This document shows, piece by piece, positions 1-64,000 of a stretch of 64,000 nt of DNA; the stretch's first letter is position 1; every line of letters begins with the position of its first letter. The stretch comes from a virus, in the IMG/VR virus record IMGVR_UViG_3300031418_000004, one strand, 5' to 3'. The position numbers and the translations under genes are program-made. Below the pieces are notes generated by a model that was not told the DNA's origin, made no database searches, and worked only from the letters and a program-made list of their open reading frames with translations.

Positions 1-2
1 TA

Positions 3-983
3 AAGTTCGCGCAGAAAACTTTGGACAACCCGCAGGAACGTTTATATAAAACGGGATACAAAGCATACGACGATAAAAACGCAGGCTTACCAACGTCCGG
101 CGTTTTCATTCTTGGTGCGAGTACATCTGGCGGTAAATCTGTTTTCAGTATGAACTTGGCAAACCGTATCGCGCTGGCAAACGGTATTCACTGTCTCAAG
201 ATCACTCTTGAAATGACAGCGGAACAGGAAATGAACCGTATGCTGGCAATGATCAGCGGCGTTGATTTCTGGAAGATCAAACAACATAACCTGTCAAAGA
301 AAGAAAAGAAAAAGGTTATGGAAGCAGCGAAGGTTTATGACAAACAACTTCGCAAGAAAGGCGCACGTAACAGTTTCGTTTCTCCTGATCGTGGCATGAC
401 GATTGATGACGTGTTGTATATGGCAACAGCCTACAACGCAGAAATCACAGTGCTGGATTATGTCGGTCTGCTGGAAGGTGTGGACGATGGCGATCAGTGG
501 AAAAACTTAGGCAGTGTTGTTCGTCGCGCTAAAGTGCATTCCAAAGAAAGCAATAAGCTGATCATTATTCTGGTTCAGATTGACGGCGAGACAGGTAAGA
601 TTCGTTACTCGCAGGCAATGAAAGAACACGCCGACGTTGTATGGACGTGGAACTACTCTGATCCGGAAATTCGTGAAACTAAAGTTCTGCCGATTCAGGT
701 TATCAAAGTTCGTGATGGCGAATTGTTTGAAATGCCTCTCAAAGAAGTGTTTGAGAAAATGCAGGTACTTGACGGCGACGGCGAAGTTAAAGAACTTACT
801 CCGGACGAAAACAAATCTCAGTTTAGAACTGGCGGCAAGTCTAAAAAGCGTGAGCCAACTGAACTGGCAGATTTGAAACCTAATCGTCGTGCAAGCATGA
901 TTGTTGATGCTGCTTACGATGACGGGGATTCCGGTTCGTCTAAAAAGTCGAAGAAGAAAAAGCGGAAAGCTGCCCTTGAGTAA
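3..983 (+). CDS. DnaB-family replicative DNA helicase, C-terminal RecA-like domain; 5' end lies upstream of the window
   Basis: The frame is open to the window edge; the track start at 21 is an internal TTG. Walker A GASTSGGKS, TLEMT (SLEM-like), Walker B-like ITVLDYVGLL, ILVQIDGE and EHADVVW occur in DnaB order. Lys-rich tail SKKSKKKKRK. Confidence 0.75.
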   Translation, partial: KFAQKTLDNPQERLYKTGYKAYDDKNAGLPTSGVFILGASTSGGKSVFSMNLANRIALANGIHCLKITLEMTAEQEMNRMLAMISGVDFWKIKQHNLSKKEKKKVMEAAKVYDKQLRKKGARNSFVSPDRGMTIDDVLYMATAYNAEITVLDYVGLLEGVDDGDQWKNLGSVVRRAKVHSKESNKLIIILVQIDGETGKIRYSQAMKEHADVVWTWNYSDPEIRETKVLPIQVIKVRDGELFEMPLKEVFEKMQVLDGDGEVKELTPDENKSQFRTGGKSKKREPTELADLKPNRRASMIVDAAYDDGDSGSSKKSKKKKRKAALE

Positions 984-1005
984 ATTCGAATCCCCATACG
1001 GCGTA

Positions 1006-1767
1006 ATGGAATCTGAAAAAATGGTTCCTAGCTGGTCATTCCCTTGCGACGGCACGATCTCGGAAGTGGAAGAAAGTTGGATGCTTGGCGATATGAGTAA
1101 CGCCGTATCGCCTGTGCGCATGGTGCGCGAAATCCACAAGATTCACCAACATGAGTTTGATTATGGAAACGACGAAGAAATCGATCTCGACGAAAGCGCA
1201 GACGCAATCCAAAAAACTGAGTCGCGTCTCCTTATCAGACCTGAACTTAAAAGACTCCGAAGCCGCGCCAAAGCAAATGATATTGGTGCGGATAACGTAA
1301 TTGATGTTTCAGACGAACAGATCACAACTATCCTCGACTCGGTAGAAGGCAAAGCTGATGGTTTCAGAAATTTACTTTTGAAACGCACTGTGCCACTTCT
1401 TTTGGGCTACGATATTGCGGCGGGTGAATCAGAAGCTGTAGTGCGTGACATTCTCAAAACTGATATTGAAATTGACGATGAGTTGGTTGAATATATTGGT
1501 CGTGTTTCGATAGCGGATATGCTTGCCGAAACATTAAAATCCTGTGAAAACATTCCCGAATCGGTTCGCTCTGACGTGCTCAAAGATTGGTTGATTAAAT
1601 CATTCGACGGCGTACGCACTGAGAAAAGTAACGAGAAGAGTAGAGCAAACAAAAGTAGTTTGCTGCGCAGGATGAAATCTGAGTATGACAACATGAAAGC
1701 CAATGGTGCGCCGATGATCGGAACCTCACGAGGATTATCAGATCGCAATGGCTTCAAAGAAACCTAA
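1006..1767 (+). CDS. hypothetical acidic protein; its position upstream of terL allows a small-terminase role, but no motif supports this
   Basis: Long ORF. This is the first in-frame ATG after the helicase stop; the track start at 901 is a TTG inside the helicase. The 3' end overlaps the terminase start by 20 nt. No recognisable motif. Confidence 0.45.
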   Translation: MESEKMVPSWSFPCDGTISEVEESWMLGDMSNAVSPVRMVREIHKIHQHEFDYGNDEEIDLDESADAIQKTESRLLIRPELKRLRSRAKANDIGADNVIDVSDEQITTILDSVEGKADGFRNLLLKRTVPLLLGYDIAAGESEAVVRDILKTDIEIDDELVEYIGRVSIADMLAETLKSCENIPESVRSDVLKDWLIKSFDGVRTEKSNEKSRANKSSLLRRMKSEYDNMKANGAPMIGTSRGLSDRNGFKET

Positions 1768-4570
1768 AGTCGCATCGGTTCAATTGAAACCGAAACGCAT
1801 ATTAGCTTTCGACTTTCTGGATGAAATTGATGGGCCAGAAGAAAGCGAGGATTTGTCGTTTGTAGAAGACAAGAAAACTGGCGATGTTTCTTTCCTGCAA
1901 GAAGGGGAAGTAAACATTGTCGATCTGGTGGACACGGCTTTGAAAGACAAGTCGCTTGTTCCCCGCGATTTAAAATTTGATGACAGTGCTTGCCCTCAAG
2001 CGAAAAACTTTTTGGAGTGGGTTACTTCTGCGCACTACTTAAAGCAGACGCCGTATCTGGAGCAGGCACTGATCGGCTTGCGTTTGTTTGGTGAAATCTG
2101 TCCTCGTTGCAGTAACATGGATTGGGTGCCAACAGAAGCGCATGAGCCGCAGGAAGGATTAGCAGGCATCAAAAAGAATCTCACAATACTGGAGCATGGC
2201 GCTTGTCCAAAGTGCAAAGCAACACGTAGTGAGTTGATGCACAATAAGGAAATCAATTTCTATAATGAGTTGGCTGTTAACGCAGGACAGCGATGCGTAG
2301 GCGCAAGCACTCCGGTAGTTACTGAGCGCGGTTTACTGCCTATCAGCCATATGTTTATTGGACACGACACGCCGGGTTTTCATCTGCCTCGTTTAAAGAT
2401 GAAAGCAAATACCGGTTCAAAGATGGAACGCGTAAAACAACTTTACGTGAGCTATACCGGAACAACAAAGCGCGTTACTTTGAGCAATGGCATTCACATT
2501 GACGCGACTCCGGATCACCCATTGCGAACTGAAAAAGGTTTCAGGCAAGTAAAGAAACTCACAACCGACGATTATGTTCAGATTTGTTTGGGAACAAATG
2601 TGTGGGGCAAAAAAGTTACTTCTCCTGTTACGATAGAAGAAGCTGGCCTTTCAACCCGCGATGCTGCACTTGAATTTCTCAAACGTAATTCGCTTCCTCT
2701 TGAAAATGATAAACTGGTTTATACGTCTACCTCAGCGAAAGCTCAAATGGCTTGGAGCATTTTGCTTAATGCTGGCTATTACCCTGTTGTTCGAAATAAT
2801 GGGGATGAGTTTTCTGTTTTATATGATCTGGATGCTGAACCTATCGCAAAAAATCTGTTCCTAAAGATTGATGCGATAACAGATCTCGAAGATCAAGTCA
2901 CTTATGATTTGGTGATGGAAGGTATGCCTCAGTTTGTTGCTGGTGGCCTTCTGAACCACAACAGCGGTAAGAGTATCGTTGTTGCAATGTGTTCCACGTA
3001 TCTCACACATATCATCTTAAAGTCGCAGTCTCCTACCGGTATTCTTGGAATCAGTAACACAACCATTCTTCACGGAACGTTTGTAGCACTGACGCAATCA
3101 CAAGCGAAAGATACTTTATGGACACCGTACTTTAACATGATTTCTGATAGTCCGTGGTTTCAGAAATATCATGAAGTGATCCGAAGGCAAGAAAGAAAGT
3201 ACGGCATCGAAGTGATGAAAATCCGTGACACGTTTGTGTTATACGGACACCGTAACTTGATCGTTTATCCTGCCGGGCCGGATGGTCGTATCTTGCGTGG
3301 TCGTACACGTATCTTTGGAGCACTCGATGAGATTGCATACTTTGATAACGACGCCGACAGCAAGAAAGTAAAAGTCAGTGCGGGAATGGTTTACGGCGCA
3401 CTTGACCGAAGTCTTGCAACTGTTCGTGCAGCGGAGAATAAATTGATCGCCGCAGGATATGATCGCGCATTTACGGGATACATGTTTAACGTGAGTAGTC
3501 CTGTTCATGCGCGTGACAAAATCAACGAACTGATGCGCAGTAGTGTTGGCAGTACAAAGCTGTTAGGTGTTCACGCACCAACATGGAAGATGAACCCAAC
3601 AATGCCACGCAACAGTGCCTTTTTGGAAGAAGCGTTTCGACGTGATCCAGTTGGCGCAGCGCGAGACTACGGAGCAGAAGCGCCACTATCTGCAAATCCA
3701 TTTATCACGCAGCCTGTTTTTGTTTCGAAAGCGATTCGTGAGAAAGGCCGCAATATGTGCGTCTATGCTCACAAAGTTATTCGTCACAAAGATGGTTCAC
3801 GCCAGCGTTACGGAACATTAATCAAAGCGGCATCAACAACCACGCCGAGCATTATGGCAATCGACGCAGGCTTTAGTAACAACAGCTTTGCGATGGTGGT
3901 TGGGAGTCGAAACAGTGCAGGTGTTATCAGCGTCGATTGTATTGCTGAGATTATTCCGTTACCGGGCATTCCGTTAAACTACACACTGATTTTCGATGAG
4001 ATATTGATTCCGCTTTGTCAGAAACGAAACGTAAAAGTTTTGCTGGCTGACCAATGGAACAGTATCAAACTTTTGCAGGACGCCAAACTTAAAGGCGGCA
4101 TCGAAATGGCTGATAAATACAGTCTGAAATATCAAGACTTGTGGACAGTCAAAACAATGCTGGAAAGTGAAGTGCCTCGCATTAGTTTACCGCGTATGCA
4201 ACACGCAGAGAAAATTGGTGACACGTTGATGTACGATGGTGAAAACTATCCGTACTGCTTTGAGAACAAGCCAACTGAACACTTGATCATGCAGATTCAA
4301 ACGGTTCAAGATACCGGACGTGCAGTAATTAAAAACATGGGCGCAACGGATGATAGCTGGCGAGCTATGGCGCTTATGGTCTACGGTTTCGAATCGGGCG
4401 AGTATGAAGAGGAATTGAAGGTACGTGAAGAGGTAGTTCACAACCGCGATCCGAACAGATTAGGTATGACGAAAGGCCGACGCAATACAGGCAGTGCAGC
4501 GTCAACAATGTTATCCTCAACTGGTTCCGCTATTGGTAGCGTCAGGACTAGAAGGATAGGGCAAAAATAA
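1748..4570 (+). CDS. terL: terminase large subunit (packaging ATPase/nuclease), intein-containing, with an N-terminal Cys4 zinc-ribbon-like region
   Basis: 940-aa ORF. The Walker A is split as AVNAGQR / SGKS by a 223-aa insert. Walker B-like IFGALDEIAYF lies downstream. CPRC...CPKC is at the N-terminus. A portal-sized gene follows. Confidence 0.85.
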   Translation: MASKKPKVASVQLKPKRILAFDFLDEIDGPEESEDLSFVEDKKTGDVSFLQEGEVNIVDLVDTALKDKSLVPRDLKFDDSACPQAKNFLEWVTSAHYLKQTPYLEQALIGLRLFGEICPRCSNMDWVPTEAHEPQEGLAGIKKNLTILEHGACPKCKATRSELMHNKEINFYNELAVNAGQRCVGASTPVVTERGLLPISHMFIGHDTPGFHLPRLKMKANTGSKMERVKQLYVSYTGTTKRVTLSNGIHIDATPDHPLRTEKGFRQVKKLTTDDYVQICLGTNVWGKKVTSPVTIEEAGLSTRDAALEFLKRNSLPLENDKLVYTSTSAKAQMAWSILLNAGYYPVVRNNGDEFSVLYDLDAEPIAKNLFLKIDAITDLEDQVTYDLVMEGMPQFVAGGLLNHNSGKSIVVAMCSTYLTHIILKSQSPTGILGISNTTILHGTFVALTQSQAKDTLWTPYFNMISDSPWFQKYHEVIRRQERKYGIEVMKIRDTFVLYGHRNLIVYPAGPDGRILRGRTRIFGALDEIAYFDNDADSKKVKVSAGMVYGALDRSLATVRAAENKLIAAGYDRAFTGYMFNVSSPVHARDKINELMRSSVGSTKLLGVHAPTWKMNPTMPRNSAFLEEAFRRDPVGAARDYGAEAPLSANPFITQPVFVSKAIREKGRNMCVYAHKVIRHKDGSRQRYGTLIKAASTTTPSIMAIDAGFSNNSFAMVVGSRNSAGVISVDCIAEIIPLPGIPLNYTLIFDEILIPLCQKRNVKVLLADQWNSIKLLQDAKLKGGIEMADKYSLKYQDLWTVKTMLESEVPRISLPRMQHAEKIGDTLMYDGENYPYCFENKPTEHLIMQIQTVQDTGRAVIKNMGATDDSWRAMALMVYGFESGEYEEELKVREEVVHNRDPNRLGMTKGRRNTGSAASTMLSSTGSAIGSVRTRRIGQK
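2294..2962 (+). mobile_element. intein (223 aa) inserted in the terminase P-loop
   Basis: Starts at Cys183 (CVGASTPVVTERG, block A). Contains TPDHPL (block B, TxxH). Ends VAGGLLNHN, followed by Ser406. Excision restores AGQRSGKS, which fits [AG]x4GK[ST]. Confidence 0.8.
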
Positions 4571-4588
4571 AGTAATTTATATTACAAG

Positions 4589-4607
4589 GCGGGGGAATTT
4601 CTCCCGC
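4589..4607 (+). terminator. hairpin after terL; weak U-tract, so a possible attenuator or RNA-stabilising stem
   Basis: GCGGGGG-AATTT-CTCCCGC gives a 7-bp stem that includes one G:U pair. It is followed by AGTCCTATTCT, then the SD AAGGAG of the next gene. Confidence 0.35.
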
Positions 4608-4635
4608 AGTCCTATTCTAAAAGGAGAAGTTTCAA

Positions 4636-4854
4636 ATGAGCAACGAACGTTTCTTTAATCCTCTACGCAGTGAAAAAGTTTTGTCTACTTCATCTGTAAA
4701 GGATCAAGAGGTGAAATCTGTTTCAGCTTTCAGTATCACCGATCCTTCTGTGTGTCCTAAATGTGACAGCGCAACAGTTGAGTCAAAACTTTTAAGTGGT
4801 GAGTCTGTGCGCTTCTGCACAAATTGCAGAGTGAGTATGGCACTTCCAGAATAA
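4636..4854 (+). CDS. small zinc-ribbon protein
   Basis: SD AAGGAGAAG lies upstream. CPKC...18 aa...CTNC. 72 aa. Confidence 0.6.
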   Translation: MSNERFFNPLRSEKVLSTSSVKDQEVKSVSAFSITDPSVCPKCDSATVESKLLSGESVRFCTNCRVSMALPE

Positions 4855-4864
4855 CGGGGTAGTT

Positions 4865-6787
4865 ATGGGAATCAAAATTGGCCGCGAAGTGAAAGCGCCT
4901 TTGCTATCAAAAGGCACTACTTCCGGCGAGAAAAAATCTCTACGCCCATTAGGATCGAAATCGCAGGAACGTGTTGAAAAAGTTCAGTCCGTTTCAAAGT
5001 CCAGCAAAGTTCTCTCAACGTCTAGCGGCGGTGGAACAAGTGGCGGTAGTATGCAGGTGGGTAGTGTTCCGCTTGATATTGACTTGTCGCCAATGCTGGA
5101 GGGTATGGATTACGAAGCTGATGATCGACAGCTTTTTAATGTGTACCGCGATATGTATTTCTTTGATCCCATTGGTGGAAGCTACGTTGATTTGTTCAGT
5201 ACGTTGCCTTTCTCGGATGTAAGTTTCAGCGGTGCCAAAGATAGTGTTCTGGATCTTTACTATGAAGTGAACGAGCGCTTAAATCTTTCGAGCAGTATGC
5301 CGAACATTACAACCGACCTGATGGTAACGGGCGCGTTTTGCGGCAGTATGCTGTACAACAAAGAGCGCAAAAAGTTTATCGACATGATGACGCACCGCTA
5401 CGATAACATCGAAGCAACGCCGTTCCCGCTTATGTCGCAAGACCCTATCTTTGAATTGAAAGTGCCGCAGGAAGTTAAACGCGCATTCTCAAAAGACAGC
5501 CGTCGCGTTGATGCTTTACGCAAAGAACTTGGCGCTGGATTCATTGATAAAATGCTGAACGAAAATCAGGTTGAACTTGATCCGGTTGGCACAATTTATA
5601 TTCCGCGTAAGTCGTTCACGTTTGGCGAAGGCGTCAGTGCATTCCGTCGAATGCTTCCGATTTGGTTGATTGAGAAAAACCTTTATCGTGGAACTCTGAT
5701 TGAAAGTGGACGCCGCCAGCGCGGTATTCTTCACGCTCAGTTAGGCGATGGCGATCAGTGGGAACCGTCGCAGGAAGAAATGGATTTTATTACCGACCTG
5801 CTGTTAAACGCTGACAGCGATCCAATCGGTAGTATTATCACAACGCGTCTCGGCGTAAACATTAGTGAGTTTCGTCAGGGCGGCGACTTCTGGAAGATCA
5901 CAGACATTTGGGATCAGACAGCGCCATTCAAAATGCGTACGCTGGGAATCTCCGAAGCTCTGTTGAGTGGTGAAGCGAACTATGACAGTGCGGCAACTGG
6001 CTTAACTGTTTTCATCGAATCACTTCGCGCCTATCGCGATCACGTAACGCGTAAAGTTTATTACGAAAAAGTTTTCCCGCTTATCAGTTTGATGAACGGT
6101 TTCGCTGTTGGTAAGAACGGCAAGATTATGAAAAAGTCGGGCCTGATGGATGGAAGCCTGCACGAAATCATGTACCGCTTGAACGATGGCAGTAAGCTGT
6201 TTGTTCCTAACGTGCATTGGTCTAAGCAGTTGCGTCCGGACATTGACAGCGCAATGATGGAAAACTTACGTGCTATGACTGAACTTGGTGTTCCGGTTCC
6301 GTTGCGTAGTATTGCGGCTGCTGGTGGTTTCAACTTTGATCAGTTGTTGATGGATCAGGATGAAGACTTAGCATTGCGTCACAAACTTCTTTCATACAAA
6401 AAGCGCCAGCAAGAAATCGACAAGCAATATTCGTTAGCCGATGATGCAGGCGGCGGTGATAGTTTCTCTTCTGTTTCGTCAGGAAGAAAACGCCGCAGTG
6501 CGCCAAACGTAATGGGAAGTCAAAGCGCCGTGCTTGGCCCGATGCGTCGTCCGGGATTACTCAACCGCGATTTTGGTGAGCAGTCTGAAATCTTTGAGAT
6601 CGGCAAAACCGGGAAAAAGAAACACGTTTTCCGTCAGGCCAAAGCCAACTCAAAAGCTAACGATGCAATTTATAAAGCGGTTCAGAATTACGAGAAAAAC
6701 AAAACTATGCCACTGGATACTGGCGCAGTTTCTCGCAATCCTACGCCTTATGAAATGCGAGCTATGCGTCGTGGAGGGTTGGCGTAA
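4865..6787 (+). CDS. putative portal protein
   Basis: 640-aa ORF close downstream of terL, with only a 72-aa zinc-ribbon gene between them. The size and position are typical of portals. No diagnostic motif recognised by eye. Confidence 0.5.
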   Translation: MGIKIGREVKAPLLSKGTTSGEKKSLRPLGSKSQERVEKVQSVSKSSKVLSTSSGGGTSGGSMQVGSVPLDIDLSPMLEGMDYEADDRQLFNVYRDMYFFDPIGGSYVDLFSTLPFSDVSFSGAKDSVLDLYYEVNERLNLSSSMPNITTDLMVTGAFCGSMLYNKERKKFIDMMTHRYDNIEATPFPLMSQDPIFELKVPQEVKRAFSKDSRRVDALRKELGAGFIDKMLNENQVELDPVGTIYIPRKSFTFGEGVSAFRRMLPIWLIEKNLYRGTLIESGRRQRGILHAQLGDGDQWEPSQEEMDFITDLLLNADSDPIGSIITTRLGVNISEFRQGGDFWKITDIWDQTAPFKMRTLGISEALLSGEANYDSAATGLTVFIESLRAYRDHVTRKVYYEKVFPLISLMNGFAVGKNGKIMKKSGLMDGSLHEIMYRLNDGSKLFVPNVHWSKQLRPDIDSAMMENLRAMTELGVPVPLRSIAAAGGFNFDQLLMDQDEDLALRHKLLSYKKRQQEIDKQYSLADDAGGGDSFSSVSSGRKRRSAPNVMGSQSAVLGPMRRPGLLNRDFGEQSEIFEIGKTGKKKHVFRQAKANSKANDAIYKAVQNYEKNKTMPLDTGAVSRNPTPYEMRAMRRGGLA

Positions 6788-6788
6788 T

Positions 6789-7094
6789 ATGCGTTTTCGT
6801 TTCGATGTTAAATGTCTCGGAACTCAAACTCACATTTGCTTTCAACACGCGGTTTTCAAAAACTACGGGCTGGCAGTTACTGTTGGCCCGGAACGTGAAG
6901 ACGTTACACTGGCTCTTGTTTATGGTGAAATCGAATCACGTTCCAAACTCGAAATCGTAAATGATTTCTCAGCGCCTGTTGATGTGATCTTGTGGGCTTT
7001 CAATATCATTCAGAGTATTCAAAATACTGTAAATGGTAAGAGTGTAGACGTGGAAAATCTTTCCGCAAACAAAGTTGTTTATAACGGGGATTAA
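6789..7094 (+). CDS. hypothetical protein
   Basis: ATG at 6789, two nt past the portal stop (6785-6787), preceded by GGAGGG. The track ORF from 6534 is the same frame read through the portal 3' end. Confidence 0.5.
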   Translation: MRFRFDVKCLGTQTHICFQHAVFKNYGLAVTVGPEREDVTLALVYGEIESRSKLEIVNDFSAPVDVILWAFNIIQSIQNTVNGKSVDVENLSANKVVYNGD

Positions 7095-7096
7095 AA

Positions 7097-7471
7097 ATGA
7101 GTGATTTGTTTCCGCATCGCGTACTTGCAGCGAAATCAAAAGGCTTTGTGTTCGTAGTTATTCCGGAAGATGAAGAAAGCGAAATTCTGGTTGACGGCGC
7201 GGCACAAGCTGAAAAGATTCTGAACGAAAAATTCGAAGCAGAATCTGATACGGGTATGACTCCGAAAGATGCGAAGAACGGCGAAGAAGTTGATATGGTC
7301 TACGCCGACGCAATTACTCTGCTTGAGAAATACAACTTCCCACTTGTGGAATGTTTGATTATCTCCAGCGTGATCGTTGTCGGTGATCTGGTTGTTGTTT
7401 CTGCTTCTCTCGGTGATGTTGAAGACGAGGATGAAGAGGAAGAAGAACTCGACGAAGACGATTTTGAGTAA
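7097..7471 (+). CDS. hypothetical highly acidic protein
   Basis: 124 aa ending DVEDEDEEEEELDEDDFE. SD GGGGA. A terminator follows. Confidence 0.6.
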   Translation: MSDLFPHRVLAAKSKGFVFVVIPEDEESEILVDGAAQAEKILNEKFEAESDTGMTPKDAKNGEEVDMVYADAITLLEKYNFPLVECLIISSVIVVGDLVVVSASLGDVEDEDEEEEELDEDDFE

Positions 7472-7478
7472 ATAGATT

Positions 7479-7504
7479 CGGGGCCGTGCGCCCCGTTTCT
7501 TTTG
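7479..7504 (+). terminator. rho-independent terminator
   Basis: CGGGGC-CGTGC-GCCCCG (6-bp GC stem) followed by TTTCTTTT. Confidence 0.7.
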
Positions 7505-7512
7505 GAGGAATC

Positions 7513-7974
7513 ATGACGAATTCCGATAGTGTAAGGCATCGACTTTATTACAGTCTGCCGAAAAGTGTACCGCCTTTCGACAGCGCTTTGGTAGATCTCG
7601 ATAAAAAGGGAATGTTAAAGTTGCTTCTTTCTGTTGCGCCGCCTTCCTGTCAGATCGTGACGGTTGGAAGCCACAGCACACGCTACGCCAAACTTCTCCC
7701 TATGCTTTTCCGGAAAAACTTTCGACTGATCAATCTATCGTTAGAATACTCAAACGATCTTTATTTTACTGGACGCGTGTTTCATTTATTCGTCCGGAAG
7801 AAATCATCCGTTCCTTTATCGCCGTTGTTCTTTCGTGGCGCAAGCTGTTTGCATGAGATAAGTCAGTCGCAGGGAACTGTTGTTGATTTGTATGTTGGCG
7901 GTTTAAACTTTCACGAAGCATTAAAAGATAGATTGCGAATAAAGGAGTCAGTTGTAGTTTTGGAGGAACAGTGA
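7513..7974 (+). CDS. hypothetical protein
   Basis: ATG 7513 lies 5 nt after GGAGG. The stop overlaps the next start (GTGA). Confidence 0.6.
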   Translation: MTNSDSVRHRLYYSLPKSVPPFDSALVDLDKKGMLKLLLSVAPPSCQIVTVGSHSTRYAKLLPMLFRKNFRLINLSLEYSNDLYFTGRVFHLFVRKKSSVPLSPLFFRGASCLHEISQSQGTVVDLYVGGLNFHEALKDRLRIKESVVVLEEQ

Positions 7975-9005
7975 GTAGATCTTTTAACTCCGTTTCAGAT
8001 GACAATGTTTCGGTTCCAAAAATAAATGCGTTAACGCCCAAAGTAGCGTTTCGCAAACTTCCGACTTTACATGCGTTCGACGCAAGCAACTGGATGTGTC
8101 GTGCGTATTTTGTTGCGCAGAATAACCCGAAGCGTTTAACCGCGCCAGACGGTACACCAACAGGCGGCGTTTATATCTTTTTGAATATGGTTGAGGCGAT
8201 GGTGCAGCAACTTCGAAAAGATCCTAAAGGCGCTTACATGGCGATGTGTTTTGACGGACGTTCAAAAGGAACGTGGCGGCATCGCGCTATGGTGCAATGG
8301 GCGAAAGAAAATCCCGCTGCTGTTTCTGATGTGTTTCCCAAAAGTGAAAACTATAAAGGAAACAGAGACAGAACAAAGACGCCGGATCTTCCTGTGCAGA
8401 TGGCACTGGCTCAAGAAATTCTGCAAGCGTATGGCATTTGGGCGCGTTTCAAATCTCCGTACGAAGCCGATGACATTCTCGGAACACTTTCAACGCGGTT
8501 CAGCAAAACTTGTTACGTGGATATTTACACGCGTGATAAAGACTGCTTGCAGCTAGTAGACAATCCTCGCACACAGTTGATTATGGCGGCGCAGTCAAAC
8601 GCAGTTGAAAAGCGTTTCGTTAAAAAGAATGTTCCCGATCATTTTGGTGTTCCTCACAATCGTATTGTTGATTATCTTGCGATGTGTGGTGATACCAGTG
8701 ACAACGTTCCCGGCCTGCCGGGTGTTCGCGATGGAACCGCATTAAAACTTTTAAACGAGTATGGAAGTCTCGACAACCTGATCAAGATGGCACCAACAAT
8801 AAAATCAAATGCAAAATGGAAAAAAGCATTGGTTGGCGCTATTCCGTGGATGGACATGGATCTTCAAAAAGAACTTGTAACGATAGATCGCAATGTTCCA
8901 ACACTGCCTAAGAATCTCTCTGCTTTCCAAATTGGTGAGCCGGACGTAAAGGCAATCAAGGACATTAAAAAGCGTCTCAACTTCAAGAAACTTTTTGAAT
9001 TCTAA
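7971..9005 (+). CDS. 5'-3' exonuclease / flap endonuclease (FEN, PIN-like plus H3TH)
   Basis: SPYEADDILGTLS acidic cluster. DYLAMCGDTSDNVPGLPGVRDGTALKLLNEYGSL is the classic H3TH segment of PolA-N/T5 D15-type nucleases. GTG start after GGAGG. Confidence 0.85.
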   Translation: MSRSFNSVSDDNVSVPKINALTPKVAFRKLPTLHAFDASNWMCRAYFVAQNNPKRLTAPDGTPTGGVYIFLNMVEAMVQQLRKDPKGAYMAMCFDGRSKGTWRHRAMVQWAKENPAAVSDVFPKSENYKGNRDRTKTPDLPVQMALAQEILQAYGIWARFKSPYEADDILGTLSTRFSKTCYVDIYTRDKDCLQLVDNPRTQLIMAAQSNAVEKRFVKKNVPDHFGVPHNRIVDYLAMCGDTSDNVPGLPGVRDGTALKLLNEYGSLDNLIKMAPTIKSNAKWKKALVGAIPWMDMDLQKELVTIDRNVPTLPKNLSAFQIGEPDVKAIKDIKKRLNFKKLFEF

Positions 9006-9020
9006 ATCAGGAATTGAAAC

Positions 9021-9608
9021 ATGGATCTTTCATCTATTGGGTACACGCCAAAAGACTTTCGTGTAATACCAGTACACGGCAAATCGCTGCTTGGAGATTT
9101 TACCAAAAAGCAATTTCGAATTTTAGCTGTTGAGTGCAACGCGAGAGGATCTTACAGTAGTCCTCTCCAGACGCGACTCAAATCTATCTTTCCAAAATTG
9201 AAGGAGGACAAAATTCTCAGCAAGCAGGATCGATCACTGTTAGGCACTGTGCATTTGACCGACGTTCATTTTCAAGGAAAAGGTCACGGCATAATTGCTA
9301 ACATGTTTATCTCATCCGGCTACGGTCTAGGTCGCTCTGGTTCAAATCGGGGCCAGAATCCAGTTAACCGTTTTAGTGAAAAGTTTTTGAGTAGCTCGTT
9401 CGATGCACTGATTGAAGAACTCCGAAAAAGGAATATCAATCCGGATCGACAGATTGCTGTTCAACGTTTCTATGGCGGCTTGGGCGGTGTTGAGTGGGAA
9501 GCAGTACAAACAGTTTTAGATGCAGTGTGCGAAAAACACGGTATCAATATTCTGGCGTACCTTCCTGAAAACTACAACACTGGCTTTGTTCGCGGTTCTC
9601 ACAACTGA
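9021..9608 (+). CDS. macro-domain-like protein (phage Macro_2 type) with a divergent first Gly-rich loop
   Basis: The blocks RILAVECNARG....FPKL, LLGTVHLTDV, IIANMFISSGYG and QIAVQRFYGGLGGVEWEAV match, in order, the pattern I recall for phage macro proteins (IAHQVNCQGVMG..YP, LG.v.iv, iaNlFgQ.gyG, iAmP.kiGCGLAGGdW). Confidence 0.5.
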   Translation: MDLSSIGYTPKDFRVIPVHGKSLLGDFTKKQFRILAVECNARGSYSSPLQTRLKSIFPKLKEDKILSKQDRSLLGTVHLTDVHFQGKGHGIIANMFISSGYGLGRSGSNRGQNPVNRFSEKFLSSSFDALIEELRKRNINPDRQIAVQRFYGGLGGVEWEAVQTVLDAVCEKHGINILAYLPENYNTGFVRGSHN

Positions 9609-9617
9609 GGAAATGTT

Positions 9618-9932
9618 ATGATCCGAAACTTGGAATTTATAGCATTTGGAAACGAATCTGAAACTGAACAGGAGTTGATTGAATCTGTTTCTTGGGATAC
9701 CGAACTTGGTTTCGTAACCATTGGCTTTCGTGCTAATGCTGCGAATGTTATCGAAGCACTCCAAAAGAACGAACGCTTTTTCGCGCAGTCGTCGGAAGGT
9801 ATTTATCAAGTTCAATATTTTTGTCCTTTCCGGTTTTTGGTTCCTGCGTACGGAAACAACATTAAGTTGCTTACGCTAGGATTAAAATCAGTCTCTTTTC
9901 ATCGCAACCAATTTGTTGCGGTGGTGGAATAA
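9618..9932 (+). CDS. hypothetical protein
   Basis: SD GAGGAA. 104-aa ORF in the operon. Confidence 0.55.
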   Translation: MIRNLEFIAFGNESETEQELIESVSWDTELGFVTIGFRANAANVIEALQKNERFFAQSSEGIYQVQYFCPFRFLVPAYGNNIKLLTLGLKSVSFHRNQFVAVVE

Positions 9933-9937
9933 TTACA

Positions 9938-10576
9938 ATGTTTGATAAAAAGCAAATTCTTAAACTACTCTCTGGAATGGACTTGTCGAGCTATGCAAAA
10001 CCCTCGGAAGAATATATCGAAGAGATTCTTTCGCACGGCAAAACTCGTATGCTTTCAAATCTGGATACGAAACTTGATTCCGAAAGCGTGAACTTTTTCA
10101 CGTTCTGCTGGACTCAGGTAGGCCGCTTTGGTTTTAGTAACCTGAACGCAATTGAGATCGGATACATCGCTCATTTGCCGCCTATTTATGTTGCGTGTGC
10201 TATTCATCGGCACGGCATGGAATGGGCTGTTAAGTTGCTTCACATGAAACGTGTCACAATGGTTGACCGTGGAATGTTTTCTATCGTGAAAGCAGGAAGC
10301 AATTTCTTTTCAGTGTTTGATTTAGATCGACAGTTATTGTCGGCACCAACAAACAAACTTGGATCTGAACTTCGCTCGTTGATTCGTTCGCGTAAAATCG
10401 CTGACCTTCGCTTTCGTTGTGAAGATAACGGTGGAAATATTTGCCGCTGGTTTGTGGAGCCGCCACACTTTTCTGTGCCTAGCACAAGCAAAAGCATTCC
10501 TGAAAAACGGGAAAAGAAAAAGGTAGACAAAGGTTCGTACAAGCCGCGACACAACGGCGTTGATGCGGATATTTAA
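9938..10576 (+). CDS. hypothetical protein with basic C-terminal tail
   Basis: SD GGTGGA. 212 aa. The tail contains EKREKKKVDKGSYKPRH. Confidence 0.6.
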   Translation: MFDKKQILKLLSGMDLSSYAKPSEEYIEEILSHGKTRMLSNLDTKLDSESVNFFTFCWTQVGRFGFSNLNAIEIGYIAHLPPIYVACAIHRHGMEWAVKLLHMKRVTMVDRGMFSIVKAGSNFFSVFDLDRQLLSAPTNKLGSELRSLIRSRKIADLRFRCEDNGGNICRWFVEPPHFSVPSTSKSIPEKREKKKVDKGSYKPRHNGVDADI

Positions 10577-10582
10577 ATCACA

Positions 10583-10606
10583 AGGGCGGCGCAGGTCGCC
10601 CTTTCT
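10583..10606 (+). terminator. hairpin terminator with a weak U-tract
   Basis: AGGGCGGC-GCAG-GTCGCCCT followed by TTCT. Confidence 0.45.
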
Positions 10607-10620
10607 ACAGGCGGTCATTT

Positions 10621-10941
10621 ATGATTAGCGACATTAGCGTAAACCATTACTATCAATCTCCAACCGGATTACCATTTCGCGTAAAGGAAATTGCAAGGCA
10701 TGGACAGGACTGTTCGCAGGCAATGATCGTATATGAAAACGTCGTGCCTACAAAAGATTATCCAGCGTTTGAAACTTGGGTGATCGCAGAGTCTGTGTTC
10801 CTGTCTCAATTTTCTGAATTTTCAGAAGGAACATACTATGCAAGAAACAACGCTCTTAGAGCATCTGAACAACAGAGGCTTGCGACAAGAGAAGCATTTC
10901 ATGTGGCTTTCTCCGACGAGCCTGACAGTACCGCTGTTTAG
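10621..10941 (+). CDS. DUF1653-like small protein
   Basis: YYQSPTGLPFRVKEIARHGQDCSQAMIVYENV...WVIAESVF resembles the DUF1653 pattern (Y.H.kg..Y.v...a.hse.....vvY...). The last ~100 nt overlap the next gene. Confidence 0.45.
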   Translation: MISDISVNHYYQSPTGLPFRVKEIARHGQDCSQAMIVYENVVPTKDYPAFETWVIAESVFLSQFSEFSEGTYYARNNALRASEQQRLATREAFHVAFSDEPDSTAV

Positions 10942-11348
10942 TTTTGATCGTGCGTTACGCGGTGTGCAGGTTTACACTCCGGACGCGCCAAAGAAACATC
11001 CCAATCCAAAAGAGTGTCGCTATTTCACACGGGCATTCGGTGGCAAACAGTTGGTGTGGGGAACGGAAATTATACCTAAACGGACAGACCGTATTTTTAA
11101 CTGAGTCCGTTTTCAAAGCGGCAGCATTGCACAACGTTGGTTTAAATGCGTGGTCGGTTCTCGGCAGTAAAGTGAACGCACAACTTTATCAGCAATTGAG
11201 ATTACTTGGTTTACGTTTTGTTTGCGTAGGCGATAACGATCCGGCTGGTGAAGAATTTGCGTGTACGTTTCGCGATGGAACAACTGCAAGGGATTTAGAC
11301 GAACTATCAAAAGAAGAATTGCTGGAGGTTGTTTCTCGATGGCTATGA
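10838..11348 (+). CDS. Toprim-domain (primase-like) protein, reading frame interrupted; a +1 change near 11094-11098 is needed
   Basis: Frame A (10838-11104) encodes LLEHLNNRGL...RYFTRAFGGKQLVWGTE. Frame B (to 11348) encodes VFLTESVFKAAAL (Toprim Glu) and VCVGDNDPAGEEF (DxD). Frame B upstream of the junction is Arg-rich junk. Confidence 0.6.
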
Positions 11349-11617
11349 TACTGACGAAAGAATTGATTGAAGAAAAGAACATTGAACTTGTTCCTGCACC
11401 AACCGTTGTATGCGACTGCACGAACAATTCGCCTTTGGACGTTCTGAACAATGTTTTGAACATTGATATTTATATCAAACCTAAAGAAAAGATCGTGCTT
11501 TGTTTTCGTTGCCTGTCTGCTTATGATATTTTAAAAGCACCACGTACAAAACAAAAGCGCCTCAATATCTTTGAGCCTGAATGTCCTGAGTGCGCTTGCC
11601 GACTTTACTTTAGTTAG
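11345..11617 (+). CDS. small Cys-rich protein
   Basis: The ATG overlaps the previous stop (ATGA). CDC...CFRC...CPECAC. Confidence 0.5.
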   Translation: MILTKELIEEKNIELVPAPTVVCDCTNNSPLDVLNNVLNIDIYIKPKEKIVLCFRCLSAYDILKAPRTKQKRLNIFEPECPECACRLYFS

Positions 11618-11625
11618 GAATAAAC

Positions 11626-12468
11626 ATGATTCACGCGAGTCCAATTAAGTTTCAAGGGAACAAGCGTCAATTGCTTCCTGCAATGATTCAGCTTCTTCCC
11701 ACTGGCTGCAAAAGAATGATTGATGCGTTTGGCGGTAGCGGCGTTGTTACTGCCAACATGCCTTTTGATTCCCGGCTTTATATTGAAAAGCATCCGCAAG
11801 TTTACGATGTGGTTCGCCATATTGCGCAGGCAGATCCCAAAGCAACCGTACGTCGCATCAAACGCACGTTAGCAAAGTGGGCGCTGACAAACAGCAATGA
11901 GCGTCAGTATGAAGATTTCAAAATTCATGCGAACAAGCAGGACGATCCGCTGCTGTTTTATATTCTGCATCGCCACGCACACAGCAACCTGCTTCGCTTT
12001 AATCTGAAAGGTGAGTTTAACACGCCTTTTGGTGATCGCGGTTTGCTGCATCGCATGGAAGAAGTGGAACGTGAAATAAATAAGTTCAGCGAGTTGATGC
12101 AAGGCGTACAATTCCACTGTGGAAGTTACACGCAGGTTATTGAAGAATTGCATCGCCGCAAACAGCTTAACGCAAAAACTTTCTTCTACTTTGATCCGCC
12201 TTATCTGGCGAGTGGCGCGAACACTTACGCAAAGTGGACAGAAGAAGATGAAATGCGTTTGCTTCGTAATTTAGAAGGGCTGACGAAACGAAATGTTCGT
12301 TGGATGTTGAGTAATGTCACGGAGCATCGGCACTTCAAAAACCAGCACCTGATAAAGTGGTTGAAGAAGAATCCTGTAAAGGTTCATAAGATAGACAAGC
12401 ATTACTGTCTGGCGAATTCCCATCGCGATTCGCACGGAACAAAAGAAGTCATCGTAACCAACTATTAG
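11626..12468 (+). CDS. dam: DNA N6-adenine methyltransferase (Dam / D12 class)
   Basis: FQGNKRQLLPAMIQLLP, motif I DAFGGSGVV and motif IV FYFDPPYLAS. Confidence 0.9.
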   Translation: MIHASPIKFQGNKRQLLPAMIQLLPTGCKRMIDAFGGSGVVTANMPFDSRLYIEKHPQVYDVVRHIAQADPKATVRRIKRTLAKWALTNSNERQYEDFKIHANKQDDPLLFYILHRHAHSNLLRFNLKGEFNTPFGDRGLLHRMEEVEREINKFSELMQGVQFHCGSYTQVIEELHRRKQLNAKTFFYFDPPYLASGANTYAKWTEEDEMRLLRNLEGLTKRNVRWMLSNVTEHRHFKNQHLIKWLKKNPVKVHKIDKHYCLANSHRDSHGTKEVIVTNY

Positions 12469-12480
12469 TGTGAGGCAATT

Positions 12481-12627
12481 ATGATTCGCTTTATCAAAAG
12501 TTGTGATAAAGATTTCATCCAAACTGTTGCACGTAGCCGTACCTTACGCGCCATTGTTTATGTGAGTCTGGCTGTTAACGCATTGGTACTGATCAATGCC
12601 GCTGTTGAAATCGCCGTTAAAGGTTAA
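12481..12627 (+). CDS. small membrane protein (48 aa), absent from the track because it is under 60 aa
   Basis: ATG after GAGG. MIRFIKSCDKDFIQTVARSRTLRAIVYVSLAVNALVLINAAVEIAVKG has one hydrophobic helix. It fills an otherwise 160-nt gap. Confidence 0.4.
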   Translation: MIRFIKSCDKDFIQTVARSRTLRAIVYVSLAVNALVLINAAVEIAVKG

Positions 12628-12632
12628 AACTT

Positions 12633-13340
12633 ATGTTAGAAGAACTGAGACTTATCTCTGCCGCAAGTTTGGGAAGTTTTGAAGCGTTTGCAAAGTGGCA
12701 TATCAATCTGAGCCGCACCAACGTTCCGTCTGAGGCGCAAGAGTTGGCAGTAATGTCTGCCTTACTTTTAGACCCGACGCAAAAGAATCTTCTCAATGAC
12801 ATTTGGCGCACTTATCATCTTGGTATTCCTAGCGCAAACCATCTGGTAAACATTTTTGTCTCTGCGCTGTGTTTCGATAACATTCGTGAAGTGATGGATC
12901 GCTATAACGGTATTGTTGAGCAGAAAGAAATCATCGACGCGTACGAACTCGGTGTTAACATCTGTGAAGACACGTTGCGATACAAAGCTGCGCGTAAATA
13001 TATTGATGCAACTATCGGTATGTACTGCGCTCTTTATTCAACGTACGGTGAAGAAGATCAGAATACTTGTATTGCGTTTCCCGGAAAGCCTGACATGAAT
13101 CCAATGTTGAGCGCCGTTATCGAAACTGCAAACACGCATTTGAAATACGGCGATCTGATTGTTGCAACAATGTCGCGCTATAACGATCCGGAACCAATCT
13201 ACAGCTATCCGATTTATGGTAGTGACAATCGCCAGCCTGTTATTCTTACCAATGCAGGCAGCATTTATCTTTTCACCAAACCGCCACGCAATGACACTGC
13301 GGCGAAATTTTTAAAAGTTGTAAGGAACAACGATGAGTAA
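12633..13340 (+). CDS. hypothetical protein
   Basis: 235-aa ORF in the operon. No motif. Confidence 0.6.
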   Translation: MLEELRLISAASLGSFEAFAKWHINLSRTNVPSEAQELAVMSALLLDPTQKNLLNDIWRTYHLGIPSANHLVNIFVSALCFDNIREVMDRYNGIVEQKEIIDAYELGVNICEDTLRYKAARKYIDATIGMYCALYSTYGEEDQNTCIAFPGKPDMNPMLSAVIETANTHLKYGDLIVATMSRYNDPEPIYSYPIYGSDNRQPVILTNAGSIYLFTKPPRNDTAAKFLKVVRNNDE

Positions 13341-13731
13341 GGTTGATGAAATTCTGGCACAAGCTGCTAAGAAAAATGTTGTAGAACTTTCAGAACGCAA
13401 CAGCGATATTGTTGCTGGCATTCCATTGGGTATGATTCTTACTGTGTCTGCTGTTACTCCTAACAGCGTTGGCATGGAGAACGTAACTCTGACTGCGCTG
13501 GATATGGAAATTGTTCTGCGCTCTGTTTCAAATATGAAAGTCGGACAGATGTACACCGTAGGAAAAGGAATTTTGATTCCTGCTACTCCTGCCAAAGAAG
13601 CCGATCCGATGGACGATATGGATTTCCTCGACAGTCTCGAAATCGACGAAGAGGCTATTGCGGCTAAGCAGGAAGGTGGCGGTGAAGCAATCGCAGAAGA
13701 CGACGCAGATTGCGAAGGCTGTAAAATCTAA
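13333..13731 (+). CDS. hypothetical protein with acidic C-terminus
   Basis: SD AAGGAA. 132 aa. Confidence 0.6.
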   Translation: MSKVDEILAQAAKKNVVELSERNSDIVAGIPLGMILTVSAVTPNSVGMENVTLTALDMEIVLRSVSNMKVGQMYTVGKGILIPATPAKEADPMDDMDFLDSLEIDEEAIAAKQEGGGEAIAEDDADCEGCKI

Positions 13732-13745
13732 AATCTGTAAATAAT

Positions 13746-13781
13746 AAATAGGCTGCTGGCATTTGCTGGTGGCCTATTTTC
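13746..13781 (+). terminator. rho-independent terminator, a near-duplicate of the element at 27664
   Basis: AAATAGGC TGCTGGC-ATTT-GCTGGTG GCCTATTT forms about 15 pairs. Four of them are G:U, so the stem works only in the + strand RNA. TTTT follows. Confidence 0.7.
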
Positions 13782-13800
13782 ATATTTGGGAGAAATTTCT

Positions 13801-14433
13801 ATGCAAAGAAATCCATTGGACGATTTCTATTTTGATTCTGATTTGGAAATCAACTTTATGGCGTATCTGCGTATGCGCTATGCAGGCGGTGAGTTGACTC
13901 GCGAAAACTTTTTCAAAGTGGTTTTCTTTGAGAATGAAATCGGGCCAACAGAACTCGACTTGATCATGCTTCACGATCTGCACGATTGCAAACCGTACGG
14001 CCTGCTGCAAGGCTTTAATCGTGGACGCAATTACGAAGAAGTTATTGAAGAAACTGTTGCAGCGTTTGAGCATTTCTACTCGCGCTGGCTGGCTACTCAT
14101 AACTTGCTTGTTGACTATCTGGTGAACGTTACTGATCGTGCTGAACATCTTACTTCTGTTCAGTGGAAGATCAACAAAGGTGTTCTGTGTTCGATGGTGC
14201 AAGAAAAGTATCCTAGCGATTGGAAAGATAAAATGGAAGTGATGTATCGCAAAGTAACGCAATACGGAATCCATTTGGGCGCACTGAAAAACATTGCAGG
14301 CACTTTGGTTATCGTTCCAAAAGTTCGTATGCACATGCTGCAAAACGAATTGCCTTTACGTGTTCGCGCACAGCACATCGTGTATCCTACCAACAAAGTT
14401 TCATTTTCCTCGGTGAAAACAGCCTTATGGTAA
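13801..14433 (+). CDS. hypothetical protein
   Basis: ATG 13801 after GGGAGAAA. 210 aa. Confidence 0.6.
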   Translation: MQRNPLDDFYFDSDLEINFMAYLRMRYAGGELTRENFFKVVFFENEIGPTELDLIMLHDLHDCKPYGLLQGFNRGRNYEEVIEETVAAFEHFYSRWLATHNLLVDYLVNVTDRAEHLTSVQWKINKGVLCSMVQEKYPSDWKDKMEVMYRKVTQYGIHLGALKNIAGTLVIVPKVRMHMLQNELPLRVRAQHIVYPTNKVSFSSVKTALW

Positions 14434-14813
14434 GTAAAAAAGAATCAGACAAAAATGCAGAACTTTTGCAGTTGCAGAATGATTACCTGACTGCGAAAGG
14501 TCTTACGCCGCGTGAGGGTTGGTGCGAAGGCGATGATTGCACAGAGTGGGTTAATCCTCTTGGCAATGTTCAATGGAACAGCGTAATGCCAGAAGTTTTC
14601 CGCGACTCAAACATTCTGCGCTTTGTTCGAAAGTATGAACTCAGCCTTGTGCGCAACATGCCGGATTGCTACACAGCGATCACTCCGAAAGGAATTCATG
14701 GTGGCGGCACTTGCCCTACCAGCGCAGTTCTTCGGGCAGTCATCAATCATTTAAATCAGGAAAAGCAAAACAATGAAAGCGCTACTGGTAACGGAACTCA
14801 ACAGCAATTCTAA
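14427..14813 (+). CDS. hypothetical protein
   Basis: 128-aa ORF with overlapping start and stop. Confidence 0.5.
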   Translation: MVSKKESDKNAELLQLQNDYLTAKGLTPREGWCEGDDCTEWVNPLGNVQWNSVMPEVFRDSNILRFVRKYELSLVRNMPDCYTAITPKGIHGGGTCPTSAVLRAVINHLNQEKQNNESATGNGTQQQF

Positions 14814-15519
14814 ATCCCTGCATACGTGGGTACAATTCGACGAACAACAAAACGCCGTGTTTGAAAGCATGGAACAATCTGTTGAGATCGACGGTAAGCG
14901 TATCGAAACTGTAAACGGAAGTATGTCGGGCCAGCCTGATATTAAACAGGCAGCGGTTTACGAACACGAAACTTTCTTTGATGCTGTTCGTTCAGTGGGT
15001 GGAAACAATTTCCGTGCGCTGAATGTTCAGGAACGTTCACAGCACTACGCAATGTTGGCAAGCGTGGTTATGCTGGCGAATGCTTCTAAGGCGCGTCGTC
15101 GCGGTTGTGCTGCGCTTATCGTTCGCAAAAGCTCTGCGTCTCGCACCAAAGGCGTTGCTTATGCAATCGCAAGTGGCGTTAACGGAACAGCGGCAGGCAA
15201 AGAAAATCTGTGTGAAGATCATTTGCTGACTGCAAGCAATCCCGGCGTACTTCACGCAGAAGTAAACGCACTTAATAATCTGTGTGGGCCAACAGGCAGC
15301 ACCGATGTTATGTATGTTACGGATAGTCCTTGTCCGTTCTGCCTTGAACACCTTCGTAATTATTCTGCGATTCGCACGATTGTTTTCTGTCGCGATTACC
15401 GCATTACGGATCACATGGCGGCGGCAAACGATTTCAAATTCATCTACATCCCACAATCGGAAGTTGAAGAGTACATTCAAAGTTCACTGAATCGCCTTCA
15501 CAACTTCCAAACAAACTAA
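14773..15519 (+). CDS. dCMP (deoxycytidylate) deaminase, zinc-dependent
   Basis: GVLHAEVNALNN (HAE motif) and SPCPFCLEHL (PCxxC). The start is uncertain because of a 41-nt overlap with the upstream gene. Confidence 0.85.
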   Translation: MKALLVTELNSNSKSLHTWVQFDEQQNAVFESMEQSVEIDGKRIETVNGSMSGQPDIKQAAVYEHETFFDAVRSVGGNNFRALNVQERSQHYAMLASVVMLANASKARRRGCAALIVRKSSASRTKGVAYAIASGVNGTAAGKENLCEDHLLTASNPGVLHAEVNALNNLCGPTGSTDVMYVTDSPCPFCLEHLRNYSAIRTIVFCRDYRITDHMAAANDFKFIYIPQSEVEEYIQSSLNRLHNFQTN

Positions 15520-15528
15520 GGTAAAGAT

Positions 15529-15990
15529 ATGGAACGAGTATTCAAGTGTCGTGGTTGTGGTCATCTTTACAATAGCATAGTTTCATCGTGCGACTGCAAT
15601 AATGAAAACTACCCAAAAGGCGGCAGCAAGTTCTGCTACGACGAATATGTTTGTCTGCCTGTCACGAAAAACTCGAAAGTCGTTCCTGTTGATGCTTTGG
15701 ATATTATGCCTGGCCATTGGCAAAATTCAGGCGAAATGATCACAACAGAAATTCGCGGCGCAATGGGTTTCTTTGCGCAGGTGAATCAAGTCGGAGAAAA
15801 TCTTTCTGACGAAGAAGTTGAGACGTTTCAAAACACGGTGCGCGTTATGGCAGGTAGCAAGTTAATGCTTGAAACTTTGTATGCCGTACGCGCCCATTTA
15901 AAGGCTCAATTGAATCGCGTCAAGTCTTCTCAGACACGCGATATGGTGGAGATAATCGACACAGCGATTGCAAACGCGATTACAAAATAA
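15529..15990 (+). CDS. hypothetical protein with N-terminal zinc ribbon
   Basis: CRGC...CDCN. 153 aa. Confidence 0.6.
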   Translation: MERVFKCRGCGHLYNSIVSSCDCNNENYPKGGSKFCYDEYVCLPVTKNSKVVPVDALDIMPGHWQNSGEMITTEIRGAMGFFAQVNQVGENLSDEEVETFQNTVRVMAGSKLMLETLYAVRAHLKAQLNRVKSSQTRDMVEIIDTAIANAITK

Positions 15991-16088
15991 AAACTGTAAA
16001 AAGTAAGTGTAAGACAGCAATATTCATTCGTTACGAAACAACCAAAAGTTGGCGTTAACTAATAATAAAATTCTACCGGAACCATTAA

Positions 16089-16967
16089 ATGAAAATCCTG
16101 AGCTACGCATTTATCGCAATCGCAATCCTCTATGCTTTGTTTTACGCGTATGGCGTTTACCGCCTCTGGAAATTTACGAAGTATGATGCAAAAGCGCGTC
16201 GTATGTGGGCACAAGGAAGTTTGATTAGCGGCAGTATCTGGAAGCATTACCGCAATCAAAAAGATTATGTGATCGAAGTTGTTTGTAACGGACTCGCGAA
16301 AGGTTACAAGTGGCCTTTGACTGTTGTTTATAGTCCGGTACATGGCGGTGGCGCAATTTATTCACGTCCGGCACATCGCTTTATCCGAAACTTCCGTTGT
16401 GTTGATATGACAAGCAACGCGGTTCCGAATGCAAGCCAAAAACTTAGCGCACTGGCAGCATACACTTTAAACCGTACAACGATTCCTGCTTGTGGATCAA
16501 AGTGGTTCCGCATGTTCCCATCGGACAAGCCTGAGATTCGTTTGGATGCAACTTCAACAACGTACCGCGAAATGGATATTGAATTCGCAATTGTTGAATC
16601 AGTTACCAACGTGAAATCTCCAACGCCGTTTGTTAACTATCGCGACGAGCACGGTTTGCTGCACACTGAAACTCTGTACAACTTCCGCGATAAGTTCAAG
16701 CAGGAACCAACTGATGCGAATCCGCCAGTTGAGAAATTTTTCCTGCAACCTGCAAACCTTGAAACTGTTCTGGCTTCTACCGTTAAAGACGGCGACACGC
16801 TGGAACTGTTGAAAGTATTCAACAACACTCTGCGGTTTGTATTCTGTGGAATCGAAATCGATCTGTTCGTAGAAACTAACGCAGGTTTCTACGAAGGTGA
16901 AAACTACCAGTTAAACGGTTCATTTTTAAATTTGAAGGAAGGCTATGAGCAACTCCAGACAGCTTGA
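16089..16967 (+). CDS. membrane-anchored hypothetical protein
   Basis: N-terminal hydrophobic helix ILSYAFIAIAILYALFYAYGVY. 292 aa. Confidence 0.6.
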   Translation: MKILSYAFIAIAILYALFYAYGVYRLWKFTKYDAKARRMWAQGSLISGSIWKHYRNQKDYVIEVVCNGLAKGYKWPLTVVYSPVHGGGAIYSRPAHRFIRNFRCVDMTSNAVPNASQKLSALAAYTLNRTTIPACGSKWFRMFPSDKPEIRLDATSTTYREMDIEFAIVESVTNVKSPTPFVNYRDEHGLLHTETLYNFRDKFKQEPTDANPPVEKFFLQPANLETVLASTVKDGDTLELLKVFNNTLRFVFCGIEIDLFVETNAGFYEGENYQLNGSFLNLKEGYEQLQTA

Positions 16968-18045
16968 TCTGAAAAATCCTCGCGACTTTGAAATCTACGC
17001 GATGGACAACTTCGACTGCCTTTATATGGGGCGCGTTGAAGCAATCAGCACTGACGGTCGCAGCATTTCAGATCCGGAGCGCACAACTGATACGTGGCGC
17101 AGTTTGCCTAGCTGTGTGATTCAGTTGGCTAACACTGCAATGGGATTCCCGCTGGCATTAAGTAAGCGCGTAAACTGGAAAGCAGCGTTTGATGAAACCT
17201 GCTGGATGATGCGCGGCGAAACAAATATCAACACGCTCAACTCAAAAATTTGGGATGAGTGGGCTGATGAAAACGGTGAGTGCGGCCCGATCTATGGTGC
17301 AATGTGGCGTCGTTGGCCTGACGTAAAAGTGTTTCCGTCTTCTGATGAAATGGCGAAACTTTCCATCGCAGAACAAACGCGATACACACTGGAAATGCAG
17401 CGTCTGTTAAAGCGCGGTGCAAAATCAACTGTTCTGCCTGACGGTCGTGTGCTGTGGGAAAGCGAGATTGATCAGTTGCTGGAAGTTCTGAATGCTATCA
17501 ACGCTCGTTCGCGCAGCCGACGCATTCACGTTCAGACTTTCAATCCGGCATATCTCGGTATGCAAGCATTGCCGCCGTGTCACACTGCGTTTGAATTTAA
17601 CGTGATGCCTGCAACCGAATACGAAAACGCGGTAATGAGAGCAGGCAAAGGCGAAGCGTTTGAAGACACGCTGCATATTTCTGTTCAGATGCGCAGTAGC
17701 GATACGCTGTTAGGTTTCCCGTTCAACATGGCGGGTTATTGTATGATGCTGCATTTGTTTGCGAAGTATTGCAATCTGAATGTTGGCTCAATCACAATCG
17801 ACACAACCAACACGCACGTTTATGATCATCATTGGGATGCTCTGAAAACTCAAGCGCAACAGTTTGCTGAACTGCGCGAAGAAGTTCTCACAACAGGCAA
17901 TCCGATGCAGTATCCGCTGCTGGAAATCGATCCTATCATCCACACTTGGACGCCGGAAGAATTGCTCAACAATGTTTCCGCTGATCTGTTTACCATTAAC
18001 GGCTACAATCCGAAAGGCGCTGTTAAAGGTCGTGTGACTAAATAA
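16945..18045 (+). CDS. thyA: thymidylate synthase family enzyme (ThyA-like, dUMP-type pocket) with two large insertions
   Basis: IWDEWADENGECGPIYGAMWRRWP, RSRRIHV, ALPPCH (catalytic Cys212), MRSSDTLLGFPFNMAGY (Asn261 retained) and THVYDHH are colinear with E. coli ThyA. Confidence 0.8.
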   Translation: MSNSRQLDLKNPRDFEIYAMDNFDCLYMGRVEAISTDGRSISDPERTTDTWRSLPSCVIQLANTAMGFPLALSKRVNWKAAFDETCWMMRGETNINTLNSKIWDEWADENGECGPIYGAMWRRWPDVKVFPSSDEMAKLSIAEQTRYTLEMQRLLKRGAKSTVLPDGRVLWESEIDQLLEVLNAINARSRSRRIHVQTFNPAYLGMQALPPCHTAFEFNVMPATEYENAVMRAGKGEAFEDTLHISVQMRSSDTLLGFPFNMAGYCMMLHLFAKYCNLNVGSITIDTTNTHVYDHHWDALKTQAQQFAELREEVLTTGNPMQYPLLEIDPIIHTWTPEELLNNVSADLFTINGYNPKGAVKGRVTK

Positions 18046-18050
18046 ATTCT

Positions 18051-18077
18051 AAGGCGGCTTCGGTCGCCTTTTCTTTT
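18051..18077 (+). terminator. rho-independent terminator
   Basis: AAGGCGGC-TTCG-GTCGCCTT (UUCG tetraloop) followed by TTCTTTT. Confidence 0.75.
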
Positions 18078-18089
18078 GGGAAATCTCTT

Positions 18090-18836
18090 ATGCCTATCAT
18101 GAGAAATTGGGATTACTTTGCTGCGATTCACCGCAACAATATTCGCGATGTTCGTATTCAGTTTGCGGAGCGTGAAGGAGGTGAAGCAGATCACAATGAT
18201 ATTCATCAACACAAAATCGGTCAGAAAGTTTTCTACACGGTTATGCAAGCCGATGTTAACCGCACTCACTCTGTTCCTGCTACGGTTATTGGTGTGCGTT
18301 TCAGTCCCTTCTCTGTTCGCTATGATCTTGCTATTGAAATTGGCGACACTGGCTGCATGGCTGTACTGAAACAAATCTGTCCGGATTCAGTTTCTAAAAC
18401 TCCTTTTGGCGAAACGGCAGAAGCGGCACCTGTTGAAGAAGTCGAAAAAGAGTTGCCTACGCCTCTCAAACTTGCTCCTAGCGAACCGCTTTTAGAAGAA
18501 GCGCCTGCGGGATGGAAGCCGTTTCCTTCCACGTATTTCAATCAGCAAATAACCGATCAACAGCCTGAACTTGGCGCACTGATGGTTACAAGTTTGAAAG
18601 TCAGTGGCTCGTTTGATGATGCTGAGTTTTGCAAATTCCAAATCGGTGATGCAGTTAAAATCGATCTGGACGACGAAGCGGGAACGTTGGTTTATGGTTA
18701 CGTGTACGCGATAAACGTAAGTCAGCATTTTAGTTTTGATATTGCTGTACCTTCACCGCATGGCGCGTATACGATTTTGCGCGACATTCCCTCTGACGAT
18801 ATGTTTATCGTTAATCAAATTCCAAAAGGAAAATGA
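18090..18836 (+). CDS. hypothetical protein with two copies of a ~60-aa module
   Basis: 248 aa. The modules are HKIGQKVFY...VIGVRF...VRYDLAI and FQIGDAVKI...VYGYVYAI...FSFDIAV. Confidence 0.6.
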   Translation: MPIMRNWDYFAAIHRNNIRDVRIQFAEREGGEADHNDIHQHKIGQKVFYTVMQADVNRTHSVPATVIGVRFSPFSVRYDLAIEIGDTGCMAVLKQICPDSVSKTPFGETAEAAPVEEVEKELPTPLKLAPSEPLLEEAPAGWKPFPSTYFNQQITDQQPELGALMVTSLKVSGSFDDAEFCKFQIGDAVKIDLDDEAGTLVYGYVYAINVSQHFSFDIAVPSPHGAYTILRDIPSDDMFIVNQIPKGK

Positions 18837-18837
18837 C

Positions 18838-19503
18838 ATGTTCGCTTATCCGTTTCAGCTTCTCAAGTTAGCGCAGATTAAAGGTGAAGGTTTCGGTACA
18901 CTGGAACTGCGTGACGAAATTGAACCGCCAATTGGAAGCATTGTTCCATTGCAGATTTACACGCTCGGCTATCACTCGCTGTTTTATGTGACTGCTGTTA
19001 ACGGACGCACGGTAGAGTTTAAAGCGGATGTGATTCAGATTCACGATCCTCACGCACTGTCTTCGATGATTAGCGATGGCATGTGGTTCAACCAGCAAAC
19101 AACTTCCGAACACGATCTGAAAGTTGTGCAGGCGTGTAATCAGTTTGTGAATGAACTGCAACGTGCGGAGAAAAAGTTTCCTCAGTGGAACAAAGATCCG
19201 GTTCACGCTGCTGCAATCTTAGGTGAAGAAAGCGGCGAAACTTTGCAGGCGGCGATGGACTACAGTTTAAGTCCTACCGATGATGCAGATTTGCGTAAAA
19301 AGATTATGGGTGAAGCGGTTCAGACAGGTGCGATGGCAATTCGTTTGCTGATCAATGCCGATATGTTTGAACACTCAAGCAAAACTCTTTCCGGCGAACA
19401 GACTCAGCTTTTACGTGACATGCTTGCACAAGATGTTCCGGCAGAAAAAGTTATCGCAATGCTGCGTCAGATTTTTAGTCGCATGGAAAACCCTGAATGC
19501 TAG
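18838..19503 (+). CDS. mazG: MazG-like nucleotide pyrophosphohydrolase (all-alpha NTP-PPase) with an N-terminal extra domain
   Basis: AAILGEESGETLQAAMDY ... IMGEAVQTGAMAIRLL shows the EExGE and E..d..a...R pattern. The ATG at 18838 lies two nt past the previous stop (18834-18836). Confidence 0.65.
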   Translation: MFAYPFQLLKLAQIKGEGFGTLELRDEIEPPIGSIVPLQIYTLGYHSLFYVTAVNGRTVEFKADVIQIHDPHALSSMISDGMWFNQQTTSEHDLKVVQACNQFVNELQRAEKKFPQWNKDPVHAAAILGEESGETLQAAMDYSLSPTDDADLRKKIMGEAVQTGAMAIRLLINADMFEHSSKTLSGEQTQLLRDMLAQDVPAEKVIAMLRQIFSRMENPEC

Positions 19504-19727
19504 AATCACTGACCAATGAACAAATTCTACTGGCGGCAAACGCTGCTGTGTTTGGTCTATATCTCGCTTTTGATATTGCTGTATCAGTGGTCTTTTGCTA
19601 CGTCTATCGAGTAGCATTCAGTTTTCTTCGCACATTCGCAGAAACAAATAATCGTGAAACTCATGCGGTTCTTTGGGCAACCGGAATTACCATTTGGATA
19701 ATTTACAACTGTAGATTATTTGAATGA
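19497..19727 (+). CDS. small membrane protein
   Basis: 76 aa with two hydrophobic segments (AANAAVFGLYLAFDIAVSVVFCYVY and LWATGITIWIIY). Confidence 0.5.
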   Translation: MLESLTNEQILLAANAAVFGLYLAFDIAVSVVFCYVYRVAFSFLRTFAETNNRETHAVLWATGITIWIIYNCRLFE

Positions 19728-19734
19728 GGTTGTT

Positions 19735-20046
19735 ATGTATAAGCCGTTCCGATTCTTTGGTGATAGTCGCGCACCGTCTCAAGGCTTCTTTCACGTAATA
19801 AACCATGTGAAGGAAAATCCTGTTGCGGTTGGCTTGGAAGAAGTAGAGTTTGAATTTAATGCCACGGAAATGAAAGCGATGTATCGCCCTAGTTTGGAAA
19901 TAGAGGTTTATGACAAACAAGGTGAAATCGAAATTCGTTCTGTTGGTGTGCTTGGAACAAAACTTATTGTGCAGTTGAATCGTCGCACTGGCGTTAGGCC
20001 GCACATTAAAGCGCGTTGGATTGAGAGGTATCTTTATGCTTCTTAA
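19735..20046 (+). CDS. hypothetical protein
   Basis: ATG after GAGG. 103 aa. Confidence 0.5.
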   Translation: MYKPFRFFGDSRAPSQGFFHVINHVKENPVAVGLEEVEFEFNATEMKAMYRPSLEIEVYDKQGEIEIRSVGVLGTKLIVQLNRRTGVRPHIKARWIERYLYAS

Positions 20047-20431
20047 ATCTGGAGTTGTGATGCAACACAAACGGGCTACGTTTCTCACATTGAAAAACAT
20101 GCCTGCGCAAACTTGTGTTGAGAGCGAGGATGTTCCGTACATCAAACTGGTGAAAGATAAATGCCTTACGCTGGAATATATTTATGTTCCGGAAAGACTG
20201 CGGGGCCATAAACTTTCATACGCGCTGTTAGAAGTTTTGTTTGAGTACCAGCAAGTTTTAAACATCGAAGTTTTGAAATTCGAATGTATCGCTAAACCTT
20301 ACTGGCGCAAAGTTTCAAACAAGTTTCCAAAGCGCATTCTGTTTCCTGCCAGTGTGTTTCATCGTACCAATCTGGCCTTAGTCCGGATGCCGCATATCAA
20401 GGCGTCTGCGATACAACTGCGAAAACTGTAA
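20036..20431 (+). CDS. small GNAT-like (YjdJ-type) acetyltransferase candidate
   Basis: EYIYVPERLRGHKLSYALLEVLFEY resembles GNAT motif A (V.p..RG.gig..L). Start at ATG 20036 after GAGAGG. Confidence 0.4.
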   Translation: MLLKSGVVMQHKRATFLTLKNMPAQTCVESEDVPYIKLVKDKCLTLEYIYVPERLRGHKLSYALLEVLFEYQQVLNIEVLKFECIAKPYWRKVSNKFPKRILFPASVFHRTNLALVRMPHIKASAIQLRKL

Positions 20432-20435
20432 ATAT

Positions 20436-20471
20436 AAAGGGAGGGCCAAACGGTCTTCCCTTTTTCTTTTT
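20436..20471 (+). terminator. rho-independent terminator (strong)
   Basis: GGGAGGGCC-AAAC-GGTCTTCCC (9 pairs, two of them G:U) followed by TTTTTCTTTTT. Confidence 0.8.
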
Positions 20472-20485
20472 CAGGAGTAAATTTT

Positions 20486-21211
20486 ATGTCAATCCGACTT
20501 ATGCCAAAGTTTGCTGTTCAGTGGTTTCATAACGGCGATGTTCCCGGCGAAGATTCAAACTTTGAAGGTGATATTGTTCGTTACTTTCGTCATCCTCAGT
20601 ACGAAGGTTTCAGTCGTTGCGCTCACTGCAATCACACGATGCACGAACACGGCTTTATTGATCGCAGTGATGCACTGGTCGTTTGTCCGGGCGACGTTCT
20701 GTTTAGCTTTAGCGATCTGCGTCATACGTCGCGTGACTTTATTGATTCAATCGGAAAGATTCGTCAAAAGTCATTCATTCAAATTTTCGGCGCACAGCAA
20801 TTTTATCTTGCGCAGAAAAACTGTCAGTCGTTTATTGATGGCTCAACGGATGAAACAATTCAGAAGCGTTTTATGCGCAATGCGATCATTCCAACCATGC
20901 TGGCGCAATACCGCTCACGCCTTTATGTAACAGGCAGCGTTTCAGAAAAGAACATTGACGATCATATCAGCGCCGAACCGGAAAACGATACGCTGTTTAA
21001 AGCGGTTTATGATCTCAATGAAGCAACGCGTTCAATGTGGAAAGCACTGCTGCTTAACCCTACGCTGGTGGCACCTGAAATCTTTTGTGCGGTGTGGGAC
21101 ATTCCCGGCTATCAAGAACAGTCACAGCGTTTGCAGGATTTCGATTTGAAACTGCTTACGCTGGAAGACTACAAAACTTTTAAACAGGAGTTGCAGAATG
21201 GATCGCAGTAA
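20486..21211 (+). CDS. hypothetical protein
   Basis: SD AGGAG. 241 aa. Confidence 0.6.
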   Translation: MSIRLMPKFAVQWFHNGDVPGEDSNFEGDIVRYFRHPQYEGFSRCAHCNHTMHEHGFIDRSDALVVCPGDVLFSFSDLRHTSRDFIDSIGKIRQKSFIQIFGAQQFYLAQKNCQSFIDGSTDETIQKRFMRNAIIPTMLAQYRSRLYVTGSVSEKNIDDHISAEPENDTLFKAVYDLNEATRSMWKALLLNPTLVAPEIFCAVWDIPGYQEQSQRLQDFDLKLLTLEDYKTFKQELQNGSQ

Positions 21212-22142
21212 CATCATCAAGTACAAGCCAGTTGCCAAACGTGCAACAGATTTGATTGACGAAGTTCCGGAAGCAATCGATCTGCCTGAACTGAACGTTG
21301 AAGGCACTGCGGTAGAAGGTACGATTGATAAAAGCGTTATGGAAGTTTTGCTGCAAGATCCTTCCCGCAATATCACTATCACCAGTGCGCATCGCGATAA
21401 CATTGCATGTTTCTATCTGCCTATCCCGCCGGATCTGTTACGCCGTTTGGTTGAAGGCCATAAACATGTTCGCGTGTCTCAAAGCGGTAATGAAATTGCT
21501 ATCTCCAGTGCGCAACAGTTTAACGATAAAGAGTTGGTTCGCTTTATTGGCTTGCGTAACGATGCAGAGAAAATTTTGCGCCCTCTCTATCGTGATTTGT
21601 TTGCAACGTTAAGCTGCTTGAACGGTGTTAAGTACGAACTGAACAAACACGGTGCGAAAGTTCTGATCAACGATATTGATCTCTCGCACTTTTACGCGCC
21701 GTCCAGTTTGGTTTCTTCTTATCTTGCTGCGCGTAGTATCGGACAGATCGTTACCTTTAATCAGTACAGCGAAAAAGGTTCGGACTATCTGGTTCCGGAA
21801 ATCACAGGTGACGTAAGCTACGAAGATATTTGCTTACTGTTCAATGACGCGATTGAAAAGCTGCGCCCTGAAATGCACAAGCATGGAATCTACACCGCGT
21901 TTGTTACTCGCAGTCAAGCGCACGATGGTCTGGATATTTGCTCGATCAAACGTGACGGCAATGGAGGCTACGTGAATATTTCTCGCGATCTTGCGCTGCA
22001 TATGTTTGGCACTCAAACATTCAAGCCTGAGTTTTTGCAAGAAGGCGATATGATTATGGTTAGCGTAGACGCAGGCGAACCTTTTGTGTGCGCTGATGCT
22101 GCACAGTGGATCAACTTCGAAGCATGGAACAAACAACCGTGA
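21198..22142 (+). CDS. hypothetical protein
   Basis: SD AGGAG. 314 aa. Confidence 0.6.
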   Translation: MDRSNIIKYKPVAKRATDLIDEVPEAIDLPELNVEGTAVEGTIDKSVMEVLLQDPSRNITITSAHRDNIACFYLPIPPDLLRRLVEGHKHVRVSQSGNEIAISSAQQFNDKELVRFIGLRNDAEKILRPLYRDLFATLSCLNGVKYELNKHGAKVLINDIDLSHFYAPSSLVSSYLAARSIGQIVTFNQYSEKGSDYLVPEITGDVSYEDICLLFNDAIEKLRPEMHKHGIYTAFVTRSQAHDGLDICSIKRDGNGGYVNISRDLALHMFGTQTFKPEFLQEGDMIMVSVDAGEPFVCADAAQWINFEAWNKQP

Positions 22143-22993
22143 AAATTTTAAGATCCGATAGCAATGAGCGTGAATTGTTTCTGATTCTGGAAAGTGAAAC
22201 AGAAATTCCCGAAGGCAAACACTCTACTTTCATGATCGATAAAATCGAACTGAAAGATGCAGTTGTTGCAAAACTTCCCGGCACAAATCAGTATCACGTA
22301 ACGTACGAAGACGTTAGTCTGCCGGACAACAAAGCGGTCTATGACTCGCAGGCCATGTTTCGTGCGCACCAACTGACAGAACAGTTTGAAGGTGCTAAGT
22401 GTTTGCCTTGTGATTTTCCTCGCGTGTTCTTTGAAGAAATTCAGGAACAACACAAAGACAATCCGGTTAGTGCAAAGTGCGAAGTGATTCGTACTCCATT
22501 AGGGCCGCAGATAGTTATTACGTTTATCGAAAACGAAGAAGTGATTGCAGTGTATGAGCGCTCTATGGTGCAGGCATATATTGATTATCTTCTTTGCGCA
22601 GGCATTCGCGGTTGCTGGATTTTCTATCCAAAAGAAAATGAGTTTGGATCGCTAACCAAACCAGAAGTTTCAGCCTATATGGAAAGACTGAATGAAAGGC
22701 TGGACGGTCTGGCAATCGTCAACGGTTTCTATCAAGGTTTCGCCACGTTTGGTAAAAACCATTTGACCATTCAGTTTAATCTGAAAAGTGGTCACTATGT
22801 TCGGAATAAGTTTCCGTCCGTAGTAATTAATAAACTGATGGCAGAACAAATTGATTTGCCTATTACGGTAGAGAAAACTGAAACAGCAATCAGCCTTACA
22901 GTGGATTGGAACAAGATTGTTCATCCTTCTGTGATGTGCTCTCTCAAGTATTCCAATTGGAACCAACTGAGTTTGATTGGCACAGTAAAATAA
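22124..22993 (+). CDS. hypothetical protein
   Basis: Long ORF. The start is ambiguous: ATG 22124, or GTG 22139 overlapping the upstream stop. Confidence 0.55.
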   Translation: MEQTTVKILRSDSNERELFLILESETEIPEGKHSTFMIDKIELKDAVVAKLPGTNQYHVTYEDVSLPDNKAVYDSQAMFRAHQLTEQFEGAKCLPCDFPRVFFEEIQEQHKDNPVSAKCEVIRTPLGPQIVITFIENEEVIAVYERSMVQAYIDYLLCAGIRGCWIFYPKENEFGSLTKPEVSAYMERLNERLDGLAIVNGFYQGFATFGKNHLTIQFNLKSGHYVRNKFPSVVINKLMAEQIDLPITVEKTETAISLTVDWNKIVHPSVMCSLKYSNWNQLSLIGTVK

Positions 22994-23003
22994 TCTGTAA
23001 ATA

Positions 23004-23029
23004 AGGGATAGAGAAACTTCTATCCCTTT
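23004..23029 (+). terminator. hairpin terminator with a short U-tract
   Basis: GGGATAGA-GAAACT-TCTATCCC followed by TTT, then the SD GGAG. Confidence 0.5.
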
Positions 23030-23039
23030 GGAGATTGTG

Positions 23040-23426
23040 ATGCCTGATGCTCAGTTGAGTTTCAGAGAAGTTACGGACACAGAACTTTTGATAGAGTTTC
23101 GCACTCATAGCGAACTGCAAAAGTTCGACGATGCTCGGACTCTTTCTATGTTCTGTAAAGTATATGGAGCATACGTTGATAACAACTTTGCCGGATACAT
23201 TGCGATAGACGGCGCACAGCGTGAACTTTCAAGTCTCTTTGTTTTGTCTTATTACAGAAACTTAGGAATAGCCAATCAGTTGTTGGAAAGATATTCTTCT
23301 GTTGCTGATTACGTTTGCTGCTATGAGGACAACACAGTAGCATTCGCGTTGTACCAAAAACATGGCTTCACCGAAAAACATAAAACTTATCATTCGCACA
23401 CATATACTACGTTGAGAAAACCCTGA
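23040..23426 (+). CDS. GNAT family N-acetyltransferase
   Basis: LFVLSYYRNLGIANQLLERY (motif A, R/Q-x-x-G-x-A) and FALYQKHGF (motif B). Confidence 0.7.
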   Translation: MPDAQLSFREVTDTELLIEFRTHSELQKFDDARTLSMFCKVYGAYVDNNFAGYIAIDGAQRELSSLFVLSYYRNLGIANQLLERYSSVADYVCCYEDNTVAFALYQKHGFTEKHKTYHSHTYTTLRKP

Positions 23427-23593
23427 TGGATATTTGCACCGCGTTTCTGTTTCTTTTGCTGCTGGCTGCTTGCGTTATTGTTGGCGCGTTTGTTCTGGTG
23501 TGCGCAGCGATTACCAAAATTCCGGCAATCAGTGCCGCAATCATCGCACTGATCATTATGCTGCTGGTGCGTAAAAAGATCTTCAAAAAGTAA
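23426..23593 (+). CDS. small two-helix membrane protein (55 aa), absent from the track
   Basis: The ATG overlaps the GNAT stop (TGATG). MDICTAFLFLLLLAACVIVGAFVLVCAAITKIPAISAAIIALIIMLLVRKKIFKK. Confidence 0.45.
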   Translation: MDICTAFLFLLLLAACVIVGAFVLVCAAITKIPAISAAIIALIIMLLVRKKIFKK

Positions 23594-23603
23594 GGGATAA
23601 TTT

Positions 23604-24077
23604 ATGTCAGTAAAATTGTTTTATGGCGACAAGTTCGACATGCCTGTTCGCGCAGGCAAAACAGACGGCGTAGATTCGATCAACATTGCGCTGGGTGAGA
23701 AAAACAGTTTAGAGTCTCGCTATATTTCCAATCGCCTGTTTGTGTTGGGCGAACTGGCGGCGATTCTTGTTACTGCAAATGACGTGAAGGAAATTTATGT
23801 TCCTATGCGTCTGGAAGAATCCCACAATGAGTTTCTGTCGGAACAGTGGGCCGATTTCAAAATGGGTCGTAACGTTGTTAGTATTGAACTGTCGGAAGGC
23901 GAAACGTACGAACCTTTAAGCAAAGCTCTCCGTGCGTACAAGCGCGTTGGCTTATTCATCCAAAAGACAGGCGAAGGCTCTGTTGCTGAGTTAGTGGAGA
24001 TTGAAGCAAATGAACAGACAGGAAATGAAAAGCCAAACAGTGGCGCACACGATGAAGGTGATTCAACTCTTATGTGA
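23604..24077 (+). CDS. hypothetical protein
   Basis: 157 aa. SD AAGGGA. Confidence 0.6.
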   Translation: MSVKLFYGDKFDMPVRAGKTDGVDSINIALGEKNSLESRYISNRLFVLGELAAILVTANDVKEIYVPMRLEESHNEFLSEQWADFKMGRNVVSIELSEGETYEPLSKALRAYKRVGLFIQKTGEGSVAELVEIEANEQTGNEKPNSGAHDEGDSTLM

Positions 24078-24705
24078 AAAAGCAAAAGAGAAAGAATTGA
24101 AATTCAACGTTGACTCTCAGTGCGTTTGGATCAAATACCCGCAGCATTTTACCGGAAGCAAACAACGCTATGAATTCGGTGAACTGATTGCGATGGCGCT
24201 TACTGCGACTCTGAGCAACAACCCGTTTGATCTCGAAATTCGAAATCCCGGACGCGGTGAAGTTTATCTGCCAGTTGTCGAAGGCAACAGTCCTGTCACA
24301 GAAGGCGAAGCGTTTCGTGCATTCAACCATGAAGCCCGTTTGCTGCTTGAGCGTGAAGCGTTCTTTGACGCAACAGCGCTGGTGATGTTAGGCCGTATGC
24401 CTACGCTGAACGAAAATCCGAAAGAAGTTGCGTATGCCGATATTCTTACGGCTTATCCAAACGGCACTTTCTTCCGGATGTTTTTGCCAAAGAACTTTTT
24501 CTTTTACGCGGCTATCACTGAAAACATTAAGCTGCGTTTGGTGGATGCGGAACACGGGTCAGAATACAAAAAAGTTGTGTTCGATTCGGAAACGTTCCAA
24601 GACTACTCAACTCTTCTGCGCGAATGCTTTGACGAAGTGCAGATGAAAGTTCTGAGTATCAGTTATCGCAAAGAAAAAGGATTGCCTGAGAATGTCACAG
24701 ACTAA
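24052..24705 (+). CDS. hypothetical protein
   Basis: Long ORF. The start is uncertain; the first plausible ATG overlaps the upstream gene by 26 nt. Confidence 0.5.
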   Translation: MKVIQLLCEKAKEKELKFNVDSQCVWIKYPQHFTGSKQRYEFGELIAMALTATLSNNPFDLEIRNPGRGEVYLPVVEGNSPVTEGEAFRAFNHEARLLLEREAFFDATALVMLGRMPTLNENPKEVAYADILTAYPNGTFFRMFLPKNFFFYAAITENIKLRLVDAEHGSEYKKVVFDSETFQDYSTLLRECFDEVQMKVLSISYRKEKGLPENVTD

Positions 24706-25009
24706 ATATCCGGAACTGTGGCGGCGTGTGCTTGAGGCTTCTGGACGTTTTGATCGTGCTCACATGAGGCTTGACTCTGCCAAAGCACAAGCAGGGCTGC
24801 GAACTGATCCACGCGGTCAAACTTTCCCTACGTTGAAAAACGAGGAACCGGAAACTTATCTGAAAGAAATTCTCTGGTTCAACAGCGAAACAATTCGCTG
24901 TAATGCTCAAGCGGAAGCATTAGAGTCTGGTAAAAATGCAGATGAAGTTTACGCTGCTATTGCTGACAAGTGCGCTTCCTTTTTAGGAGATTCCAAATGG
25001 CAACCTTAA
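24692..25009 (+). CDS. hypothetical protein
   Basis: 105-aa ORF. Confidence 0.5.
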   Translation: MSQTKYPELWRRVLEASGRFDRAHMRLDSAKAQAGLRTDPRGQTFPTLKNEEPETYLKEILWFNSETIRCNAQAEALESGKNADEVYAAIADKCASFLGDSKWQP

Positions 25010-25695
25010 ATTTTCGAACCATGCACAGGCAACAGCTTGAGACTTTGTTTTGGTATTTGTGGAACCTGAATTGTGTTGCGGAAAACAAACCGCTGATTCC
25101 AATCCAGCCGAACTATAAAGCGAATCATGAAGCTCACCACATGATGCTGCTGAACAATGCCATTCAAAGTTTCAAGTTCAACATTCCTAAACATCTGGAA
25201 TACTCGCTTGAGTTTCAGGATCGTTTGGCGTACGCACACAAACTTGCAGATAGTTTTGTTTCTGCTTGCGATGAGTATACGCCTGATCCGGAAAAAGAAA
25301 TGCCGCGTTCTTTGCCTAAGTGGGCGAATACGTTGAACGTGAATTACTTTTACGATCCAAACGGACGCCACGGATTCTCGCCTGAGACATTAGTCAAAAT
25401 GGCTGAGGACATGTTGCAGGTAGAAGCAATGGCGTGGTTAACGGAACTGGATAAAACTTATGTGAACGATGGCGGTCGTTTGATAATGTTCCCTCACCAG
25501 CCTGAGCGTGTTCTTGAATCGGCGGCGCATCTGTCATTCCGTAATCAGGAAATGGCTGAGAAATTGGGCGGTCTGATTTTACGCTGTCACGATCATAAGC
25601 TGTTAAGTGTTTTTGAATCTTACGTGAAGGAAACTTTGTTCCCACGTTTGTACGCGAATCGTGAATTGATCCTTCGCGATTTGTATAACAGTTAG
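24997..25695 (+). CDS. hypothetical protein
   Basis: ATG after AGGAG. 232 aa. Confidence 0.6.
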   Translation: MATLNFRTMHRQQLETLFWYLWNLNCVAENKPLIPIQPNYKANHEAHHMMLLNNAIQSFKFNIPKHLEYSLEFQDRLAYAHKLADSFVSACDEYTPDPEKEMPRSLPKWANTLNVNYFYDPNGRHGFSPETLVKMAEDMLQVEAMAWLTELDKTYVNDGGRLIMFPHQPERVLESAAHLSFRNQEMAEKLGGLILRCHDHKLLSVFESYVKETLFPRLYANRELILRDLYNS

Positions 25696-25759
25696 GATCA
25701 TAACCCTAGTGCTATCGTTCAAAAGTTCGATAGCCTACTTCCAATAAAAGGAACGAGAA

Positions 25760-26452
25760 ATGAAATCTAAAACTCTGCAAAAAGCAAACGAAGCTGTAGC
25801 AAAAGCAACTCCCGAAACTTTCGGTGCAGCAATTTCCACTGCTAAAGTGAAGGTTGCTAAACACAAAGAGCATACCAGCTATAGCAGCGCATTTGCTATT
25901 GGCGAACACGCTGAATTACGTTTGGACTTCTTTGATAAAGAGGAACCATTCGGACGCGTTGAAGCCGTGCAGTTTTCTACCGAAGGCATTACGTGCAATG
26001 TTGCAATGGCGATCAGCGCAAGCAATGACGATGTTACCGTGCGTGAGTTTCACAGCGCAACGCCATTGCAAAACGTTGACCAGCGTCTGTTGAAATATTT
26101 CCGACACACGGGAATTGATAACCCGCTTCAAAATTCCTTCCCTGTTTTACCGGGTACGCATATTCAGGTTGGCGATCTGGTTAAGCTGGACTTTAGTTCC
26201 GAAATCGAAAACTACAATCCGTTTGCGATTCCTGTTTTGATTTGGGGCGTAACTTATTTCGAAGGGCGCGTTCGCTATCACGTAAGTCTGGACTGCGATC
26301 AGTATCGCGGTACGTCTGCTTTCGATACCATTTATGAGCGCTACGTGAAGCATTCTATCGACTGTGTTGATGCGGCATTTATTCAGCCAATCGGCGGTTG
26401 GGAAGAAGTGGAAGTAGACGCGCCTGTTCTGAACAAACTGGAGAGACAATGA
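25760..26452 (+). CDS. hypothetical protein, apparent paralog of 18090-18836 with the same duplicated module
   Basis: FAIGEHAELRL...FGRVEAVQF...ITCNVAMAI and IQVGDLVKLDF...IWGVTYF...VRYHVSL. Confidence 0.6.
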   Translation: MKSKTLQKANEAVAKATPETFGAAISTAKVKVAKHKEHTSYSSAFAIGEHAELRLDFFDKEEPFGRVEAVQFSTEGITCNVAMAISASNDDVTVREFHSATPLQNVDQRLLKYFRHTGIDNPLQNSFPVLPGTHIQVGDLVKLDFSSEIENYNPFAIPVLIWGVTYFEGRVRYHVSLDCDQYRGTSAFDTIYERYVKHSIDCVDAAFIQPIGGWEEVEVDAPVLNKLERQ

Positions 26453-26814
26453 AAAAGAATCTGATTCAAAGCAATCTTGATTTCGGTTCCGCGTGGAACA
26501 AACTTATTTCTGGTGACGCTACCAAACATAAGTACGTGCTTTCACGCACAGGATGGAACGGCGCTAATCAGTACGTGCGTGTAATTTTCCCGCAGGCACC
26601 ACATCCGAGTGATGCACCTGATGCTGTTCCGCAGAATCCGTATTTCCGCATGGCAGACAACAACGCCGACGCAGACGGAACGTTATCACCATTCGCAGTT
26701 TTGAAAACTACGCAAAACAAAGTTTTCCCGTGGACTCCTTCACAGGGCGATCTGTTTGCGTTCGATTTTGAAATTTACGAACTGGTGAGCGAAGATGCCG
26801 AACAAGATGCCTGA
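26449..26814 (+). CDS. DUF2829-family protein (the family that includes the Thoeris anti-defence sponge Tad2)
   Basis: LDFGSAWNKLISGD...LSRTGWNGANQYVRV...FAVLKTTQNKVFPWTPSQGDLFAFDFEIYE matches the DUF2829 pattern (dF..Al..lk.G..v.R.gW......i...........pW.ps..DllA.DWei). Confidence 0.6.
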   Translation: MKKNLIQSNLDFGSAWNKLISGDATKHKYVLSRTGWNGANQYVRVIFPQAPHPSDAPDAVPQNPYFRMADNNADADGTLSPFAVLKTTQNKVFPWTPSQGDLFAFDFEIYELVSEDAEQDA

Positions 26815-27181
26815 ATACGATCCAGTTAATCATAAAGCGTCTGACTTTGTTGCAGTCTTTCGCTTTAACTATCTGGAAATGTTGGCGACAGGCCCGGAAA
26901 ATGGTGGCCTGTTTGTTGTGTTGAAACGTTCCGAACCTGAAAGCGTAACGCGTGATCGAATCCTCGAAGTGTGCAAAAAGATTTTTCCTGCTGGTGATGC
27001 TAAGCACGTTGTGTATGGCTATGACTATCTGGTAATGAAAGCACAAATCGACGGCGCGGATATTCTTTTGATGCCCGGAACACTGTTGGCAATCCGCAGA
27101 GACAACAAAGCTGCTGTGATTATTGCAGACGGGCCATTGCCTGATGTTGATATTCACAAAGGCAAGTTGCTCATTGGCTAA
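26795..27181 (+). CDS. hypothetical protein
   Basis: 128 aa with protein-like composition. Confidence 0.55.
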   Translation: MPNKMPEYDPVNHKASDFVAVFRFNYLEMLATGPENGGLFVVLKRSEPESVTRDRILEVCKKIFPAGDAKHVVYGYDYLVMKAQIDGADILLMPGTLLAIRRDNKAAVIIADGPLPDVDIHKGKLLIG

Positions 27182-27190
27182 GGAAGTTTT

Positions 27191-27658
27191 ATGGGCGCGT
27201 TGAAGAAGCGTCTTTTCTGTACGCATGAAAACTGGAATCGCTTTCGAACCATTCATGGTGACGAAGCAAACTACGCTCGAAGTGAGTGGCGTTGTGCCAA
27301 TTGCGACAAACATAAATACAGCGGCTACAGCGACAAGATGGAAAGTGTGCCACAAGGCAAGAAGCGCATTGCTTCTTTTCTGAAATCGGTTCGCTATTTT
27401 ATCGGTCGCATCGCATATCATTGTCTGAACCAGCAAGACAAAGATCGTATTTATCGTGAGTATCGCTTTCAGCAAGAAGTTCGCACTCTGGAACATTGGA
27501 TGTGTGAGTTTCCGCAAATGGCAGAAGCTGCGCGTTATCTCAGAGTTCACGTTAATGGCTATTCCGAAACTTTACCGGCAGGTCACGCAGATCGCCGTGC
27601 GGCGCAGGACATAGGCAGTTTCCGTGAAGACTGTAGACGTAGATTTCCAAAACTGTAA
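27191..27658 (+). CDS. hypothetical Cys/His-containing protein
   Basis: SD AAGGAAG. 155 aa. CTHE...CANC. Confidence 0.6.
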   Translation: MGALKKRLFCTHENWNRFRTIHGDEANYARSEWRCANCDKHKYSGYSDKMESVPQGKKRIASFLKSVRYFIGRIAYHCLNQQDKDRIYREYRFQQEVRTLEHWMCEFPQMAEAARYLRVHVNGYSETLPAGHADRRAAQDIGSFREDCRRRFPKL

Positions 27659-27663
27659 ATAAT

Positions 27664-27702
27664 AAATAGGCTACAGGCTATTCCGGCTTGTGGCCTATTT
27701 TC
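27664..27702 (+). terminator. rho-independent terminator, a near-duplicate of the element at 13746
   Basis: AAATAGGC TACAGGC-TATTCCG-GCTTGTG GCCTATTT forms about 15 pairs including G:U pairs. TTT follows. Confidence 0.7.
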
Positions 27703-27718
27703 ACATAAGGAGGAAATT

Positions 27719-28297
27719 TTGGAACGAAACGTAGCAGAGTTTGGGTACTTTGAAGATTTCATGCAACATGCTTTCCCACTTGGAATTGAAATCAAAAACG
27801 TGCCTGTTGAAACTCTGTCATGTTTAATGAAACACGTAACTTTGCGTCAGGCTTACTTGATGCCCTATTACGGTTTTGAAGTTGAAAGCCGTATTATCGC
27901 AGACGACAACGGTCGATGGCTTCGTGCTTTTGTTAACGGTGACATGGTTCCTGAAATTTCACCAGACTTGATCGAGAAGTTGAAGAATCCTCAAATGCAG
28001 TATCAGGCAGCGGCAGGTTTCTTAACTATGCAGGCAGCGATTCACAAAAAGATTCGCACTCATCTGTTTGATGATATGCTTGTTTATGGCGAAACCAAAT
28101 CAGGCTATATGGAATTCTGGATGCACAAATCAGGTTCCGGTTCGCTGCTACATGTTGCTCATGCAGATCAATCGTTCGAAAGTTTTACTAACGAGCGCGT
28201 TGCAGATTGGCAGTCACGTATGCCTTTTGCTGCTACTGAATATCCGGATGAGCTTTTTCAAGTTGCAATAACTCCAAACGTAAAAGTCGAATGGTAA
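27719..28297 (+). CDS. hypothetical protein (TTG start)
   Basis: AAGGAGG lies 5 nt upstream of TTG 27719. 192 aa. Confidence 0.55.
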   Translation: MERNVAEFGYFEDFMQHAFPLGIEIKNVPVETLSCLMKHVTLRQAYLMPYYGFEVESRIIADDNGRWLRAFVNGDMVPEISPDLIEKLKNPQMQYQAAAGFLTMQAAIHKKIRTHLFDDMLVYGETKSGYMEFWMHKSGSGSLLHVAHADQSFESFTNERVADWQSRMPFAATEYPDELFQVAITPNVKVEW

Positions 28298-28671
28298 AAT
28301 TCAAAGTTTGTCGTAATGGCTGTACTCGAACTGTTATTTTGATCGGTAAATATGCTATCAAGATTCCTTGTCTTCATTATAACTATCCAATGTTTATCGA
28401 GGGTATCCGCGCTAATCTGAATGAACGTCAGTATATTTGCTTTCAAGATAAAGCACCCATTGCGAAAACGTTTTATGCGAATCGCTTTGGACTCTTGAAC
28501 ATTCAAGAACGTGTGCGCCCGGTAAATAACCGTGGCCTGTTCTTTACTGAGCTTGAAGTGCTTTGTTCTAAGCAGCACCTACCGCGTGATTTTTATATGG
28601 ACGATCCCAAACCGGAAAACTTCGGATACAACTCACGCAACGTTTTAGTCAAACTGGATTACGGCAACTAA
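28291..28671 (+). CDS. minimal protein-kinase-like protein (126 aa)
   Basis: These occur in kinase order: YAIKIP (VAIK-like Lys), NLNERQ (alpha-C Glu?), DDPKPENFGY (D-x-K-x-x-N catalytic loop) and VKLDYGN (DFG-like). The ORF ends right after the DFG-like motif. Confidence 0.4.
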   Translation: MVKFKVCRNGCTRTVILIGKYAIKIPCLHYNYPMFIEGIRANLNERQYICFQDKAPIAKTFYANRFGLLNIQERVRPVNNRGLFFTELEVLCSKQHLPRDFYMDDPKPENFGYNSRNVLVKLDYGN

Positions 28672-28880
28672 TGAAAGTTTTTATGTTTCTTCTGTTCTGC
28701 ATCCCGTCTTATGCAATCTCGTTTTTCATCGGCTGGCTTGTTATGGACGCAACAAACAACGCATACAAAGCGACAGGAACCAATGCAGGTCTGTTCGCTT
28801 TGTTCATGATATTTTTCTTCGTCTTTTTCAGGAAGCGCAAAAATGCAAAAGAACCTCGACAAGAACCACGTTTCGATTGA
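28671..28880 (+). CDS. small two-helix membrane protein
   Basis: FMFLLFCIPSYAISFFIGWLV and GLFALFMIFFFVFF. ATGA overlap with the upstream stop. Confidence 0.5.
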   Translation: MKVFMFLLFCIPSYAISFFIGWLVMDATNNAYKATGTNAGLFALFMIFFFVFFRKRKNAKEPRQEPRFD

Positions 28881-29559
28881 TCCGGATATGCTGGAAATCC
28901 TGATGCAGTTTGCAGAAAAACATGCAGACGGGAACCATTTTATCGACGATCTCAAACGCGTAAAACGCCATATCCGCAAGTTCAATCCGAAAAGTCTTGA
29001 GCGTAAAAAGCAGATTGAGAAAGAAGATAATGATCTGCTGATCATGGCAGAAGAACGAAAGGAAGCAAAGCGCACACGTCGAATGGTGAGCGAACGTTTC
29101 GAAACCAAAACCGTTGTACGTGACGGTAAAACTGAAAAAGTAAAAACTCCGTTCGTGTTTTGGTTTGTACGCCAGAACGTAAAACGCGCCTGGCCAATCC
29201 TTATTCATAATCTGCGTAAAGATTACGGTATGACTTCTGTCAGTTGTTCCTTCCTGTCAAGCAAGGACAAAGGCGAGGCAATGTATATGTATACGGGCCT
29301 CAATGTACCCAGCATTCTGAGCACGAAAGATATTTATTTATCGCGGGATGAAATTCCGGAAGGTATTCAGATCTGCGATAGCGCTCTGGCACCTAAACTT
29401 GATCTTCGTACAGGCAATGAGTGTTGCGCCAATCCGGTTTACGATGAAGGCAAATGTACGCAGTGCGGTAATCTTGATCCAGAACTGGAATCGTGCTGCG
29501 ACAATGAAGATCGCAACTGGAACGGCGGTTGTAACAACTGCGGAGATCCGTGCTTATGA
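28843..29559 (+). CDS. hypothetical protein with Cys-rich C-terminal region (12 Cys in the last 66 aa)
   Basis: SD AGGAAG. The C-terminus reads CDSALAP...ECCANPVYDEGKCTQCGNLDPELESCCDNEDRNWNGGCNNCGDPCL. Confidence 0.55.
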   Translation: MQKNLDKNHVSIDPDMLEILMQFAEKHADGNHFIDDLKRVKRHIRKFNPKSLERKKQIEKEDNDLLIMAEERKEAKRTRRMVSERFETKTVVRDGKTEKVKTPFVFWFVRQNVKRAWPILIHNLRKDYGMTSVSCSFLSSKDKGEAMYMYTGLNVPSILSTKDIYLSRDEIPEGIQICDSALAPKLDLRTGNECCANPVYDEGKCTQCGNLDPELESCCDNEDRNWNGGCNNCGDPCL

Positions 29560-29807
29560 AAAAGCTGATTGCCCTGATGTTTGTTATTGCACTGGCTGGA
29601 TGCGATGCTTCGCAACGCACTGCTGAATACAGCGCGGATCAGATTGTGCGTGGTCACTGCGAACCAACAGGTCAGTATCTGGATACAGAAATTCCCGGCG
29701 CTTCTATTGCGATGCCTAGCCGCACAGAAAGATTCTATATCTATAACTGCGATGACGGCACTCGTCGAATGTCAAAAGCTAAAATTGAAGGTACAGCAAA
29801 TGAGTAA
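29556..29807 (+). CDS. small lipoprotein
   Basis: MKKLIALMFVIALAGC is a signal peptide plus lipobox (LAGC). SD GGAG. Confidence 0.65.
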   Translation: MKKLIALMFVIALAGCDASQRTAEYSADQIVRGHCEPTGQYLDTEIPGASIAMPSRTERFYIYNCDDGTRRMSKAKIEGTANE

Positions 29808-30042
29808 AGTTGTTCTGGAAGCAAAACGCGAAGGCGAAGTTTTCCAGATCGTTCGTTACCGTGTACGCCGTGCGAATGATTGGGTATCCCATAAAATCCC
29901 CATGAACAAACGTGAAGTTGTTCCGTCTGCAAAGTTTCAGGACTTTCAACGTTGGGCCTACACTGACAACGGCGAAACAGTTTCAATTCCTCTTAGCGTC
30001 AAACTAAACTATCTGGTGGCACATGAAAGCAATCAGCATTAA
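29800..30042 (+). CDS. hypothetical protein
   Basis: ATG 29800 overlaps the lipoprotein 3' end. 80 aa. Confidence 0.5.
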   Translation: MSKVVLEAKREGEVFQIVRYRVRRANDWVSHKIPMNKREVVPSAKFQDFQRWAYTDNGETVSIPLSVKLNYLVAHESNQH

Positions 30043-30418
30043 ACAACCTTTTGCTTGGCTGTTGGCGAACGGACACAAGGATGTTGAAAATCGAAACTGG
30101 CGCACAAAGTTTCGCGGTAAGATTTTTATTCACGCAAGCAAGTCAATCAACAAACAAGATTATGCTGCTGCGAAACTTATCTGTGATGATTTGGGAATAA
30201 AACTTCCAAACATTGACCAGCTTGAGCGCGGCGGTATTGTTGGCTGTATGACTATCACGGACTGCGTTGAAACCCTTGATAGTCCGTGGTTTTTCGGGCA
30301 ATACGGATTTACTGTAAAGGATCAACGTGCTTGCAAATTACACCCACTCAAAGGACGCCTGAGTATCTACGAATCTGGCGTTGAAACTTCCGAACTATCT
30401 TGGAGAAGAAAGAAATGA
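30023..30418 (+). CDS. ASCH domain protein
   Basis: MKAISIKQPFAWLLANGHKDVENRNWRTKFRGKIFIHASK is the typical ASCH N-terminus. Confidence 0.8.
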   Translation: MKAISIKQPFAWLLANGHKDVENRNWRTKFRGKIFIHASKSINKQDYAAAKLICDDLGIKLPNIDQLERGGIVGCMTITDCVETLDSPWFFGQYGFTVKDQRACKLHPLKGRLSIYESGVETSELSWRRKK

Positions 30419-31386
30419 TCAATCACGACACTTTATGGAAAGCAGTTGAAGACAAACAAGCGCATTACGCACGTTTAGTTTCAATGCCTTTGCCTGAGAC
30501 TGTTGCAAATGGCTTACCGTTCTTTCGCCGTGGCATGACTGTTAATCAGCAACTGCATTTTCTCGCGGAGCCAGAATACCATTGGATTGATGCAAAACTT
30601 ATTATGGAAGATGATCTGATGAGCGACGATCTGAAAGAGACTCTGGATGCAAGTTTAGGCTTTGCGCGTAGGTCGGGAAAAACTTTCATGACAAGCGGCA
30701 TCTGCAAAGAGGCAATTGAAGGTTTGCTTGCAGGCTTCAAAGGCAAAACGATCAACAAAAGCGGCATGATTGAAATTGACAGCATTCCTTATCCTTACTC
30801 GTTAGGTAAAAGCGATATTAGCGGATTCCTTCGCCGTGATTTGGTGCGTCGAGGTTATTTGCATAGTATGGTTCCGGACGATGCACAATCCGGATCGATG
30901 GAACTTGATCTTTCGGTTCCTATCCAGCAACCGCAAAAGTGGGAAGATTCATCGGCAGTCAAAGACATTACCGACGCGATTCACAAACTCAAAGTTTCCA
31001 GCATGAAGATGGGCGACGTTGAGTATCGTCCGGAACAACTGGAAGCAATGGGCATACTGGATGAAATGGGAGCGTTTGATAGTGATGGCTGTTGGTCTGC
31101 TATTTCGCGATTTTGGGGAGGCGGCATACTTACCAATCTGAAAGCCAAACCAAACGGAACTATCGAAGCAGACGTTACCTTGCCTGCTATTGCAAAAGGC
31201 CCAATCGTTTTTGAACAAAAGACGAAAGCCACTCCTGAGTATTCTCCGCAGTATGCCGCGTACATGCGGGATCGGGAAAGAGAAAAAGAAGTACAAAACT
31301 CGAAACGCTGTCCAACACACAAGCGTAAAACAAAAGTAGTTAATGCGCGTAAAGCTGCTAAGGCGGCACGTAAAAAGAGGAAATAA
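30415..31386 (+). CDS. hypothetical protein with polybasic C-terminus
   Basis: The ATG overlaps the ASCH stop (ATGA). 323 aa. Tail: HKRKTKVVNARKAAKAARKKRK. Confidence 0.6.
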   Translation: MINHDTLWKAVEDKQAHYARLVSMPLPETVANGLPFFRRGMTVNQQLHFLAEPEYHWIDAKLIMEDDLMSDDLKETLDASLGFARRSGKTFMTSGICKEAIEGLLAGFKGKTINKSGMIEIDSIPYPYSLGKSDISGFLRRDLVRRGYLHSMVPDDAQSGSMELDLSVPIQQPQKWEDSSAVKDITDAIHKLKVSSMKMGDVEYRPEQLEAMGILDEMGAFDSDGCWSAISRFWGGGILTNLKAKPNGTIEADVTLPAIAKGPIVFEQKTKATPEYSPQYAAYMRDREREKEVQNSKRCPTHKRKTKVVNARKAAKAARKKRK

Positions 31387-31388
31387 GT

Positions 31389-31910
31389 ATGCACGAATTT
31401 GTAGCATGGCTTGCGGTGTATTTTTATATCGGAGCCGTTTTCTGTGTGGTTGATTTTGTCGATGTGCTTGTCGCAAGATTTTTATTTAATCGTGAGGAAT
31501 ACAGTGCCCGCGCCATTATTCTTTATCCTATTTTTACTTTGTTCCTGTGGCCTCTCCAATTACTTGCGACAATAGCAGCGGTAGTAACACCGGGCTTTTA
31601 TAAGCATGTAACCAGATCAGCATTGCGTGTGGCTGAATCGTGGGCGACTCCTTACTTTGCGTACGAATTTGAAAGCGAACCCTCGCTTGATCAAATCAAA
31701 GAACTTTCTCAACATATCTGGCGCACCAATCCCGGATGGCATTTGGGAGATCCTATTGATTTGTTTTTGTATCGCAAAAAGAAAAACGGCAGCAAAGTTT
31801 ATGTAGGCTTTGAGCGAAAGGACAAGTGCGCATCGCATAAATGTTTTCGCCACATTCGCGCTACTTCTCCGGTAGACACAAAGTACGAGGAAATTTGGAA
31901 TGCAGGTTGA
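31389..31910 (+). CDS. membrane protein, hypothetical
   Basis: SD GAGGAA. Two or three N-terminal hydrophobic helices. Confidence 0.55.
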   Translation: MHEFVAWLAVYFYIGAVFCVVDFVDVLVARFLFNREEYSARAIILYPIFTLFLWPLQLLATIAAVVTPGFYKHVTRSALRVAESWATPYFAYEFESEPSLDQIKELSQHIWRTNPGWHLGDPIDLFLYRKKKNGSKVYVGFERKDKCASHKCFRHIRATSPVDTKYEEIWNAG

Positions 31911-32226
31911 ATTAGTAAAATTCGATTTTCCGGTTTACGGGCCGCTGGAAATCGCACGAAAGAAACTGCTTGAGCATCTTGTTGTTGAGTGTCGCAAAGG
32001 TCTGCAAGATTCTCTGGTCGGTTTTATTTACGGCGCTCAACTGGAAGACGGTAGCCATGTTCACGTTTGTTGCAGCAAGTATTACAATAATCATCGTGAC
32101 GTGGAATTTGCACGAATTCAACCGAAAGGAGGCCCATATTTGAAACCTTACCGATGCGCGGCAAACCTTGTGCTAACCATGACAGCAAAAGCTGACGGAA
32201 CAGTTAGCTGCACCGGGCAGGATTAA
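31900..32226 (+). CDS. hypothetical protein
   Basis: SD GAGGAA. 108 aa. Confidence 0.5.
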   Translation: MQVELVKFDFPVYGPLEIARKKLLEHLVVECRKGLQDSLVGFIYGAQLEDGSHVHVCCSKYYNNHRDVEFARIQPKGGPYLKPYRCAANLVLTMTAKADGTVSCTGQD

Positions 32227-32588
32227 TGTTTCTTGCTTTTCGACGCACCGAAGTTGTGAGCATGAGGAACGGCAATAAAAACTTCGATGTTCGAATAGAT
32301 CGCCAAAGCAAATGGGGCAACCGTCATTTTATGAAGGAAGAAACCGTTGCTGAACGTGATCGAGTTTGCGACGAACACAAAAAGGAATTGTGGGAAAAGA
32401 TCCACGCAAGCGATATAACTCTAAGCGAACTTGAAGAGTTGTATGGTAAAAAGTTAGGCTGCTGGTGTAAACCGAAACGCTGTCACGGTGACGCACTGGC
32501 AGAAGCGGCAGAGTGGGCGCATCGTTTGATGAACATTCTGAGAAAGCTAAGAAAGAAACGTAGAAAAAAGTGTAAAGTAAAATCGTAA
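32226..32588 (+). CDS. DUF4326 domain protein with polybasic tail
   Basis: IDRQSKWGNRHF ... GCWCKPKRCHGDAL is the hallmark pattern. Tail: RKLRKKRRKKCKVKS. The start may instead be ATG 32262. Confidence 0.7.
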   Translation: MFLAFRRTEVVSMRNGNKNFDVRIDRQSKWGNRHFMKEETVAERDRVCDEHKKELWEKIHASDITLSELEELYGKKLGCWCKPKRCHGDALAEAAEWAHRLMNILRKLRKKRRKKCKVKS

Positions 32589-32605
32589 CCTTTCAGGAGA
32601 ACACA

Positions 32606-33175
32606 ATGGAAATTCAGGAAGCTGATCTTTACCAGAAAGCAATTGAGTTTGCAGCACGGGCGCATCGTGGACAGTATCGCAAATATACGAATGAGCCTTA
32701 TATTCTGCATCCGATCAACGTTGCCGAAATTCTTCGCGATCTGGATATGCCAATCGAAACAATCGTTGCTGGCGTACTGCATGACGTGGTTGAAGATACC
32801 GACTGCACCATTCAGGAAATCGAAGACTCGTTCGGTAAAGTTGTCGCAGAGATCGTTAACGGCGTAACCAACGTGGCAGAAGATAAATCTGTTCCACGTA
32901 AAGAACGCTTCTGGCAAAACGTGCAGCATCTGACTAAATCAAATGAGCAGGCGCAGAACGTTAAGTGTGCTGACATTATCAGTAACATGAAAAAGTTCGG
33001 TGAAGTGAATCCTGATTTCGCAGCGCAGTACACGGCAGAAAAAATGATTGTTATCGATCATTTGTATGAAGCAGATTCGTTTCTGATTCTTCGCGCTAAA
33101 CAGGCAGTCGAAGCAAATATGGAAGGGATTCGCTCGGAGCACATGCACTTGCGTTTCCTGCTCGAAAAAGGCTAA
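32606..33175 (+). CDS. HD-domain (p)ppGpp hydrolase-like protein (SpoT/Mesh1 hydrolase-domain type)
   Basis: AARAHRGQYRKYTNEPYILHPINVAEIL and AGVLHDVVEDTDCTIQEIEDSFG (HD...ED signature). Confidence 0.8.
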   Translation: MEIQEADLYQKAIEFAARAHRGQYRKYTNEPYILHPINVAEILRDLDMPIETIVAGVLHDVVEDTDCTIQEIEDSFGKVVAEIVNGVTNVAEDKSVPRKERFWQNVQHLTKSNEQAQNVKCADIISNMKKFGEVNPDFAAQYTAEKMIVIDHLYEADSFLILRAKQAVEANMEGIRSEHMHLRFLLEKG

Positions 33176-33178
33176 CTA

Positions 33179-33568
33179 ATGTTTCAACGTATCGGGATTG
33201 ACCAGCATACAACGCTGGCACGTATCACACGCCGCGCACGACGCAACGCACTGCACGTATTGGCGCAAGGTAAAAGTGTTTGCACATTGCAGGCTTTTAT
33301 CTATGCGCACACTACGGAAGATAAAGTTTTTGCGGTGGCGTACGAAGAAATCAAGACTCAAACTCTTGCGCTTATTTGTCTGCGTGAGGTAGAAGTTCTT
33401 AATTTCGTTCGTAGAAACAAAAAGATTTATGAAGTGATAAACGGCGTTGAAGTGCTTACTGGAAACTTCGATAGTAAAGTTTCAAAGTTTGTTGCCTGCA
33501 ACGCCCTACCCGATAATGTTGTTCCTCTGGAGATACCAAATGGATGCGAAGCTAAAAGCCGCTCTTGA
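33179..33568 (+). CDS. hypothetical protein
   Basis: 129-aa ORF. Confidence 0.5.
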   Translation: MFQRIGIDQHTTLARITRRARRNALHVLAQGKSVCTLQAFIYAHTTEDKVFAVAYEEIKTQTLALICLREVEVLNFVRRNKKIYEVINGVEVLTGNFDSKVSKFVACNALPDNVVPLEIPNGCEAKSRS

Positions 33569-33770
33569 TCAAGTTCGTGCTACCCACAAAGTTAACGTCG
33601 TTGACTGTTACTCAAAAGTGCGTGTGCCTACGGACTGCAAGATCTTTTACGCTGCTGGTGGAATCGGTCAAGGCCATTTTAGTGGCAAGACTTTTCCGAA
33701 GTTGATTAAACCGTTTAAGAATTTGGTTGTCTATATAAACAAAGACAACTGTTCTTACGTTGCGTACTGA
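33540..33770 (+). CDS. hypothetical protein
   Basis: ATG after GGAG. 76 aa. Confidence 0.45.
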   Translation: MDAKLKAALDQVRATHKVNVVDCYSKVRVPTDCKIFYAAGGIGQGHFSGKTFPKLIKPFKNLVVYINKDNCSYVAY

Positions 33771-33777
33771 GGTTTGT

Positions 33778-34233
33778 ATGACTGCAAGATTGGTATACAA
33801 ACGTGCGCACAAAGGAAGTGATTTGTCTGTTGCGCAGATTGCGATTCGTGTTTGTCCGGATTGGAATCAAGAGCACAAGCTGGTGGCAACCGTTATTGAA
33901 AATCGTAACGGTGAAAGAAAAACTCACAACATTGTGAACACGAATCCGAAAAATCTGGCTATGAGTGTTGCGGATTACGTGAATGAAATTTTGCAGGAAG
34001 GCGATACTGTTTGGTGTAGCAGCGAGTTACCTGAACACACGCGCCAGATTGCAGGATGTGAGGCAACGTTCAAAGATTATTTCTGTGGAGATATTGACGC
34101 GATTACTGACAGTGAGCGTAACATGCAGCGCGTGGATAATGAAAATAAAGAACGTGTCGAACGTGTTTACGGCGATTGGAAACGTTGGAGAGCCGATCAA
34201 GCTAAAGCACTTATCTTTGGTGATAAAAAATGA
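33778..34233 (+). CDS. hypothetical protein
   Basis: ATG after GAGG. 151 aa. Confidence 0.5.
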   Translation: MTARLVYKRAHKGSDLSVAQIAIRVCPDWNQEHKLVATVIENRNGERKTHNIVNTNPKNLAMSVADYVNEILQEGDTVWCSSELPEHTRQIAGCEATFKDYFCGDIDAITDSERNMQRVDNENKERVERVYGDWKRWRADQAKALIFGDKK

Positions 34234-34457
34234 CGGAAGACAAAACGAAAATCGTCGTGATTGGTGGCGCGGTATCCGCTTTAGGTTTGAGTGCATTGTC
34301 TGCCGATCATATCACACTAGGTTCTGTTCAGGTTGTTGAACCTTTTGCGCAGCCTGATTTTAACTCGTTCAACAATCGCCGTGACGTGCGCGATCCTCGT
34401 CGCAATTTCAAATCTGTAAACAAACCACAACAACGAATAAAGCGAGGTCGTCGATGA
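34230..34457 (+). CDS. small hypothetical protein with N-terminal hydrophobic segment and basic tail
   Basis: ATGA overlap. KIVVIGGAVSALGLSAL. Tail: QQRIKRGRR. Confidence 0.45.
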   Translation: MTEDKTKIVVIGGAVSALGLSALSADHITLGSVQVVEPFAQPDFNSFNNRRDVRDPRRNFKSVNKPQQRIKRGRR

Positions 34458-35059
34458 TTGGTGATTTTGGAATTGAACAGCGGATTAAAAGCGATCCCTT
34501 AACTCAGGAAGAATATTACCTGATTGGCGCAATGTTCAATCTTGCGCATTTGCGGATGGGCGGCGATGCAGAAAAGTTTCGTGTAATGGATTTTCTGATT
34601 GATCCTGTTACGCCAGAAGAACACGCTGCTGTTAAACGCGCTTATGATAAAGCGTATGGTGAAAACTGGAAACCGGACACTGAGGTTTATTGGAGCGAAG
34701 ACGAAAACGCACCAATTTCATGCGAAGGTGTTCGCCACGTTTTCTACGCTTTAAAACGCGAAGCACTGCGTTTAAAACTTCTCGAAAGTCTGGACTCAGA
34801 GTTAATGCGTCAGTTGGAAGCAATTGAAATTCCAATGCACTCTGTATCAGACTTACGCGCTGTAATGAAAAAGATGCAGAAAGATATTGACGATGCGTGG
34901 GGCTGTCCTTCCCTTGCAAGTTTGTTTAGTGAGCCGGAAGGCTTTATGCGAACCAAAGGAAACTTTGCAAGCATGGATCGTAAACGTTTCTATAAACAGA
35001 ATCACGATCCCAAACAAAAACGAATGGCGCAACACAGAAACTTTAGGAGAAAGATGTAA
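34454..35059 (+). CDS. hypothetical protein
   Basis: SD GAGG. 201 aa. Confidence 0.55.
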   Translation: MIGDFGIEQRIKSDPLTQEEYYLIGAMFNLAHLRMGGDAEKFRVMDFLIDPVTPEEHAAVKRAYDKAYGENWKPDTEVYWSEDENAPISCEGVRHVFYALKREALRLKLLESLDSELMRQLEAIEIPMHSVSDLRAVMKKMQKDIDDAWGCPSLASLFSEPEGFMRTKGNFASMDRKRFYKQNHDPKQKRMAQHRNFRRKM

Positions 35060-35397
35060 TGACTTACTTCGGACGCTGGTTTGCAACGTGGGTATCTGTA
35101 AAGGATATGACATTAGCAGGAGATACCGTTACTGCTGAGACTATTCGCAGCGTCCGGATCTTCGGTCGTGTGTTTCAGTGGGAGACTCCTAACCTGCTGG
35201 GCTTTGTTAAGATTCCACTCGAATCTGTAAAGTGGATGGAGAAGGGCAGTTTCATTTCTTACGGTTCGACACGCTCTAAAGTTTTGAATCGTGAGTACAG
35301 GGCTTTTTCACAAAGCGGTTTTGAAAGCTATTCCAGCTTTAACCGCAGCCGGGCGACAACAGAACTACTGGACTCGCTCAAAAAACCTTTGAGGTAA
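35059..35397 (+). CDS. hypothetical protein
   Basis: SD AGGAG. TAATG overlap. Confidence 0.5.
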   Translation: MTYFGRWFATWVSVKDMTLAGDTVTAETIRSVRIFGRVFQWETPNLLGFVKIPLESVKWMEKGSFISYGSTRSKVLNREYRAFSQSGFESYSSFNRSRATTELLDSLKKPLR

Positions 35398-35399
35398 AC

Positions 35400-36137
35400 A
35401 TGTCAGAACAGATCGTTTTATGCAGTGACCAGATAGATATTATGCGCAAGAATACGGTTCACAATCTCGCGCATCAAATGTATTTGGGTAAAATTTGTAT
35501 GCCGCGCAACAACGTAGAGTTCGGCATGATGATTGAAACCAAAGTGGCAACGAAAGAAGTTGCGCTTCCATTCTCCGCTTTTGGTACTCGCAAGATCGTC
35601 GAAGCGCAGGCACTGGTCAAAGTTAATGACACAGGAATGTGTTACATTGACACTCACTCCATGACTGAAACGGAAGTTCATACCAGCTATCACACGTTGA
35701 TTGCTGACGCCGTGCAGAAAGTAACTAAGTCTGTTGAAGACATTATTACCGATGCCATCACCTACGCGCATGATATGTTCCGCAACAAGTTTGTTTTGCC
35801 TGAACTGTTTATTCTGACCGCAGAAGTTGAAGACGGCAAACGCATGTTTAACTTTCTGGCAGATCATACCGATCTGGATGCAGGCGTTATTGGTGCCATT
35901 CGCGCACTGCCTGAAATGGTTCCAAACGGTAAAGTTGTTTTGAAAATCTGTCAGACAAGCAAGCGCGTTGATGTTATGGCGCACGGCAAAGAAATCGGCC
36001 TGCTGGATCTTTCAAATTTCTACAACATTACGCCGATTTTGAAATTCGTAAGTAGTTTCAAAAATTCGAACAATCCTACTCAAGATCAAGTTCTGGCGTA
36101 TCACAAAATCTCCCGTCTGAATAAGGAATACTGCTAA
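35400..36137 (+). CDS. hypothetical protein
   Basis: SD GAGG. 245 aa. Confidence 0.6.
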   Translation: MSEQIVLCSDQIDIMRKNTVHNLAHQMYLGKICMPRNNVEFGMMIETKVATKEVALPFSAFGTRKIVEAQALVKVNDTGMCYIDTHSMTETEVHTSYHTLIADAVQKVTKSVEDIITDAITYAHDMFRNKFVLPELFILTAEVEDGKRMFNFLADHTDLDAGVIGAIRALPEMVPNGKVVLKICQTSKRVDVMAHGKEIGLLDLSNFYNITPILKFVSSFKNSNNPTQDQVLAYHKISRLNKEYC

Positions 36138-36138
36138 C

Positions 36139-36870
36139 ATGAAAAACGCTAAAAAAGAAACTGGCGAACAAACATTAGGTCGCCTTCAACGTTCCGGAGC
36201 GGTTTCAGGACGCACTTCTGCTGTTCGTGAAAACGCAGCAAACACTCCGCGTCCGGCCAGGCTGCAAATTGAACTTGCTTCAACCAGCCCGATTCTGGAA
36301 GCGATGAACAATATCGACAACCTGATCGTTAGTTCGAACACTTTTGTTCAGGCGCTGTTGAAAACTGGTCTGCTGTACGGCATGGAACAAACTCAGGAAG
36401 GCGTTATCATGCGCACTGAGAATTTGACCGGATACCTGAACGATTTCAAATCGCAGACTGATCAAAATATCGGTAGCGCAATGTTGATGATTCAAGGCTA
36501 TCTCGGAAGCGTTTCTAACATTCTGACTGACGTTGTTAACGGTCTGGAAGTTATGGAAGAAGATCCTGACGCCGGTACGGACACCACCGCAGAGCCTATC
36601 GAGTTTGCCGCAACTCGTACGCTGGGCGGTCGTTACGTTACCGATCTGTTTATGAATAACTCCAGCCATCTGTCGAACATTGAGTCGCGTCTGGATACTA
36701 TCGTGTTTGCTATCTTTGGCAACGAAGATGAAGAAGATGCGAAAGATAACGCGGCATGGGCAGTTGATAGCGTAGGTACGCTGAAAATGATCGCCACCCT
36801 CAACGCGAAACTGTCGGGCCTGCTGGAAAAAATCAATGCGATTCAGTATCGCATCAATGAGGCTATCTAA
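36139..36870 (+). CDS. hypothetical protein
   Basis: SD AAGGAA. 243 aa. Confidence 0.6.
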   Translation: MKNAKKETGEQTLGRLQRSGAVSGRTSAVRENAANTPRPARLQIELASTSPILEAMNNIDNLIVSSNTFVQALLKTGLLYGMEQTQEGVIMRTENLTGYLNDFKSQTDQNIGSAMLMIQGYLGSVSNILTDVVNGLEVMEEDPDAGTDTTAEPIEFAATRTLGGRYVTDLFMNNSSHLSNIESRLDTIVFAIFGNEDEEDAKDNAAWAVDSVGTLKMIATLNAKLSGLLEKINAIQYRINEAI

Positions 36871-37745
36871 TGACGATGCCAAGCAAGCAAGTTAAACAAG
36901 TTGTTCGTAACCCTCAAACCGGGCGCTTTGAAAGTGTTTGGGTTGATGGGCCGGAAGTCAAAAATCGTCTGGAAGATTGTGAAGAAATGAAACCAAGCAA
37001 AACCGAAAAAGAAGAAAAGCGCAAAAAGACTATTCGTGAAGCGAAGATCGAGCGCGAACAAGAAGACCCGCTTGATCTGGACGACGAAGGCGAAGAACTG
37101 GATCTTGACGAAGAAGAAACCGATACTCAGCGCGTTACTCGTCTGAGCCGTCTTACTTCTAACGCTGCGCAGGATCTGGAAACCGCGTTTTATGCGATGG
37201 GCTTTATTCACAGTACGCCGCTGGATAACCGCTTTGGCGATCACGATGACGAAGTTTGTGACGAAGACAGCGACATTAAAAGTCTCTGCCTGTTCCAAAA
37301 TCATATCGAGCAAGTTTGTGACGCCGTTCGCACTCAAAACAGTAACATCAAACCTCGTCCGTTTACCGTTGTAAGCGAACGCGCTATTACTGCATTGGCG
37401 GTGCTGGCGTATGTTCTGAACCGTGGTGCTGATACCGTTATCGGTCAGGATGGAGATCGTGAACAGATCTTTGCGAACCTTATGGAACGCGATCTGTCAG
37501 GCCATCATGGTTATTTCTCTGCCGAAACATGGCTGAACGAAATGAACAATCACGTTCGTTCTGTTATGGATTCTATGAACGTTGCGCTGTTTGGTCAGGC
37601 TACTGAAACTGACTATGCGCCGCAGGATATTGCATCTGTAACTGGTGCAACTTTCGCAGAGCACATTTCAGGCGCTGGTGACATTATGGAAACCACGCTG
37701 GCACACGCAAGAGCGTTTGTTAAAAACCTGAAACGTATGCTGTAA
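36870..37745 (+). CDS. hypothetical protein with acidic/basic low-complexity N-terminal third
   Basis: SD GAGG. 291 aa. This is the last gene of the + block. Confidence 0.6.
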   Translation: MTMPSKQVKQVVRNPQTGRFESVWVDGPEVKNRLEDCEEMKPSKTEKEEKRKKTIREAKIEREQEDPLDLDDEGEELDLDEEETDTQRVTRLSRLTSNAAQDLETAFYAMGFIHSTPLDNRFGDHDDEVCDEDSDIKSLCLFQNHIEQVCDAVRTQNSNIKPRPFTVVSERAITALAVLAYVLNRGADTVIGQDGDREQIFANLMERDLSGHHGYFSAETWLNEMNNHVRSVMDSMNVALFGQATETDYAPQDIASVTGATFAEHISGAGDIMETTLAHARAFVKNLKRML

Positions 37746-37750
37746 ACGCA

Positions 37751-37787
37751 AAAAGGGGAAACCATTGCGGTTTCCCCTTTATTTTTT
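37751..37787. terminator. bidirectional rho-independent terminator between the convergent blocks
   Basis: AAAAA GGGGAAACC-ATTGC-GGTTTCCCC TTTATTTTTT has a 9-bp perfect stem flanked by an A-run and a T-run. Confidence 0.85.
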
Positions 37788-38250
37788 ATAACGCAAATCC
37801 AACTGCCACAATCGCAATCAAGCGAGTGATAGTTAGTTGTAAGTCTGCTGCTTTTTGTTCACGAATCCGCGCTTCACGTTCCGCTGTTAAATCCTTCGCA
37901 AGACCATTCGATCTTAATTCTTCTGCCTGCGCCAATTCCAACAGTTTATTTCTTTCGTCGATAGTTTTATTCAGAACAACGATCAACTGATTTGTTTCAT
38001 CAGTACGATTCTTTGCTGCCGAATAAAGAGCGATCAAGTCTGCCATGCCTTTGTTATCCAGCGTAGCTAACTTTTTACCTTCGAAAACTTTCACTGTTAC
38101 TTCTGGCTTAGCAGGAACCTCAACCTTATCCCACGTAAGACGCTCAACTCGCGGAATCTGCTGCATGGTTGTTTTCTGCTGATCCGGAATTGCTCCCAAA
38201 CCGCTACAACCACACAGCACAAAAGCGCACAGAAGAATTAATATCTTCAT
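37786..38250 (-). CDS. spanin-like outer-membrane lipoprotein with coiled-coil region and hydrophobic C-terminus
   Basis: MKILILLCAFVLCGCSG (lipobox). A heptad-rich segment, NRTDETNQLIVVLNKTIDERNKLLELAQAEELR. C-terminus TRLIAIVAVGFAL. ATGA overlap with the upstream gene. Confidence 0.55.
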   Translation of the reverse strand: MKILILLCAFVLCGCSGLGAIPDQQKTTMQQIPRVERLTWDKVEVPAKPEVTVKVFEGKKLATLDNKGMADLIALYSAAKNRTDETNQLIVVLNKTIDERNKLLELAQAEELRSNGLAKDLTAEREARIREQKAADLQLTITRLIAIVAVGFAL

Positions 38251-38528
38251 AGCTTTTTATATTCCTCGCTCAACTTATCCATGTCATCGTTTTCGTTTGC
38301 CACTACATCCGGCTTTCTTTCCTCATTCAACTTACTAACATCTTCCGTTACCGCTTGAGCATCTTTCCGTTGCTGCTCTACGGCTTTCTCGCGAATTTTG
38401 TTTTCGGCTTTCTGGAGTTCAGAGATACCGTTAGAAGTTTTCCGTGCGTTTGGACGTACTAAAAAGATTCCTACACATACGCCAATAAAACCAACAAACC
38501 ACAGCCAATACTTTTTGAGCTTATCCAT
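38247..38528 (-). CDS. i-spanin-like protein (N-terminal TM helix plus charged helical region)
   Basis: YWLWFVGFIGVCVGIFLV followed by a Lys/Glu-rich helix. 93 aa. Confidence 0.45.
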   Translation of the reverse strand: MDKLKKYWLWFVGFIGVCVGIFLVRPNARKTSNGISELQKAENKIREKAVEQQRKDAQAVTEDVSKLNEERKPDVVANENDDMDKLSEEYKKL

Positions 38529-38868
38529 TTTGGTCTACTCGCTGGTCGTCAGGTTTTGCATTTGAGTCGTTCGCGTTGTTACGGTTCGATCCGTTGTTGA
38601 TAAGGTTTTCAGCCATAAATGCAACAGAGAAGAACGTAATGTGATTACTTTCGCCAGAGCCGATCAAGTTAACGAAAAGGCCAACACTGACAAACACACT
38701 CGCAATCGTAGAGAACGGGTTGTTTGTCCAGTATTGACGCCAATTCAAACCTTCACGCTTTGTCTTTTGAACGTAATTGACAAGAACGCCGCCTACCCAA
38801 GTGCAAAGAAAGCCGAACAACTGAAACCAATCATAGTGTTTAATCACTTCTTGCACATCAGGTAACAT
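38521..38868 (-). CDS. holin candidate (2-3 TM helices, charged C-terminus)
   Basis: WFQLFGFLCTWVGGVLVNYV, FSTIASVFVSVGLFVNLIG and ITFFSVAFMAENLI. The tail is hydrophilic and Asn/Asp-rich. SD GAGG. Confidence 0.5.
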   Translation of the reverse strand: MLPDVQEVIKHYDWFQLFGFLCTWVGGVLVNYVQKTKREGLNWRQYWTNNPFSTIASVFVSVGLFVNLIGSGESNHITFFSVAFMAENLINNGSNRNNANDSNAKPDDQRVDQNG

Positions 38869-38877
38869 TGTCTACCT

Positions 38878-39117
38878 CTACAGTTTACTATCGTCGATTT
38901 TCCCTTCCTTAAAGAATTGCAGTTTACGCGCTTTCCATTTGGTACTGATACCAGAGAAAAACTCGCTAAGCTGATCATCTGTCAGTTGCGAAGGGCTACT
39001 TACTTCACGCGCTGCCAGTTCCTCACGAAACAGGTTTTGATATTCTTCCTGCAAAAACGATTGGTCTGCGCTGACGCTTGTGAATTCTTTTGCTGCTAAA
39101 GCTACAACAGTTTTCAT
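38878..39117 (-). CDS. hypothetical protein
   Basis: 79 aa. SD AAGGA. Confidence 0.5.
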   Translation of the reverse strand: MKTVVALAAKEFTSVSADQSFLQEEYQNLFREELAAREVSSPSQLTDDQLSEFFSGISTKWKARKLQFFKEGKIDDSKL

Positions 39118-39136
39118 AGTTTTATCCTTTGAACAA

Positions 39137-39757
39137 TTAACGGAGCCTGAGTCTTAAATTACTGATAACAGGCGCTTTGCTGAGATCTACAGGATTGCTT
39201 TGAGTAAGTGCAAGAGTACCGCCAACAAGTTTCAAATCGGCTGCACTATTTTCATCGCCTACACTTCCCACGGCTGCAAAATAAATCTGCGATGTGTTAT
39301 TTCCAACCGGTATAGCATCCGTATTTAAGTTTGCTGCATTAGACCCATAAAGAGCAATCGCAAACCACGTTGGAGTTCCTGCGCGGTGAATACGAGCGGT
39401 GCGCGTCATATAAGGATCGGACTCTACGCCTGTTCCTGCTGCTGTGCGCAAAATGGTATCGCCTGCGTAACTCAAAACTAATTCAAGTTCGTCGATACGC
39501 GGAAACGCCACACGGTTCCATCCATTCAGCCATCCAATGCCGCCCATATAGTTTGCAGATTTTGGATTCAGAATATTATACAAACCAAGCTGACGGCCTA
39601 CGCCTGCTGCAAACTGAGTTTTGATTGTGTCTTTGTCTGGCATCGTTCCATCAAAGAACATCAATACAGCGGGAAGTGTCGCCAAGTTGTTTGCGCTACC
39701 CATTTTTCCTGAACGTTCATAAAGAGCCGTTCGAATACTTCCGGGAACACAACGCAT
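39137..39757 (-). CDS. virion/tail-fibre-module protein, member of the paralog family (P1)
   Basis: N-terminal VLMFFDGTMPDKD. C-terminal VGSVGDENSAADLKLVGGTLAL. GGAGG lies 5 nt upstream of the ATG. Confidence 0.55.
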   Translation of the reverse strand: MRCVPGSIRTALYERSGKMGSANNLATLPAVLMFFDGTMPDKDTIKTQFAAGVGRQLGLYNILNPKSANYMGGIGWLNGWNRVAFPRIDELELVLSYAGDTILRTAAGTGVESDPYMTRTARIHRAGTPTWFAIALYGSNAANLNTDAIPVGNNTSQIYFAAVGSVGDENSAADLKLVGGTLALTQSNPVDLSKAPVISNLRLRLR

Positions 39758-40669
39758 TTAAGCCTCCGTAACCTGAGTGCCGAACGCAATGCGACAACTG
39801 TTGAAATACGGAAGCTGCGCTTTGCCTGTTTTGGTTTGCGATACGGTGCAGTCAATTCCAACATCCAAAATCAAACCGATATAGTTTTGCTTTGGCGTTG
39901 TGTCACTACTTCCGGCAACGTACTGCATATTTCCTGTTGCGGACACCAAAACAACTTTATCAATTGTTTCTTGTGTGAACGCGTTGGCTTTATTTAAAAC
40001 TTTCCAGTTGAATGCCGAACGAATCACACTGGCATTGCCTGCACTTAAACTGTAACGCAAGTAACGCGCATCAAAGTTAAATGTCTGCACACGCACGTTA
40101 GTCAAGGTTAGTGCTGTCCAGTTGACTGCATCGGTGCTGTATTCAATTTTCATTCCGTTGTATGCGGTGCTGCCGTAATTCAACTGACTAAGTTTGCGGA
40201 AACTGAACACGCTACCGTAATCCACAATCAGATTTCCCGGTGAAGCTGACTGCGCATAAGTTGGCGCATTCGTAGTTTCAAAAGGCGTTTGTGGGTAATA
40301 GCCTGCAAGCATTTGGATCATGCCAAAAAGCTGAGTAGCGTCAAACGTAGCATAAAGCGATTCAGGGTAAACGCAAACGGGATACACATCGACGTAAAGT
40401 TCATCGTTAAGTGATCCATCCTGATAAAACTTTGCGCCCATGCCACAATAACCAAACACATTACCACGATGAGATAGCGTTGTGTTTCCGGCGAGAGAGC
40501 TTGTGCCTTTATTAACAGTAAGCAAATTAATTGCACGTACGTTTTTAAGATCTTCAACGATATTGCCAGTGGGTTCCTTCCCACTGACCATATACATAGC
40601 GGCAACTACACCGCCATTGTTGATGAAATCAAAAACTCGTTCGCGAAGTGCTTTCGTTTCAACGAGCAT
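39758..40669 (-). CDS. structural-module protein with discoidin-like (galactose-binding-like) segment (P2)
   Basis: IEYSTDAVNWTALTLTNVRVQTFNFDARYLRYSL resembles the F5/8 type C signature (..S.D...W......f....aRYlRl). Confidence 0.5.
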   Translation of the reverse strand: MLVETKALRERVFDFINNGGVVAAMYMVSGKEPTGNIVEDLKNVRAINLLTVNKGTSSLAGNTTLSHRGNVFGYCGMGAKFYQDGSLNDELYVDVYPVCVYPESLYATFDATQLFGMIQMLAGYYPQTPFETTNAPTYAQSASPGNLIVDYGSVFSFRKLSQLNYGSTAYNGMKIEYSTDAVNWTALTLTNVRVQTFNFDARYLRYSLSAGNASVIRSAFNWKVLNKANAFTQETIDKVVLVSATGNMQYVAGSSDTTPKQNYIGLILDVGIDCTVSQTKTGKAQLPYFNSCRIAFGTQVTEA

Positions 40670-40678
40670 AATGATTCC

Positions 40679-41236
40679 TTAGTATTGCAGATTAAGATCC
40701 GTGAAGCGATAGCCCTGACCGACAGCAACAGAACCGCCAACAAGTTTCAGATCTGCATCGCTGTCTTCGTTTCCGACAGTGCCAATAATAAACTCATCAA
40801 CATAACTTCCGCTGATCATTGCCGCCCAACTGGATGCGTCCGTTCCGGCGGCGCTGGTGCGAAGGCCAATAAAGAAAGTTGGTGTTCCCGAAGCCATGCC
40901 AACCAGATCAGTTGTTACCGCAGTAAAGTTCACGTTAAGTTTTCTGTTTACTGTGTAATCTGCGTTACGTCCGATGGTTACGTTAGGCTTACGTCCGACA
41001 GTAGCGGAATAGTTCTGACAGCCTAAAAATTGTGTAGAGTTAATTCCAAGCGCAACAAACAACTGAACAGGCGTAAGCTGGTGCGCCTGATTAGTTGTGT
41101 CGGGAACCGCCAGCACGTTAGGCAAAGAGCCTGTGAACAATCCAACCTTACAGAAAAATTGCGTTGAAGGTGGAGTAAAGATTTCCAGAAACGCGCTAAG
41201 CATTTTGCTGGAGTTCATATTTTTGCTGCTAATCAT
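40679..41236 (-). CDS. paralog family member (P3)
   Basis: VGLFTGSLPNVL near the N-terminus. C-terminal IGTVGNEDSDADLKLVGGSVAV. Confidence 0.55.
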   Translation of the reverse strand: MISSKNMNSSKMLSAFLEIFTPPSTQFFCKVGLFTGSLPNVLAVPDTTNQAHQLTPVQLFVALGINSTQFLGCQNYSATVGRKPNVTIGRNADYTVNRKLNVNFTAVTTDLVGMASGTPTFFIGLRTSAAGTDASSWAAMISGSYVDEFIIGTVGNEDSDADLKLVGGSVAVGQGYRFTDLNLQY

Positions 41237-42294
41237 ACCGCCCCCAATTCAGTGATAGGAGTTGGAACAGTAAAGAATGGCGGGTAAAGATCCGTTCCCT
41301 GTTCATACGTTAATCCATTTGGTAAAAACAGATCGAATGAATTTATTTTCTTTGGATCGTCTGTAACGCTATAAGCATTCCACGCAACCAAACGATCATC
41401 AAGGGAAGTCCACTGGTTAGGATGTACGATATTGCAACGCGCATTTGTAGTAAAGCAGTTACCGCTAAAGTCTGCACCAATAGCAAATGGCATCATCAAC
41501 ACGTATCCGATTTTTCCAAACGTGCGCGGAGTACCGTTAACATATTTTCCTAAGAAACGAATTCCTGCGCCGATCAGTTGAGGATTCGCCACACCTTGTT
41601 TCTTCAAACGGAAATAACGTGCAACAACCTTATCTGTTGTGAACGGATAAATTGCTTCATCCGATGTAGAGAATGGTGCGTTGTTCAAAACAGAAACATC
41701 TTTCCATTCGCCGTTGATTTGCGCTTGAATAAGGCACTGGTAAAAAGGGTTCGCTACAGAGTTTGAAGCATAACCCATTTTCAGGAAACCAGTTACTTCA
41801 ACATCCGCACCAAAATCGTAAGTGAATGGATAGCTGATATTACCTGTTTCAACATCAACAGTAACAGTTCCATTTGAGGTCATCAAAAGATTTTGGGCTA
41901 CCTGCTGCTGAGCAAAACGAGGCATCAGCAAACTTCCTATGATGTTTGTAACTTGTTCTGCCGGGCTGGTGCGGTTTGCAACAACAGTAAGATCTCGCGT
42001 ACGGCGCATACGAGTTTTTGGTAAAACCTGTTTGCCGTAAATGGTATCAACTTCTTGCCATGCGCTGTGCAGAGGCCAGTTGTTTGCTGCCGTGCTGCGA
42101 TCCATAGGCTGCATGATCGTGCGACCGCCTGTGCCATAGTAGCCGTGCAAATAAGGACGTGCGTAAAGGCAGTTATTAACTGTGTCCTGCAAGCTGATAT
42201 TGTCGATGTTAGTCGGCATATCGCCTTCCATGAAAAACGCCATATAAATATGGTTTTGCAGTAAGCGTTTTTCTCCGAGATCAAAAAGTTTCAT
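41233..42294 (-). CDS. paralog family member with discoidin-like segment (P4)
   Basis: YMAFFMEGDMPTNI. INGEWKDVSVLNN...VVARYFRLKK. Confidence 0.55.
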   Translation of the reverse strand: MKLFDLGEKRLLQNHIYMAFFMEGDMPTNIDNISLQDTVNNCLYARPYLHGYYGTGGRTIMQPMDRSTAANNWPLHSAWQEVDTIYGKQVLPKTRMRRTRDLTVVANRTSPAEQVTNIIGSLLMPRFAQQQVAQNLLMTSNGTVTVDVETGNISYPFTYDFGADVEVTGFLKMGYASNSVANPFYQCLIQAQINGEWKDVSVLNNAPFSTSDEAIYPFTTDKVVARYFRLKKQGVANPQLIGAGIRFLGKYVNGTPRTFGKIGYVLMMPFAIGADFSGNCFTTNARCNIVHPNQWTSLDDRLVAWNAYSVTDDPKKINSFDLFLPNGLTYEQGTDLYPPFFTVPTPITELGAV

Positions 42295-42881
42295 ACGTCC
42301 TCGCTGATTTTAATGTGTAGGCGATCAATAGGCATGTTTATTTTGTAAGTTCCGTCACCGTTGTTCACAAGCGGAACACCCATATTGATCAAGTCCTGAT
42401 AGCCTATCTCAAAGAAATTATAACAAGCAACGTTATCGTTGATACTTCCAGCCGTGCTATTTGGAATATGAATCAACAGCGACGTAAAGTTTGTCGCAGG
42501 CCACAGGACGCTGTAACTTTGATCAACACTCAAATAACGCCCATCGTTTTCTTGCGTAATACGAATGTTGGCTTGAGGACGCGTAATAACGTTGAACTTT
42601 AAATTAGGCTTGTTGGTTTTAATCCAGTTCACAATCTGCGTCACTGTGATTGAATCGCCGTAGGCTCCAAACAACGCATTCCAATCAGAGTCTGTTAGAA
42701 AATCTCCAGACACGCTATACACAATTGAATCAAACGCCTGATTTTGTGCAAAGTCCAAACGTTCAGTAGGCTGCTCGTAAGCGTAGTTAAATTGCCAGAG
42801 TCCGATCACGCCGTTGGTATTTGCCAGCGTGTGAAAATCAATTTTAGGGCGAATGTTTCGCAACGCTTTTGAAACAATCAT
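42291..42881 (-). CDS. structural-module hypothetical protein (P5)
   Basis: 196 aa, translationally coupled on both sides (ATGA and TAATG overlaps). Confidence 0.5.
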   Translation of the reverse strand: MIVSKALRNIRPKIDFHTLANTNGVIGLWQFNYAYEQPTERLDFAQNQAFDSIVYSVSGDFLTDSDWNALFGAYGDSITVTQIVNWIKTNKPNLKFNVITRPQANIRITQENDGRYLSVDQSYSVLWPATNFTSLLIHIPNSTAGSINDNVACYNFFEIGYQDLINMGVPLVNNGDGTYKINMPIDRLHIKISEDV

Positions 42882-43807
42882 TAGATGCTCCTGTTACTAA
42901 AACGGATCTTTGGACAATAAAGAATATTGTCGTTATCCGGAACAAGCGTACGCAGCGTAAACGGTTTTGCGTTTCCATCGTCGCCATGTCCAACAGTTTC
43001 TGCAAAGTAAGGAATCAAAGGACTATGCTCAAAGTCTCCTGCTACTCGCGTGTTGGTGTGCGCAATAACAATCCATCCCGGAACCTGTAGAGGCGCATTG
43101 GTATAAGGCTGACTGTCACTGACCAAAGTGATTGGCCCGATAGTCATTGGCGGCACTGCATAGATTCGAAAACGTTTTGCAGTTTGTGGATTCGAAGCAA
43201 TATAAAGAGTTGGATCGCCGGATACCGTTGACCAAGTTCCCAAACTTGTTTCGACTCCGCTATCATCAATCGCATTCACAGCAAACGCCATTGATAATCC
43301 ATTGCGTACAATGTGCGTAAGTTTTACTGCCGTATCAAACTCAACGGTGATGCTTCCGCTTCCGAAAGTCTCAGCACGAAACTGACAATCAGCAAGAGAG
43401 TTACCTGCAAGCAGTTGCGTTACGCTGCGTTTGGAATCCGCATCTTCCACAATTCGATCCGGAGTAAGTGCGCGAAAGTTTACGCCCCACTGACGTTTTA
43501 AAAACGTCGAACCTTTATAGTAAAAATTTGCTTGCGGAATCATGTGAACAATATTGCCGCTACTGATCGTAGTAACAAGCCCACGCGCTACGCCAACACA
43601 CTTGTTATAAAGATCTGCAAGCGAGTCCTGCTTAAAGATTTTCGCAATGTCTGCTTCGGTAGAAGGTAAACTTCCCGGCATTAAAAAGCCTGTCCATCCG
43701 CTGCCGCTGAATGGATGACGTGTGTAAGTATTTTCCGCACCCGTATAAACCGTGGCGCGGTGCCCAATCATTGACTGTGCGCGAATGTGCGTATCAATTA
43801 TTTTCAT
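42881..43807 (-). CDS. paralog family member with discoidin-like segment (P6)
   Basis: GFLMPGSLPSTE. PQTAKRFRIYAV. C-terminal AETVGHGDDGNAKPFTLRTLV. Confidence 0.5.
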   Translation of the reverse strand: MKIIDTHIRAQSMIGHRATVYTGAENTYTRHPFSGSGWTGFLMPGSLPSTEADIAKIFKQDSLADLYNKCVGVARGLVTTISSGNIVHMIPQANFYYKGSTFLKRQWGVNFRALTPDRIVEDADSKRSVTQLLAGNSLADCQFRAETFGSGSITVEFDTAVKLTHIVRNGLSMAFAVNAIDDSGVETSLGTWSTVSGDPTLYIASNPQTAKRFRIYAVPPMTIGPITLVSDSQPYTNAPLQVPGWIVIAHTNTRVAGDFEHSPLIPYFAETVGHGDDGNAKPFTLRTLVPDNDNILYCPKIRFSNRSI

Positions 43808-44277
43808 TAGCCTACGTTGCCTCCAACCGGAATAAACGCGTAGTCAGTTTCTTTTACGCTGATTGCTGTAACCAAGAAATCAACGATTGGATTGTCCTGA
43901 GCTACATATCCGATTCCATTTGCTTTTGGTGTAAACGGTGCCGAGCTATCGTACGTTGCGTCGAGGTCTGTTGCTTCCGCAGCGCTGCTAGTGCCAACTG
44001 GAAAGTCAAAAACTTTTTGCCATTGAGTACGCGCATACTGTTGGTTATCCGGATAGATGTTTTTGTTCTGAGTCTGAACACGAACAGGTAAAAGATAGCC
44101 AGTAAACTGATCTGGCAAATACACATAACCACTGCGCGATACGGCTTTAAAGCCGATGATCATTTTTGCTTTATCGTCGTTGGGATAAATCTTTGTTATC
44201 TTTCCGTCAAACGTACTCCAGACTAATCCGTTCTTGATAAAGTAACCAGCGTCATAGGCAGGAATGTTGATGATCAT
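43807..44277 (-). CDS. structural-module hypothetical protein (P7)
   Basis: 156 aa. SD AGGAG. Confidence 0.5.
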   Translation of the reverse strand: MIINIPAYDAGYFIKNGLVWSTFDGKITKIYPNDDKAKMIIGFKAVSRSGYVYLPDQFTGYLLPVRVQTQNKNIYPDNQQYARTQWQKVFDFPVGTSSAAEATDLDATYDSSAPFTPKANGIGYVAQDNPIVDFLVTAISVKETDYAFIPVGGNVG

Positions 44278-44290
44278 TTATTTCTCCTGC

Positions 44291-45307
44291 TTAAAGTTTG
44301 GTGATTGAAAGAGTGCCGAGGTTATAGAAAATCCCTCGCGCATCGCCACGCCACTGACCAAAACGAGAAAGCATGATGCGACTCAAATCAAACACAAGAT
44401 TGTAGGTGATTGGATTCGCAAAAGCTGTATCGTCCATCGCATAAAGCAACACTTCGGTTGTGTCGTTGTAGAGTTTCAAAACTCCATTCACACGTTTCAC
44501 AGCAACTTTTGTCCAAACAATATCTTTTGTAGTGAACAGTTCATTCGAGTTTGTTTGAGCGCGTGACACAAGTAGCCGTGCAGTTTTAGGAGTGTTGTTG
44601 TATTTGTTAAACTCAACAGTCAGTCCATCAGACGGCTGTCCATTACTGCCAATCTCGCTTGTTGCTACAAACAAGCCTTGCGACGTAATGTTGTTGTTTC
44701 CAGTACCAAACGACAAAGTGAAATCCAACTGAAAATCTTTCAAACCGATCTGGCGAACCACCTGCAATTTTGTATCATCAAGAGCGCGATACATATTGGT
44801 GCCGGTTGATCCAACGTTGATTGCAGGCACTGTGATTTGTGAAATGTTCATCTGTGCAATGTCCGTTAGCTGCAATGCGAAACCGCTAACAGTTACCACA
44901 CTTCCCTCGCCTGTCAGATCAACTTCAACGCCACTTGTTTTGTTAAGCAGACTAACATCGGTTCCAATCTTAAACACAAAAGGAACAATGCCACCTAAAA
45001 CCAAGTGAGTTGGAATGCCGACTTTGTTGCAACTGATATTGCACTTTGAAAACTGGAGAATGTTTCCTACCAATGTTCTTGTGCAATCGTTCCCGGTGCC
45101 AAGCAAGGTTCCGGTATCCGCAGGAAGACGTGTTGTATCAAAATAGAAACCACCACCGCTAGGACGATTGTTCAAACACGTCAAAAGATCTTTCTCAGTT
45201 TTGCCGTCACGCAAAGCAATAACATAAGCTGCTTTGTCGTCACTCGCAGAACTTAACAGGCGTGAAATTTGAGGAAGCAAACTCACGTCAAAAACTTTAT
45301 AGTCCAC
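44291..45307 (-). CDS. structural-module protein with LamG/ConA-like C-terminal region (P8); GTG start
   Basis: GTG 45307 lies 10 nt after the upstream stop and is preceded by GAGGAA. The track start at 45385 would overlap by 68 nt. The beta-rich C-terminus includes VAVKRVNGVLKLYND. Confidence 0.5.
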   Translation of the reverse strand: MDYKVFDVSLLPQISRLLSSASDDKAAYVIALRDGKTEKDLLTCLNNRPSGGGFYFDTTRLPADTGTLLGTGNDCTRTLVGNILQFSKCNISCNKVGIPTHLVLGGIVPFVFKIGTDVSLLNKTSGVEVDLTGEGSVVTVSGFALQLTDIAQMNISQITVPAINVGSTGTNMYRALDDTKLQVVRQIGLKDFQLDFTLSFGTGNNNITSQGLFVATSEIGSNGQPSDGLTVEFNKYNNTPKTARLLVSRAQTNSNELFTTKDIVWTKVAVKRVNGVLKLYNDTTEVLLYAMDDTAFANPITYNLVFDLSRIMLSRFGQWRGDARGIFYNLGTLSITKL

Positions 45308-45317
45308 GTTATTTTCC

Positions 45318-46889
45318 TCACGCCGCCTGAATAAGCTGATAGTTTCTGATAGTAGCGATAGCCGAAGTTGTTGAATCGTACGCACCTTTAACTGTCAGAA
45401 GTGTTTTGGTTATCGGCAGAACTTTATAAACAAACGAGTCGATAACTTTACCGTCAACCGAAATTGTGTGCGTTGCCTTATCTGCATCGTAAACATATTT
45501 GAATTTCACAAACGTTGTTGTACGCAAAGCACTATACAAACTCCACGCTCTTTGAACTTTACTGGACTGTTGATTGTTCCAGATAAGCAGGCCCGTTTCA
45601 TTGCTACGGTCAAGCGAGATAATAAAGCGGTCACTAAATGCAGTGGCTGTTTGCAGAATCAAAAACTCACAATCACGATCCGTTACATCCTGCTTGTAGT
45701 CAAACTGGATTGAAAAACTTTTTGTAGGATCAAAAGTATGATTCGCACCTTGAACTTCGATTGAACTTCCCTTTGTTCCTTTGATTGCGTTGTCACTTTG
45801 CTGCGCCCATCCGGTAAACGTGAATGGAGTTCCAAACGCATCTTTGCTAGGACTCGCGCCAAAGTAACTTGCAGAAAACGCCAGCTTAGCATTAGGATCA
45901 ACCCAAAGAGGCAAGCCATTATTTGCAATCAGTTCTGTGCTTGTGCGTACCTGAACAACTTCCGCAAACTCACCAGTGGAAATATTCAAACTTTCCAGTT
46001 CGATCAATTCACCACTATTTTTCGCACCAACTTTTGTCGCCATAAAACGAATGTCGTGTGTGCCAATTGCCTGAGCACCAAAGTTGCTATCCGGAATAAG
46101 CAGAATCGCATAGCCAATTGTTTTGGTAACTTTCGCTGTACTCACATCGCCCATTGTTGCAGGCAATACACGACGAACACTGTTAGCGTTTCCAGTTACG
46201 CGCAAAATATCTGTGTTGATTGTGCCGCCTGCTCTGTTTGTGTCGAGGTTTGCCGGAACAGTCAGAGTTGTTTGAGTACCTATTGAATTTGTGCCGCCCG
46301 TGCCTTGTGCTGCAATCAGAAGCGTTGCTGCCGTTGAACGATCATAGCTGTCTGCTAATACCGCATCAAAAGTAATTGCACGTCCGAAATCTAAATCAGC
46401 AACGTTTGCAATTTGTGATGTAGTGTTGCCTACAAAATCATAAAGCTGACGCAAAGTTCCAACAGGAAAGCCGGGATACAAACCCATGCTGATATGCTGC
46501 TTCATTTTGCTGTTGCCTGTTGGAAGGTCTACAGCGTAAGCGGCATCAACATCAAGTGCGCTGCTACTTGCAGTTGTGCGACGTGGAAGAATGCTGCGCG
46601 GATAGTGAATTGTTACGCCCATCTTAGGATCGTAAACACTTCCCGCAACTGCTTTCCATCCGTACGAATGCGCCTGCAAGAACGACAAGCCTTCTGTTGT
46701 TGGTTGCAAAACAATTCGAGAAGCCGCAACAGAATCGCCAACAAGTTTGCGATGATCCTGAAAGTATGCGGTCAAGTCGGACGGCATATCACCCTCAAAG
46801 AAATACGCTTCGACTTCGATTCCTGTTGACCATGTTCCCGGCAACTGTGCGACAGAAAAAGGCAAAAGGTTAGAACCTAAAAGACGCAT
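45318..46889 (-). CDS. paralog family member, long form with LamG/ConA-like C-terminal domain (P9)
   Basis: EAYFFEGDMPSDL at the N-terminus. C-terminal FSIQFDYKQ...FLILQ...FIISLDR...FKYVYDADKATHTISVDGKV. Confidence 0.55.
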   Translation of the reverse strand: MRLLGSNLLPFSVAQLPGTWSTGIEVEAYFFEGDMPSDLTAYFQDHRKLVGDSVAASRIVLQPTTEGLSFLQAHSYGWKAVAGSVYDPKMGVTIHYPRSILPRRTTASSSALDVDAAYAVDLPTGNSKMKQHISMGLYPGFPVGTLRQLYDFVGNTTSQIANVADLDFGRAITFDAVLADSYDRSTAATLLIAAQGTGGTNSIGTQTTLTVPANLDTNRAGGTINTDILRVTGNANSVRRVLPATMGDVSTAKVTKTIGYAILLIPDSNFGAQAIGTHDIRFMATKVGAKNSGELIELESLNISTGEFAEVVQVRTSTELIANNGLPLWVDPNAKLAFSASYFGASPSKDAFGTPFTFTGWAQQSDNAIKGTKGSSIEVQGANHTFDPTKSFSIQFDYKQDVTDRDCEFLILQTATAFSDRFIISLDRSNETGLLIWNNQQSSKVQRAWSLYSALRTTTFVKFKYVYDADKATHTISVDGKVIDSFVYKVLPITKTLLTVKGAYDSTTSAIATIRNYQLIQAA

Positions 46890-47389
46890 TAGAATTCTCC
46901 TGATACGCGGTTAACAGTTGCGATAAAGTTTCCGTTGCGAATATTGCTTTCGCTTAGAATCAAATCTGCGCCACTGCCTTTTGCGCCAATAGACAGAACC
47001 AGAAAACCACCGTACGGCGTGTTGTTGATTGCTGTGTTGATCACGATGCAGTTATAAAGCGCGAGAAGGTTATCAAGTGTGCCTGCGTTAAATACACCTT
47101 TCAACTGAGCGCGTACACGGAACTTTAGTTTGTTGGTTCCGGTATTCAGCCAGCTAATAGGCATTACGTTGTTTACTGTAAGCAGCGTAAGAGAAGCAGT
47201 TACGCCAATTGCAGCAAGAGAAGTTCCCTCAGTCAAAACAATGTTTGCAGGATCAGGAACTTTGCAAAGCGCCGCTGTGTGAAGAATGTTTTCCAATCCG
47301 TATTTGATTGGCGGCTCATTCGGATCACGCTTACCCGCATCAGGAACAGGAACGTTCGACTGATTTGCGAGGATACGAATTATTTCCAC
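46889..47389 (-). CDS. paralog family member (P10); GTG start
   Basis: C-terminal LSIGAKGSGADLILSESNI. GGAG lies 7 nt upstream of the GTG. Confidence 0.5.
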   Translation of the reverse strand: MEIIRILANQSNVPVPDAGKRDPNEPPIKYGLENILHTAALCKVPDPANIVLTEGTSLAAIGVTASLTLLTVNNVMPISWLNTGTNKLKFRVRAQLKGVFNAGTLDNLLALYNCIVINTAINNTPYGGFLVLSIGAKGSGADLILSESNIRNGNFIATVNRVSGEF

Positions 47390-47443
47390 GGTTTTTCTCC
47401 TTTGTTTTATTTAAATTAGACACAACAGCAGCAAGAGAAAAAA

Positions 47444-48535
47444 TTACATATCAAGAATTGTTTGCACAAAAGGCAATGGCGTATTGAGCGACACCGTTGG
47501 GTAATCGCCGGGAAGATTGCTGCCAGATTGCGTTAAGTCAGTTACGAAATCACGAATCACAATGTTATCTTTTTCCAGATCGCGATAGGCAATCACAGAG
47601 AAACCTAACTCAACTGTTTCGTCTGTTCCATTACTCTCAACATAAGGCGCTTTTGAAATTGGCGTTGCTGTTACTGTACCTATGATTTCAGGCGATCCTA
47701 TATAGTAGGAAGAAGAGGAACCCGTTCCGCTATCGTTGAAGTTATAAAGTTGAGAAGGACGAATCAAACCGATACCGGGTACATTACTTATTTCGCCAAA
47801 CTTTACGGTAACATTTCCTGCGCCTATACTGCTATAAGAATAACCTCCAAGTGATGAAACTTTTTTCTGTGTTGTATCAAACAAAAGCTGTCCAAGTGCG
47901 GTAGTGTATTGATAACTTCGCGTTGCAGTATACCAACCACCGTACGGCGGGTTATATTGTTTTTGATACGAAGAAGAAGAATAAGAAGAAGTTGATTGAG
48001 CGGCGCTTGTGTTAAAATCCATAACGGTAGCGGAATTAGTTATTGTTTTTACGCGCTTTGGATAAAGAACAAGTTTATATCCGTATCCATTTGTTTTGGT
48101 ACTGAAAGCAACCGTACTTCTTTTATCGGGATCTGAAAGCGAAACAATACTCGCGTCTAAGAACGAGTAATCCCCGGAAGATATTGTTCCAGATTTTTGC
48201 TGATTGCTTTTAACGCAACCAAACTGATAGAACATGTTTGCAATCGCAGTGCCTGTAGTAAATCCGCCTGCGTTGTTGCTTACTTCCAGCGTCCTGCCTC
48301 CACCCACCGTTATACTGGCAAGATAGAGTTTATTGTTTCTGTATCCAGCAAGTGCGCTACAAGTTAAGTCGCTGCCATTCAGATCCACGGCAATTGATCG
48401 AGCTTCTGAAATAATATCTAAAAACGATTGCGCGTCTGTTGGTTTGGGCGTGTTATTGTCGAAAAGGTATTGAATGCTGTCGCAAGCGGCGCGTTCGTTT
48501 TTATATTTTAAAGCACCTACGCTGCAAAATTTCAT
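47444..48535 (-). CDS. structural-module protein, Ser/Tyr-rich (P11), first gene after the fibre terminator
   Basis: 363 aa. SD GGAGA. YLFDNNTPKPTDAQSF near the N-terminus. Contains SSYSSSSYQKQYNPPYGGWY. Confidence 0.5.
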   Translation of the reverse strand: MKFCSVGALKYKNERAACDSIQYLFDNNTPKPTDAQSFLDIISEARSIAVDLNGSDLTCSALAGYRNNKLYLASITVGGGRTLEVSNNAGGFTTGTAIANMFYQFGCVKSNQQKSGTISSGDYSFLDASIVSLSDPDKRSTVAFSTKTNGYGYKLVLYPKRVKTITNSATVMDFNTSAAQSTSSYSSSSYQKQYNPPYGGWYTATRSYQYTTALGQLLFDTTQKKVSSLGGYSYSSIGAGNVTVKFGEISNVPGIGLIRPSQLYNFNDSGTGSSSSYYIGSPEIIGTVTATPISKAPYVESNGTDETVELGFSVIAYRDLEKDNIVIRDFVTDLTQSGSNLPGDYPTVSLNTPLPFVQTILDM

Positions 48536-48550
48536 ATTTTTCTCCAGAGA

Positions 48551-48579
48551 AATAAAAAAGGGAAGGCCGAAGCCCTCCC
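48551..48579 (-). terminator. rho-independent terminator after the tail fibre gene
   Basis: The minus-strand RNA reads GGGAGGGC-UUCG-GCCUUCCC followed by UUUUUUAUUU. Confidence 0.8.
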
Positions 48580-48590
48580 ATTTAAATTAC

Positions 48591-50771
48591 TTACCAAGCA
48601 CTATCAAGCTGCGCCTGAGTAAACGGAGCTTTCTTCGTGTTGACCGCAGAAGTAGAATCCAGAATACCCATCCCAATATAGGCAACGAATACACGGCCTG
48701 AACTCATTGTAACTTTTGCGCTTACTGCGAACGTGTAGTTGTTACCGCCCAGCGAAACAACAGCAACACTTGAATCGAGAATTACGTTTGCACGTAAGCC
48801 ATCGAAAGAAGGTGCGATTGTAACTTTGGAAGTATCAACCTTGTCACGGTTTTGCGTGTTATGCACAACGTTCCATTCAACTTTGGAAATTGTTTCATCC
48901 GCAGCGAATTTGTTTGCAGCAAGACCGGCAGTAGTATGCAGAACGTTACCCGATGGATCACACAGAGACACACCGTGAGTTTCGCCCGGCTTAACCCAAG
49001 TCTGCACAACTTTCATTGATGCAGAATAAGAGGTATCATCGCGACGGCCCGCAGTTAACATCGGAGTCAGATCCGGCAGGTTGTAGTTCAGCGTTACAAC
49101 TTCGGTTGAACTATCCTGTTTGGTAATTGTTGCAGTAACAGTACCAGCAGCAGGCAGAGTAGGAGTTCCAGAAGTTTTGTATGCAGTGATAACAAAACTT
49201 TTGATAGTTGGATTCTTCCAGTTACCAAACTGAGCACTAACATCTGCACCTGACCAATCAACAGATTTAACAGTTGAAGGATCTTTAGCAACAAGCAGGA
49301 ACGTAATGCTTGCGGTTGAATCTTGCTGGTTCAGACCATAGAACAGTTCATAGTCCGGCTGAACAGGAGTAGTGCCGCCGCCATTACCGCCAGTTTCAGG
49401 AGCAACATATTTGTTTGCACCAGTAACAAACACGATAACAACTTTCATCGCTTCCGGCAGATCGATAGTCAGATTGTTTTCGTCAGTCAGAGTAACTTCG
49501 CTAGGCATGATCTGTTTGCCGTCTGCGTCGTAAACTGTAACTGTACCAAAACGAATACCTGCGTTGTGTGCAAACGTGTAGCTGGTTTCCGCAGTAACAT
49601 CGTTGCCTGTCATATCCAGAACGTACGCCTGCGAACCGTTACCGCTTGCGTTATCCAGAACAAACTTACGAGTTGCAACAGCGCCGTCAACTTCCTGAAC
49701 ATCGCCAGTAAGAATAAGGCTTGCAACTTCACCGCCGTCTGCGTCGATAAAACCAGCCGCTTTAACAGCAGTAGTATCAAGTTCGATTGCGCTTGAAGTT
49801 GTGTTGCGTTTCAGGCCAGTGCCAAATGCAGCAGAAGCAAGCTGAGCAAAACCGACGCCGCCATCAGCAACTTTAACGCCATCAGCAGACAGTGCCAGAC
49901 TTGCGCCATTCAGTTTCAGACTAACGCCATCAGCGCCAACAGAAACGCCGCCAGCAGCATCAACTTTAACTGAAAGTTCGTTGCCATTCAGATTCAGACC
50001 TGCGCCATTTGTTACGCTTGCCATACCGCCAAACACAGACCATGAAGTGCCGTTGTAACGAACGTACTGTTTGGTTGCGTGGTTCCAAGCAATCGCGCCA
50101 TCAGCACGATCCGCAGCAGGATCAAAAACAATTACGAAAGCGCTGTCTTTGTACTGCACGATTGCGTTGTTCGCAACAGATGCGATGGTTCCGAAATCTG
50201 CGTGAAGATTTGCAACGTCAGTCAGAACATAACGCTTACCAGAAACTTTTTCCGGCTGCATTGTTGCATCAGTCTGAACGCCATCAACATCTTCTTGCCA
50301 GTTCATACCAGCCAGTGCGTTTTCAATATCGATCTTACGCGCTGCATCAGTACCGTTAACAGGCGCTGCCAGATTTGAAATACCAAAACCGCCAGCAGAA
50401 AGATCCGCAGTCAGTGCGCCAGAAGCAACAGTCAGTTTTTTCGCAAGCTGAGTATCAACGTGACCTTTACTTACCGCTGCTTTAGAATCCGCAGCAGACT
50501 GATCATCAGAACTCAGTTCCAGCGCAGCAGTCATCGCAACAGAGCCATCAGCTTTTACCAGACCAGAAAGATCTGGAGCTTCACCGCCGCCGTTCAGAGC
50601 AATGATTGATGAACCATTGAAGTATTTATAAACTTTGTCTGTGGTGTTATACCACATGACGGCTTCTTGTGCGGCAACAAGTGAGGCCAGTGAAGGATCG
50701 GATGCAAGCTGCTCACCACGAAGGTTTGCGATTACTGCACCAGTCATTAACTTAATATTGCCAACTTTCAT
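48591..50771 (-). CDS. tail fibre protein
   Basis: 726 aa. The N-terminal part carries fibre-typical phrases: KADGSVAMTAALEL, AAVSKGHVDTQL and GTDAARKIDIENAL. Gly/Ala/Val repeats such as GLNLNGNELSVKVDAAGGVSVGADGVSLKLNGASLALSADGVKV. Thr/Val-rich, beta-rich distal part. Confidence 0.7.
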   Translation of the reverse strand: MKVGNIKLMTGAVIANLRGEQLASDPSLASLVAAQEAVMWYNTTDKVYKYFNGSSIIALNGGGEAPDLSGLVKADGSVAMTAALELSSDDQSAADSKAAVSKGHVDTQLAKKLTVASGALTADLSAGGFGISNLAAPVNGTDAARKIDIENALAGMNWQEDVDGVQTDATMQPEKVSGKRYVLTDVANLHADFGTIASVANNAIVQYKDSAFVIVFDPAADRADGAIAWNHATKQYVRYNGTSWSVFGGMASVTNGAGLNLNGNELSVKVDAAGGVSVGADGVSLKLNGASLALSADGVKVADGGVGFAQLASAAFGTGLKRNTTSSAIELDTTAVKAAGFIDADGGEVASLILTGDVQEVDGAVATRKFVLDNASGNGSQAYVLDMTGNDVTAETSYTFAHNAGIRFGTVTVYDADGKQIMPSEVTLTDENNLTIDLPEAMKVVIVFVTGANKYVAPETGGNGGGTTPVQPDYELFYGLNQQDSTASITFLLVAKDPSTVKSVDWSGADVSAQFGNWKNPTIKSFVITAYKTSGTPTLPAAGTVTATITKQDSSTEVVTLNYNLPDLTPMLTAGRRDDTSYSASMKVVQTWVKPGETHGVSLCDPSGNVLHTTAGLAANKFAADETISKVEWNVVHNTQNRDKVDTSKVTIAPSFDGLRANVILDSSVAVVSLGGNNYTFAVSAKVTMSSGRVFVAYIGMGILDSTSAVNTKKAPFTQAQLDSAW

Positions 50772-50844
50772 TTACTTTCTCCGGTTTGTGCTGTTTAAAA
50801 AATTTTATTCGGTCAAATCAACTCAGTAACGAAATAAAATAAGA

Positions 50845-51594
50845 CTAAAAGAAATTAGAATCACATTGGTCTAACGAACAACGTAACTTTTCATACGCGC
50901 TTTTTCGTAAATCGTAAGAGCACACGTATTTGTCGTCGAGCATATACTTAGCTCGCATTTTAACGTTAGGGCAATATGCCAGCAAACCATGCTTGCTGTA
51001 TACTGTCCAACGAGTAACAGGGTTGGTGGCTTGATCGATCTCCATAACCGTGAGATCAAGTTTATCCACGTAAACGAACGGACGCTCACGTTTTACAATT
51101 AGGTAATCCATTTCGTGTAGATTAAACATGGTATGGCCCATGTACCCAATTGTGAAATCTGTGATGAGACGAAACGCTTCTTCCTTGTTTGGACTTAGGC
51201 GTAAACTAAAAGCGTTTACGATTCCCGCCAAACTTTGTGTTCTCATTTCTATCCAAGCATTCGTGAAACTTGCATCAAAATCATCCGGATTTTCGAGCAT
51301 CAGTTCATGCACAAAAGTTTCCATTCCGATGAAAGTTTCAATGATCAGCTTTCCGTTTTCATCTGTTGGTGCCGCTCCCGTTCCACTACGGATAAAGAGA
51401 CGCTCAACTTCCTGTAGCCAATCGGTTGCAGACGCGAAGTATTGAAGTAAAGTCTCTCGCGCCTGCGCCGTAAACTGGTGCCGATTAGTTTCAAGAATTT
51501 CCGAAAGCATGAACGCTTTAGCTTTATAAAAATCTGCATATCGTTCCGCAGTATACCTCCGGAACTCAATGTTGTTTTTCAAAAAGCCTTTCAT
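50845..51594 (-). CDS. hypothetical protein; its position upstream of the fibre gene allows an assembly or chaperone role
   Basis: 249-aa ORF. No motif. Confidence 0.5.
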   Translation of the reverse strand: MKGFLKNNIEFRRYTAERYADFYKAKAFMLSEILETNRHQFTAQARETLLQYFASATDWLQEVERLFIRSGTGAAPTDENGKLIIETFIGMETFVHELMLENPDDFDASFTNAWIEMRTQSLAGIVNAFSLRLSPNKEEAFRLITDFTIGYMGHTMFNLHEMDYLIVKRERPFVYVDKLDLTVMEIDQATNPVTRWTVYSKHGLLAYCPNVKMRAKYMLDDKYVCSYDLRKSAYEKLRCSLDQCDSNFF

Positions 51595-52079
51595 CGCAAA
51601 CTCCTGAGATCGCCTAGACGGTCATCGTCGTGCGCTCCTGTTGAAGAATAAACCGCAGCAGAAAGTGTGTGTAACTTCTGCCGCACCGCTGCAATTTCCG
51701 TATGCAAGTCGTTCACGGCTGACATTAAATCGCGAACGACACCAGTTGTAAACTGAGTATCGCGTCCAAGCGCATTCAGAGATCGTTCTAGTTCGTGGGT
51801 TGCCCTTAGAACATCGCTCAACATCTTCGCAGCGCCAGAGTCCGGACTTTCTTCGATTATTTTATTTACCAGTGCTTTAACTTCTTCCAGACCGTCAGTT
51901 ACATCAGACGATGTGAAAGTTCCCTCGGCCTCTTTTCTTTTATATTCTTTAAGCTGTTCCATTGCTGGAATCACCTTGAAATAATAAAATGCGCTGGCTA
52001 CAACAAGCCCAGCGCAAGCAAAGATGGTCGGCGTATTAGATCCCATGATCTGACCAAGAAACTCGAACAATGCGCCCAT
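51591..52079 (-). CDS. membrane-anchored helical protein
   Basis: N-terminal PTIFACAGLVVASAFYYF helix followed by helical repeats. 162 aa. Confidence 0.5.
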   Translation of the reverse strand: MGALFEFLGQIMGSNTPTIFACAGLVVASAFYYFKVIPAMEQLKEYKRKEAEGTFTSSDVTDGLEEVKALVNKIIEESPDSGAAKMLSDVLRATHELERSLNALGRDTQFTTGVVRDLMSAVNDLHTEIAAVRQKLHTLSAAVYSSTGAHDDDRLGDLRSLR

Positions 52080-52080
52080 C

Positions 52081-52356
52081 TTATTTTCCTTTGCAAGTAT
52101 TGTTCAAACTAACTACAAAACGAACTGCGCCAGAATTTACATCCGTGGTTTGAATCACTCGCGCTACTCTAGGCGGGAACTCAATGCAGTTGCCTAAAGT
52201 GTTATCAGAAACACATACGGCAGAAACGCAACTCACAATTTCGTCGCCAACTACGTTGCTCGGCGCATAAGATTTTTTGCTTGTTGAGAAAGCGAGTAAC
52301 AAGACAAATCCTACAAACAAAACGATGAGTAGCTTCGCCATTTTAGAACCGGTCAT
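52081..52356 (-). CDS. small secreted or membrane-anchored protein
   Basis: ATG 52356 lies 7 nt after GGAGA; the track start at 52413 would overlap the upstream gene. Signal-like MAKLLIVLFVGFVLLLAFS. Confidence 0.5.
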   Translation of the reverse strand: MTGSKMAKLLIVLFVGFVLLLAFSTSKKSYAPSNVVGDEIVSCVSAVCVSDNTLGNCIEFPPRVARVIQTTDVNSGAVRFVVSLNNTCKGK

Positions 52357-52390
52357 TGCTACTCTCCTTCGAAACTTTCTTGTGTTTAAA

Positions 52391-53254
52391 TTAGCGAGAA
52401 AGTGTTCCGTCAATTGAGGATATGATGTTTTTCATCAAAATTTCTTCGTCTTCTGATTGTAGATTATTTGGACGCACAAATAATTCCACACTCATCTTGT
52501 CGTCCTTCATGATAGGGCGCAAAGAAATATCCAGATTGATGTAAGAGAACTTGCCTATCGTGGTGTGCGTACGGTTAATCATATTGATGTAATGATTCAC
52601 CTGACCGCGATCCACAACTGTATTAAACTCAGTGTCCACAACGTAGTTCAAAGCATTAACGATAAAGCCTTTGTCTTTGCTTTGAAGCAGCGTAATGGTT
52701 CGTTTTAATTCCGACAAAGTGTGAATATAGAAAACCTCTTTTTCTGTTTTTACACAGGTATCTATAACTTCGTCACTGTCGCGGGAAATAGAACGAGTAC
52801 CCACAAGAATATACAGAGGAACATTTTTTCTGTCAGAAGATTCCACAAGATAGTTTATCTTGTCGCACATAGGCTGGTAAGTTTGCAGAAAAAGATAGGA
52901 ATTTTTGTATTTCTCTTGAAGGGTTATCGGCAAGTATTTAAGAAAATCTTTGTCGATACTGATTAATCGCTTTGGTTGATAAAACTCAATCTTGCTTGTC
53001 ACACGTTCCATGTAATCGTCAAACTCAGGACGAGACAAATTGCGAGTTATCGGAACATAAATAACTGCCGTGGGCTGTTGTAGCATCCCTGCCACAACCG
53101 TAGTGCCGTAGTACGCACCTGCGTAGCTTTGCACCATAACCAAAGTATTTACTTCGGCGCAAACACTAACAGACCAAATCCAGAAACAGAGTCCAAGAAT
53201 TCCGCTAACACAACGTTTGGCGAAGATGGATCTGTATAGACTTTTTCCGGCCAT
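52391..53254 (-). CDS. hypothetical protein with signal-peptide-like N-terminus
   Basis: GGAG lies 7 nt upstream of ATG 53254. RCVSGILGLCFWIWSVSVCA-EV. The first 106 nt overlap the upstream ORF out of frame. Confidence 0.5.
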   Translation of the reverse strand: MAGKSLYRSIFAKRCVSGILGLCFWIWSVSVCAEVNTLVMVQSYAGAYYGTTVVAGMLQQPTAVIYVPITRNLSRPEFDDYMERVTSKIEFYQPKRLISIDKDFLKYLPITLQEKYKNSYLFLQTYQPMCDKINYLVESSDRKNVPLYILVGTRSISRDSDEVIDTCVKTEKEVFYIHTLSELKRTITLLQSKDKGFIVNALNYVVDTEFNTVVDRGQVNHYINMINRTHTTIGKFSYINLDISLRPIMKDDKMSVELFVRPNNLQSEDEEILMKNIISSIDGTLSR

Positions 53255-53934
53255 ACAATTTCTCCGCTTTCATCCGTACAGAAAACAAATCCTTTTCCTT
53301 CTCCAAATTCGTGAGCAAAAGCCCAAAGCGGAGTTGGTGTTTCCTGAATTACAAACATGCTGCGTAAAGAACCTGTTGCCACGTCATCAACTTTAGAATT
53401 TAAAAGCTGAACAGTTTGCGTCAGAGTATTTACGCGCCCGGTATTACTTGTTACTCGCGCATTCATGTTATTCAGCATAACGCCGAAACCTTTCGACAAT
53501 GCTGATTTAACTTCATCGGCATAACTTCGAGGAATAGTTTCGTTTGCTGCGTACGCTTTTGTTTGTCGCGGTAACAGTGCGGCTTCAAGCTGACCGCCCT
53601 TTGCACTCAAAATAACAGGCTCAGGTAAATCTGCTTGATCCCATTTTTGAACACTCGCAAACTCATCATACTCAGAAAGAAGTTTCCAAGTGTTTTGAAG
53701 ATCGTTTGCAGGAGTTTTACTGACGCGCTTATAAACGGATTTATAATTCTGCGCATCAATGTCAGTCACAATCCAAACGCCGTCGAGAGGGAATGTGTGA
53801 TCTGTCGGTTCGTTGTCTGAAAGAATCACAACAACTTCCGGCGCAATTCTGTATACAATATCGTTGCTACTACTCAAGCCTTGCTGCCTGGCCAGTTCAA
53901 CAAGCGTGTCTACATAGCTGCTTAATTTACTCAT
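53149..53934 (-). CDS. hypothetical structural-module protein
   Basis: Long ORF. The preferred start is ATG 53934 (GGGGAA upstream); alternatives are 53940 and 53958. Confidence 0.5.
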   Translation of the reverse strand: MSKLSSYVDTLVELARQQGLSSSNDIVYRIAPEVVVILSDNEPTDHTFPLDGVWIVTDIDAQNYKSVYKRVSKTPANDLQNTWKLLSEYDEFASVQKWDQADLPEPVILSAKGGQLEAALLPRQTKAYAANETIPRSYADEVKSALSKGFGVMLNNMNARVTSNTGRVNTLTQTVQLLNSKVDDVATGSLRSMFVIQETPTPLWAFAHEFGEGKGFVFCTDESGEIVWPEKVYTDPSSPNVVLAEFLDSVSGFGLLVFAPK

Positions 53935-54385
53935 CAGCATTCCCCATAATCGTAGCAAAATGTTTGGCGTAAGCGCCTGCGAAATATTTCAGATTGTCTT
54001 TGGTTATTTCAATCGTCGTGTAGTCGCCTGCGTTATAAACCAAAACAGTTTGCGGTTGATATGGTGCCAATGCAACGGCAGTCAGAAAAGCACGGCCTAA
54101 TGCGCCTGCAATACAAACGCTGACTTCCAATTCAGGAATGAAAACTTCTTCCTGTAAACGCCCTTGATATGTTTCAATAATCTCAGGTGGAATCGAAAGA
54201 ATTTTCGGCGCAGAATAATCAGGACGCAGATCAATCGTGCTGCGATCCGGATAATAAAGAAAAGCATCCGGAGCACTGATATAGCGACCAAACAACTCGG
54301 AATCAACTTCAACAGAAGTAGGCGTAGCTTCTCGCACACGCCCATAAATTTCTCCTGTCTCAGCGTTAACGCTAAGAAAGATCAT
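53927..54385 (-). CDS. hypothetical protein
   Basis: 152 aa. SD AGGGGA. Confidence 0.5.
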   Translation of the reverse strand: MIFLSVNAETGEIYGRVREATPTSVEVDSELFGRYISAPDAFLYYPDRSTIDLRPDYSAPKILSIPPEIIETYQGRLQEEVFIPELEVSVCIAGALGRAFLTAVALAPYQPQTVLVYNAGDYTTIEITKDNLKYFAGAYAKHFATIMGNADE

Positions 54386-54386
54386 C

Positions 54387-55205
54387 TTAATCCCCTATTG
54401 CAGAATAGTAGAAATCCCAGCCTACAGTATTCGCACCAGTGGACTTCAACATAAAGCCACCAAGCAAAACGTTTTCCTTAACAGCAGTTCCATCCAAGTT
54501 ATAGATAGAATAAGTTTTTGCCTGATTTGTTGCGGTATTCAAAAACGTAATTGTTAGTGAAGCACAACGGTTAAGGAAAGGTTTGTTGAACGCAACGTTA
54601 ATCACAGACTGCGAAGCCGGAGCAAGCGCACGTCCGAAGTTTGTTGTGCGTCCTGTGTTTGGATCGAAATCGCTGCCAACATACGCACCAACAATTTCTT
54701 TTCCAGTTAACGGATCAAGTACGCTTGAAACTTCGTACTGATTAATAATTGCATCGCGACCAGCAGGGCCAGTTGGCCCGGTTCCACCTGTCGGCCCTAC
54801 GGGGCCAGTTTCACCAGTTGGCCCGATTGGGCCTGTGTTACCAGTTGGCCCGACGCGACCGCGCACACCACGGATTCCCGGACAACCTGCCTGACCGTCA
54901 CGACCATCTTTTCCGTCTTTACCGTCATTTCCCTGAATACCTTGCTTACCTTGTTTTCCTTCTTTGCCTGCTTTCATTTGATCAGCAGTTGGTAATCCAG
55001 TAACAGTTTTCTGACTTCCATCCGGAAAAACAATTGTGAGTGTTCCGGTGTTGCCGTCAAAACTCGCATTAGATAGATCCGTGCTCGGATCTTTTGAATC
55101 AGGATCAAGAAAGCCAACGAGACTGTCTGAAACTTTTCCAAGCACTTGCGTTTTTAATCCGCTCTTTGGACTGATAAGAGCGGGATCGACTTGAACCAAT
55201 CCCAT
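54387..55205 (-). CDS. collagen-like fibre protein, paralog 1
   Basis: Start at MGLVQVDPAL (GAGGAA upstream), matching the paralog N-termini. About 70 aa of G-X-Y. Globular C-terminal domain of about 120 aa. Confidence 0.75.
   Translation of the reverse strand: MGLVQVDPALISPKSGLKTQVLGKVSDSLVGFLDPDSKDPSTDLSNASFDGNTGTLTIVFPDGSQKTVTGLPTADQMKAGKEGKQGKQGIQGNDGKDGKDGRDGQAGCPGIRGVRGRVGPTGNTGPIGPTGETGPVGPTGGTGPTGPAGRDAIINQYEVSSVLDPLTGKEIVGAYVGSDFDPNTGRTTNFGRALAPASQSVINVAFNKPFLNRCASLTITFLNTATNQAKTYSIYNLDGTAVKENVLLGGFMLKSTGANTVGWDFYYSAIGD
54759..54968 (-). repeat. G-X-Y collagen-like triplet repeat tract
   Basis: [70 protein letters not shown]. Confidence 0.9.
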
Positions 55206-55215
55206 TTTATTTTCC

Positions 55216-55416
55216 TCAAACAAGGCTGATAAATTCAGGCTCGTTAGGTTGACCATAATTAGGATTTTTCAGTTTTGTATTGTTTGGAGTCATACGCACC
55301 CAAACCAAAACTCCATCAGGCCGCTGCCATCGAACCTTCATCCCACCTTTGGTTAAATTAGAGATCCATGCGCCTGTGGATGGATTTTTAATTGCTAATC
55401 TTCCAAGTGACGGCAT
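55216..55416 (-). CDS. small hypothetical protein
   Basis: 66 aa. SD AGAGGAAA. Confidence 0.5.
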   Translation of the reverse strand: MPSLGRLAIKNPSTGAWISNLTKGGMKVRWQRPDGVLVWVRMTPNNTKLKNPNYGQPNEPEFISLV

Positions 55417-55428
55417 ATAAATTTCCTC

Positions 55429-58314
55429 TTAACGATTCACGTCTTCCGGTTCCCAGCAAAGAATCGGACGGCGATAAACCTGAAACACGCCAATAGGTGC
55501 ATACAAACTGCCGTTCAAATATTCTTTGGCGTTTGTACTTAATGCGCCTGTGCCAGTAAGCAAGAATCTACGATCATGCGACCACTGACAACGACCACAA
55601 CTTTCTGCTTCGATTGTTGCATCGCTATCCCAACCAGAAGTTTCAAAAGTTTTATTCCAGCCGTTAAAATGGTGCGTACTGAAACCGCCATTACCTGTAC
55701 TACAAAGAACCATATACTGATAATCAGATTCCAATGTAATGCCGTAATAAGATCCTTTCGGAACACTGGTGCCTTGATCGTTGTAAACTAACTGCCAGCC
55801 TGTTCTGTCTTCCGGGCCAATGCTCATAAACAGAGGGCGACGGATGATCATCATGATGCCGTTTTCTGTTCCGTGATCGCTGCTCTTTGTGCAAAACGCG
55901 TTTGCATAAAAGTTTCGGTCAACAGTAAACAGCGTGGAGTTTGAGAAATCTGCGTTGTAGATTCCAGATCCCCACTTAGGCAACTGACTTGCTTCCGGCA
56001 CAATGAAATGACGTTCCGCTAATTCCAAACTTCCGTAGCGGTCATACGCAAACATGATATATTCATAACCGGGATCGATTTTAATGTTGTGTCCTTGCGA
56101 ACCGGGGCCACTCCATTTCCAAACAACCTGCCAATCATTCGTATCACGTCCTGCTTCACCTTCCACTAAACGATAGTTTCGTTCGTAGACCTGAAACACT
56201 CGCGCACCGCCTGCACCAAAGAATAGTGAGCCGGGATTATTTCTGTCTCCACCACACGAAAGCAAATGATCGGGGCCAGCTTCGTTGTACGCAATGTTGT
56301 TTCCAACACCGTCGAACATTTCCCAATTCATCATTAGATGCGAGGTACACAATTCATTTGGGCCGCTGTCATCCGTTGAAGTAACCAGATATTCTTTCAG
56401 GTTCCCAAACGGATAGTAAACTGTTTCAGCACCAGCGCCTGCATAAACGCGAACCCAATCGTGACTTTGCACAACACTTTGCGCAGCACACGGATTCTCA
56501 ACACTCACGACGTTTTGTTTTGTTTCAGACATTAACAACTTTCTGAAACGATTGTCGCGATAAGTCACCGTGTTTTTAGTGCCGTAAGTTTTATTCAGAT
56601 CCACAATGTCTAAATTTTTCGCATAGCTCATGTGAGCAATACGATTGTGATCATCAAAGCCACGGAACCAAGTTTGATTAAGACTGTCGCGGTTTGTTCC
56701 TGTTGAGAAAGGCCAGCCGTTCGAATCAAAATCATAACCAACATCAAACGTCGCATTTGGATCGCTGCTAATATCGCCTTTCAACATTTCGTTGATTGCG
56801 TTACCTTCACCGATTCCCGGACTGCCTAAACAGTTGTATGCGGATCGATAAGGGAAGTCTGTGCCAAACACACGACGAGAAGCACCGATGCGATACATTG
56901 CTTGAGGTAAACCGCCTGCCAAATGGTTGTAAGCTGTTTCGTCAAACATTGTAACGAGAACCCAAAAGTTTCCGTCAATGCTATTCAGAAATTGTGCCAT
57001 TGCAGCAGCGTTCGCGATGCCTGTTGCACTTCCTTGACCGCCACCGTGAACATCGTACGCACGACGCTCAACAACTTGTTTGGTTGCCTTACTGATTTTG
57101 TATACAGAGTAAGAGCGACCTTCACCCCAACGTTGCCCGTTAATCACGGTATAACCGTTGTAAGTTAATCCGCTATCAATCGCAACTTGATAACCAACGC
57201 AGCGACAAAAAATTGCAGAGCGTTGTTCCAAACTTTGTCCGGTATTGTTTCCCCAGCTAATCGAATGATAACCCGCATCAAGATCGTTTCGCCACGAATC
57301 CGGTTTATACGGAACCATATCAATATCGAAATCAGCACTGAATCCGGAATGAGGTTCAACGCAGCAATACTCGCGAAAATAAAACGGAGAACTTGCGCGA
57401 ATGTCATCGTTAATATCAACAGTGTCGCACATAATCGGATGCCACACGCCGCCCTGACCGCTCAAACTTCCCGGCTTTGGATTTCCATTGTCGTTGTACC
57501 AATAGCCTTGAGCATACCGAACAGCTTGTTTGTAATGGTACTGCTCAACGCCCTGCCAACTGATATGAAAGCCGTAAATTTCAATCGCACGATTTTTTGC
57601 GCGAGTAGTTGCACTCACATAAGTTCCGCGATTGGTGTAAACTCCGAGACGATTGAAAATTGCATCGAAGTTTTGATTACCACGGCCCGGACTGTGTTGC
57701 AGAACAATAAAGCAAACGCCTTCTTTGATTGCCTGCGACATTGCATTAATCATCGTGTCGCTGAAAGTTCTTGCTCCGCTACTCAGCAAAAGCATCACGC
57801 ACGAAAATTGTTTAAAGTAATGAGGTTGACCGTCAAAGCCATAAGCACCTGCCTGAATTTCGTTGTGCATGTGCGGCAAAATGTCATAGCGCTTTGTGCG
57901 AAGATAGTTAATGAACTGACCCCACGCGCCATAATCAGTCTGATTTGTTACGCTGCCTTCATCGCTCATAATCAGCGTTGATCGACCGTGAGTATAGTTA
58001 GCGCCCATATCCATCATGATACGCAATTGGCGAAGTGCGCCAACAATATCGCATACCATTGAATTTTTATAGTTGCCTAACCAACCGCCATTTCCATCAA
58101 CATCAAAAGAATACGGAGTGACAAACGCGCCATTCATAAACACGCTGCCGAATCCGCAAACATAACCCGACGCGTGTCCATCAACTGCGAAACTTGTTAG
58201 AGTTCCCTGATCTTCACTCATGTTTGCATCGACCCAACTCTGGTTATTCTGAACATTAGATCCAGAATAACCACAAGTTAGACCGCGCAGATATAAACAA
58301 CTCTGCTTGATCAT
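55429..58314 (-). CDS. large virion (tail fibre/baseplate-associated) protein with ILEI/PANDER (GG)-like domain
   Basis: 961 aa. Residues ~372-490 are read as GG/ILEI-like: IDSGLTYNGYTVINGQRWGEGRSYSVYKISKATKQVVERRAYDVHGG...MAQFLNSIDGNFWVLVTMFDETAYNHL...MYRIGAS. Confidence 0.5.
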   Translation of the reverse strand: MIKQSCLYLRGLTCGYSGSNVQNNQSWVDANMSEDQGTLTSFAVDGHASGYVCGFGSVFMNGAFVTPYSFDVDGNGGWLGNYKNSMVCDIVGALRQLRIMMDMGANYTHGRSTLIMSDEGSVTNQTDYGAWGQFINYLRTKRYDILPHMHNEIQAGAYGFDGQPHYFKQFSCVMLLLSSGARTFSDTMINAMSQAIKEGVCFIVLQHSPGRGNQNFDAIFNRLGVYTNRGTYVSATTRAKNRAIEIYGFHISWQGVEQYHYKQAVRYAQGYWYNDNGNPKPGSLSGQGGVWHPIMCDTVDINDDIRASSPFYFREYCCVEPHSGFSADFDIDMVPYKPDSWRNDLDAGYHSISWGNNTGQSLEQRSAIFCRCVGYQVAIDSGLTYNGYTVINGQRWGEGRSYSVYKISKATKQVVERRAYDVHGGGQGSATGIANAAAMAQFLNSIDGNFWVLVTMFDETAYNHLAGGLPQAMYRIGASRRVFGTDFPYRSAYNCLGSPGIGEGNAINEMLKGDISSDPNATFDVGYDFDSNGWPFSTGTNRDSLNQTWFRGFDDHNRIAHMSYAKNLDIVDLNKTYGTKNTVTYRDNRFRKLLMSETKQNVVSVENPCAAQSVVQSHDWVRVYAGAGAETVYYPFGNLKEYLVTSTDDSGPNELCTSHLMMNWEMFDGVGNNIAYNEAGPDHLLSCGGDRNNPGSLFFGAGGARVFQVYERNYRLVEGEAGRDTNDWQVVWKWSGPGSQGHNIKIDPGYEYIMFAYDRYGSLELAERHFIVPEASQLPKWGSGIYNADFSNSTLFTVDRNFYANAFCTKSSDHGTENGIMMIIRRPLFMSIGPEDRTGWQLVYNDQGTSVPKGSYYGITLESDYQYMVLCSTGNGGFSTHHFNGWNKTFETSGWDSDATIEAESCGRCQWSHDRRFLLTGTGALSTNAKEYLNGSLYAPIGVFQVYRRPILCWEPEDVNR

Positions 58315-58318
58315 ATTT

Positions 58319-60334
58319 TTATCCGTAGTTAACTGTTACGTTTACGCGCAAGTCAACATATTGTTCGCCGTCTTCTGGAGTGTAGACTGTTACTACGCCC
58401 ACCCAACCATTCGCAGCAGAAGGAAGTTGCGACAAACTCGCTTGATAGATTGTTCCCGTCCATGTAAAACTTGTCGAAACGCCTTTGATACTTCTGTTAC
58501 CAATTGCTAAAGGCCACGGTTCGTATTCCAAAGTTCCATAAAGATCGCCGTGTTTTGTTTCGTTTGTTTTCTGGAAGTATCCACCAGTGTTAGAAACAGC
58601 AGGCGTTAATTGACTGCCTTTGCCGCCTCCTGTAAATCGGTTTCCATCTTGCGTTGCGATACGGAAGTTTAAGTTAACTGTGTGGTCAACATTTCCGTAG
58701 TAACGCAGAACACCTTTTGTTAACGTCCAGTTTGCTTCGCTCGGCGGATCTTCAACACCCAAACAGTTATACGGAACAAGGAAATCACTAACGTTAAAGT
58801 GTGGCGGTTGAATTGGACACCAGCAGAAATAACTCCAATCGCAACCGATACCGCTTGTTACGCGAATCGTGATATTGCTTCGTAAAACATGTTCAGGATA
58901 TTTCCAAAACTCAAGCGTTCCGGTTTGGCCTGCAAGAAGATTTTCAGTATCAAGCAAAGCCATGTTCTGATCGAAAACTTCAAACTTCGTGTCAAAACTT
59001 CCGGCGCGAACCTGAACCAACTGTGCGCGTTGATCGGTTTGAGTTCCAAGTGCAAAGTTATCTTCTGTTGTTGGATGGCCTGCACTTACAACCCAATCGT
59101 ACTGGCAAGGGAATCTGTATTCACGCGCCCCACGTTCGTTAGGACAATACAGTGAATAATAGAAACTACTAATTGCAGCGTTCTTACCAAAATCTTTTGC
59201 AACAACACGCACCATTAAATCATAGTTTTGTGTTCCTGCCGGATCGTAATAAAAGTACAAATAGCCCAATCCACCTTGCGCTTCCTGTGTACTCGCGATG
59301 CGTTTGCCTGCGTGATAAACTTCGATGTAATCCAAGTTATCCCATGACGTAAAGTTTAAATACGTCCAGCCTGCTACGTTTCCGATGTAATGGAAATATT
59401 CGAATGCGTCACTGCCAACAATTCGATCCTGAATAGGCCAAACAGTTGCGTGACACGGCGCAGGAAAAATTGGCGTACCGATATACTCAGGCGTAATCAC
59501 ATCCGGATAAGTTAAAACATCGTACGCTGCCTGACTATCAAGCGGCAAGTTTGCGCGGTCACTGGTTGCATTAAGTTTAGGTGGAATAACTTGAAGACTC
59601 CAGTTGGCACCTTGCGAACTACGCACACGAATCATGATACGCATTTCATCAGCATCAGGATCGTTTAAAAACTTAATGCGTCCACGTCCACCAACTTTAC
59701 CACAAGTAGAAGCAACGCGAATTCCTTCGGCATAAACGTCAACACTCAAACCTTCTGCGTGATAACTTGCAAAAGAAATTTCAACGTATCCTTCCTGTCG
59801 TGGAATTGCATAAACAGTTTCAGTGATTTGCGCACCGCGACTGTGAACACTCGCCCACGGAACGTTTGGATTTGTCCACGTTCCTAAACCTGCTTGCGAT
59901 GCGAGGCCAGTAGGATCGTAACTTTCAATCGTGCGAATTCCCGGACGCGTTATATATCGTGAAGTTGGAGAAACGTTTCCGATTCCAACTCCAAAACCTG
60001 TGCGCATTGCATCAGGTAAATCATAACCGCCCGGATAACCTTTCAACGGATCGTATTTAGGGCCACGCGAACCGTCGCCTGTTCCACTTCCTTTTGTTGT
60101 GGAAGTTGGCGAACCGCCACAGTTCCCGACTTCCTGATTGATACACGGATCATCAAAGTCTGGATCATAATTGGCGTCGATTTCGTACCAGCGTTTCCCA
60201 TGCAATCCGCGCACTGCGAAAGTATCAACAGTTAATGGTTGCCATGTTTTATCTTTTGTTCGAACGAACATCGGAGTATCAGCGCAATCTAACCAACCGT
60301 TATTCGCTTTATTTCTTACGCGAAATCTTGCCAT
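58319..60334 (-). CDS. large virion structural protein, hypothetical
   Basis: 671 aa. SD AGGGGAA. Beta-rich and Trp/Tyr-rich. No motif. Confidence 0.5.
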   Translation of the reverse strand: MARFRVRNKANNGWLDCADTPMFVRTKDKTWQPLTVDTFAVRGLHGKRWYEIDANYDPDFDDPCINQEVGNCGGSPTSTTKGSGTGDGSRGPKYDPLKGYPGGYDLPDAMRTGFGVGIGNVSPTSRYITRPGIRTIESYDPTGLASQAGLGTWTNPNVPWASVHSRGAQITETVYAIPRQEGYVEISFASYHAEGLSVDVYAEGIRVASTCGKVGGRGRIKFLNDPDADEMRIMIRVRSSQGANWSLQVIPPKLNATSDRANLPLDSQAAYDVLTYPDVITPEYIGTPIFPAPCHATVWPIQDRIVGSDAFEYFHYIGNVAGWTYLNFTSWDNLDYIEVYHAGKRIASTQEAQGGLGYLYFYYDPAGTQNYDLMVRVVAKDFGKNAAISSFYYSLYCPNERGAREYRFPCQYDWVVSAGHPTTEDNFALGTQTDQRAQLVQVRAGSFDTKFEVFDQNMALLDTENLLAGQTGTLEFWKYPEHVLRSNITIRVTSGIGCDWSYFCWCPIQPPHFNVSDFLVPYNCLGVEDPPSEANWTLTKGVLRYYGNVDHTVNLNFRIATQDGNRFTGGGKGSQLTPAVSNTGGYFQKTNETKHGDLYGTLEYEPWPLAIGNRSIKGVSTSFTWTGTIYQASLSQLPSAANGWVGVVTVYTPEDGEQYVDLRVNVTVNYG

Positions 60335-60348
60335 GTCATTCCCCTACG

Positions 60349-61224
60349 TCACAAGCAAGAGCGTACGGCTTTCCAATAAACAGGCCGTCCGATTTTTCTC
60401 GCGATAGATTTAGCCACAGCTTTCGCAAAAGCATTTTTGGATTCATATTCTTTTCCATGAGTCTTAAACTTTTCACGGACGGATCGAATCATGATAGGTT
60501 CGAATCCAGTATTATTTTTGCCAGACTCAATAGGCGGTAGACCTAAAAACTTCCAGTTGCCGCCTGTCGATGTTTTCTGCAAAACTCGTATCGAAATATC
60601 AACGCCCTGTTCTTCTTTGAACTTTCGTGCGTGTTCGGTAACAGTAAGAGATCCATCGTAAGAAAGCATAAACTCTTTCACTTGTCTGCGATTAAGTTTT
60701 GCTTTAGATGTGTTCTCACCGTACATATAGTTTTCATTTCGAACTCTATCCTTCATGTTGGAAGCATCAGTTCCCCACGCAAGATTTTTAATATCGTTGT
60801 TGTAGGGATCATCATCCAAGTGACGAATAAGAGTGGCACCTTTTGGACGAGGTTTGCCGAAACATTCCATAACCAGTTGGTGAACTTTTACTTTCTGCCG
60901 CGTTCCATCCCCACGCTCGACAAAGAATCTTGCGTAGTCATCAGCACGACGAGTAAAAGATAACAGGAAGTTTTTAGTGTACGACCAGACGCGACCATCA
61001 GAATAGACAGCATAACGTACGCCATACAAATCAACGTCCTTATACTTTCCTTCTGGCGGCGCAATGTCTTTGCATTTAATTCCTTTCAGAATTTTAATAG
61101 CGTACTGAACGGAAATTTCGTAATGACGAGCAAGCTCGGAATAGGATTGGAATTTTTTTGCATCCCAATCCCTACGAATGTTTTGAGCACGTTCAAATGC
61201 TTCTGCCGTTTTCAATCGAGCCAT
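60349..61224 (-). CDS. free-standing HNH homing endonuclease
   Basis: VKVHQLVMECFGKPRPKGATLIRHLDDDPYNNDIKNLAWGTDASNM (HNH_3 type H...N...N). NUMOD4-like YGVRYAVYSDGRVWSY. HTH-like N-terminal and C-terminal segments. SD GGAGAAA. Confidence 0.8.
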   Translation of the reverse strand: MARLKTAEAFERAQNIRRDWDAKKFQSYSELARHYEISVQYAIKILKGIKCKDIAPPEGKYKDVDLYGVRYAVYSDGRVWSYTKNFLLSFTRRADDYARFFVERGDGTRQKVKVHQLVMECFGKPRPKGATLIRHLDDDPYNNDIKNLAWGTDASNMKDRVRNENYMYGENTSKAKLNRRQVKEFMLSYDGSLTVTEHARKFKEEQGVDISIRVLQKTSTGGNWKFLGLPPIESGKNNTGFEPIMIRSVREKFKTHGKEYESKNAFAKAVAKSIARKIGRPVYWKAVRSCL

Positions 61225-61284
61225 AAGATTTCTCCAGTGTGGTTTGGTTCAAATTACTATATTTACCCAAACCGCACCGAAAAA

Positions 61285-61776
61285 TTATCCCTTCACCCAA
61301 ATTGTCCCCGGAGCAATGTCATCGCGATCAAGTGCTGGATCAGAAATTTGGATAAACACGGCAACAACTCCATCTTTACCAGCAGGGCCAGTTGCGCCAG
61401 TGTTACCTGTTGGCCCGACATTACCGCGACCACCACGCACACCTTGCTTTCCGGATAAACCGTCATTGCCTCGCGAACCCGGACAACCATCAGCACCGCG
61501 ACCACCATCAGATCCCGGCGTTCCGTCGATACCGTCGCGACCGTCTTCCCCATCAGGGCCAATCGGCCCAAGTCCAATATCATTCGGCGTTGTGAATCCG
61601 CTGATTGAAACTTTTCCCACGTTAGGAATATTTAAAACGAGAGTTCCGCTAAGACGATCAAAGTTTCCGTTTAGTGTATCGTCGCTAACTTCTTTAACAA
61701 CGAGTCCACCATTTTCGGCAGTAACTTCTCCTGCGCCGTCTGTTTTAATTAAACTTAGATCAACTTTTTCGACCAT
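61285..61776 (-). CDS. collagen-like fibre protein, paralog 2 (short)
   Basis: Start MVEKVDLSLI after AGGAG. About 67 aa of G-X-Y. C-terminus VVAVFIQISDPALDRDDIAPGTIWVKG. Confidence 0.75.
   Translation of the reverse strand: MVEKVDLSLIKTDGAGEVTAENGGLVVKEVSDDTLNGNFDRLSGTLVLNIPNVGKVSISGFTTPNDIGLGPIGPDGEDGRDGIDGTPGSDGGRGADGCPGSRGNDGLSGKQGVRGGRGNVGPTGNTGATGPAGKDGVVAVFIQISDPALDRDDIAPGTIWVKG
61369..61569 (-). repeat. G-X-Y collagen-like triplet repeat tract
   Basis: GPIGPDGEDGRDGIDGTPGSDGGRGADGCPGSRGNDGLSGKQGVRGGRGNVGPTGNTGATGPAGKDG. Confidence 0.9.
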
Positions 61777-61789
61777 GATTATTTTTCTC

Positions 61790-62422
61790 CTACGGCCATG
61801 TTGCAGCTTGATCGATTGAAGGATTAACCCACAACACACCCGCTGGTAAATTTCCCGGCTGCGTAGAACTTACAACGATCTGTAATTTTCCGCTCGGCCC
61901 TTCTGCACCAGTTGGCCCCGTTGGGCCTGTTTTACCAGTTGCACCAGTTGGCCCCGGTTTTCCCATTGAACCAGTTGGCCCCGGCGGGCCTGTGTTACCT
62001 GTCGGGCCAGTTGGCCCAATGTCACCGGGCAATCCGGGATTTCCGTCGCGACCGTCTTTACCGGGATTTCCATCATCGCCGTCCGGCCCCACAGGGCCAG
62101 TACAACCAATGTTTCCATCGCGTCCGTCTCTTCCATCGCGTCCGTCTTTTCCATCTGCGCCAGTTTCACCGCGATTACCTTGTCGGCCAGGCGGAATTGT
62201 TCCGGCTGTTGGGAATCCTTTTATTTGAACACTCGATCCATTTTCAAATCGCAGTGTTAAGATTCCAGAAGTTTCGTCGTAGCTTGATTCACTTGTAATC
62301 TCTGACGGCACACCAACTTCTGTGCTTTGTGCAGTAAGCACACCGTTTTGTGCGCGAATCGGAGTATTGTCAGAAGCACGTCCTGACTGAACCATGCCTA
62401 AATCAACTTTCATTAAAGGCAT
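61790..62422 (-). CDS. collagen-like fibre protein, paralog 3
   Basis: [11 protein letters not shown] after AGGAG. About 100 aa of G-X-Y. C-terminus [32 protein letters not shown]. Confidence 0.75.
61889..62188 (-). repeat. G-X-Y collagen-like triplet repeat tract
   Basis: [100 protein letters not shown]. Confidence 0.9.
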
Positions 62423-62434
62423 AAAAATTTACTC

Positions 62435-63409
62435 CTACTTTGGATTACGCGCTGTAACTTTCACAACTGCGCTGGCGGTTGTTGTAGGGCGCGAAGGTTG
62501 ACCCACATCCATTACTACGCAAGTTATCGTTGCGCGTAAGGAAAGTGTTTTGCCCGGATCAACTTTTCCATTAAAAACAATTTGCACAATACGATCATTA
62601 ACGCCTTTGATAACTAAATCTTGTGCGCTTGTGATCGTCCATTTATAAGTATAGTTTCCAGTTCCTCCGCGCACGTTGCACGGCAAATAAGCCTGCGCGT
62701 AAAACAGATCGTTACCAGCAACAACACGCGTTGCAACAAGATCTGTATTTGAAACAGAAGCACCAATAGAAGGAACAGCAGGAAGTGCGGGAATCGGATT
62801 TGTTGTTGCGATTGGAAAACACCAAGCGAAAACATTTTTAGTTGTCGGTGGAGAATTGCCGCCACTCACAACAACAGTTGTGTTTGGTGCAGGGCCAGTT
62901 GGCCCGGTTGCGCCGCTAATACAACTCGGCCCATCTTCACCGCTAGGCCCATCAGGGCCAGTTGGCCCGGTTCCACCTGTAGGCCCATCAGGGCCAGGCG
63001 GCCCCGGATAACCACGATAACCATCATCGCCATCCGGCCCATCTAAACCATCCTCACCATCCGGCCCCGGTTTTCCTTTTCCTCCGCGTGGGCCAGTATT
63101 TCCTCGCGATCCAGTTTTTCCATCGCGCCCGTTTCTTCCGTTTCTTCCCGGTTTTCCCGGAGCACCTTTGCCGCCGGGAGTTCCTTCACCAAATAAACTG
63201 ACAGTAGGAAGACCGCCAACTTTAACGATGTTCCCATTTTGTTTTATGATCACTAAGTTTCCAAGTTTAGGATCATATTTAATGTCAGCGATTTGTGTTT
63301 TTGTTAGTACGTCTGTTTCTTCGAAACCAAGTTCTTCCCTTCCAATTAATTCTTTGCCGTCTTGCTCTCTGGAAGTTTTAATCTGATTTAATCGAAGAAG
63401 TCCGGTCAT
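62435..63409 (-). CDS. collagen-like fibre protein, paralog 4, with ~150-aa beta-rich C-terminal domain
   Basis: Start MTGLLRLNQI overlaps the upstream stop (ATGA). About 100 aa of G-X-Y. Confidence 0.75.
   Translation of the reverse strand: MTGLLRLNQIKTSREQDGKELIGREELGFEETDVLTKTQIADIKYDPKLGNLVIIKQNGNIVKVGGLPTVSLFGEGTPGGKGAPGKPGRNGRNGRDGKTGSRGNTGPRGGKGKPGPDGEDGLDGPDGDDGYRGYPGPPGPDGPTGGTGPTGPDGPSGEDGPSCISGATGPTGPAPNTTVVVSGGNSPPTTKNVFAWCFPIATTNPIPALPAVPSIGASVSNTDLVATRVVAGNDLFYAQAYLPCNVRGGTGNYTYKWTITSAQDLVIKGVNDRIVQIVFNGKVDPGKTLSLRATITCVVMDVGQPSRPTTTASAVVKVTARNPK
62894..63190 (-). repeat. G-X-Y collagen-like triplet repeat tract, with one interruption at PSCIS
   Basis: GEGTPGGKGAPGKPGRNGRNGRDGKTGSRGNTGPRGGKGKPGPDGEDGLDGPDGDDGYRGYPGPPGPDGPTGGTGPTGPDGPSGEDGPSCISGATGPTG. 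Confidence 0.9.
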
Positions 63410-63990
63410 CGTGGTTCCACCTTGATACAAAGATTAGCAATTAACTTCGACGGATAGTTTCCTACCATCGCATTGCTGATACGCATCTTAGCAACGATTT
63501 CGATATAGCCTGCCGGATGATTATCACGAATCAGATCATAAATCTGCGTGATACTCGCATTGCCGTACGCGATTGATTCTGTTGTTTCAGAATTCACAAC
63601 AGCAAAACCAGCAGCGCCGCTTCCTTTAATTCCACGCGCATATTCAGGCGCATCAGTTCCCGGACTCGCACTGGCAAGAACATATTCGATATGCTCGTTA
63701 CCAATTGTTGAAGCAAATCCCGGCCCAAGCTGAGCTTGAAAATCAGCAGTTGCAGTAATCACAACACCTTTATTAAATTCGATGCGCTGGCGAATAATGA
63801 TTTCTTCACTATCCTCAACGCGATCCTGAATGTTGTAGATTGCTTTTGGATCTGCTTCTTCTGCAAGTGCCGATTTGGAATGAATGCGAATAAAAGGCCA
63901 AACGCCTTCAATCTCAATTCCTTTGCCTGCGAGAATATCAGGACTAAACATCGGAACGTTCAGCGGAGTCATACCCTGACGCTTGAACAT
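63406..63990 (-). CDS. hypothetical structural-module protein; the start may lie beyond the window
   Basis: 194-aa ORF from ATG 63990. The frame stays open to the window edge. Confidence 0.45.
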   Translation of the reverse strand: MFKRQGMTPLNVPMFSPDILAGKGIEIEGVWPFIRIHSKSALAEEADPKAIYNIQDRVEDSEEIIIRQRIEFNKGVVITATADFQAQLGPGFASTIGNEHIEYVLASASPGTDAPEYARGIKGSGAAGFAVVNSETTESIAYGNASITQIYDLIRDNHPAGYIEIVAKMRISNAMVGNYPSKLIANLCIKVEPR

Positions 63991-64000
63991 GAAACCTTGC

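Follow-up and report, generated by a model that had tools for sequence, protein, structure and literature searches.

The locus examined here raises two questions: whether the 121-aa product of a short open reading frame in a viral sequence is a Tad2 protein, a sponge for signaling molecules of bacterial immunity, and, if it is one, which signal it would hold and what the long insert in the middle of the protein contributes. The sequence analyzed, hereafter the window, is a stretch of 64,000 nucleotides from the IMG/VR virus record IMGVR_UViG_3300031418_000004. An initial annotation made from the sequence alone had already proposed a Tad2-family (DUF2829) protein with an insert that could alter its ligand specificity. 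We compared this product with solved and functionally tested Tad2 proteins, and placed its gene among those of related phages.

Phage relatives and genomic setting

The window has a uniform G+C content of 43-47% and long co-directional gene arrays. Its 725-aa structural protein is 67% identical to that of the Dickeya jumbo phages JA11, JA13, JA29 and JA33 (Salmondvirus, about 255 kb) and 49% identical to that of Erwinia phage Yoloswag. Judged by its proteins, the window comes from a jumbo phage that counts the Salmondvirus members JA11 and JA29 among its relatives, and the structural protein and the local gene order both point to a phage origin of the Tad2-like gene. A megablast search with 5 kb around this gene against 50,697 phage records returned no match, relatives being found at the protein level only. 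Because no phage record was matched, we consider that the window represents a different species or genus from the JA phages.

The Tad2-like gene lies in a block of four genes (Table 1) that is collinear in JA11, in JA29 and in a 256-kb IMG/VR jumbo contig. It is the best conserved gene of this block, with 62-68% identity to the three relatives versus 21-61% for its collinear neighbors. Its counterparts in the Dickeya phages, gp044 of vB_DsoM_JA11 (YP_009813489) and the orthologues of JA13, JA29 and JA33, are 67-68% identical to it, equal in length and located at the same collinear position, and they also carry the conserved insert described below. They are hypothetical proteins in GenBank, and the source name of the JA29 protein reads 'Thoeris anti-defense 2-lik...'.

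Table 1. Features of the Tad2-like gene and its surroundings (positions in the window)
Feature	Position	Strand	Basis
Weaker hairpin 5′ of the block, no U tract	25707..25737	+	-14.5 kcal/mol, z -3.1
Upstream gene, 230 aa, no family	25760..26452	+	No Pfam/PHROG match; 44-51% identical homologues in JA11, JA29 and the IMG/VR contig
Ribosome-binding site (GGAG), followed after 5 nt by the ATG	26440..26451	+	Read directly from the sequence
Tad2-like (DUF2829) gene, 121 aa	26449..26814	+	Pfam, PDB sequence matches, AlphaFold model, Foldseek, VIA
GWNG motif (G35 W36 N37 G38), β1-β2 loop	26551..26562	+	Equivalent to SPO1 Tad2 W25/N26
Insert, residues 47-81, 35 aa, proline-rich, motif APHP..DA.P.NPYF...DNN..A.GT	26587..26691	+	Model and subfamily alignment
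C-terminal pocket motif FPWTPSQGDLFAFDF, residues 93-107	26725..26769	+	Aligned with solved Tad2 proteins
Downstream gene, 128 aa, no family	26795..27181	+	Weak phrog_34691; collinear homologues 35-36% identical
Fourth gene of the block, 155 aa, N-terminus rich in Cys/His, no match to a named family	27191..27658	+	49-61% identity to collinear homologues
Terminator-like hairpin 3′ of the block	27664..27700	+	-23.2 kcal/mol, z -5.1, U-rich 3′ side

The initial annotation had described the three neighbors as ORFans in a terminator-bounded unit and as possible further anti-defense genes. Their collinear homologues in JA11, JA29 and the jumbo contig contradict the first of these descriptions; at the level of sequence comparison, they are lineage-restricted hypothetical proteins. 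No Pfam family was found in any of them, and none was found even at E 10 for the 128-aa protein, while the 155-aa protein matched phrog_3036 over residues 4-51 (E 8.5e-6), which, like phrog_34691, carries no functional assignment. By a feature-based comparison, ESM Atlas linked the 128-aa protein to small clusters labeled isocitrate-lyase family (score 0.94), an assignment that we rejected for want of Pfam support, as a search at E 10 with this protein and its JA11 orthologue gave no isocitrate-lyase support either. The same resource returned nothing useful for the 155-aa protein. With no family match and this weak ESM Atlas lead, an anti-defense role of the neighbors finds no support beyond their position. 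A 280-aa open reading frame on the opposite strand (26708-27550) was discarded as a shadow ORF, since it lies antisense to three plus-strand genes with conserved counterparts in related phages.

The notion of a terminator-bounded unit is borne out in part. None of 200 shuffled sequences folds as well as the downstream hairpin, but the upstream hairpin is weaker and lacks a U tract, and a consensus terminator scan detected no terminator in either flanking gap. A consensus scan for σ70 promoters yielded 7 sites compared with 14.7 in shuffled sequence; since σ70-like sites are fewer than in shuffled sequence, we assigned no promoter. Genes nearby encode a GNAT acetyltransferase, an ASCH-domain protein, a DUF4326 protein and an HD_4 (SpoT-hydrolase-like) protein, and a thymidylate synthase is encoded upstream.

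Sequence and predicted fold of the 121-aa protein

The ATG of the Tad2-like gene is preceded by a GGAG Shine-Dalgarno sequence at 26440-26443 and forms an ATGA overlap with the upstream stop codon (TGA), an arrangement suggestive of translational coupling between the two genes. The downstream gene in turn starts 20 nt before the Tad2-like stop codon. The predicted product has the length given in the initial annotation and contains exactly the N- and C-terminal strings quoted there. It matched Pfam family PF11195 (Tad2-like, formerly DUF2829) with an E-value of 2e-13 and 51.1 bits against a gathering cut-off of 25, over positions 9-72 of the 73 positions of the profile, a sequence score far beyond chance. 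PHROG matches were to the DUF2829-containing phrog_872 and phrog_1048. The best phmmer match among solved structures in the PDB was ModTad2 (9EIB, E 2.4e-5), and further matches were to Myroides Tad2 (8V3E) and, at about 2e-4, to SPO1 Tad2 (8SME, 1.8e-4, and 8WJE), with a weak one to AcrIIA7/HgmTad2 (E 0.046). A profile built from the close subfamily retrieved the same list of PDB Tad2 matches. When all six reading frames of the window were searched with the family profile (hmmsearch), no second DUF2829 copy emerged.

For comparative analysis, 100 representatives were collected and 66 of them aligned before the product was modeled. The AlphaFold2 monomer model (mean pLDDT of 85.5, pTM of 0.77) contains helices at residues 12-21 and 99-103 and strands at residues 28-33, 42-46, 82-86, 92-94 and 107-113. 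An additional strand is predicted N-terminal to these elements, at residues 2-10, and the protein ends in a disordered acidic tail. The elements of the Tad2 fold are all present in this model, namely the N-terminal helix, the antiparallel β-sheet and the short helix between the last strands. A Foldseek search of the PDB, one of the checks proposed in the initial annotation, returned 24 chains with E<1e-3 (best E about 1e-5), every one of which is a Tad2 protein (SPO1, SptTad2, ModTad2 or HgmTad2), and the next match had an E-value of 0.5. VIA likewise gave Z-scores of 9.4 for SptTad2, 9.0 for SPO1 Tad2, 9.0 for ModTad2 and 8.3-8.5 for HgmTad2, the first unrelated chain scoring 4.0. Together with the retention of the contact residues described in the next section, the Pfam assignment, the sequence matches to solved Tad2 proteins and these Tad2-only structural matches uphold the initial annotation of a Tad2 protein and hence a candidate sponge for immune signaling nucleotides. 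By sequence and model, 26449-26814 is a real open reading frame encoding a clear Tad2 family member, and its membership in the fold family is established as far as computation reaches.

Comparison with individual Tad2 proteins refines this picture. SPO1 Tad2 (Gp34.65; 8SME/8SMF/8SMG/8WJE), the founding member of PF11195, superimposes on the model with an rmsd of 2.8 Å over 86 residues (Foldseek E 1.1e-5, TM 0.75 by target), and both proteins contain the GWNG and W-x-P-S-Q-x-D motifs. They differ in that their identity is about 25-30%, and in that the 121-aa protein has the predicted N-terminal strand and acidic tail mentioned above. In addition, F107 replaces the usual Trp of the family D-W motif, a substitution found in 3 of the 66 homologues. 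ModTad2, or MoTad2, from a Myroides odoratus prophage (8V3E, 9EIB), binds His-ADPR and cUMP/cCMP and does not inhibit type I Thoeris. It aligns with the model at an rmsd of 1.9 Å, with 36% identity over 72 aligned residues, and shares the W-T-P-S motif, but it has a serine at the position of SPO1 T78 and a shorter insert. HgmTad2 (AcrIIA7; 8KBI-8KBM, 8WJC, 9KZR) and SptTad2 (8WJD), which bind gcADPR and cGG/3′3′-cGAMP, resemble the 121-aa protein in belonging to the long-insert class, SptTad2 being the top VIA match, and in a partly shared insert motif, aromatic-x-x-aromatic followed by (A/D)NN. Their sequence similarity to it is nonetheless weak (E 0.05-0.08), and the β3-β4 hairpin and α2/α3 helices of HgmTad2 are not predicted in its insert.

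Residues of the ligand pocket

SPO1 Tad2 holds gcADPR by W25, N26, W73 and D79, while T78 touches the adenine and S76, H71 and D67 coordinate waters (10.1101/2023.05.01.538930). In HgmTad2, the mutants W21A/N22A and S90A/T92A/D93A lose binding (10.1101/2023.11.15.567273). Alignment of the 121-aa protein with SPO1 Tad2 places W36/N37 at W25/N26, W95 at W73, S98 at S76 and D101 at D79. These positions are also strongly conserved among the 66 homologues, in which W36, W95 and D101 are invariant and N37 and S98 occur in 64 and 60 sequences, respectively. At three second-shell or water-coordinating positions, the residue is not that of SPO1 Tad2: D67 is replaced by Q89, H71 by F93 and T78 by G100. 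We considered whether G100 could break the pocket and rejected this possibility, because glycine is the commonest residue at this position (28 of the 66 homologues, with threonine in 23) and is also present in Tad2 no. 68, an inhibitor of Thoeris in published tests (Table S2). Our alignments thus indicate that the contact residues of the gcADPR pocket are kept in the 121-aa protein.

A conserved long insert

The insert lies between β2 (residues 42-46) and the next strand (residues 82-86). DSSP assigns no secondary structure element to it, with pLDDT values of 88-92 by 10-residue blocks. To compare its length across the family, we used the spacing between the last G of GWNG and the pocket Trp, with comparison values counted from the sequences of Table S2. 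This spacing is 56 in the 121-aa protein (G38 to W95), compared with 45 in SPO1 Tad2, 45 in ModTad2, 53 in Tad2_70 and 63 in HgmTad2, and it ranges from 41 to 71 in the 66 homologues; the insert itself measures 35 aa versus 24 in SPO1 Tad2 and 41 in HgmTad2. The initial annotation was therefore right in placing the insert in the long class, but its length is 35 rather than about 40 aa and, within this range of spacings, it is not unusual.

The insert is about as conserved as the core. In a subfamily of 15 sequences, 14 of 34 insert positions are invariant, and with a mean majority fraction of 0.81 the insert comes close to the core segments (0.83-0.88), the N-terminus having 0.60. The pattern APHP...NPYF...DNN...GT recurs, with a variable linker, in homologues that are 39-52% identical (P0019, P0021-P0023, P0031, P0050), and hhalign aligned the insert with that of Tad2_70 (35% identity over 68 columns). 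Among the listed entries of the supplementary tables of Hadary et al., who tested 18 Tad2 proteins, a motif search detected no tested protein with the subfamily motifs. The segment DNNADADG was considered as a DxDxDG/EF-hand calcium site and rejected, as position 74 varies within the subfamily; matches to a 993-aa EF-hand repeat protein and to a 958-aa repeat protein were compositional.

Li et al. reported that inserts of 35-41 aa in HgmTad2, SptTad2 and SaTad2 form a second pocket that binds cGG and 3′3′-cGAMP (10.1101/2023.11.15.567273). At 35 aa after β2, the present insert falls within the size range that they gave for this large insertion, and the earlier suggestion that it alters specificity may hold by analogy, in agreement with that work. 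The residues of HgmTad2 that contact cGG/cGAMP are, however, not kept. A profile alignment to 9KZR (HgmTad2 numbering plus 47) maps R31, S47, F70 and N85 to F47, P61, L79 and F93, respectively, the correspondences of R31 and N85 being anchored by the adjacent P32/P48 and W87/W95 and those of the two mid-insert positions being less certain. A cyclic-dinucleotide pocket of the HgmTad2 type was accordingly rejected at the residue level. From sequence and model, a second pocket is possible, but its design would differ from that of HgmTad2.

Proposed function and alternative interpretations

We propose that the 121-aa protein is probably a homotetrameric sponge whose canonical interfacial pocket would capture an ADPR-derived Thoeris signal made by TIR proteins. 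By analogy with SPO1 Tad2, ModTad2 and HgmTad2, the tetramer would be a dimer of V-shaped dimers with two identical pockets, each located at an interface between protomers of different dimers. W36/N37 in the β1-β2 loop would line these pockets together with W95, S98 and D101, which lie in the loop and short helix that precede the last strand; the pockets would sequester the Thoeris TIR signal 3′cADPR (1′′-3′ gcADPR), or possibly His-ADPR or N7-cADPR. Deprived of its signal, the Thoeris effector would stay off and infection could proceed. We infer tetramer formation, ligand binding, the Thoeris type targeted and the expression timing of the gene from homologues and context. By our own reading of Table S2, 9 of 11 tested Tad2 proteins with GWNG and W-x-[PA]-[ST]-x-x-D inhibit at least one Thoeris type. 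In earlier tests, type I Thoeris was inhibited by most Tad2 homologues, and Li et al. put the share of Tad2 proteins that are non-functional in gcADPR binding at only about 1% (10.1101/2023.11.15.567273). Weighing against the proposal are the three substituted second-shell or water-coordinating positions and the inactive homologues described below, some of which have canonical-looking pockets. Since Tad2 specificity is scattered across the tree, with type I, II and IV Thoeris, CBASS and Pycsar all represented, the exact ligand cannot be read from homology. The surroundings of the gene resemble an accessory or host-takeover region, a setting that would fit a presumably early-acting sponge.

The insert invites a broader interpretation, in which the protein would combine the ADPR-signal pocket with an insert-built pocket at the interface within each V-shaped dimer. 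This is compatible with the sponge proposed above, which it extends, and if it were true a single protein would block two kinds of signaling immunity; the second pocket could receive a CBASS dinucleotide, the Pycsar molecules cCMP/cUMP or an unknown signal. We regard it as a tentative possibility that is rather less likely than not to be borne out. The precedent of the 35-41-aa inserts of HgmTad2, SptTad2 and SaTad2 argues for it, as does the cUMP site of MoTad2, which Hadary et al. located at this interface (A-C). It is also consistent with the near-core conservation of the insert, with the persistence of its APHP/NPYF/DNN/GT elements in distant homologues, and with its alignment to the insert of Tad2_70, a protein whose scores mark it as active against type I Thoeris and both Pycsar systems (Table S2). 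On the other hand, the cGG/cGAMP residues of HgmTad2 are replaced, R31 and N85 both by Phe, the modeled insert has neither the β-hairpin nor the helices of HgmTad2, and dimer packing could equally explain why the insert is conserved.

Less probable still, and in our opinion unlikely, is a Tad2-fold sponge for a signal outside the characterized Thoeris, CBASS and Pycsar molecules, which would score negative in standard assays. In its favor, 19 of 84 tested sponge homologues (about a quarter) inhibited none of seven systems, for which the authors suggested undiscovered signals, and Tad2 no. 78 was among the inactive ones despite a canonical-looking pocket. The jumbo-phage subfamily was, moreover, not sampled in published functional screens. 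Against this interpretation stand the five main contact residues of the ADPR pocket, which are intact, and the finding that most tested homologues with such pockets inhibit a Thoeris type. An anti-CRISPR activity, or another function other than sequestration, is very improbable. It is suggested by the history of the DUF2829 protein AcrIIA7 (HgmTad2), first reported as a Cas9 inhibitor, whose name is kept in entries 9KZR and 8KBI. The similarity of the 121-aa protein to AcrIIA7 is weak (E 0.046), and type II-A CRISPR is not known to be typical of the Enterobacterales hosts of related phages. Furthermore, Li et al. saw no Cas9 inhibition, in vitro or in vivo, when they tried to reproduce it with HgmTad2 and its homologues.

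Implications

The Tad2 sponge protein favored here adds a member to a known and very common family, with 2,783 non-redundant homologues in IMG/VR, and one more member adds little by itself, sponges being a widespread and well-studied means of counter-defense. It nevertheless provides a functional label for a gene whose product is listed as hypothetical in the Salmondvirus phages of Dickeya. These phages are under consideration for the biocontrol of potato soft rot. The presence of the gene suggests that this jumbo-phage lineage meets TIR-based signaling immunity in its hosts.

The one feature that goes beyond the ordinary is the conserved long insert, found in a clade that published screens did not sample. 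It may mark an unstudied clade of Tad2 proteins, comprising those of jumbo phages and of distant homologues, with a novel second pocket and the properties of a two-signal sponge, although we hold this idea with considerable doubt. Sponges have repeatedly been used as tools to capture and identify new immune signals. Since they have served in this way, a purified member of the clade would be a cheap probe for a known or new molecule in the insert pocket.

Domain architecture in relatives of the Tad2-like protein

Among close relatives of the Tad2 subfamily to which the Tad2-like protein (P0001) belongs, P0017 and P0018 (260 and 334 aa; 59-60% identity for the pair) carry a fused C-terminal domain related to crAss001_48 (PF21825, E about 1e-14). 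We know of no published description of a Tad2 protein with this C-terminal domain.

The gene calls of other subfamily members (P0006-P0009, P0011, P0012 and P0015) include an additional 20-100 aa at the N-terminus. Short contigs account for most of these extended members, in which the usual start, Met-x-Lys, is internal; the extensions are probably the product of mis-called starts. An LLPHQ-like string is present in these same extensions, and it is possible that they represent a genuine fusion.

The insert region of P0001 produced multi-stretch phmmer matches to a secreted repeat protein of 958 aa (P0020) and an EF-hand repeat protein of 993 aa (P0038). We rejected homology of the insert to these two proteins, as the matches reflect the composition of its D/N/G-rich DNNADADGT stretch.

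Genes surrounding the Tad2-like gene and distant open reading frames

The product of the gene downstream of the Tad2-like gene, a 128-aa protein, matches ESM Atlas clusters (feature similarity of 0.94, 213 of 256 features in common, 30 of 30 hits) of approximately 110-aa members, part of them viral, that are labelled as isocitrate-lyase family (PF00463). A Pfam search of this protein returned no match, with the cut-off relaxed to E 10. The 280-aa open frame running antisense to three plus-strand genes conserved in related phages is most likely a shadow ORF. Farther along, a 126-aa ORF strongly matches positions 38-167 of the 225-position profile phrog_4301. Phage JA11 has no corresponding gene at this position, so the ORF appears to have been inserted into the collinear block. 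The accessory genes that flank the block are also listed in the table.

Features of the window discussed here
Feature	Position	Strand	E value
940-aa ORF	1748-4570	+	
GNAT acetyltransferase, accessory gene	23028-23426	+	1.5e-9
280-aa open frame	26708-27550	-	
128-aa protein	26795-27181	+	
126-aa ORF (phrog_4301)	28291-28671	+	2.4e-27
ASCH domain, accessory gene	30023-30418	+	1.5e-5
DUF4326, accessory gene	32226-32588	+	3.5e-21
HD_4 SpoT-hydrolase-like domain, accessory gene	32606-33175	+	3.2e-23
725-aa protein	48591-50771	-	

Residues 228-405 of the 940-aa ORF match the intein splicing domain PF14890 below threshold (30 bits for a cut-off of 35.8), and this gene may be intein-interrupted. Over residues 1-455, the 725-aa protein shares 67% identity with a virion structural protein of Dickeya phages JA11/JA33, annotated in some records as 'T1SS secreted agglutinin RTX'. 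Its own C-terminal third matches nothing, as would be expected of a tip that is host-specific.

Follow-up and report, generated by a model that had tools for sequence, protein, structure and literature searches.

Gene content and layout of the locus

Eleven packed minus-strand open reading frames, P11 to P1, lie in the window (the whole 64,000-nt stretch of DNA analysed here) at the coordinates originally claimed for them. The block belongs to an uncultured jumbo phage, and most likely encodes part of its host-recognition apparatus. From upstream to downstream, the locus contains:

48591–50771, minus strand: FIB, encoding a fibre or virion protein of 726 aa; adjoins the operon on its upstream side
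48560–48579, minus strand: terminator-like GC hairpin and T-run, between FIB and P11
47444–48535, minus strand: P11, 363 aa, rich in Ser, Thr and Tyr; a family of its own
46889–47389, minus strand: P10, 166 aa
45930–46889, minus strand: P9 residues 1–320 (P9N), large family
45318–45929, minus strand: P9 residues 321–523, concanavalin-A-like or LamG-type module
44291–45307, minus strand: P8, 338 aa
43807–44277, minus strand: P7, 156 aa
42881–43807, minus strand: P6, 308 aa, large family
42291–42881, minus strand: P5, 196 aa
41233–42294, minus strand: P4, 353 aa, large family
40679–41236, minus strand: P3, 185 aa, small family
39758–40669, minus strand: P2, 303 aa, large family
39137–39757, minus strand: P1, 206 aa, small family
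37752–39117, minus strand: four small genes (79, 115, 93 and 154 aa), downstream of P1

Neighboring genes overlap at TAATG (P10/P9, P7/P6 and P6/P5) or ATGA (P5/P4 and P4/P3), or are separated by gaps of 0 (P2/P1), 9 (P3/P2), 13 (P8/P7) and 54 nt (P11/P10). The tight packing described in the original prediction holds, with one correction. P8 most likely starts not at 45385 but at the GTG at 45307, which has GAGGA 7 nt upstream and gives a product of 338 aa, so that P9 and P8 are separated by 10 nt and do not overlap by 68 nt. The same length of 338 aa was called independently on four metagenome contigs, and the JA13 orthologue has 339. Large and small genes alternate along the block (P9–P8, P6–P5, P4–P3 and P2–P1), an arrangement suggestive of a gene pair duplicated in tandem.

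Upstream of the block is a run of collagen-like tail-fibre genes. FIB matches phrog_16122 ‘virion structural protein’ (E 1e-126), and its orthologues in Y3, Alexandra and SNUABM_5 are annotated as putative virion or tail proteins; within this locus, the Y3 record gives a virion protein label to the FIB orthologue only. Residues ~460 to 726 of FIB are found only here and in L002. On the operon strand, strong terminator-like hairpins occur only before P11, at 48560–48579 (eight pairs, six of them GC, followed by TTTTTT), and at 37752–37780, where the terminator is bidirectional, and for this reason the transcription unit probably extends past P1. No terminator separates P1 from the four downstream genes, which are probably co-transcribed with the block and keep the same order in all relatives. 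Their products look like lysis-type membrane proteins, one of them matching phrog_23384 ‘lipoprotein’, and stand outside the paralogue set.

Co-transcription with lysis-type genes would suit non-virion products, whether capsid decoration or late intracellular or host-surface-modifying proteins. We consider this very improbable: the block sits within the tail-fibre region, no N-terminal signal sequence was seen by eye in the P1–P11 translations, and some of the proteins have homologs resolved in the virion of phage 7-7-1, as described below.

At least two protein families

The original prediction was of a single family, with five to six members that shared an N-terminal motif and resembled nothing recognizable. 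Packing and motifs were borne out, while the single family gave way to at least two families and the unrelated P7 and P11. P1 and P3 form the small family; P10 has the same C-terminal motif, and P5 and P8 show the same fold more weakly. The large family comprises P2, P4, P6 and P9(1–320), which profile comparison identifies as mutual paralogues.

In pairwise comparison the sole significant pair is P1–P3 (46% over 63 aa, phmmer E 1e-8). The profile comparison proposed with the original prediction, run in hhalign on profiles built from nine related loci, gave strong links within families, among them P6 with P9(1–320) (95.3%, E 2.3e-8, 231 columns), P4 with P6 (90%, E 1.5e-6) and P2 with P4 (88%, E 3.2e-6); links between small and large families were weak, and P11 and P7 had no profile link to either. 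Since the large-family links are of this kind, the N-motif in P9, P4, P6 and P2 reflects full-length homology. A regular expression for the motif, composed post hoc with the sequences already seen, has nine matches among 259 six-frame ORFs, six of them at residues 20–41 of P1, P2, P3, P4, P6 and P9. The predicted set of N-motif proteins keeps P1, P3, P4, P6 and P9, loses P11, and gains P2, which had been overlooked.

The single-copy, highly conserved P10 has its middle and C-terminal motifs (TPYGGFLVLSIGAKGSGADLIL) in common with the small family. The claim that it shares the C-motif with P1 and P3 is upheld by hhalign (88%, E 3.1e-6, 33 columns), and a C-motif HMM ranks P10 first among the non-family ORFs of the window; the link claimed for P6 is weak but collinear. 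P5 probably has a divergent small-family fold, as the AlphaFold2 (AF2) model of P3 matches the BFVD model of its orthologue JA13_077 (prob 0.98, E 5.4e-3), and hhalign aligns it to the small family at full length but weakly (12%, E 0.0024, 134 columns). All relatives conserve the N-terminal ~155 aa of P8 (P8N), which probably resemble the small family as well: the P3 model also matches the BFVD entry for the orthologue JA13_080 (prob 0.92, E 0.017), and the alignment shows G-x-P-T-H and xG-x-D-V-x-L-L motifs. The C-terminal ~183 aa of P8 are restricted to a Salmondvirus-like lineage, and phrog_34363 is split between P8 and P9. The only match of P7 is phrog_28837, of unknown function, and P11 has no match in Pfam, PHROG or PDB.

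The small family is related to garland proteins

P1 and P3 both match phrog_17152. The P3 model (pLDDT 85.2, pTM 0.81) has a sole significant Foldseek match in the PDB, 9rkv_A (E 4.7e-4, prob 1.0, TM 0.57 on the target), which is gp014 of phage 7-7-1. This garland protein attaches to the distal domains of both long and short tail fibres (PMC12796354). Comparing 160 small-family sequences with eight garland proteins in hhalign gave 95.2% and E 2.9e-8, with three motifs collinear. Common to both sets are an N-terminal helix, an h-h-F/Y-x-G-x-x-P strand, a G-T-x-T-W-F strand and a G-x-V-x-D-x-x-x-x-x-D-L-K-L C-terminal segment. By profile and predicted structure, then, P1 and P3 share ancestry with the proteins that form garlands in Agrobacterium phages 7-7-1 and Milano, and a family first taken to be unrecognizable is related to the known garland or T4 gp8-like class. 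Garland genes directly follow a tail-fibre gene in 7-7-1, Milano, OLIVR4 and RHEph12.

Garland proteins fold like T4 gp8 and A511 gp105, dimeric connectors of baseplate and fibres, and garland-type dimers make beads-on-a-string chains (PMC10811340). The P3 model itself has no significant Foldseek match to T4 gp8 (E 0.7–0.9). Such filaments, reported for gp8, gp105 and garland-type dimers alike, raise the idea that the proteins build no baseplate ring and instead form the curly tail ‘hairs’ from which this phage group, the ‘hairy Myoviridae’, takes its name; the relatives JA11, AD1, Y3 and Lu11 have such hairs on the contractile tail, with hair proteins not yet named (PMC6143709). In line with this, the search of representatives gave only 98 cluster representatives for the small family, nearly all of 160–215 aa, and all of the named relatives found come from this phage group. 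We nevertheless think hairs a poor bet, because in the two phages where cryo-EM has placed homologs, these occupy the distal baseplate and not the sheath, neither the structural nor the sequence matches include Rak2-like hairy phages such as CBB, and the genes adjoin fibre genes and not sheath genes.

The large proteins contain lectin-type modules

P6 is laid out as an N-terminal helix, an N-motif strand, a central domain, and C-terminal strands with the middle and C-motifs. Its AF2 model, of moderate confidence (pLDDT 67.6, pTM 0.72; N- and C-terminal parts poorly predicted), matches factor VIII C2, DDR2 and CBM32 structures in the PDB (Foldseek E 4.6e-4 to 1e-2, prob 0.99–1.0); no superposition of its scaffold on the garland fold was obtained. 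We conclude that P2, P4, P6 and P9(1–320) have a central discoidin/CBM32-like beta-sandwich, assigned by fold for P6 and by profile for P4 and P2. P4 matches Pfam F5_F8_type_C (E 0.0033) and the PDB CBM32 5zu6_A (E 0.0016), P2 matches F5_F8_type_C (E 0.001) and F5_F8_type_C_2 (E 0.0012), and 6 of 25 members of the P4/P2 family match the discoidin profile (best E 2.5e-6). The C-terminus of P9 is a concanavalin-A-like (LamG) module: 3 of 14 members of its family match Pfam Laminin_G_3 (best E 1.8e-5), the window’s own copy matching only Gal-bind_lectin (E 0.07). The Pfam matches of the window’s own P2, P4 and P9 module all fall below the cut-offs, and neither a discoidin nor a LamG fold is by itself proof of sugar binding.

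The large proteins could be small-family scaffolds with such a domain inserted, and the link between the families is only suggestive, weak but collinear. It might also be coincidence or convergence on short beta-strand motifs in several unrelated families that happen to lie side by side. Direct profile comparison of the small family with P4, P2, P6 and P9N gives only 1–18%, the small-family HMM brings up hardly any larger proteins in 1.84 billion representatives, and a motif HMM from P1/P3 reaches P9 at E 0.13 only and finds neither P4 nor P6. Against this, the best local alignments (P6, P9N and P4) pair the N-motif, middle motif and C-motif in the same order; removing the central domain raises the values to 14–51%, and for P6 to 46–51% with a global E of 2.3e-5; the P3 and P6 models agree in the order of their secondary-structure elements; and the C-motif extends to P10. 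Convergence seems to us a serious possibility, though on balance doubtful.

Module shuffling and variation among related phages

Some 57 jumbo phages of Dickeya, Erwinia and Yersinia share the block in synteny, with all of its genes annotated as hypothetical. Large-small alternation is kept in ten genomes with varying copy number, and the comparison of copy number suggested at the outset did find that related phages differ in their number of pairs and of P11 copies. The P11 family has 0–4 copies per related phage, and P4 has one or two, a small-family gene following each, while P10, P9N, P6 and P5 are conserved as single copies. P9N is a separate gene of 311–322 aa in Erwinia and Yersinia phages, and the LamG module stands alone in SNUABM_7, is joined to P8N in Erwinia phages and is missing from a Yersinia phage; this module evidently moves between genes.

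Between JA11 and JA13 the annotated tail fibres are identical, but plating on D. dianthicola differs (PMC6143709). Across the ~19 kb that we compared (further differences exist elsewhere in both genomes), flanks are 99–100% identical and the P4 orthologue only 80.6% (nucleotides), with divergence peaking in the P4–P3–P2 orthologues and confined to the inserted modules. All 36 amino-acid changes in P4 fall within residues 72–291, with none in the N- or C-terminal scaffold.

This pattern bears on whether the proteins could be purely architectural, connectors like T4 gp8 and A511 gp105, which join fibres to the wedge and bind no receptor (PMC10811340), with the discoidin- and LamG-like domains as protein-protein spacers. 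The sub-threshold lectin-type matches and the conserved single-copy genes would fit structural parts of this sort. Near-identical phages that diverge in inserts and not in scaffold fit them less well, as do module shuffling and varying copy number between phages of different hosts. Insert divergence, shuffling and copy variation are typical of receptor-binding loci, not of internal connectors, and we judge a purely connecting role unlikely.

A proposed lectin-decorated garland layer

The reading that we favor, with moderate confidence, is that the operon encodes tail-tip structural proteins, an enlarged, lectin-decorated garland or tail-fibre-network layer at the baseplate periphery. By analogy with the garland phages, this layer would enclose the fibres of a contractile-tail baseplate. 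A role in host recognition is proposed because the garland relatives are found at fibre tips and the block has several modules of sugar-binding type. Large proteins would be built on the small-family scaffold, with a lectin-type domain between its N- and C-terminal strands, and large and small neighbors may form hetero- or homodimers through that scaffold, on the model of T4 gp8, A511 gp105 and Milano gp125/gp127. Such dimers could form chains that follow or encircle the 726-aa fibre and P11, leaving lectin-type modules exposed to bind host surface polysaccharide; this binding would increase avidity and contribute to host range. Modules would then be exchanged by recombination while the docking scaffold stayed constant.

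The original prediction of subunits with a common scaffold, differing modules, a place beside a fibre gene and a role in host recognition is in this way partly supported, by indirect evidence, to which the varying copy number among related phages also belongs. Its scaffold has a counterpart in the proteins seen by cryo-EM around the distal tail-fibre ends of 7-7-1 and Milano, its differing modules are the discoidin/CBM32 and LamG lectin-type folds, and host recognition finds an indirect argument in JA11 and JA13, which differ in inserts and not in scaffold.

Comparison with known systems

The closest relatives are the Schmittlotzvirus garland proteins (7-7-1 gp012/gp014, PDB 9RKV chain A; Milano gp125/gp127), homologs of P1/P3; each of these phages likewise has at least two of them, and their genes lie downstream of a tail-fibre gene. 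They have ~141–143 aa, whereas P1/P3 have 185–206 aa with extra loops. In contrast to the garland phages, there are here at least three, possibly nine, family members per genome, four of them ~300–350 aa long and carrying a discoidin/CBM32-type insert, one of these being LamG-fused. T4 gp8 and Listeria phage A511 gp105 connect baseplate wedge 3 to the tail-fibre network; gp8 (334 aa) is similar in size to the large-family proteins, but its structural similarity to P3 is not significant and there is no sequence similarity.

Among jumbo phages, phiKZ gp131–gp135 are adjacent paralogues with a common docking domain and differing distal, presumed receptor-binding domains (PMC13250141). This is an analogous design with unrelated folds (an N-terminal domain and a seven-bladed propeller) in hetero-hexameric fibres, and no homology to the operon proteins was detected. 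Discoidin (F5/8 type C, CBM32) and Laminin_G_3 domains appear here in a phage structural scaffold and not in a glycosidase.

Gene organization and conservation

The eleven packed minus-strand genes P11 to P1, which follow the 726-aa fibre gene FIB, most likely encode a peripheral tail-tip network derived from an expanded garland/gp8-type family, about half of whose members carry lectin-type domains. The window phage is an uncultured jumbo myovirus whose megablast matches are all short (71-77%) and fall in the Dickeya phages JA11, JA13, JA29 and JA33 (genus Salmondvirus). The P9 and P6 proteins are 60-65% identical to their counterparts in these four phages, and 32-39% identical to orthologues in Erwinia phages (Alexandra, Y3, Yoloswag and the pEa_SNUABM series), Dickeya phage AD1 and Yersinia phage fHe-Yen9-02. 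A block of 10-16 genes is kept in about 57 sequenced Dickeya, Erwinia and Yersinia jumbo phages, several of them biocontrol candidates for fire blight and soft rot; it is syntenic in every relative, and all its genes are annotated as hypothetical. Nearly base for base, the same phage is carried by 22 metagenome contigs, whose copies show almost no variation within the operon, and microdiversity is therefore uninformative here. A viral-contig scan with P6 as query returned a single locus. The features discussed are:

54387-63430, collagen-like tail-fibre genes, upstream of FIB
60349-61224, minus strand, HNH endonuclease ORF amid these genes (phrog_959, E 7.5e-28)
48591-50771, minus strand, FIB
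48580-48589 and 47409-47418, minus strand, 10-mer TAATTTAAAT, in the gaps upstream of P11 and P10
48560-48579, strong terminator-like hairpin between FIB and P11
48535 down to 39137, minus strand, P11 to P1
37786-38250, 38247-38528 and 38521-38868, minus strand, small ORFs
37752-37780, bidirectional hairpin

The tight packing given in the original prediction was recovered: three junctions overlap as TAATG and two as ATGA, others leave gaps of 0, 9 or 13 nt, and P11 is separated from P10 by 54 nt. P8 most likely starts at a GTG at 45307 with a GAGGA Shine-Dalgarno sequence, rather than at 45385, which removes an apparent 68-nt overlap with P9 and yields a 338-aa product, in agreement with independent gene calls and the 339-aa JA13 orthologue. 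Since the next strong hairpin on the same strand after that between FIB and P11 is the one at 37752-37780, the transcription unit probably takes in four small genes 3' of P1 as well. Two metagenome copies of the same phage have the loop of this hairpin (37764-37768) inverted, and the other ~12-14 kb compared in each are identical. Probably co-transcribed with the operon are the small ORFs for products of 154, 115 and 93 aa. The 154-aa product is laid out like a unimolecular spanin, combining an N-terminal lipobox (LCGC) with a transmembrane segment at its C-terminus; the 115-aa product, with several hydrophobic segments, looks holin-like, and the 93-aa product has a single N-terminal transmembrane segment. 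No endolysin gene adjoins the three. The 10-mer TAATTTAAAT has exactly two copies in the 64-kb window, and the Y3 operon carries one copy in a gap between genes; it could be a promoter element of the phage. A promoter role shared with relatives was rejected, the sequence being exact in both window gaps but not conserved in the JA phages.

Two families and a possible common scaffold

Compared as single sequences, all against all, by blastp and phmmer, P1 and P3 were the only related pair, and both belong to phrog_17152. Pfam and PHROGs searches with the window proteins gave only matches that were sub-threshold or of 'unknown function'; the two halves of phrog_34363 are split between the P8 N-terminus and the P9 C-terminus. 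Family alignments drawn from nine related loci were also compared profile against profile. P6 is homologous to P9 residues 1-320 (P9N; 95.3%, E 2.3e-8, 231 columns, alignment A3), the two alignments having no sequences in common, P4 to P6 (90%, E 1.5e-6, 183 columns), and P2 to P4 (88%, E 3.2e-6, alignment A5). P2, P4, P6 and P9N make up one 'large' family, and P1 and P3 a 'small' family with two to three members per genome (alignment A1). A C-terminal segment of P10 is common to the small family (88%, E 3.1e-6, against a 160-sequence profile), P5 aligns with that family from end to end, though weakly (12%, E 0.0024), and among predicted viral structures of verified accession identity the AF2 model of P3 matches those of the JA13 orthologues of P5 (prob 0.98) and P8 (prob 0.92). 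Profile comparison linked neither P7 nor P11 to another family, and the P11 profile found no match among PDB sequences.

The original prediction had tied P9, P4, P1, P6, P3 and, more weakly, P11 together by a short N-proximal motif (N-motif), and P1, P3, P10 and P6 by a C-terminal one (C-motif). Full-length homology indeed lies behind the first in P9, P4 and P6, and the second is supported for P1, P3 and P10; the P11 'motif' is without profile support, and direct probabilities between the small and large families are low (1-18%). The best local alignments between the two nevertheless always take in the same three segments in the same order, namely an N-terminal helix with the N-motif, a middle G-x-P-T-W-type strand, and the C-motif. 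With the central domain removed, P6 rises to 46% in local and 51% in global mode against the small family (E 2.3e-5, 142 columns), P9N reaches 14%, and P4 and P2 remain low. The order of secondary-structure elements agrees between the AF2 models of P3 and P6. Among non-family sequences in all 259 six-frame window ORFs, an HMM of the P1/P3 motifs ranks P9 top for the N-motif and P10 top for the C-motif, with weak scores, and a small-family HMM searched against 1.84 billion representatives failed to pick up the large family. On balance we lean slightly towards a scaffold common to both families.

Lectin-type modules and gene order

The AF2 model of P6 is of moderate quality (pLDDT 67.6, pTM 0.72) with a confident centre, and its PDB matches are factor VIII C2, DDR2 discoidin and many CBM32 domains (prob 0.99-1.0, E 4.6e-4 to 1e-2). 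Pfam F5_F8_type_C (PF00754) is matched by 6 of 25 P4/P2 family members (best E 2.5e-6), the window P2 and P4 scoring 19.6 and 18 bits, under the 28.2 cut-off, and the P4/P2 profile matches the CBM32 structure 5zu6_A (E 0.0016). A discoidin-type domain in the large family is well supported. The P6/P9N family had no match in Pfam, and its profile matched only histone H4 in the PDB, which is spurious. The P4/P2 profile also aligned with the first strands of the GP-PDE catalytic domain (9f49, 9euf; E 0.002-0.013); this was judged a chance similarity. The aligned stretch carries what we take to be the motif at the start of the GP-PDE TIM barrel, and nothing else supported the match.

A second, putative LamG-type module of the concanavalin-A-like lectin/glucanase kind makes up the C-terminal 200 residues of P9 (321-523), where 3 of 14 homologues match Laminin_G_3 (PF13385, best E 1.8e-5) and the window copy matches only Gal-bind_lectin, at E 0.074. 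Salmondvirus-like phages have it fused to P9N, and Erwinia phages to P8N, the N-terminal ~155 aa of P8; it is free-standing in SNUABM_7 and missing from the Yersinia phage. One 737-aa P9 orthologue (contig L002, 6264-8477; IMG/VR UViG 3300014590) consists of P9N, the LamG module and, at the C-terminus, ~215 further residues whose alignment to anything else is poor.

Across ten genomes the gene order is conserved as P10, P9N, P8N, P7, P6, P5, one or two pairs of P4 plus a small gene, and P2 plus a small gene. Copy number, proposed earlier as a check, varies in related phages both for the pairs of P4 with a small gene (1-2) and for P11 (0-4). Large and small or small-like genes alternate (P9-P8, P6-P5, P4-P3, P2-P1), which suggests tandem duplication of a gene pair, and the products of large-small neighbours may themselves pair. 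The fibre varies as well. FIB residues ~460 to 726 are found only in the window phage and L002, and JA13 FIB ends at 458 aa. In Erwinia phages, FIB has an internal duplication instead, and a separate gene of 198-214 aa repeats FIB residues ~390-457. These differences indicate that the fibre's distal end is also modular.

Divergence between phages of differing host range

Day et al. reported that the annotated tail fibres of JA11 and JA13 are identical and that their host ranges differ, JA11 plating on D. dianthicola and JA13 not (PMC6143709). We compared the two phages over ~19 kb of this region. The flanks are 99-100% identical, whereas nucleotide identity falls to 80.6% in the P4 orthologue, to 87-91% in P3, P2 and P1, and to 92.2% in one FIB window. 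Amino-acid differences number 36 in P4, 22 in P2, 17 in P3, and none in P5 and P6. All 36 changes in P4 lie within the insert (residues 72-291) and none in the terminal scaffold segments; none of the P3 changes falls in the three motifs. JA29 has another mosaic pattern. In all, the mosaic of these three phages comprises at least three exchange patches (from the P8 C-terminal part through P5; P4-P3; P2-P1), and JA11 and JA29 are 99.4% identical in P2 and only 80% in the C-terminal part of P8. Over the region compared, this divergence is correlatively of the kind typical of host-range loci, and would make the P4-P3-P2 orthologues a candidate locus for the unexplained JA11/JA13 host-range difference.

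Relationship to garland proteins

The AF2 model of P3 (pLDDT 85, pTM 0.81, built from 44 sequences) had one significant Foldseek match in the PDB, a comparison of a predicted with a solved structure: 9rkv_A (E 4.7e-4, prob 1.0, TM 0.46 by query and 0.57 by target), the next match being at E 0.18. This chain was verified as the 141-aa gp014 of Agrobacterium phage 7-7-1, a garland protein whose dimers surround both long and short tail fibres in their distal parts, at the bottom of the baseplate (PMC12796354), and P3 is predicted to share its fold. The small-family profile found no match among PDB sequences. Against a profile of eight garland proteins from 7-7-1, Milano, OLIVR4 and Rhizobium phage RHEph12, hhalign gave the small family 95.2% (E 2.9e-8, 59 columns). 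The merged alignment is collinear over the full length, and all three motifs correspond, by eye too (garland vs small family):

LRIYSGARP with VGLFTGSLP
NGTATWFRI with SGTPTFFIG
DGSVTDQTGNGDLKL with IGTVGNEDSDADLKL

Homology of P1 and P3 to garland proteins is well supported. The same profile gave P2, P4, P6 and P9N probabilities below 2%, and direct homology was found for the small family only. In BFVD, the P3 fold is matched by seven predicted structures (UniProt A0A1C3NF.., 151-356 aa), which may come from a similar array of several paralogues in another phage; Rheinheimera phage Barba31A and uncultured Caudovirales gave small matches as well.

The orthologous garland-forming proteins of Milano, gp125 and gp127, resemble T4 gp8 and A511 gp105 in fold and dimer, and the latter two connect the wedge to the fibre network and are able to form beads-on-a-string chains (PMC10811340). 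It is through this statement that P3 is related to gp8 and gp105; its own model gave 1n7z_A at E 0.88, 5hx2_C at E 0.70 and 9f4a chains at E 0.5-0.9, with TM ~0.2. One main alternative is that the block's products are purely architectural connectors, as gp8 and gp105 are; the concentration of JA11/JA13 divergence in the inserted domains of P4, P3 and P2, and the module shuffling and copy-number variation between phages with different hosts, point rather to a tail-tip network that also engages the host. We infer that large-small dimers on a common scaffold would take their place in the virion, assemble around the FIB fibre, and bind glycans.

The other main alternative has these proteins forming the 'hairs' borne by phages of this group. 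Relatives of the window phage are placed in the Lu11/PaBG group of 'hairy Myoviridae' (PMC7412058; PMC6143709), and alternating large-small pairs could polymerize in beads-on-a-string fashion to give the curly 'hairs' or bushy appendages that mark the Lu11/PaBG/Y3 jumbo myoviruses, each bead with a discoidin- or LamG-type lectin domain. The known garland dimers sit at the baseplate, and we consider such polymerization improbable. If true, the phage would bear a long filament for multivalent glycan binding, made from a gp8-type connector fold, which would be an adhesion organelle of a new kind.

For the peripheral tail-tip network that we favor, both the fold family and where it sits in other phages are already known. 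A many-gene array with inserted lectin modules was not described in the literature searched, nor was a role for it in JA11/JA13 host range, and its architecture suggests that tandem duplication can expand a small baseplate connector fold, and that such a fold can act as a carrier for inserted lectin domains. In 7-7-1, Milano, OLIVR4 and RHEph12 (4 of 4), the garland genes directly follow a tail-fibre gene; in the window, FIB is followed by P11 through P1, with P1 and P3 lying 7-9 kb downstream of FIB in the same block. The garland systems and the window block are alike in having at least two paralogues encoded downstream of a tail-fibre gene.
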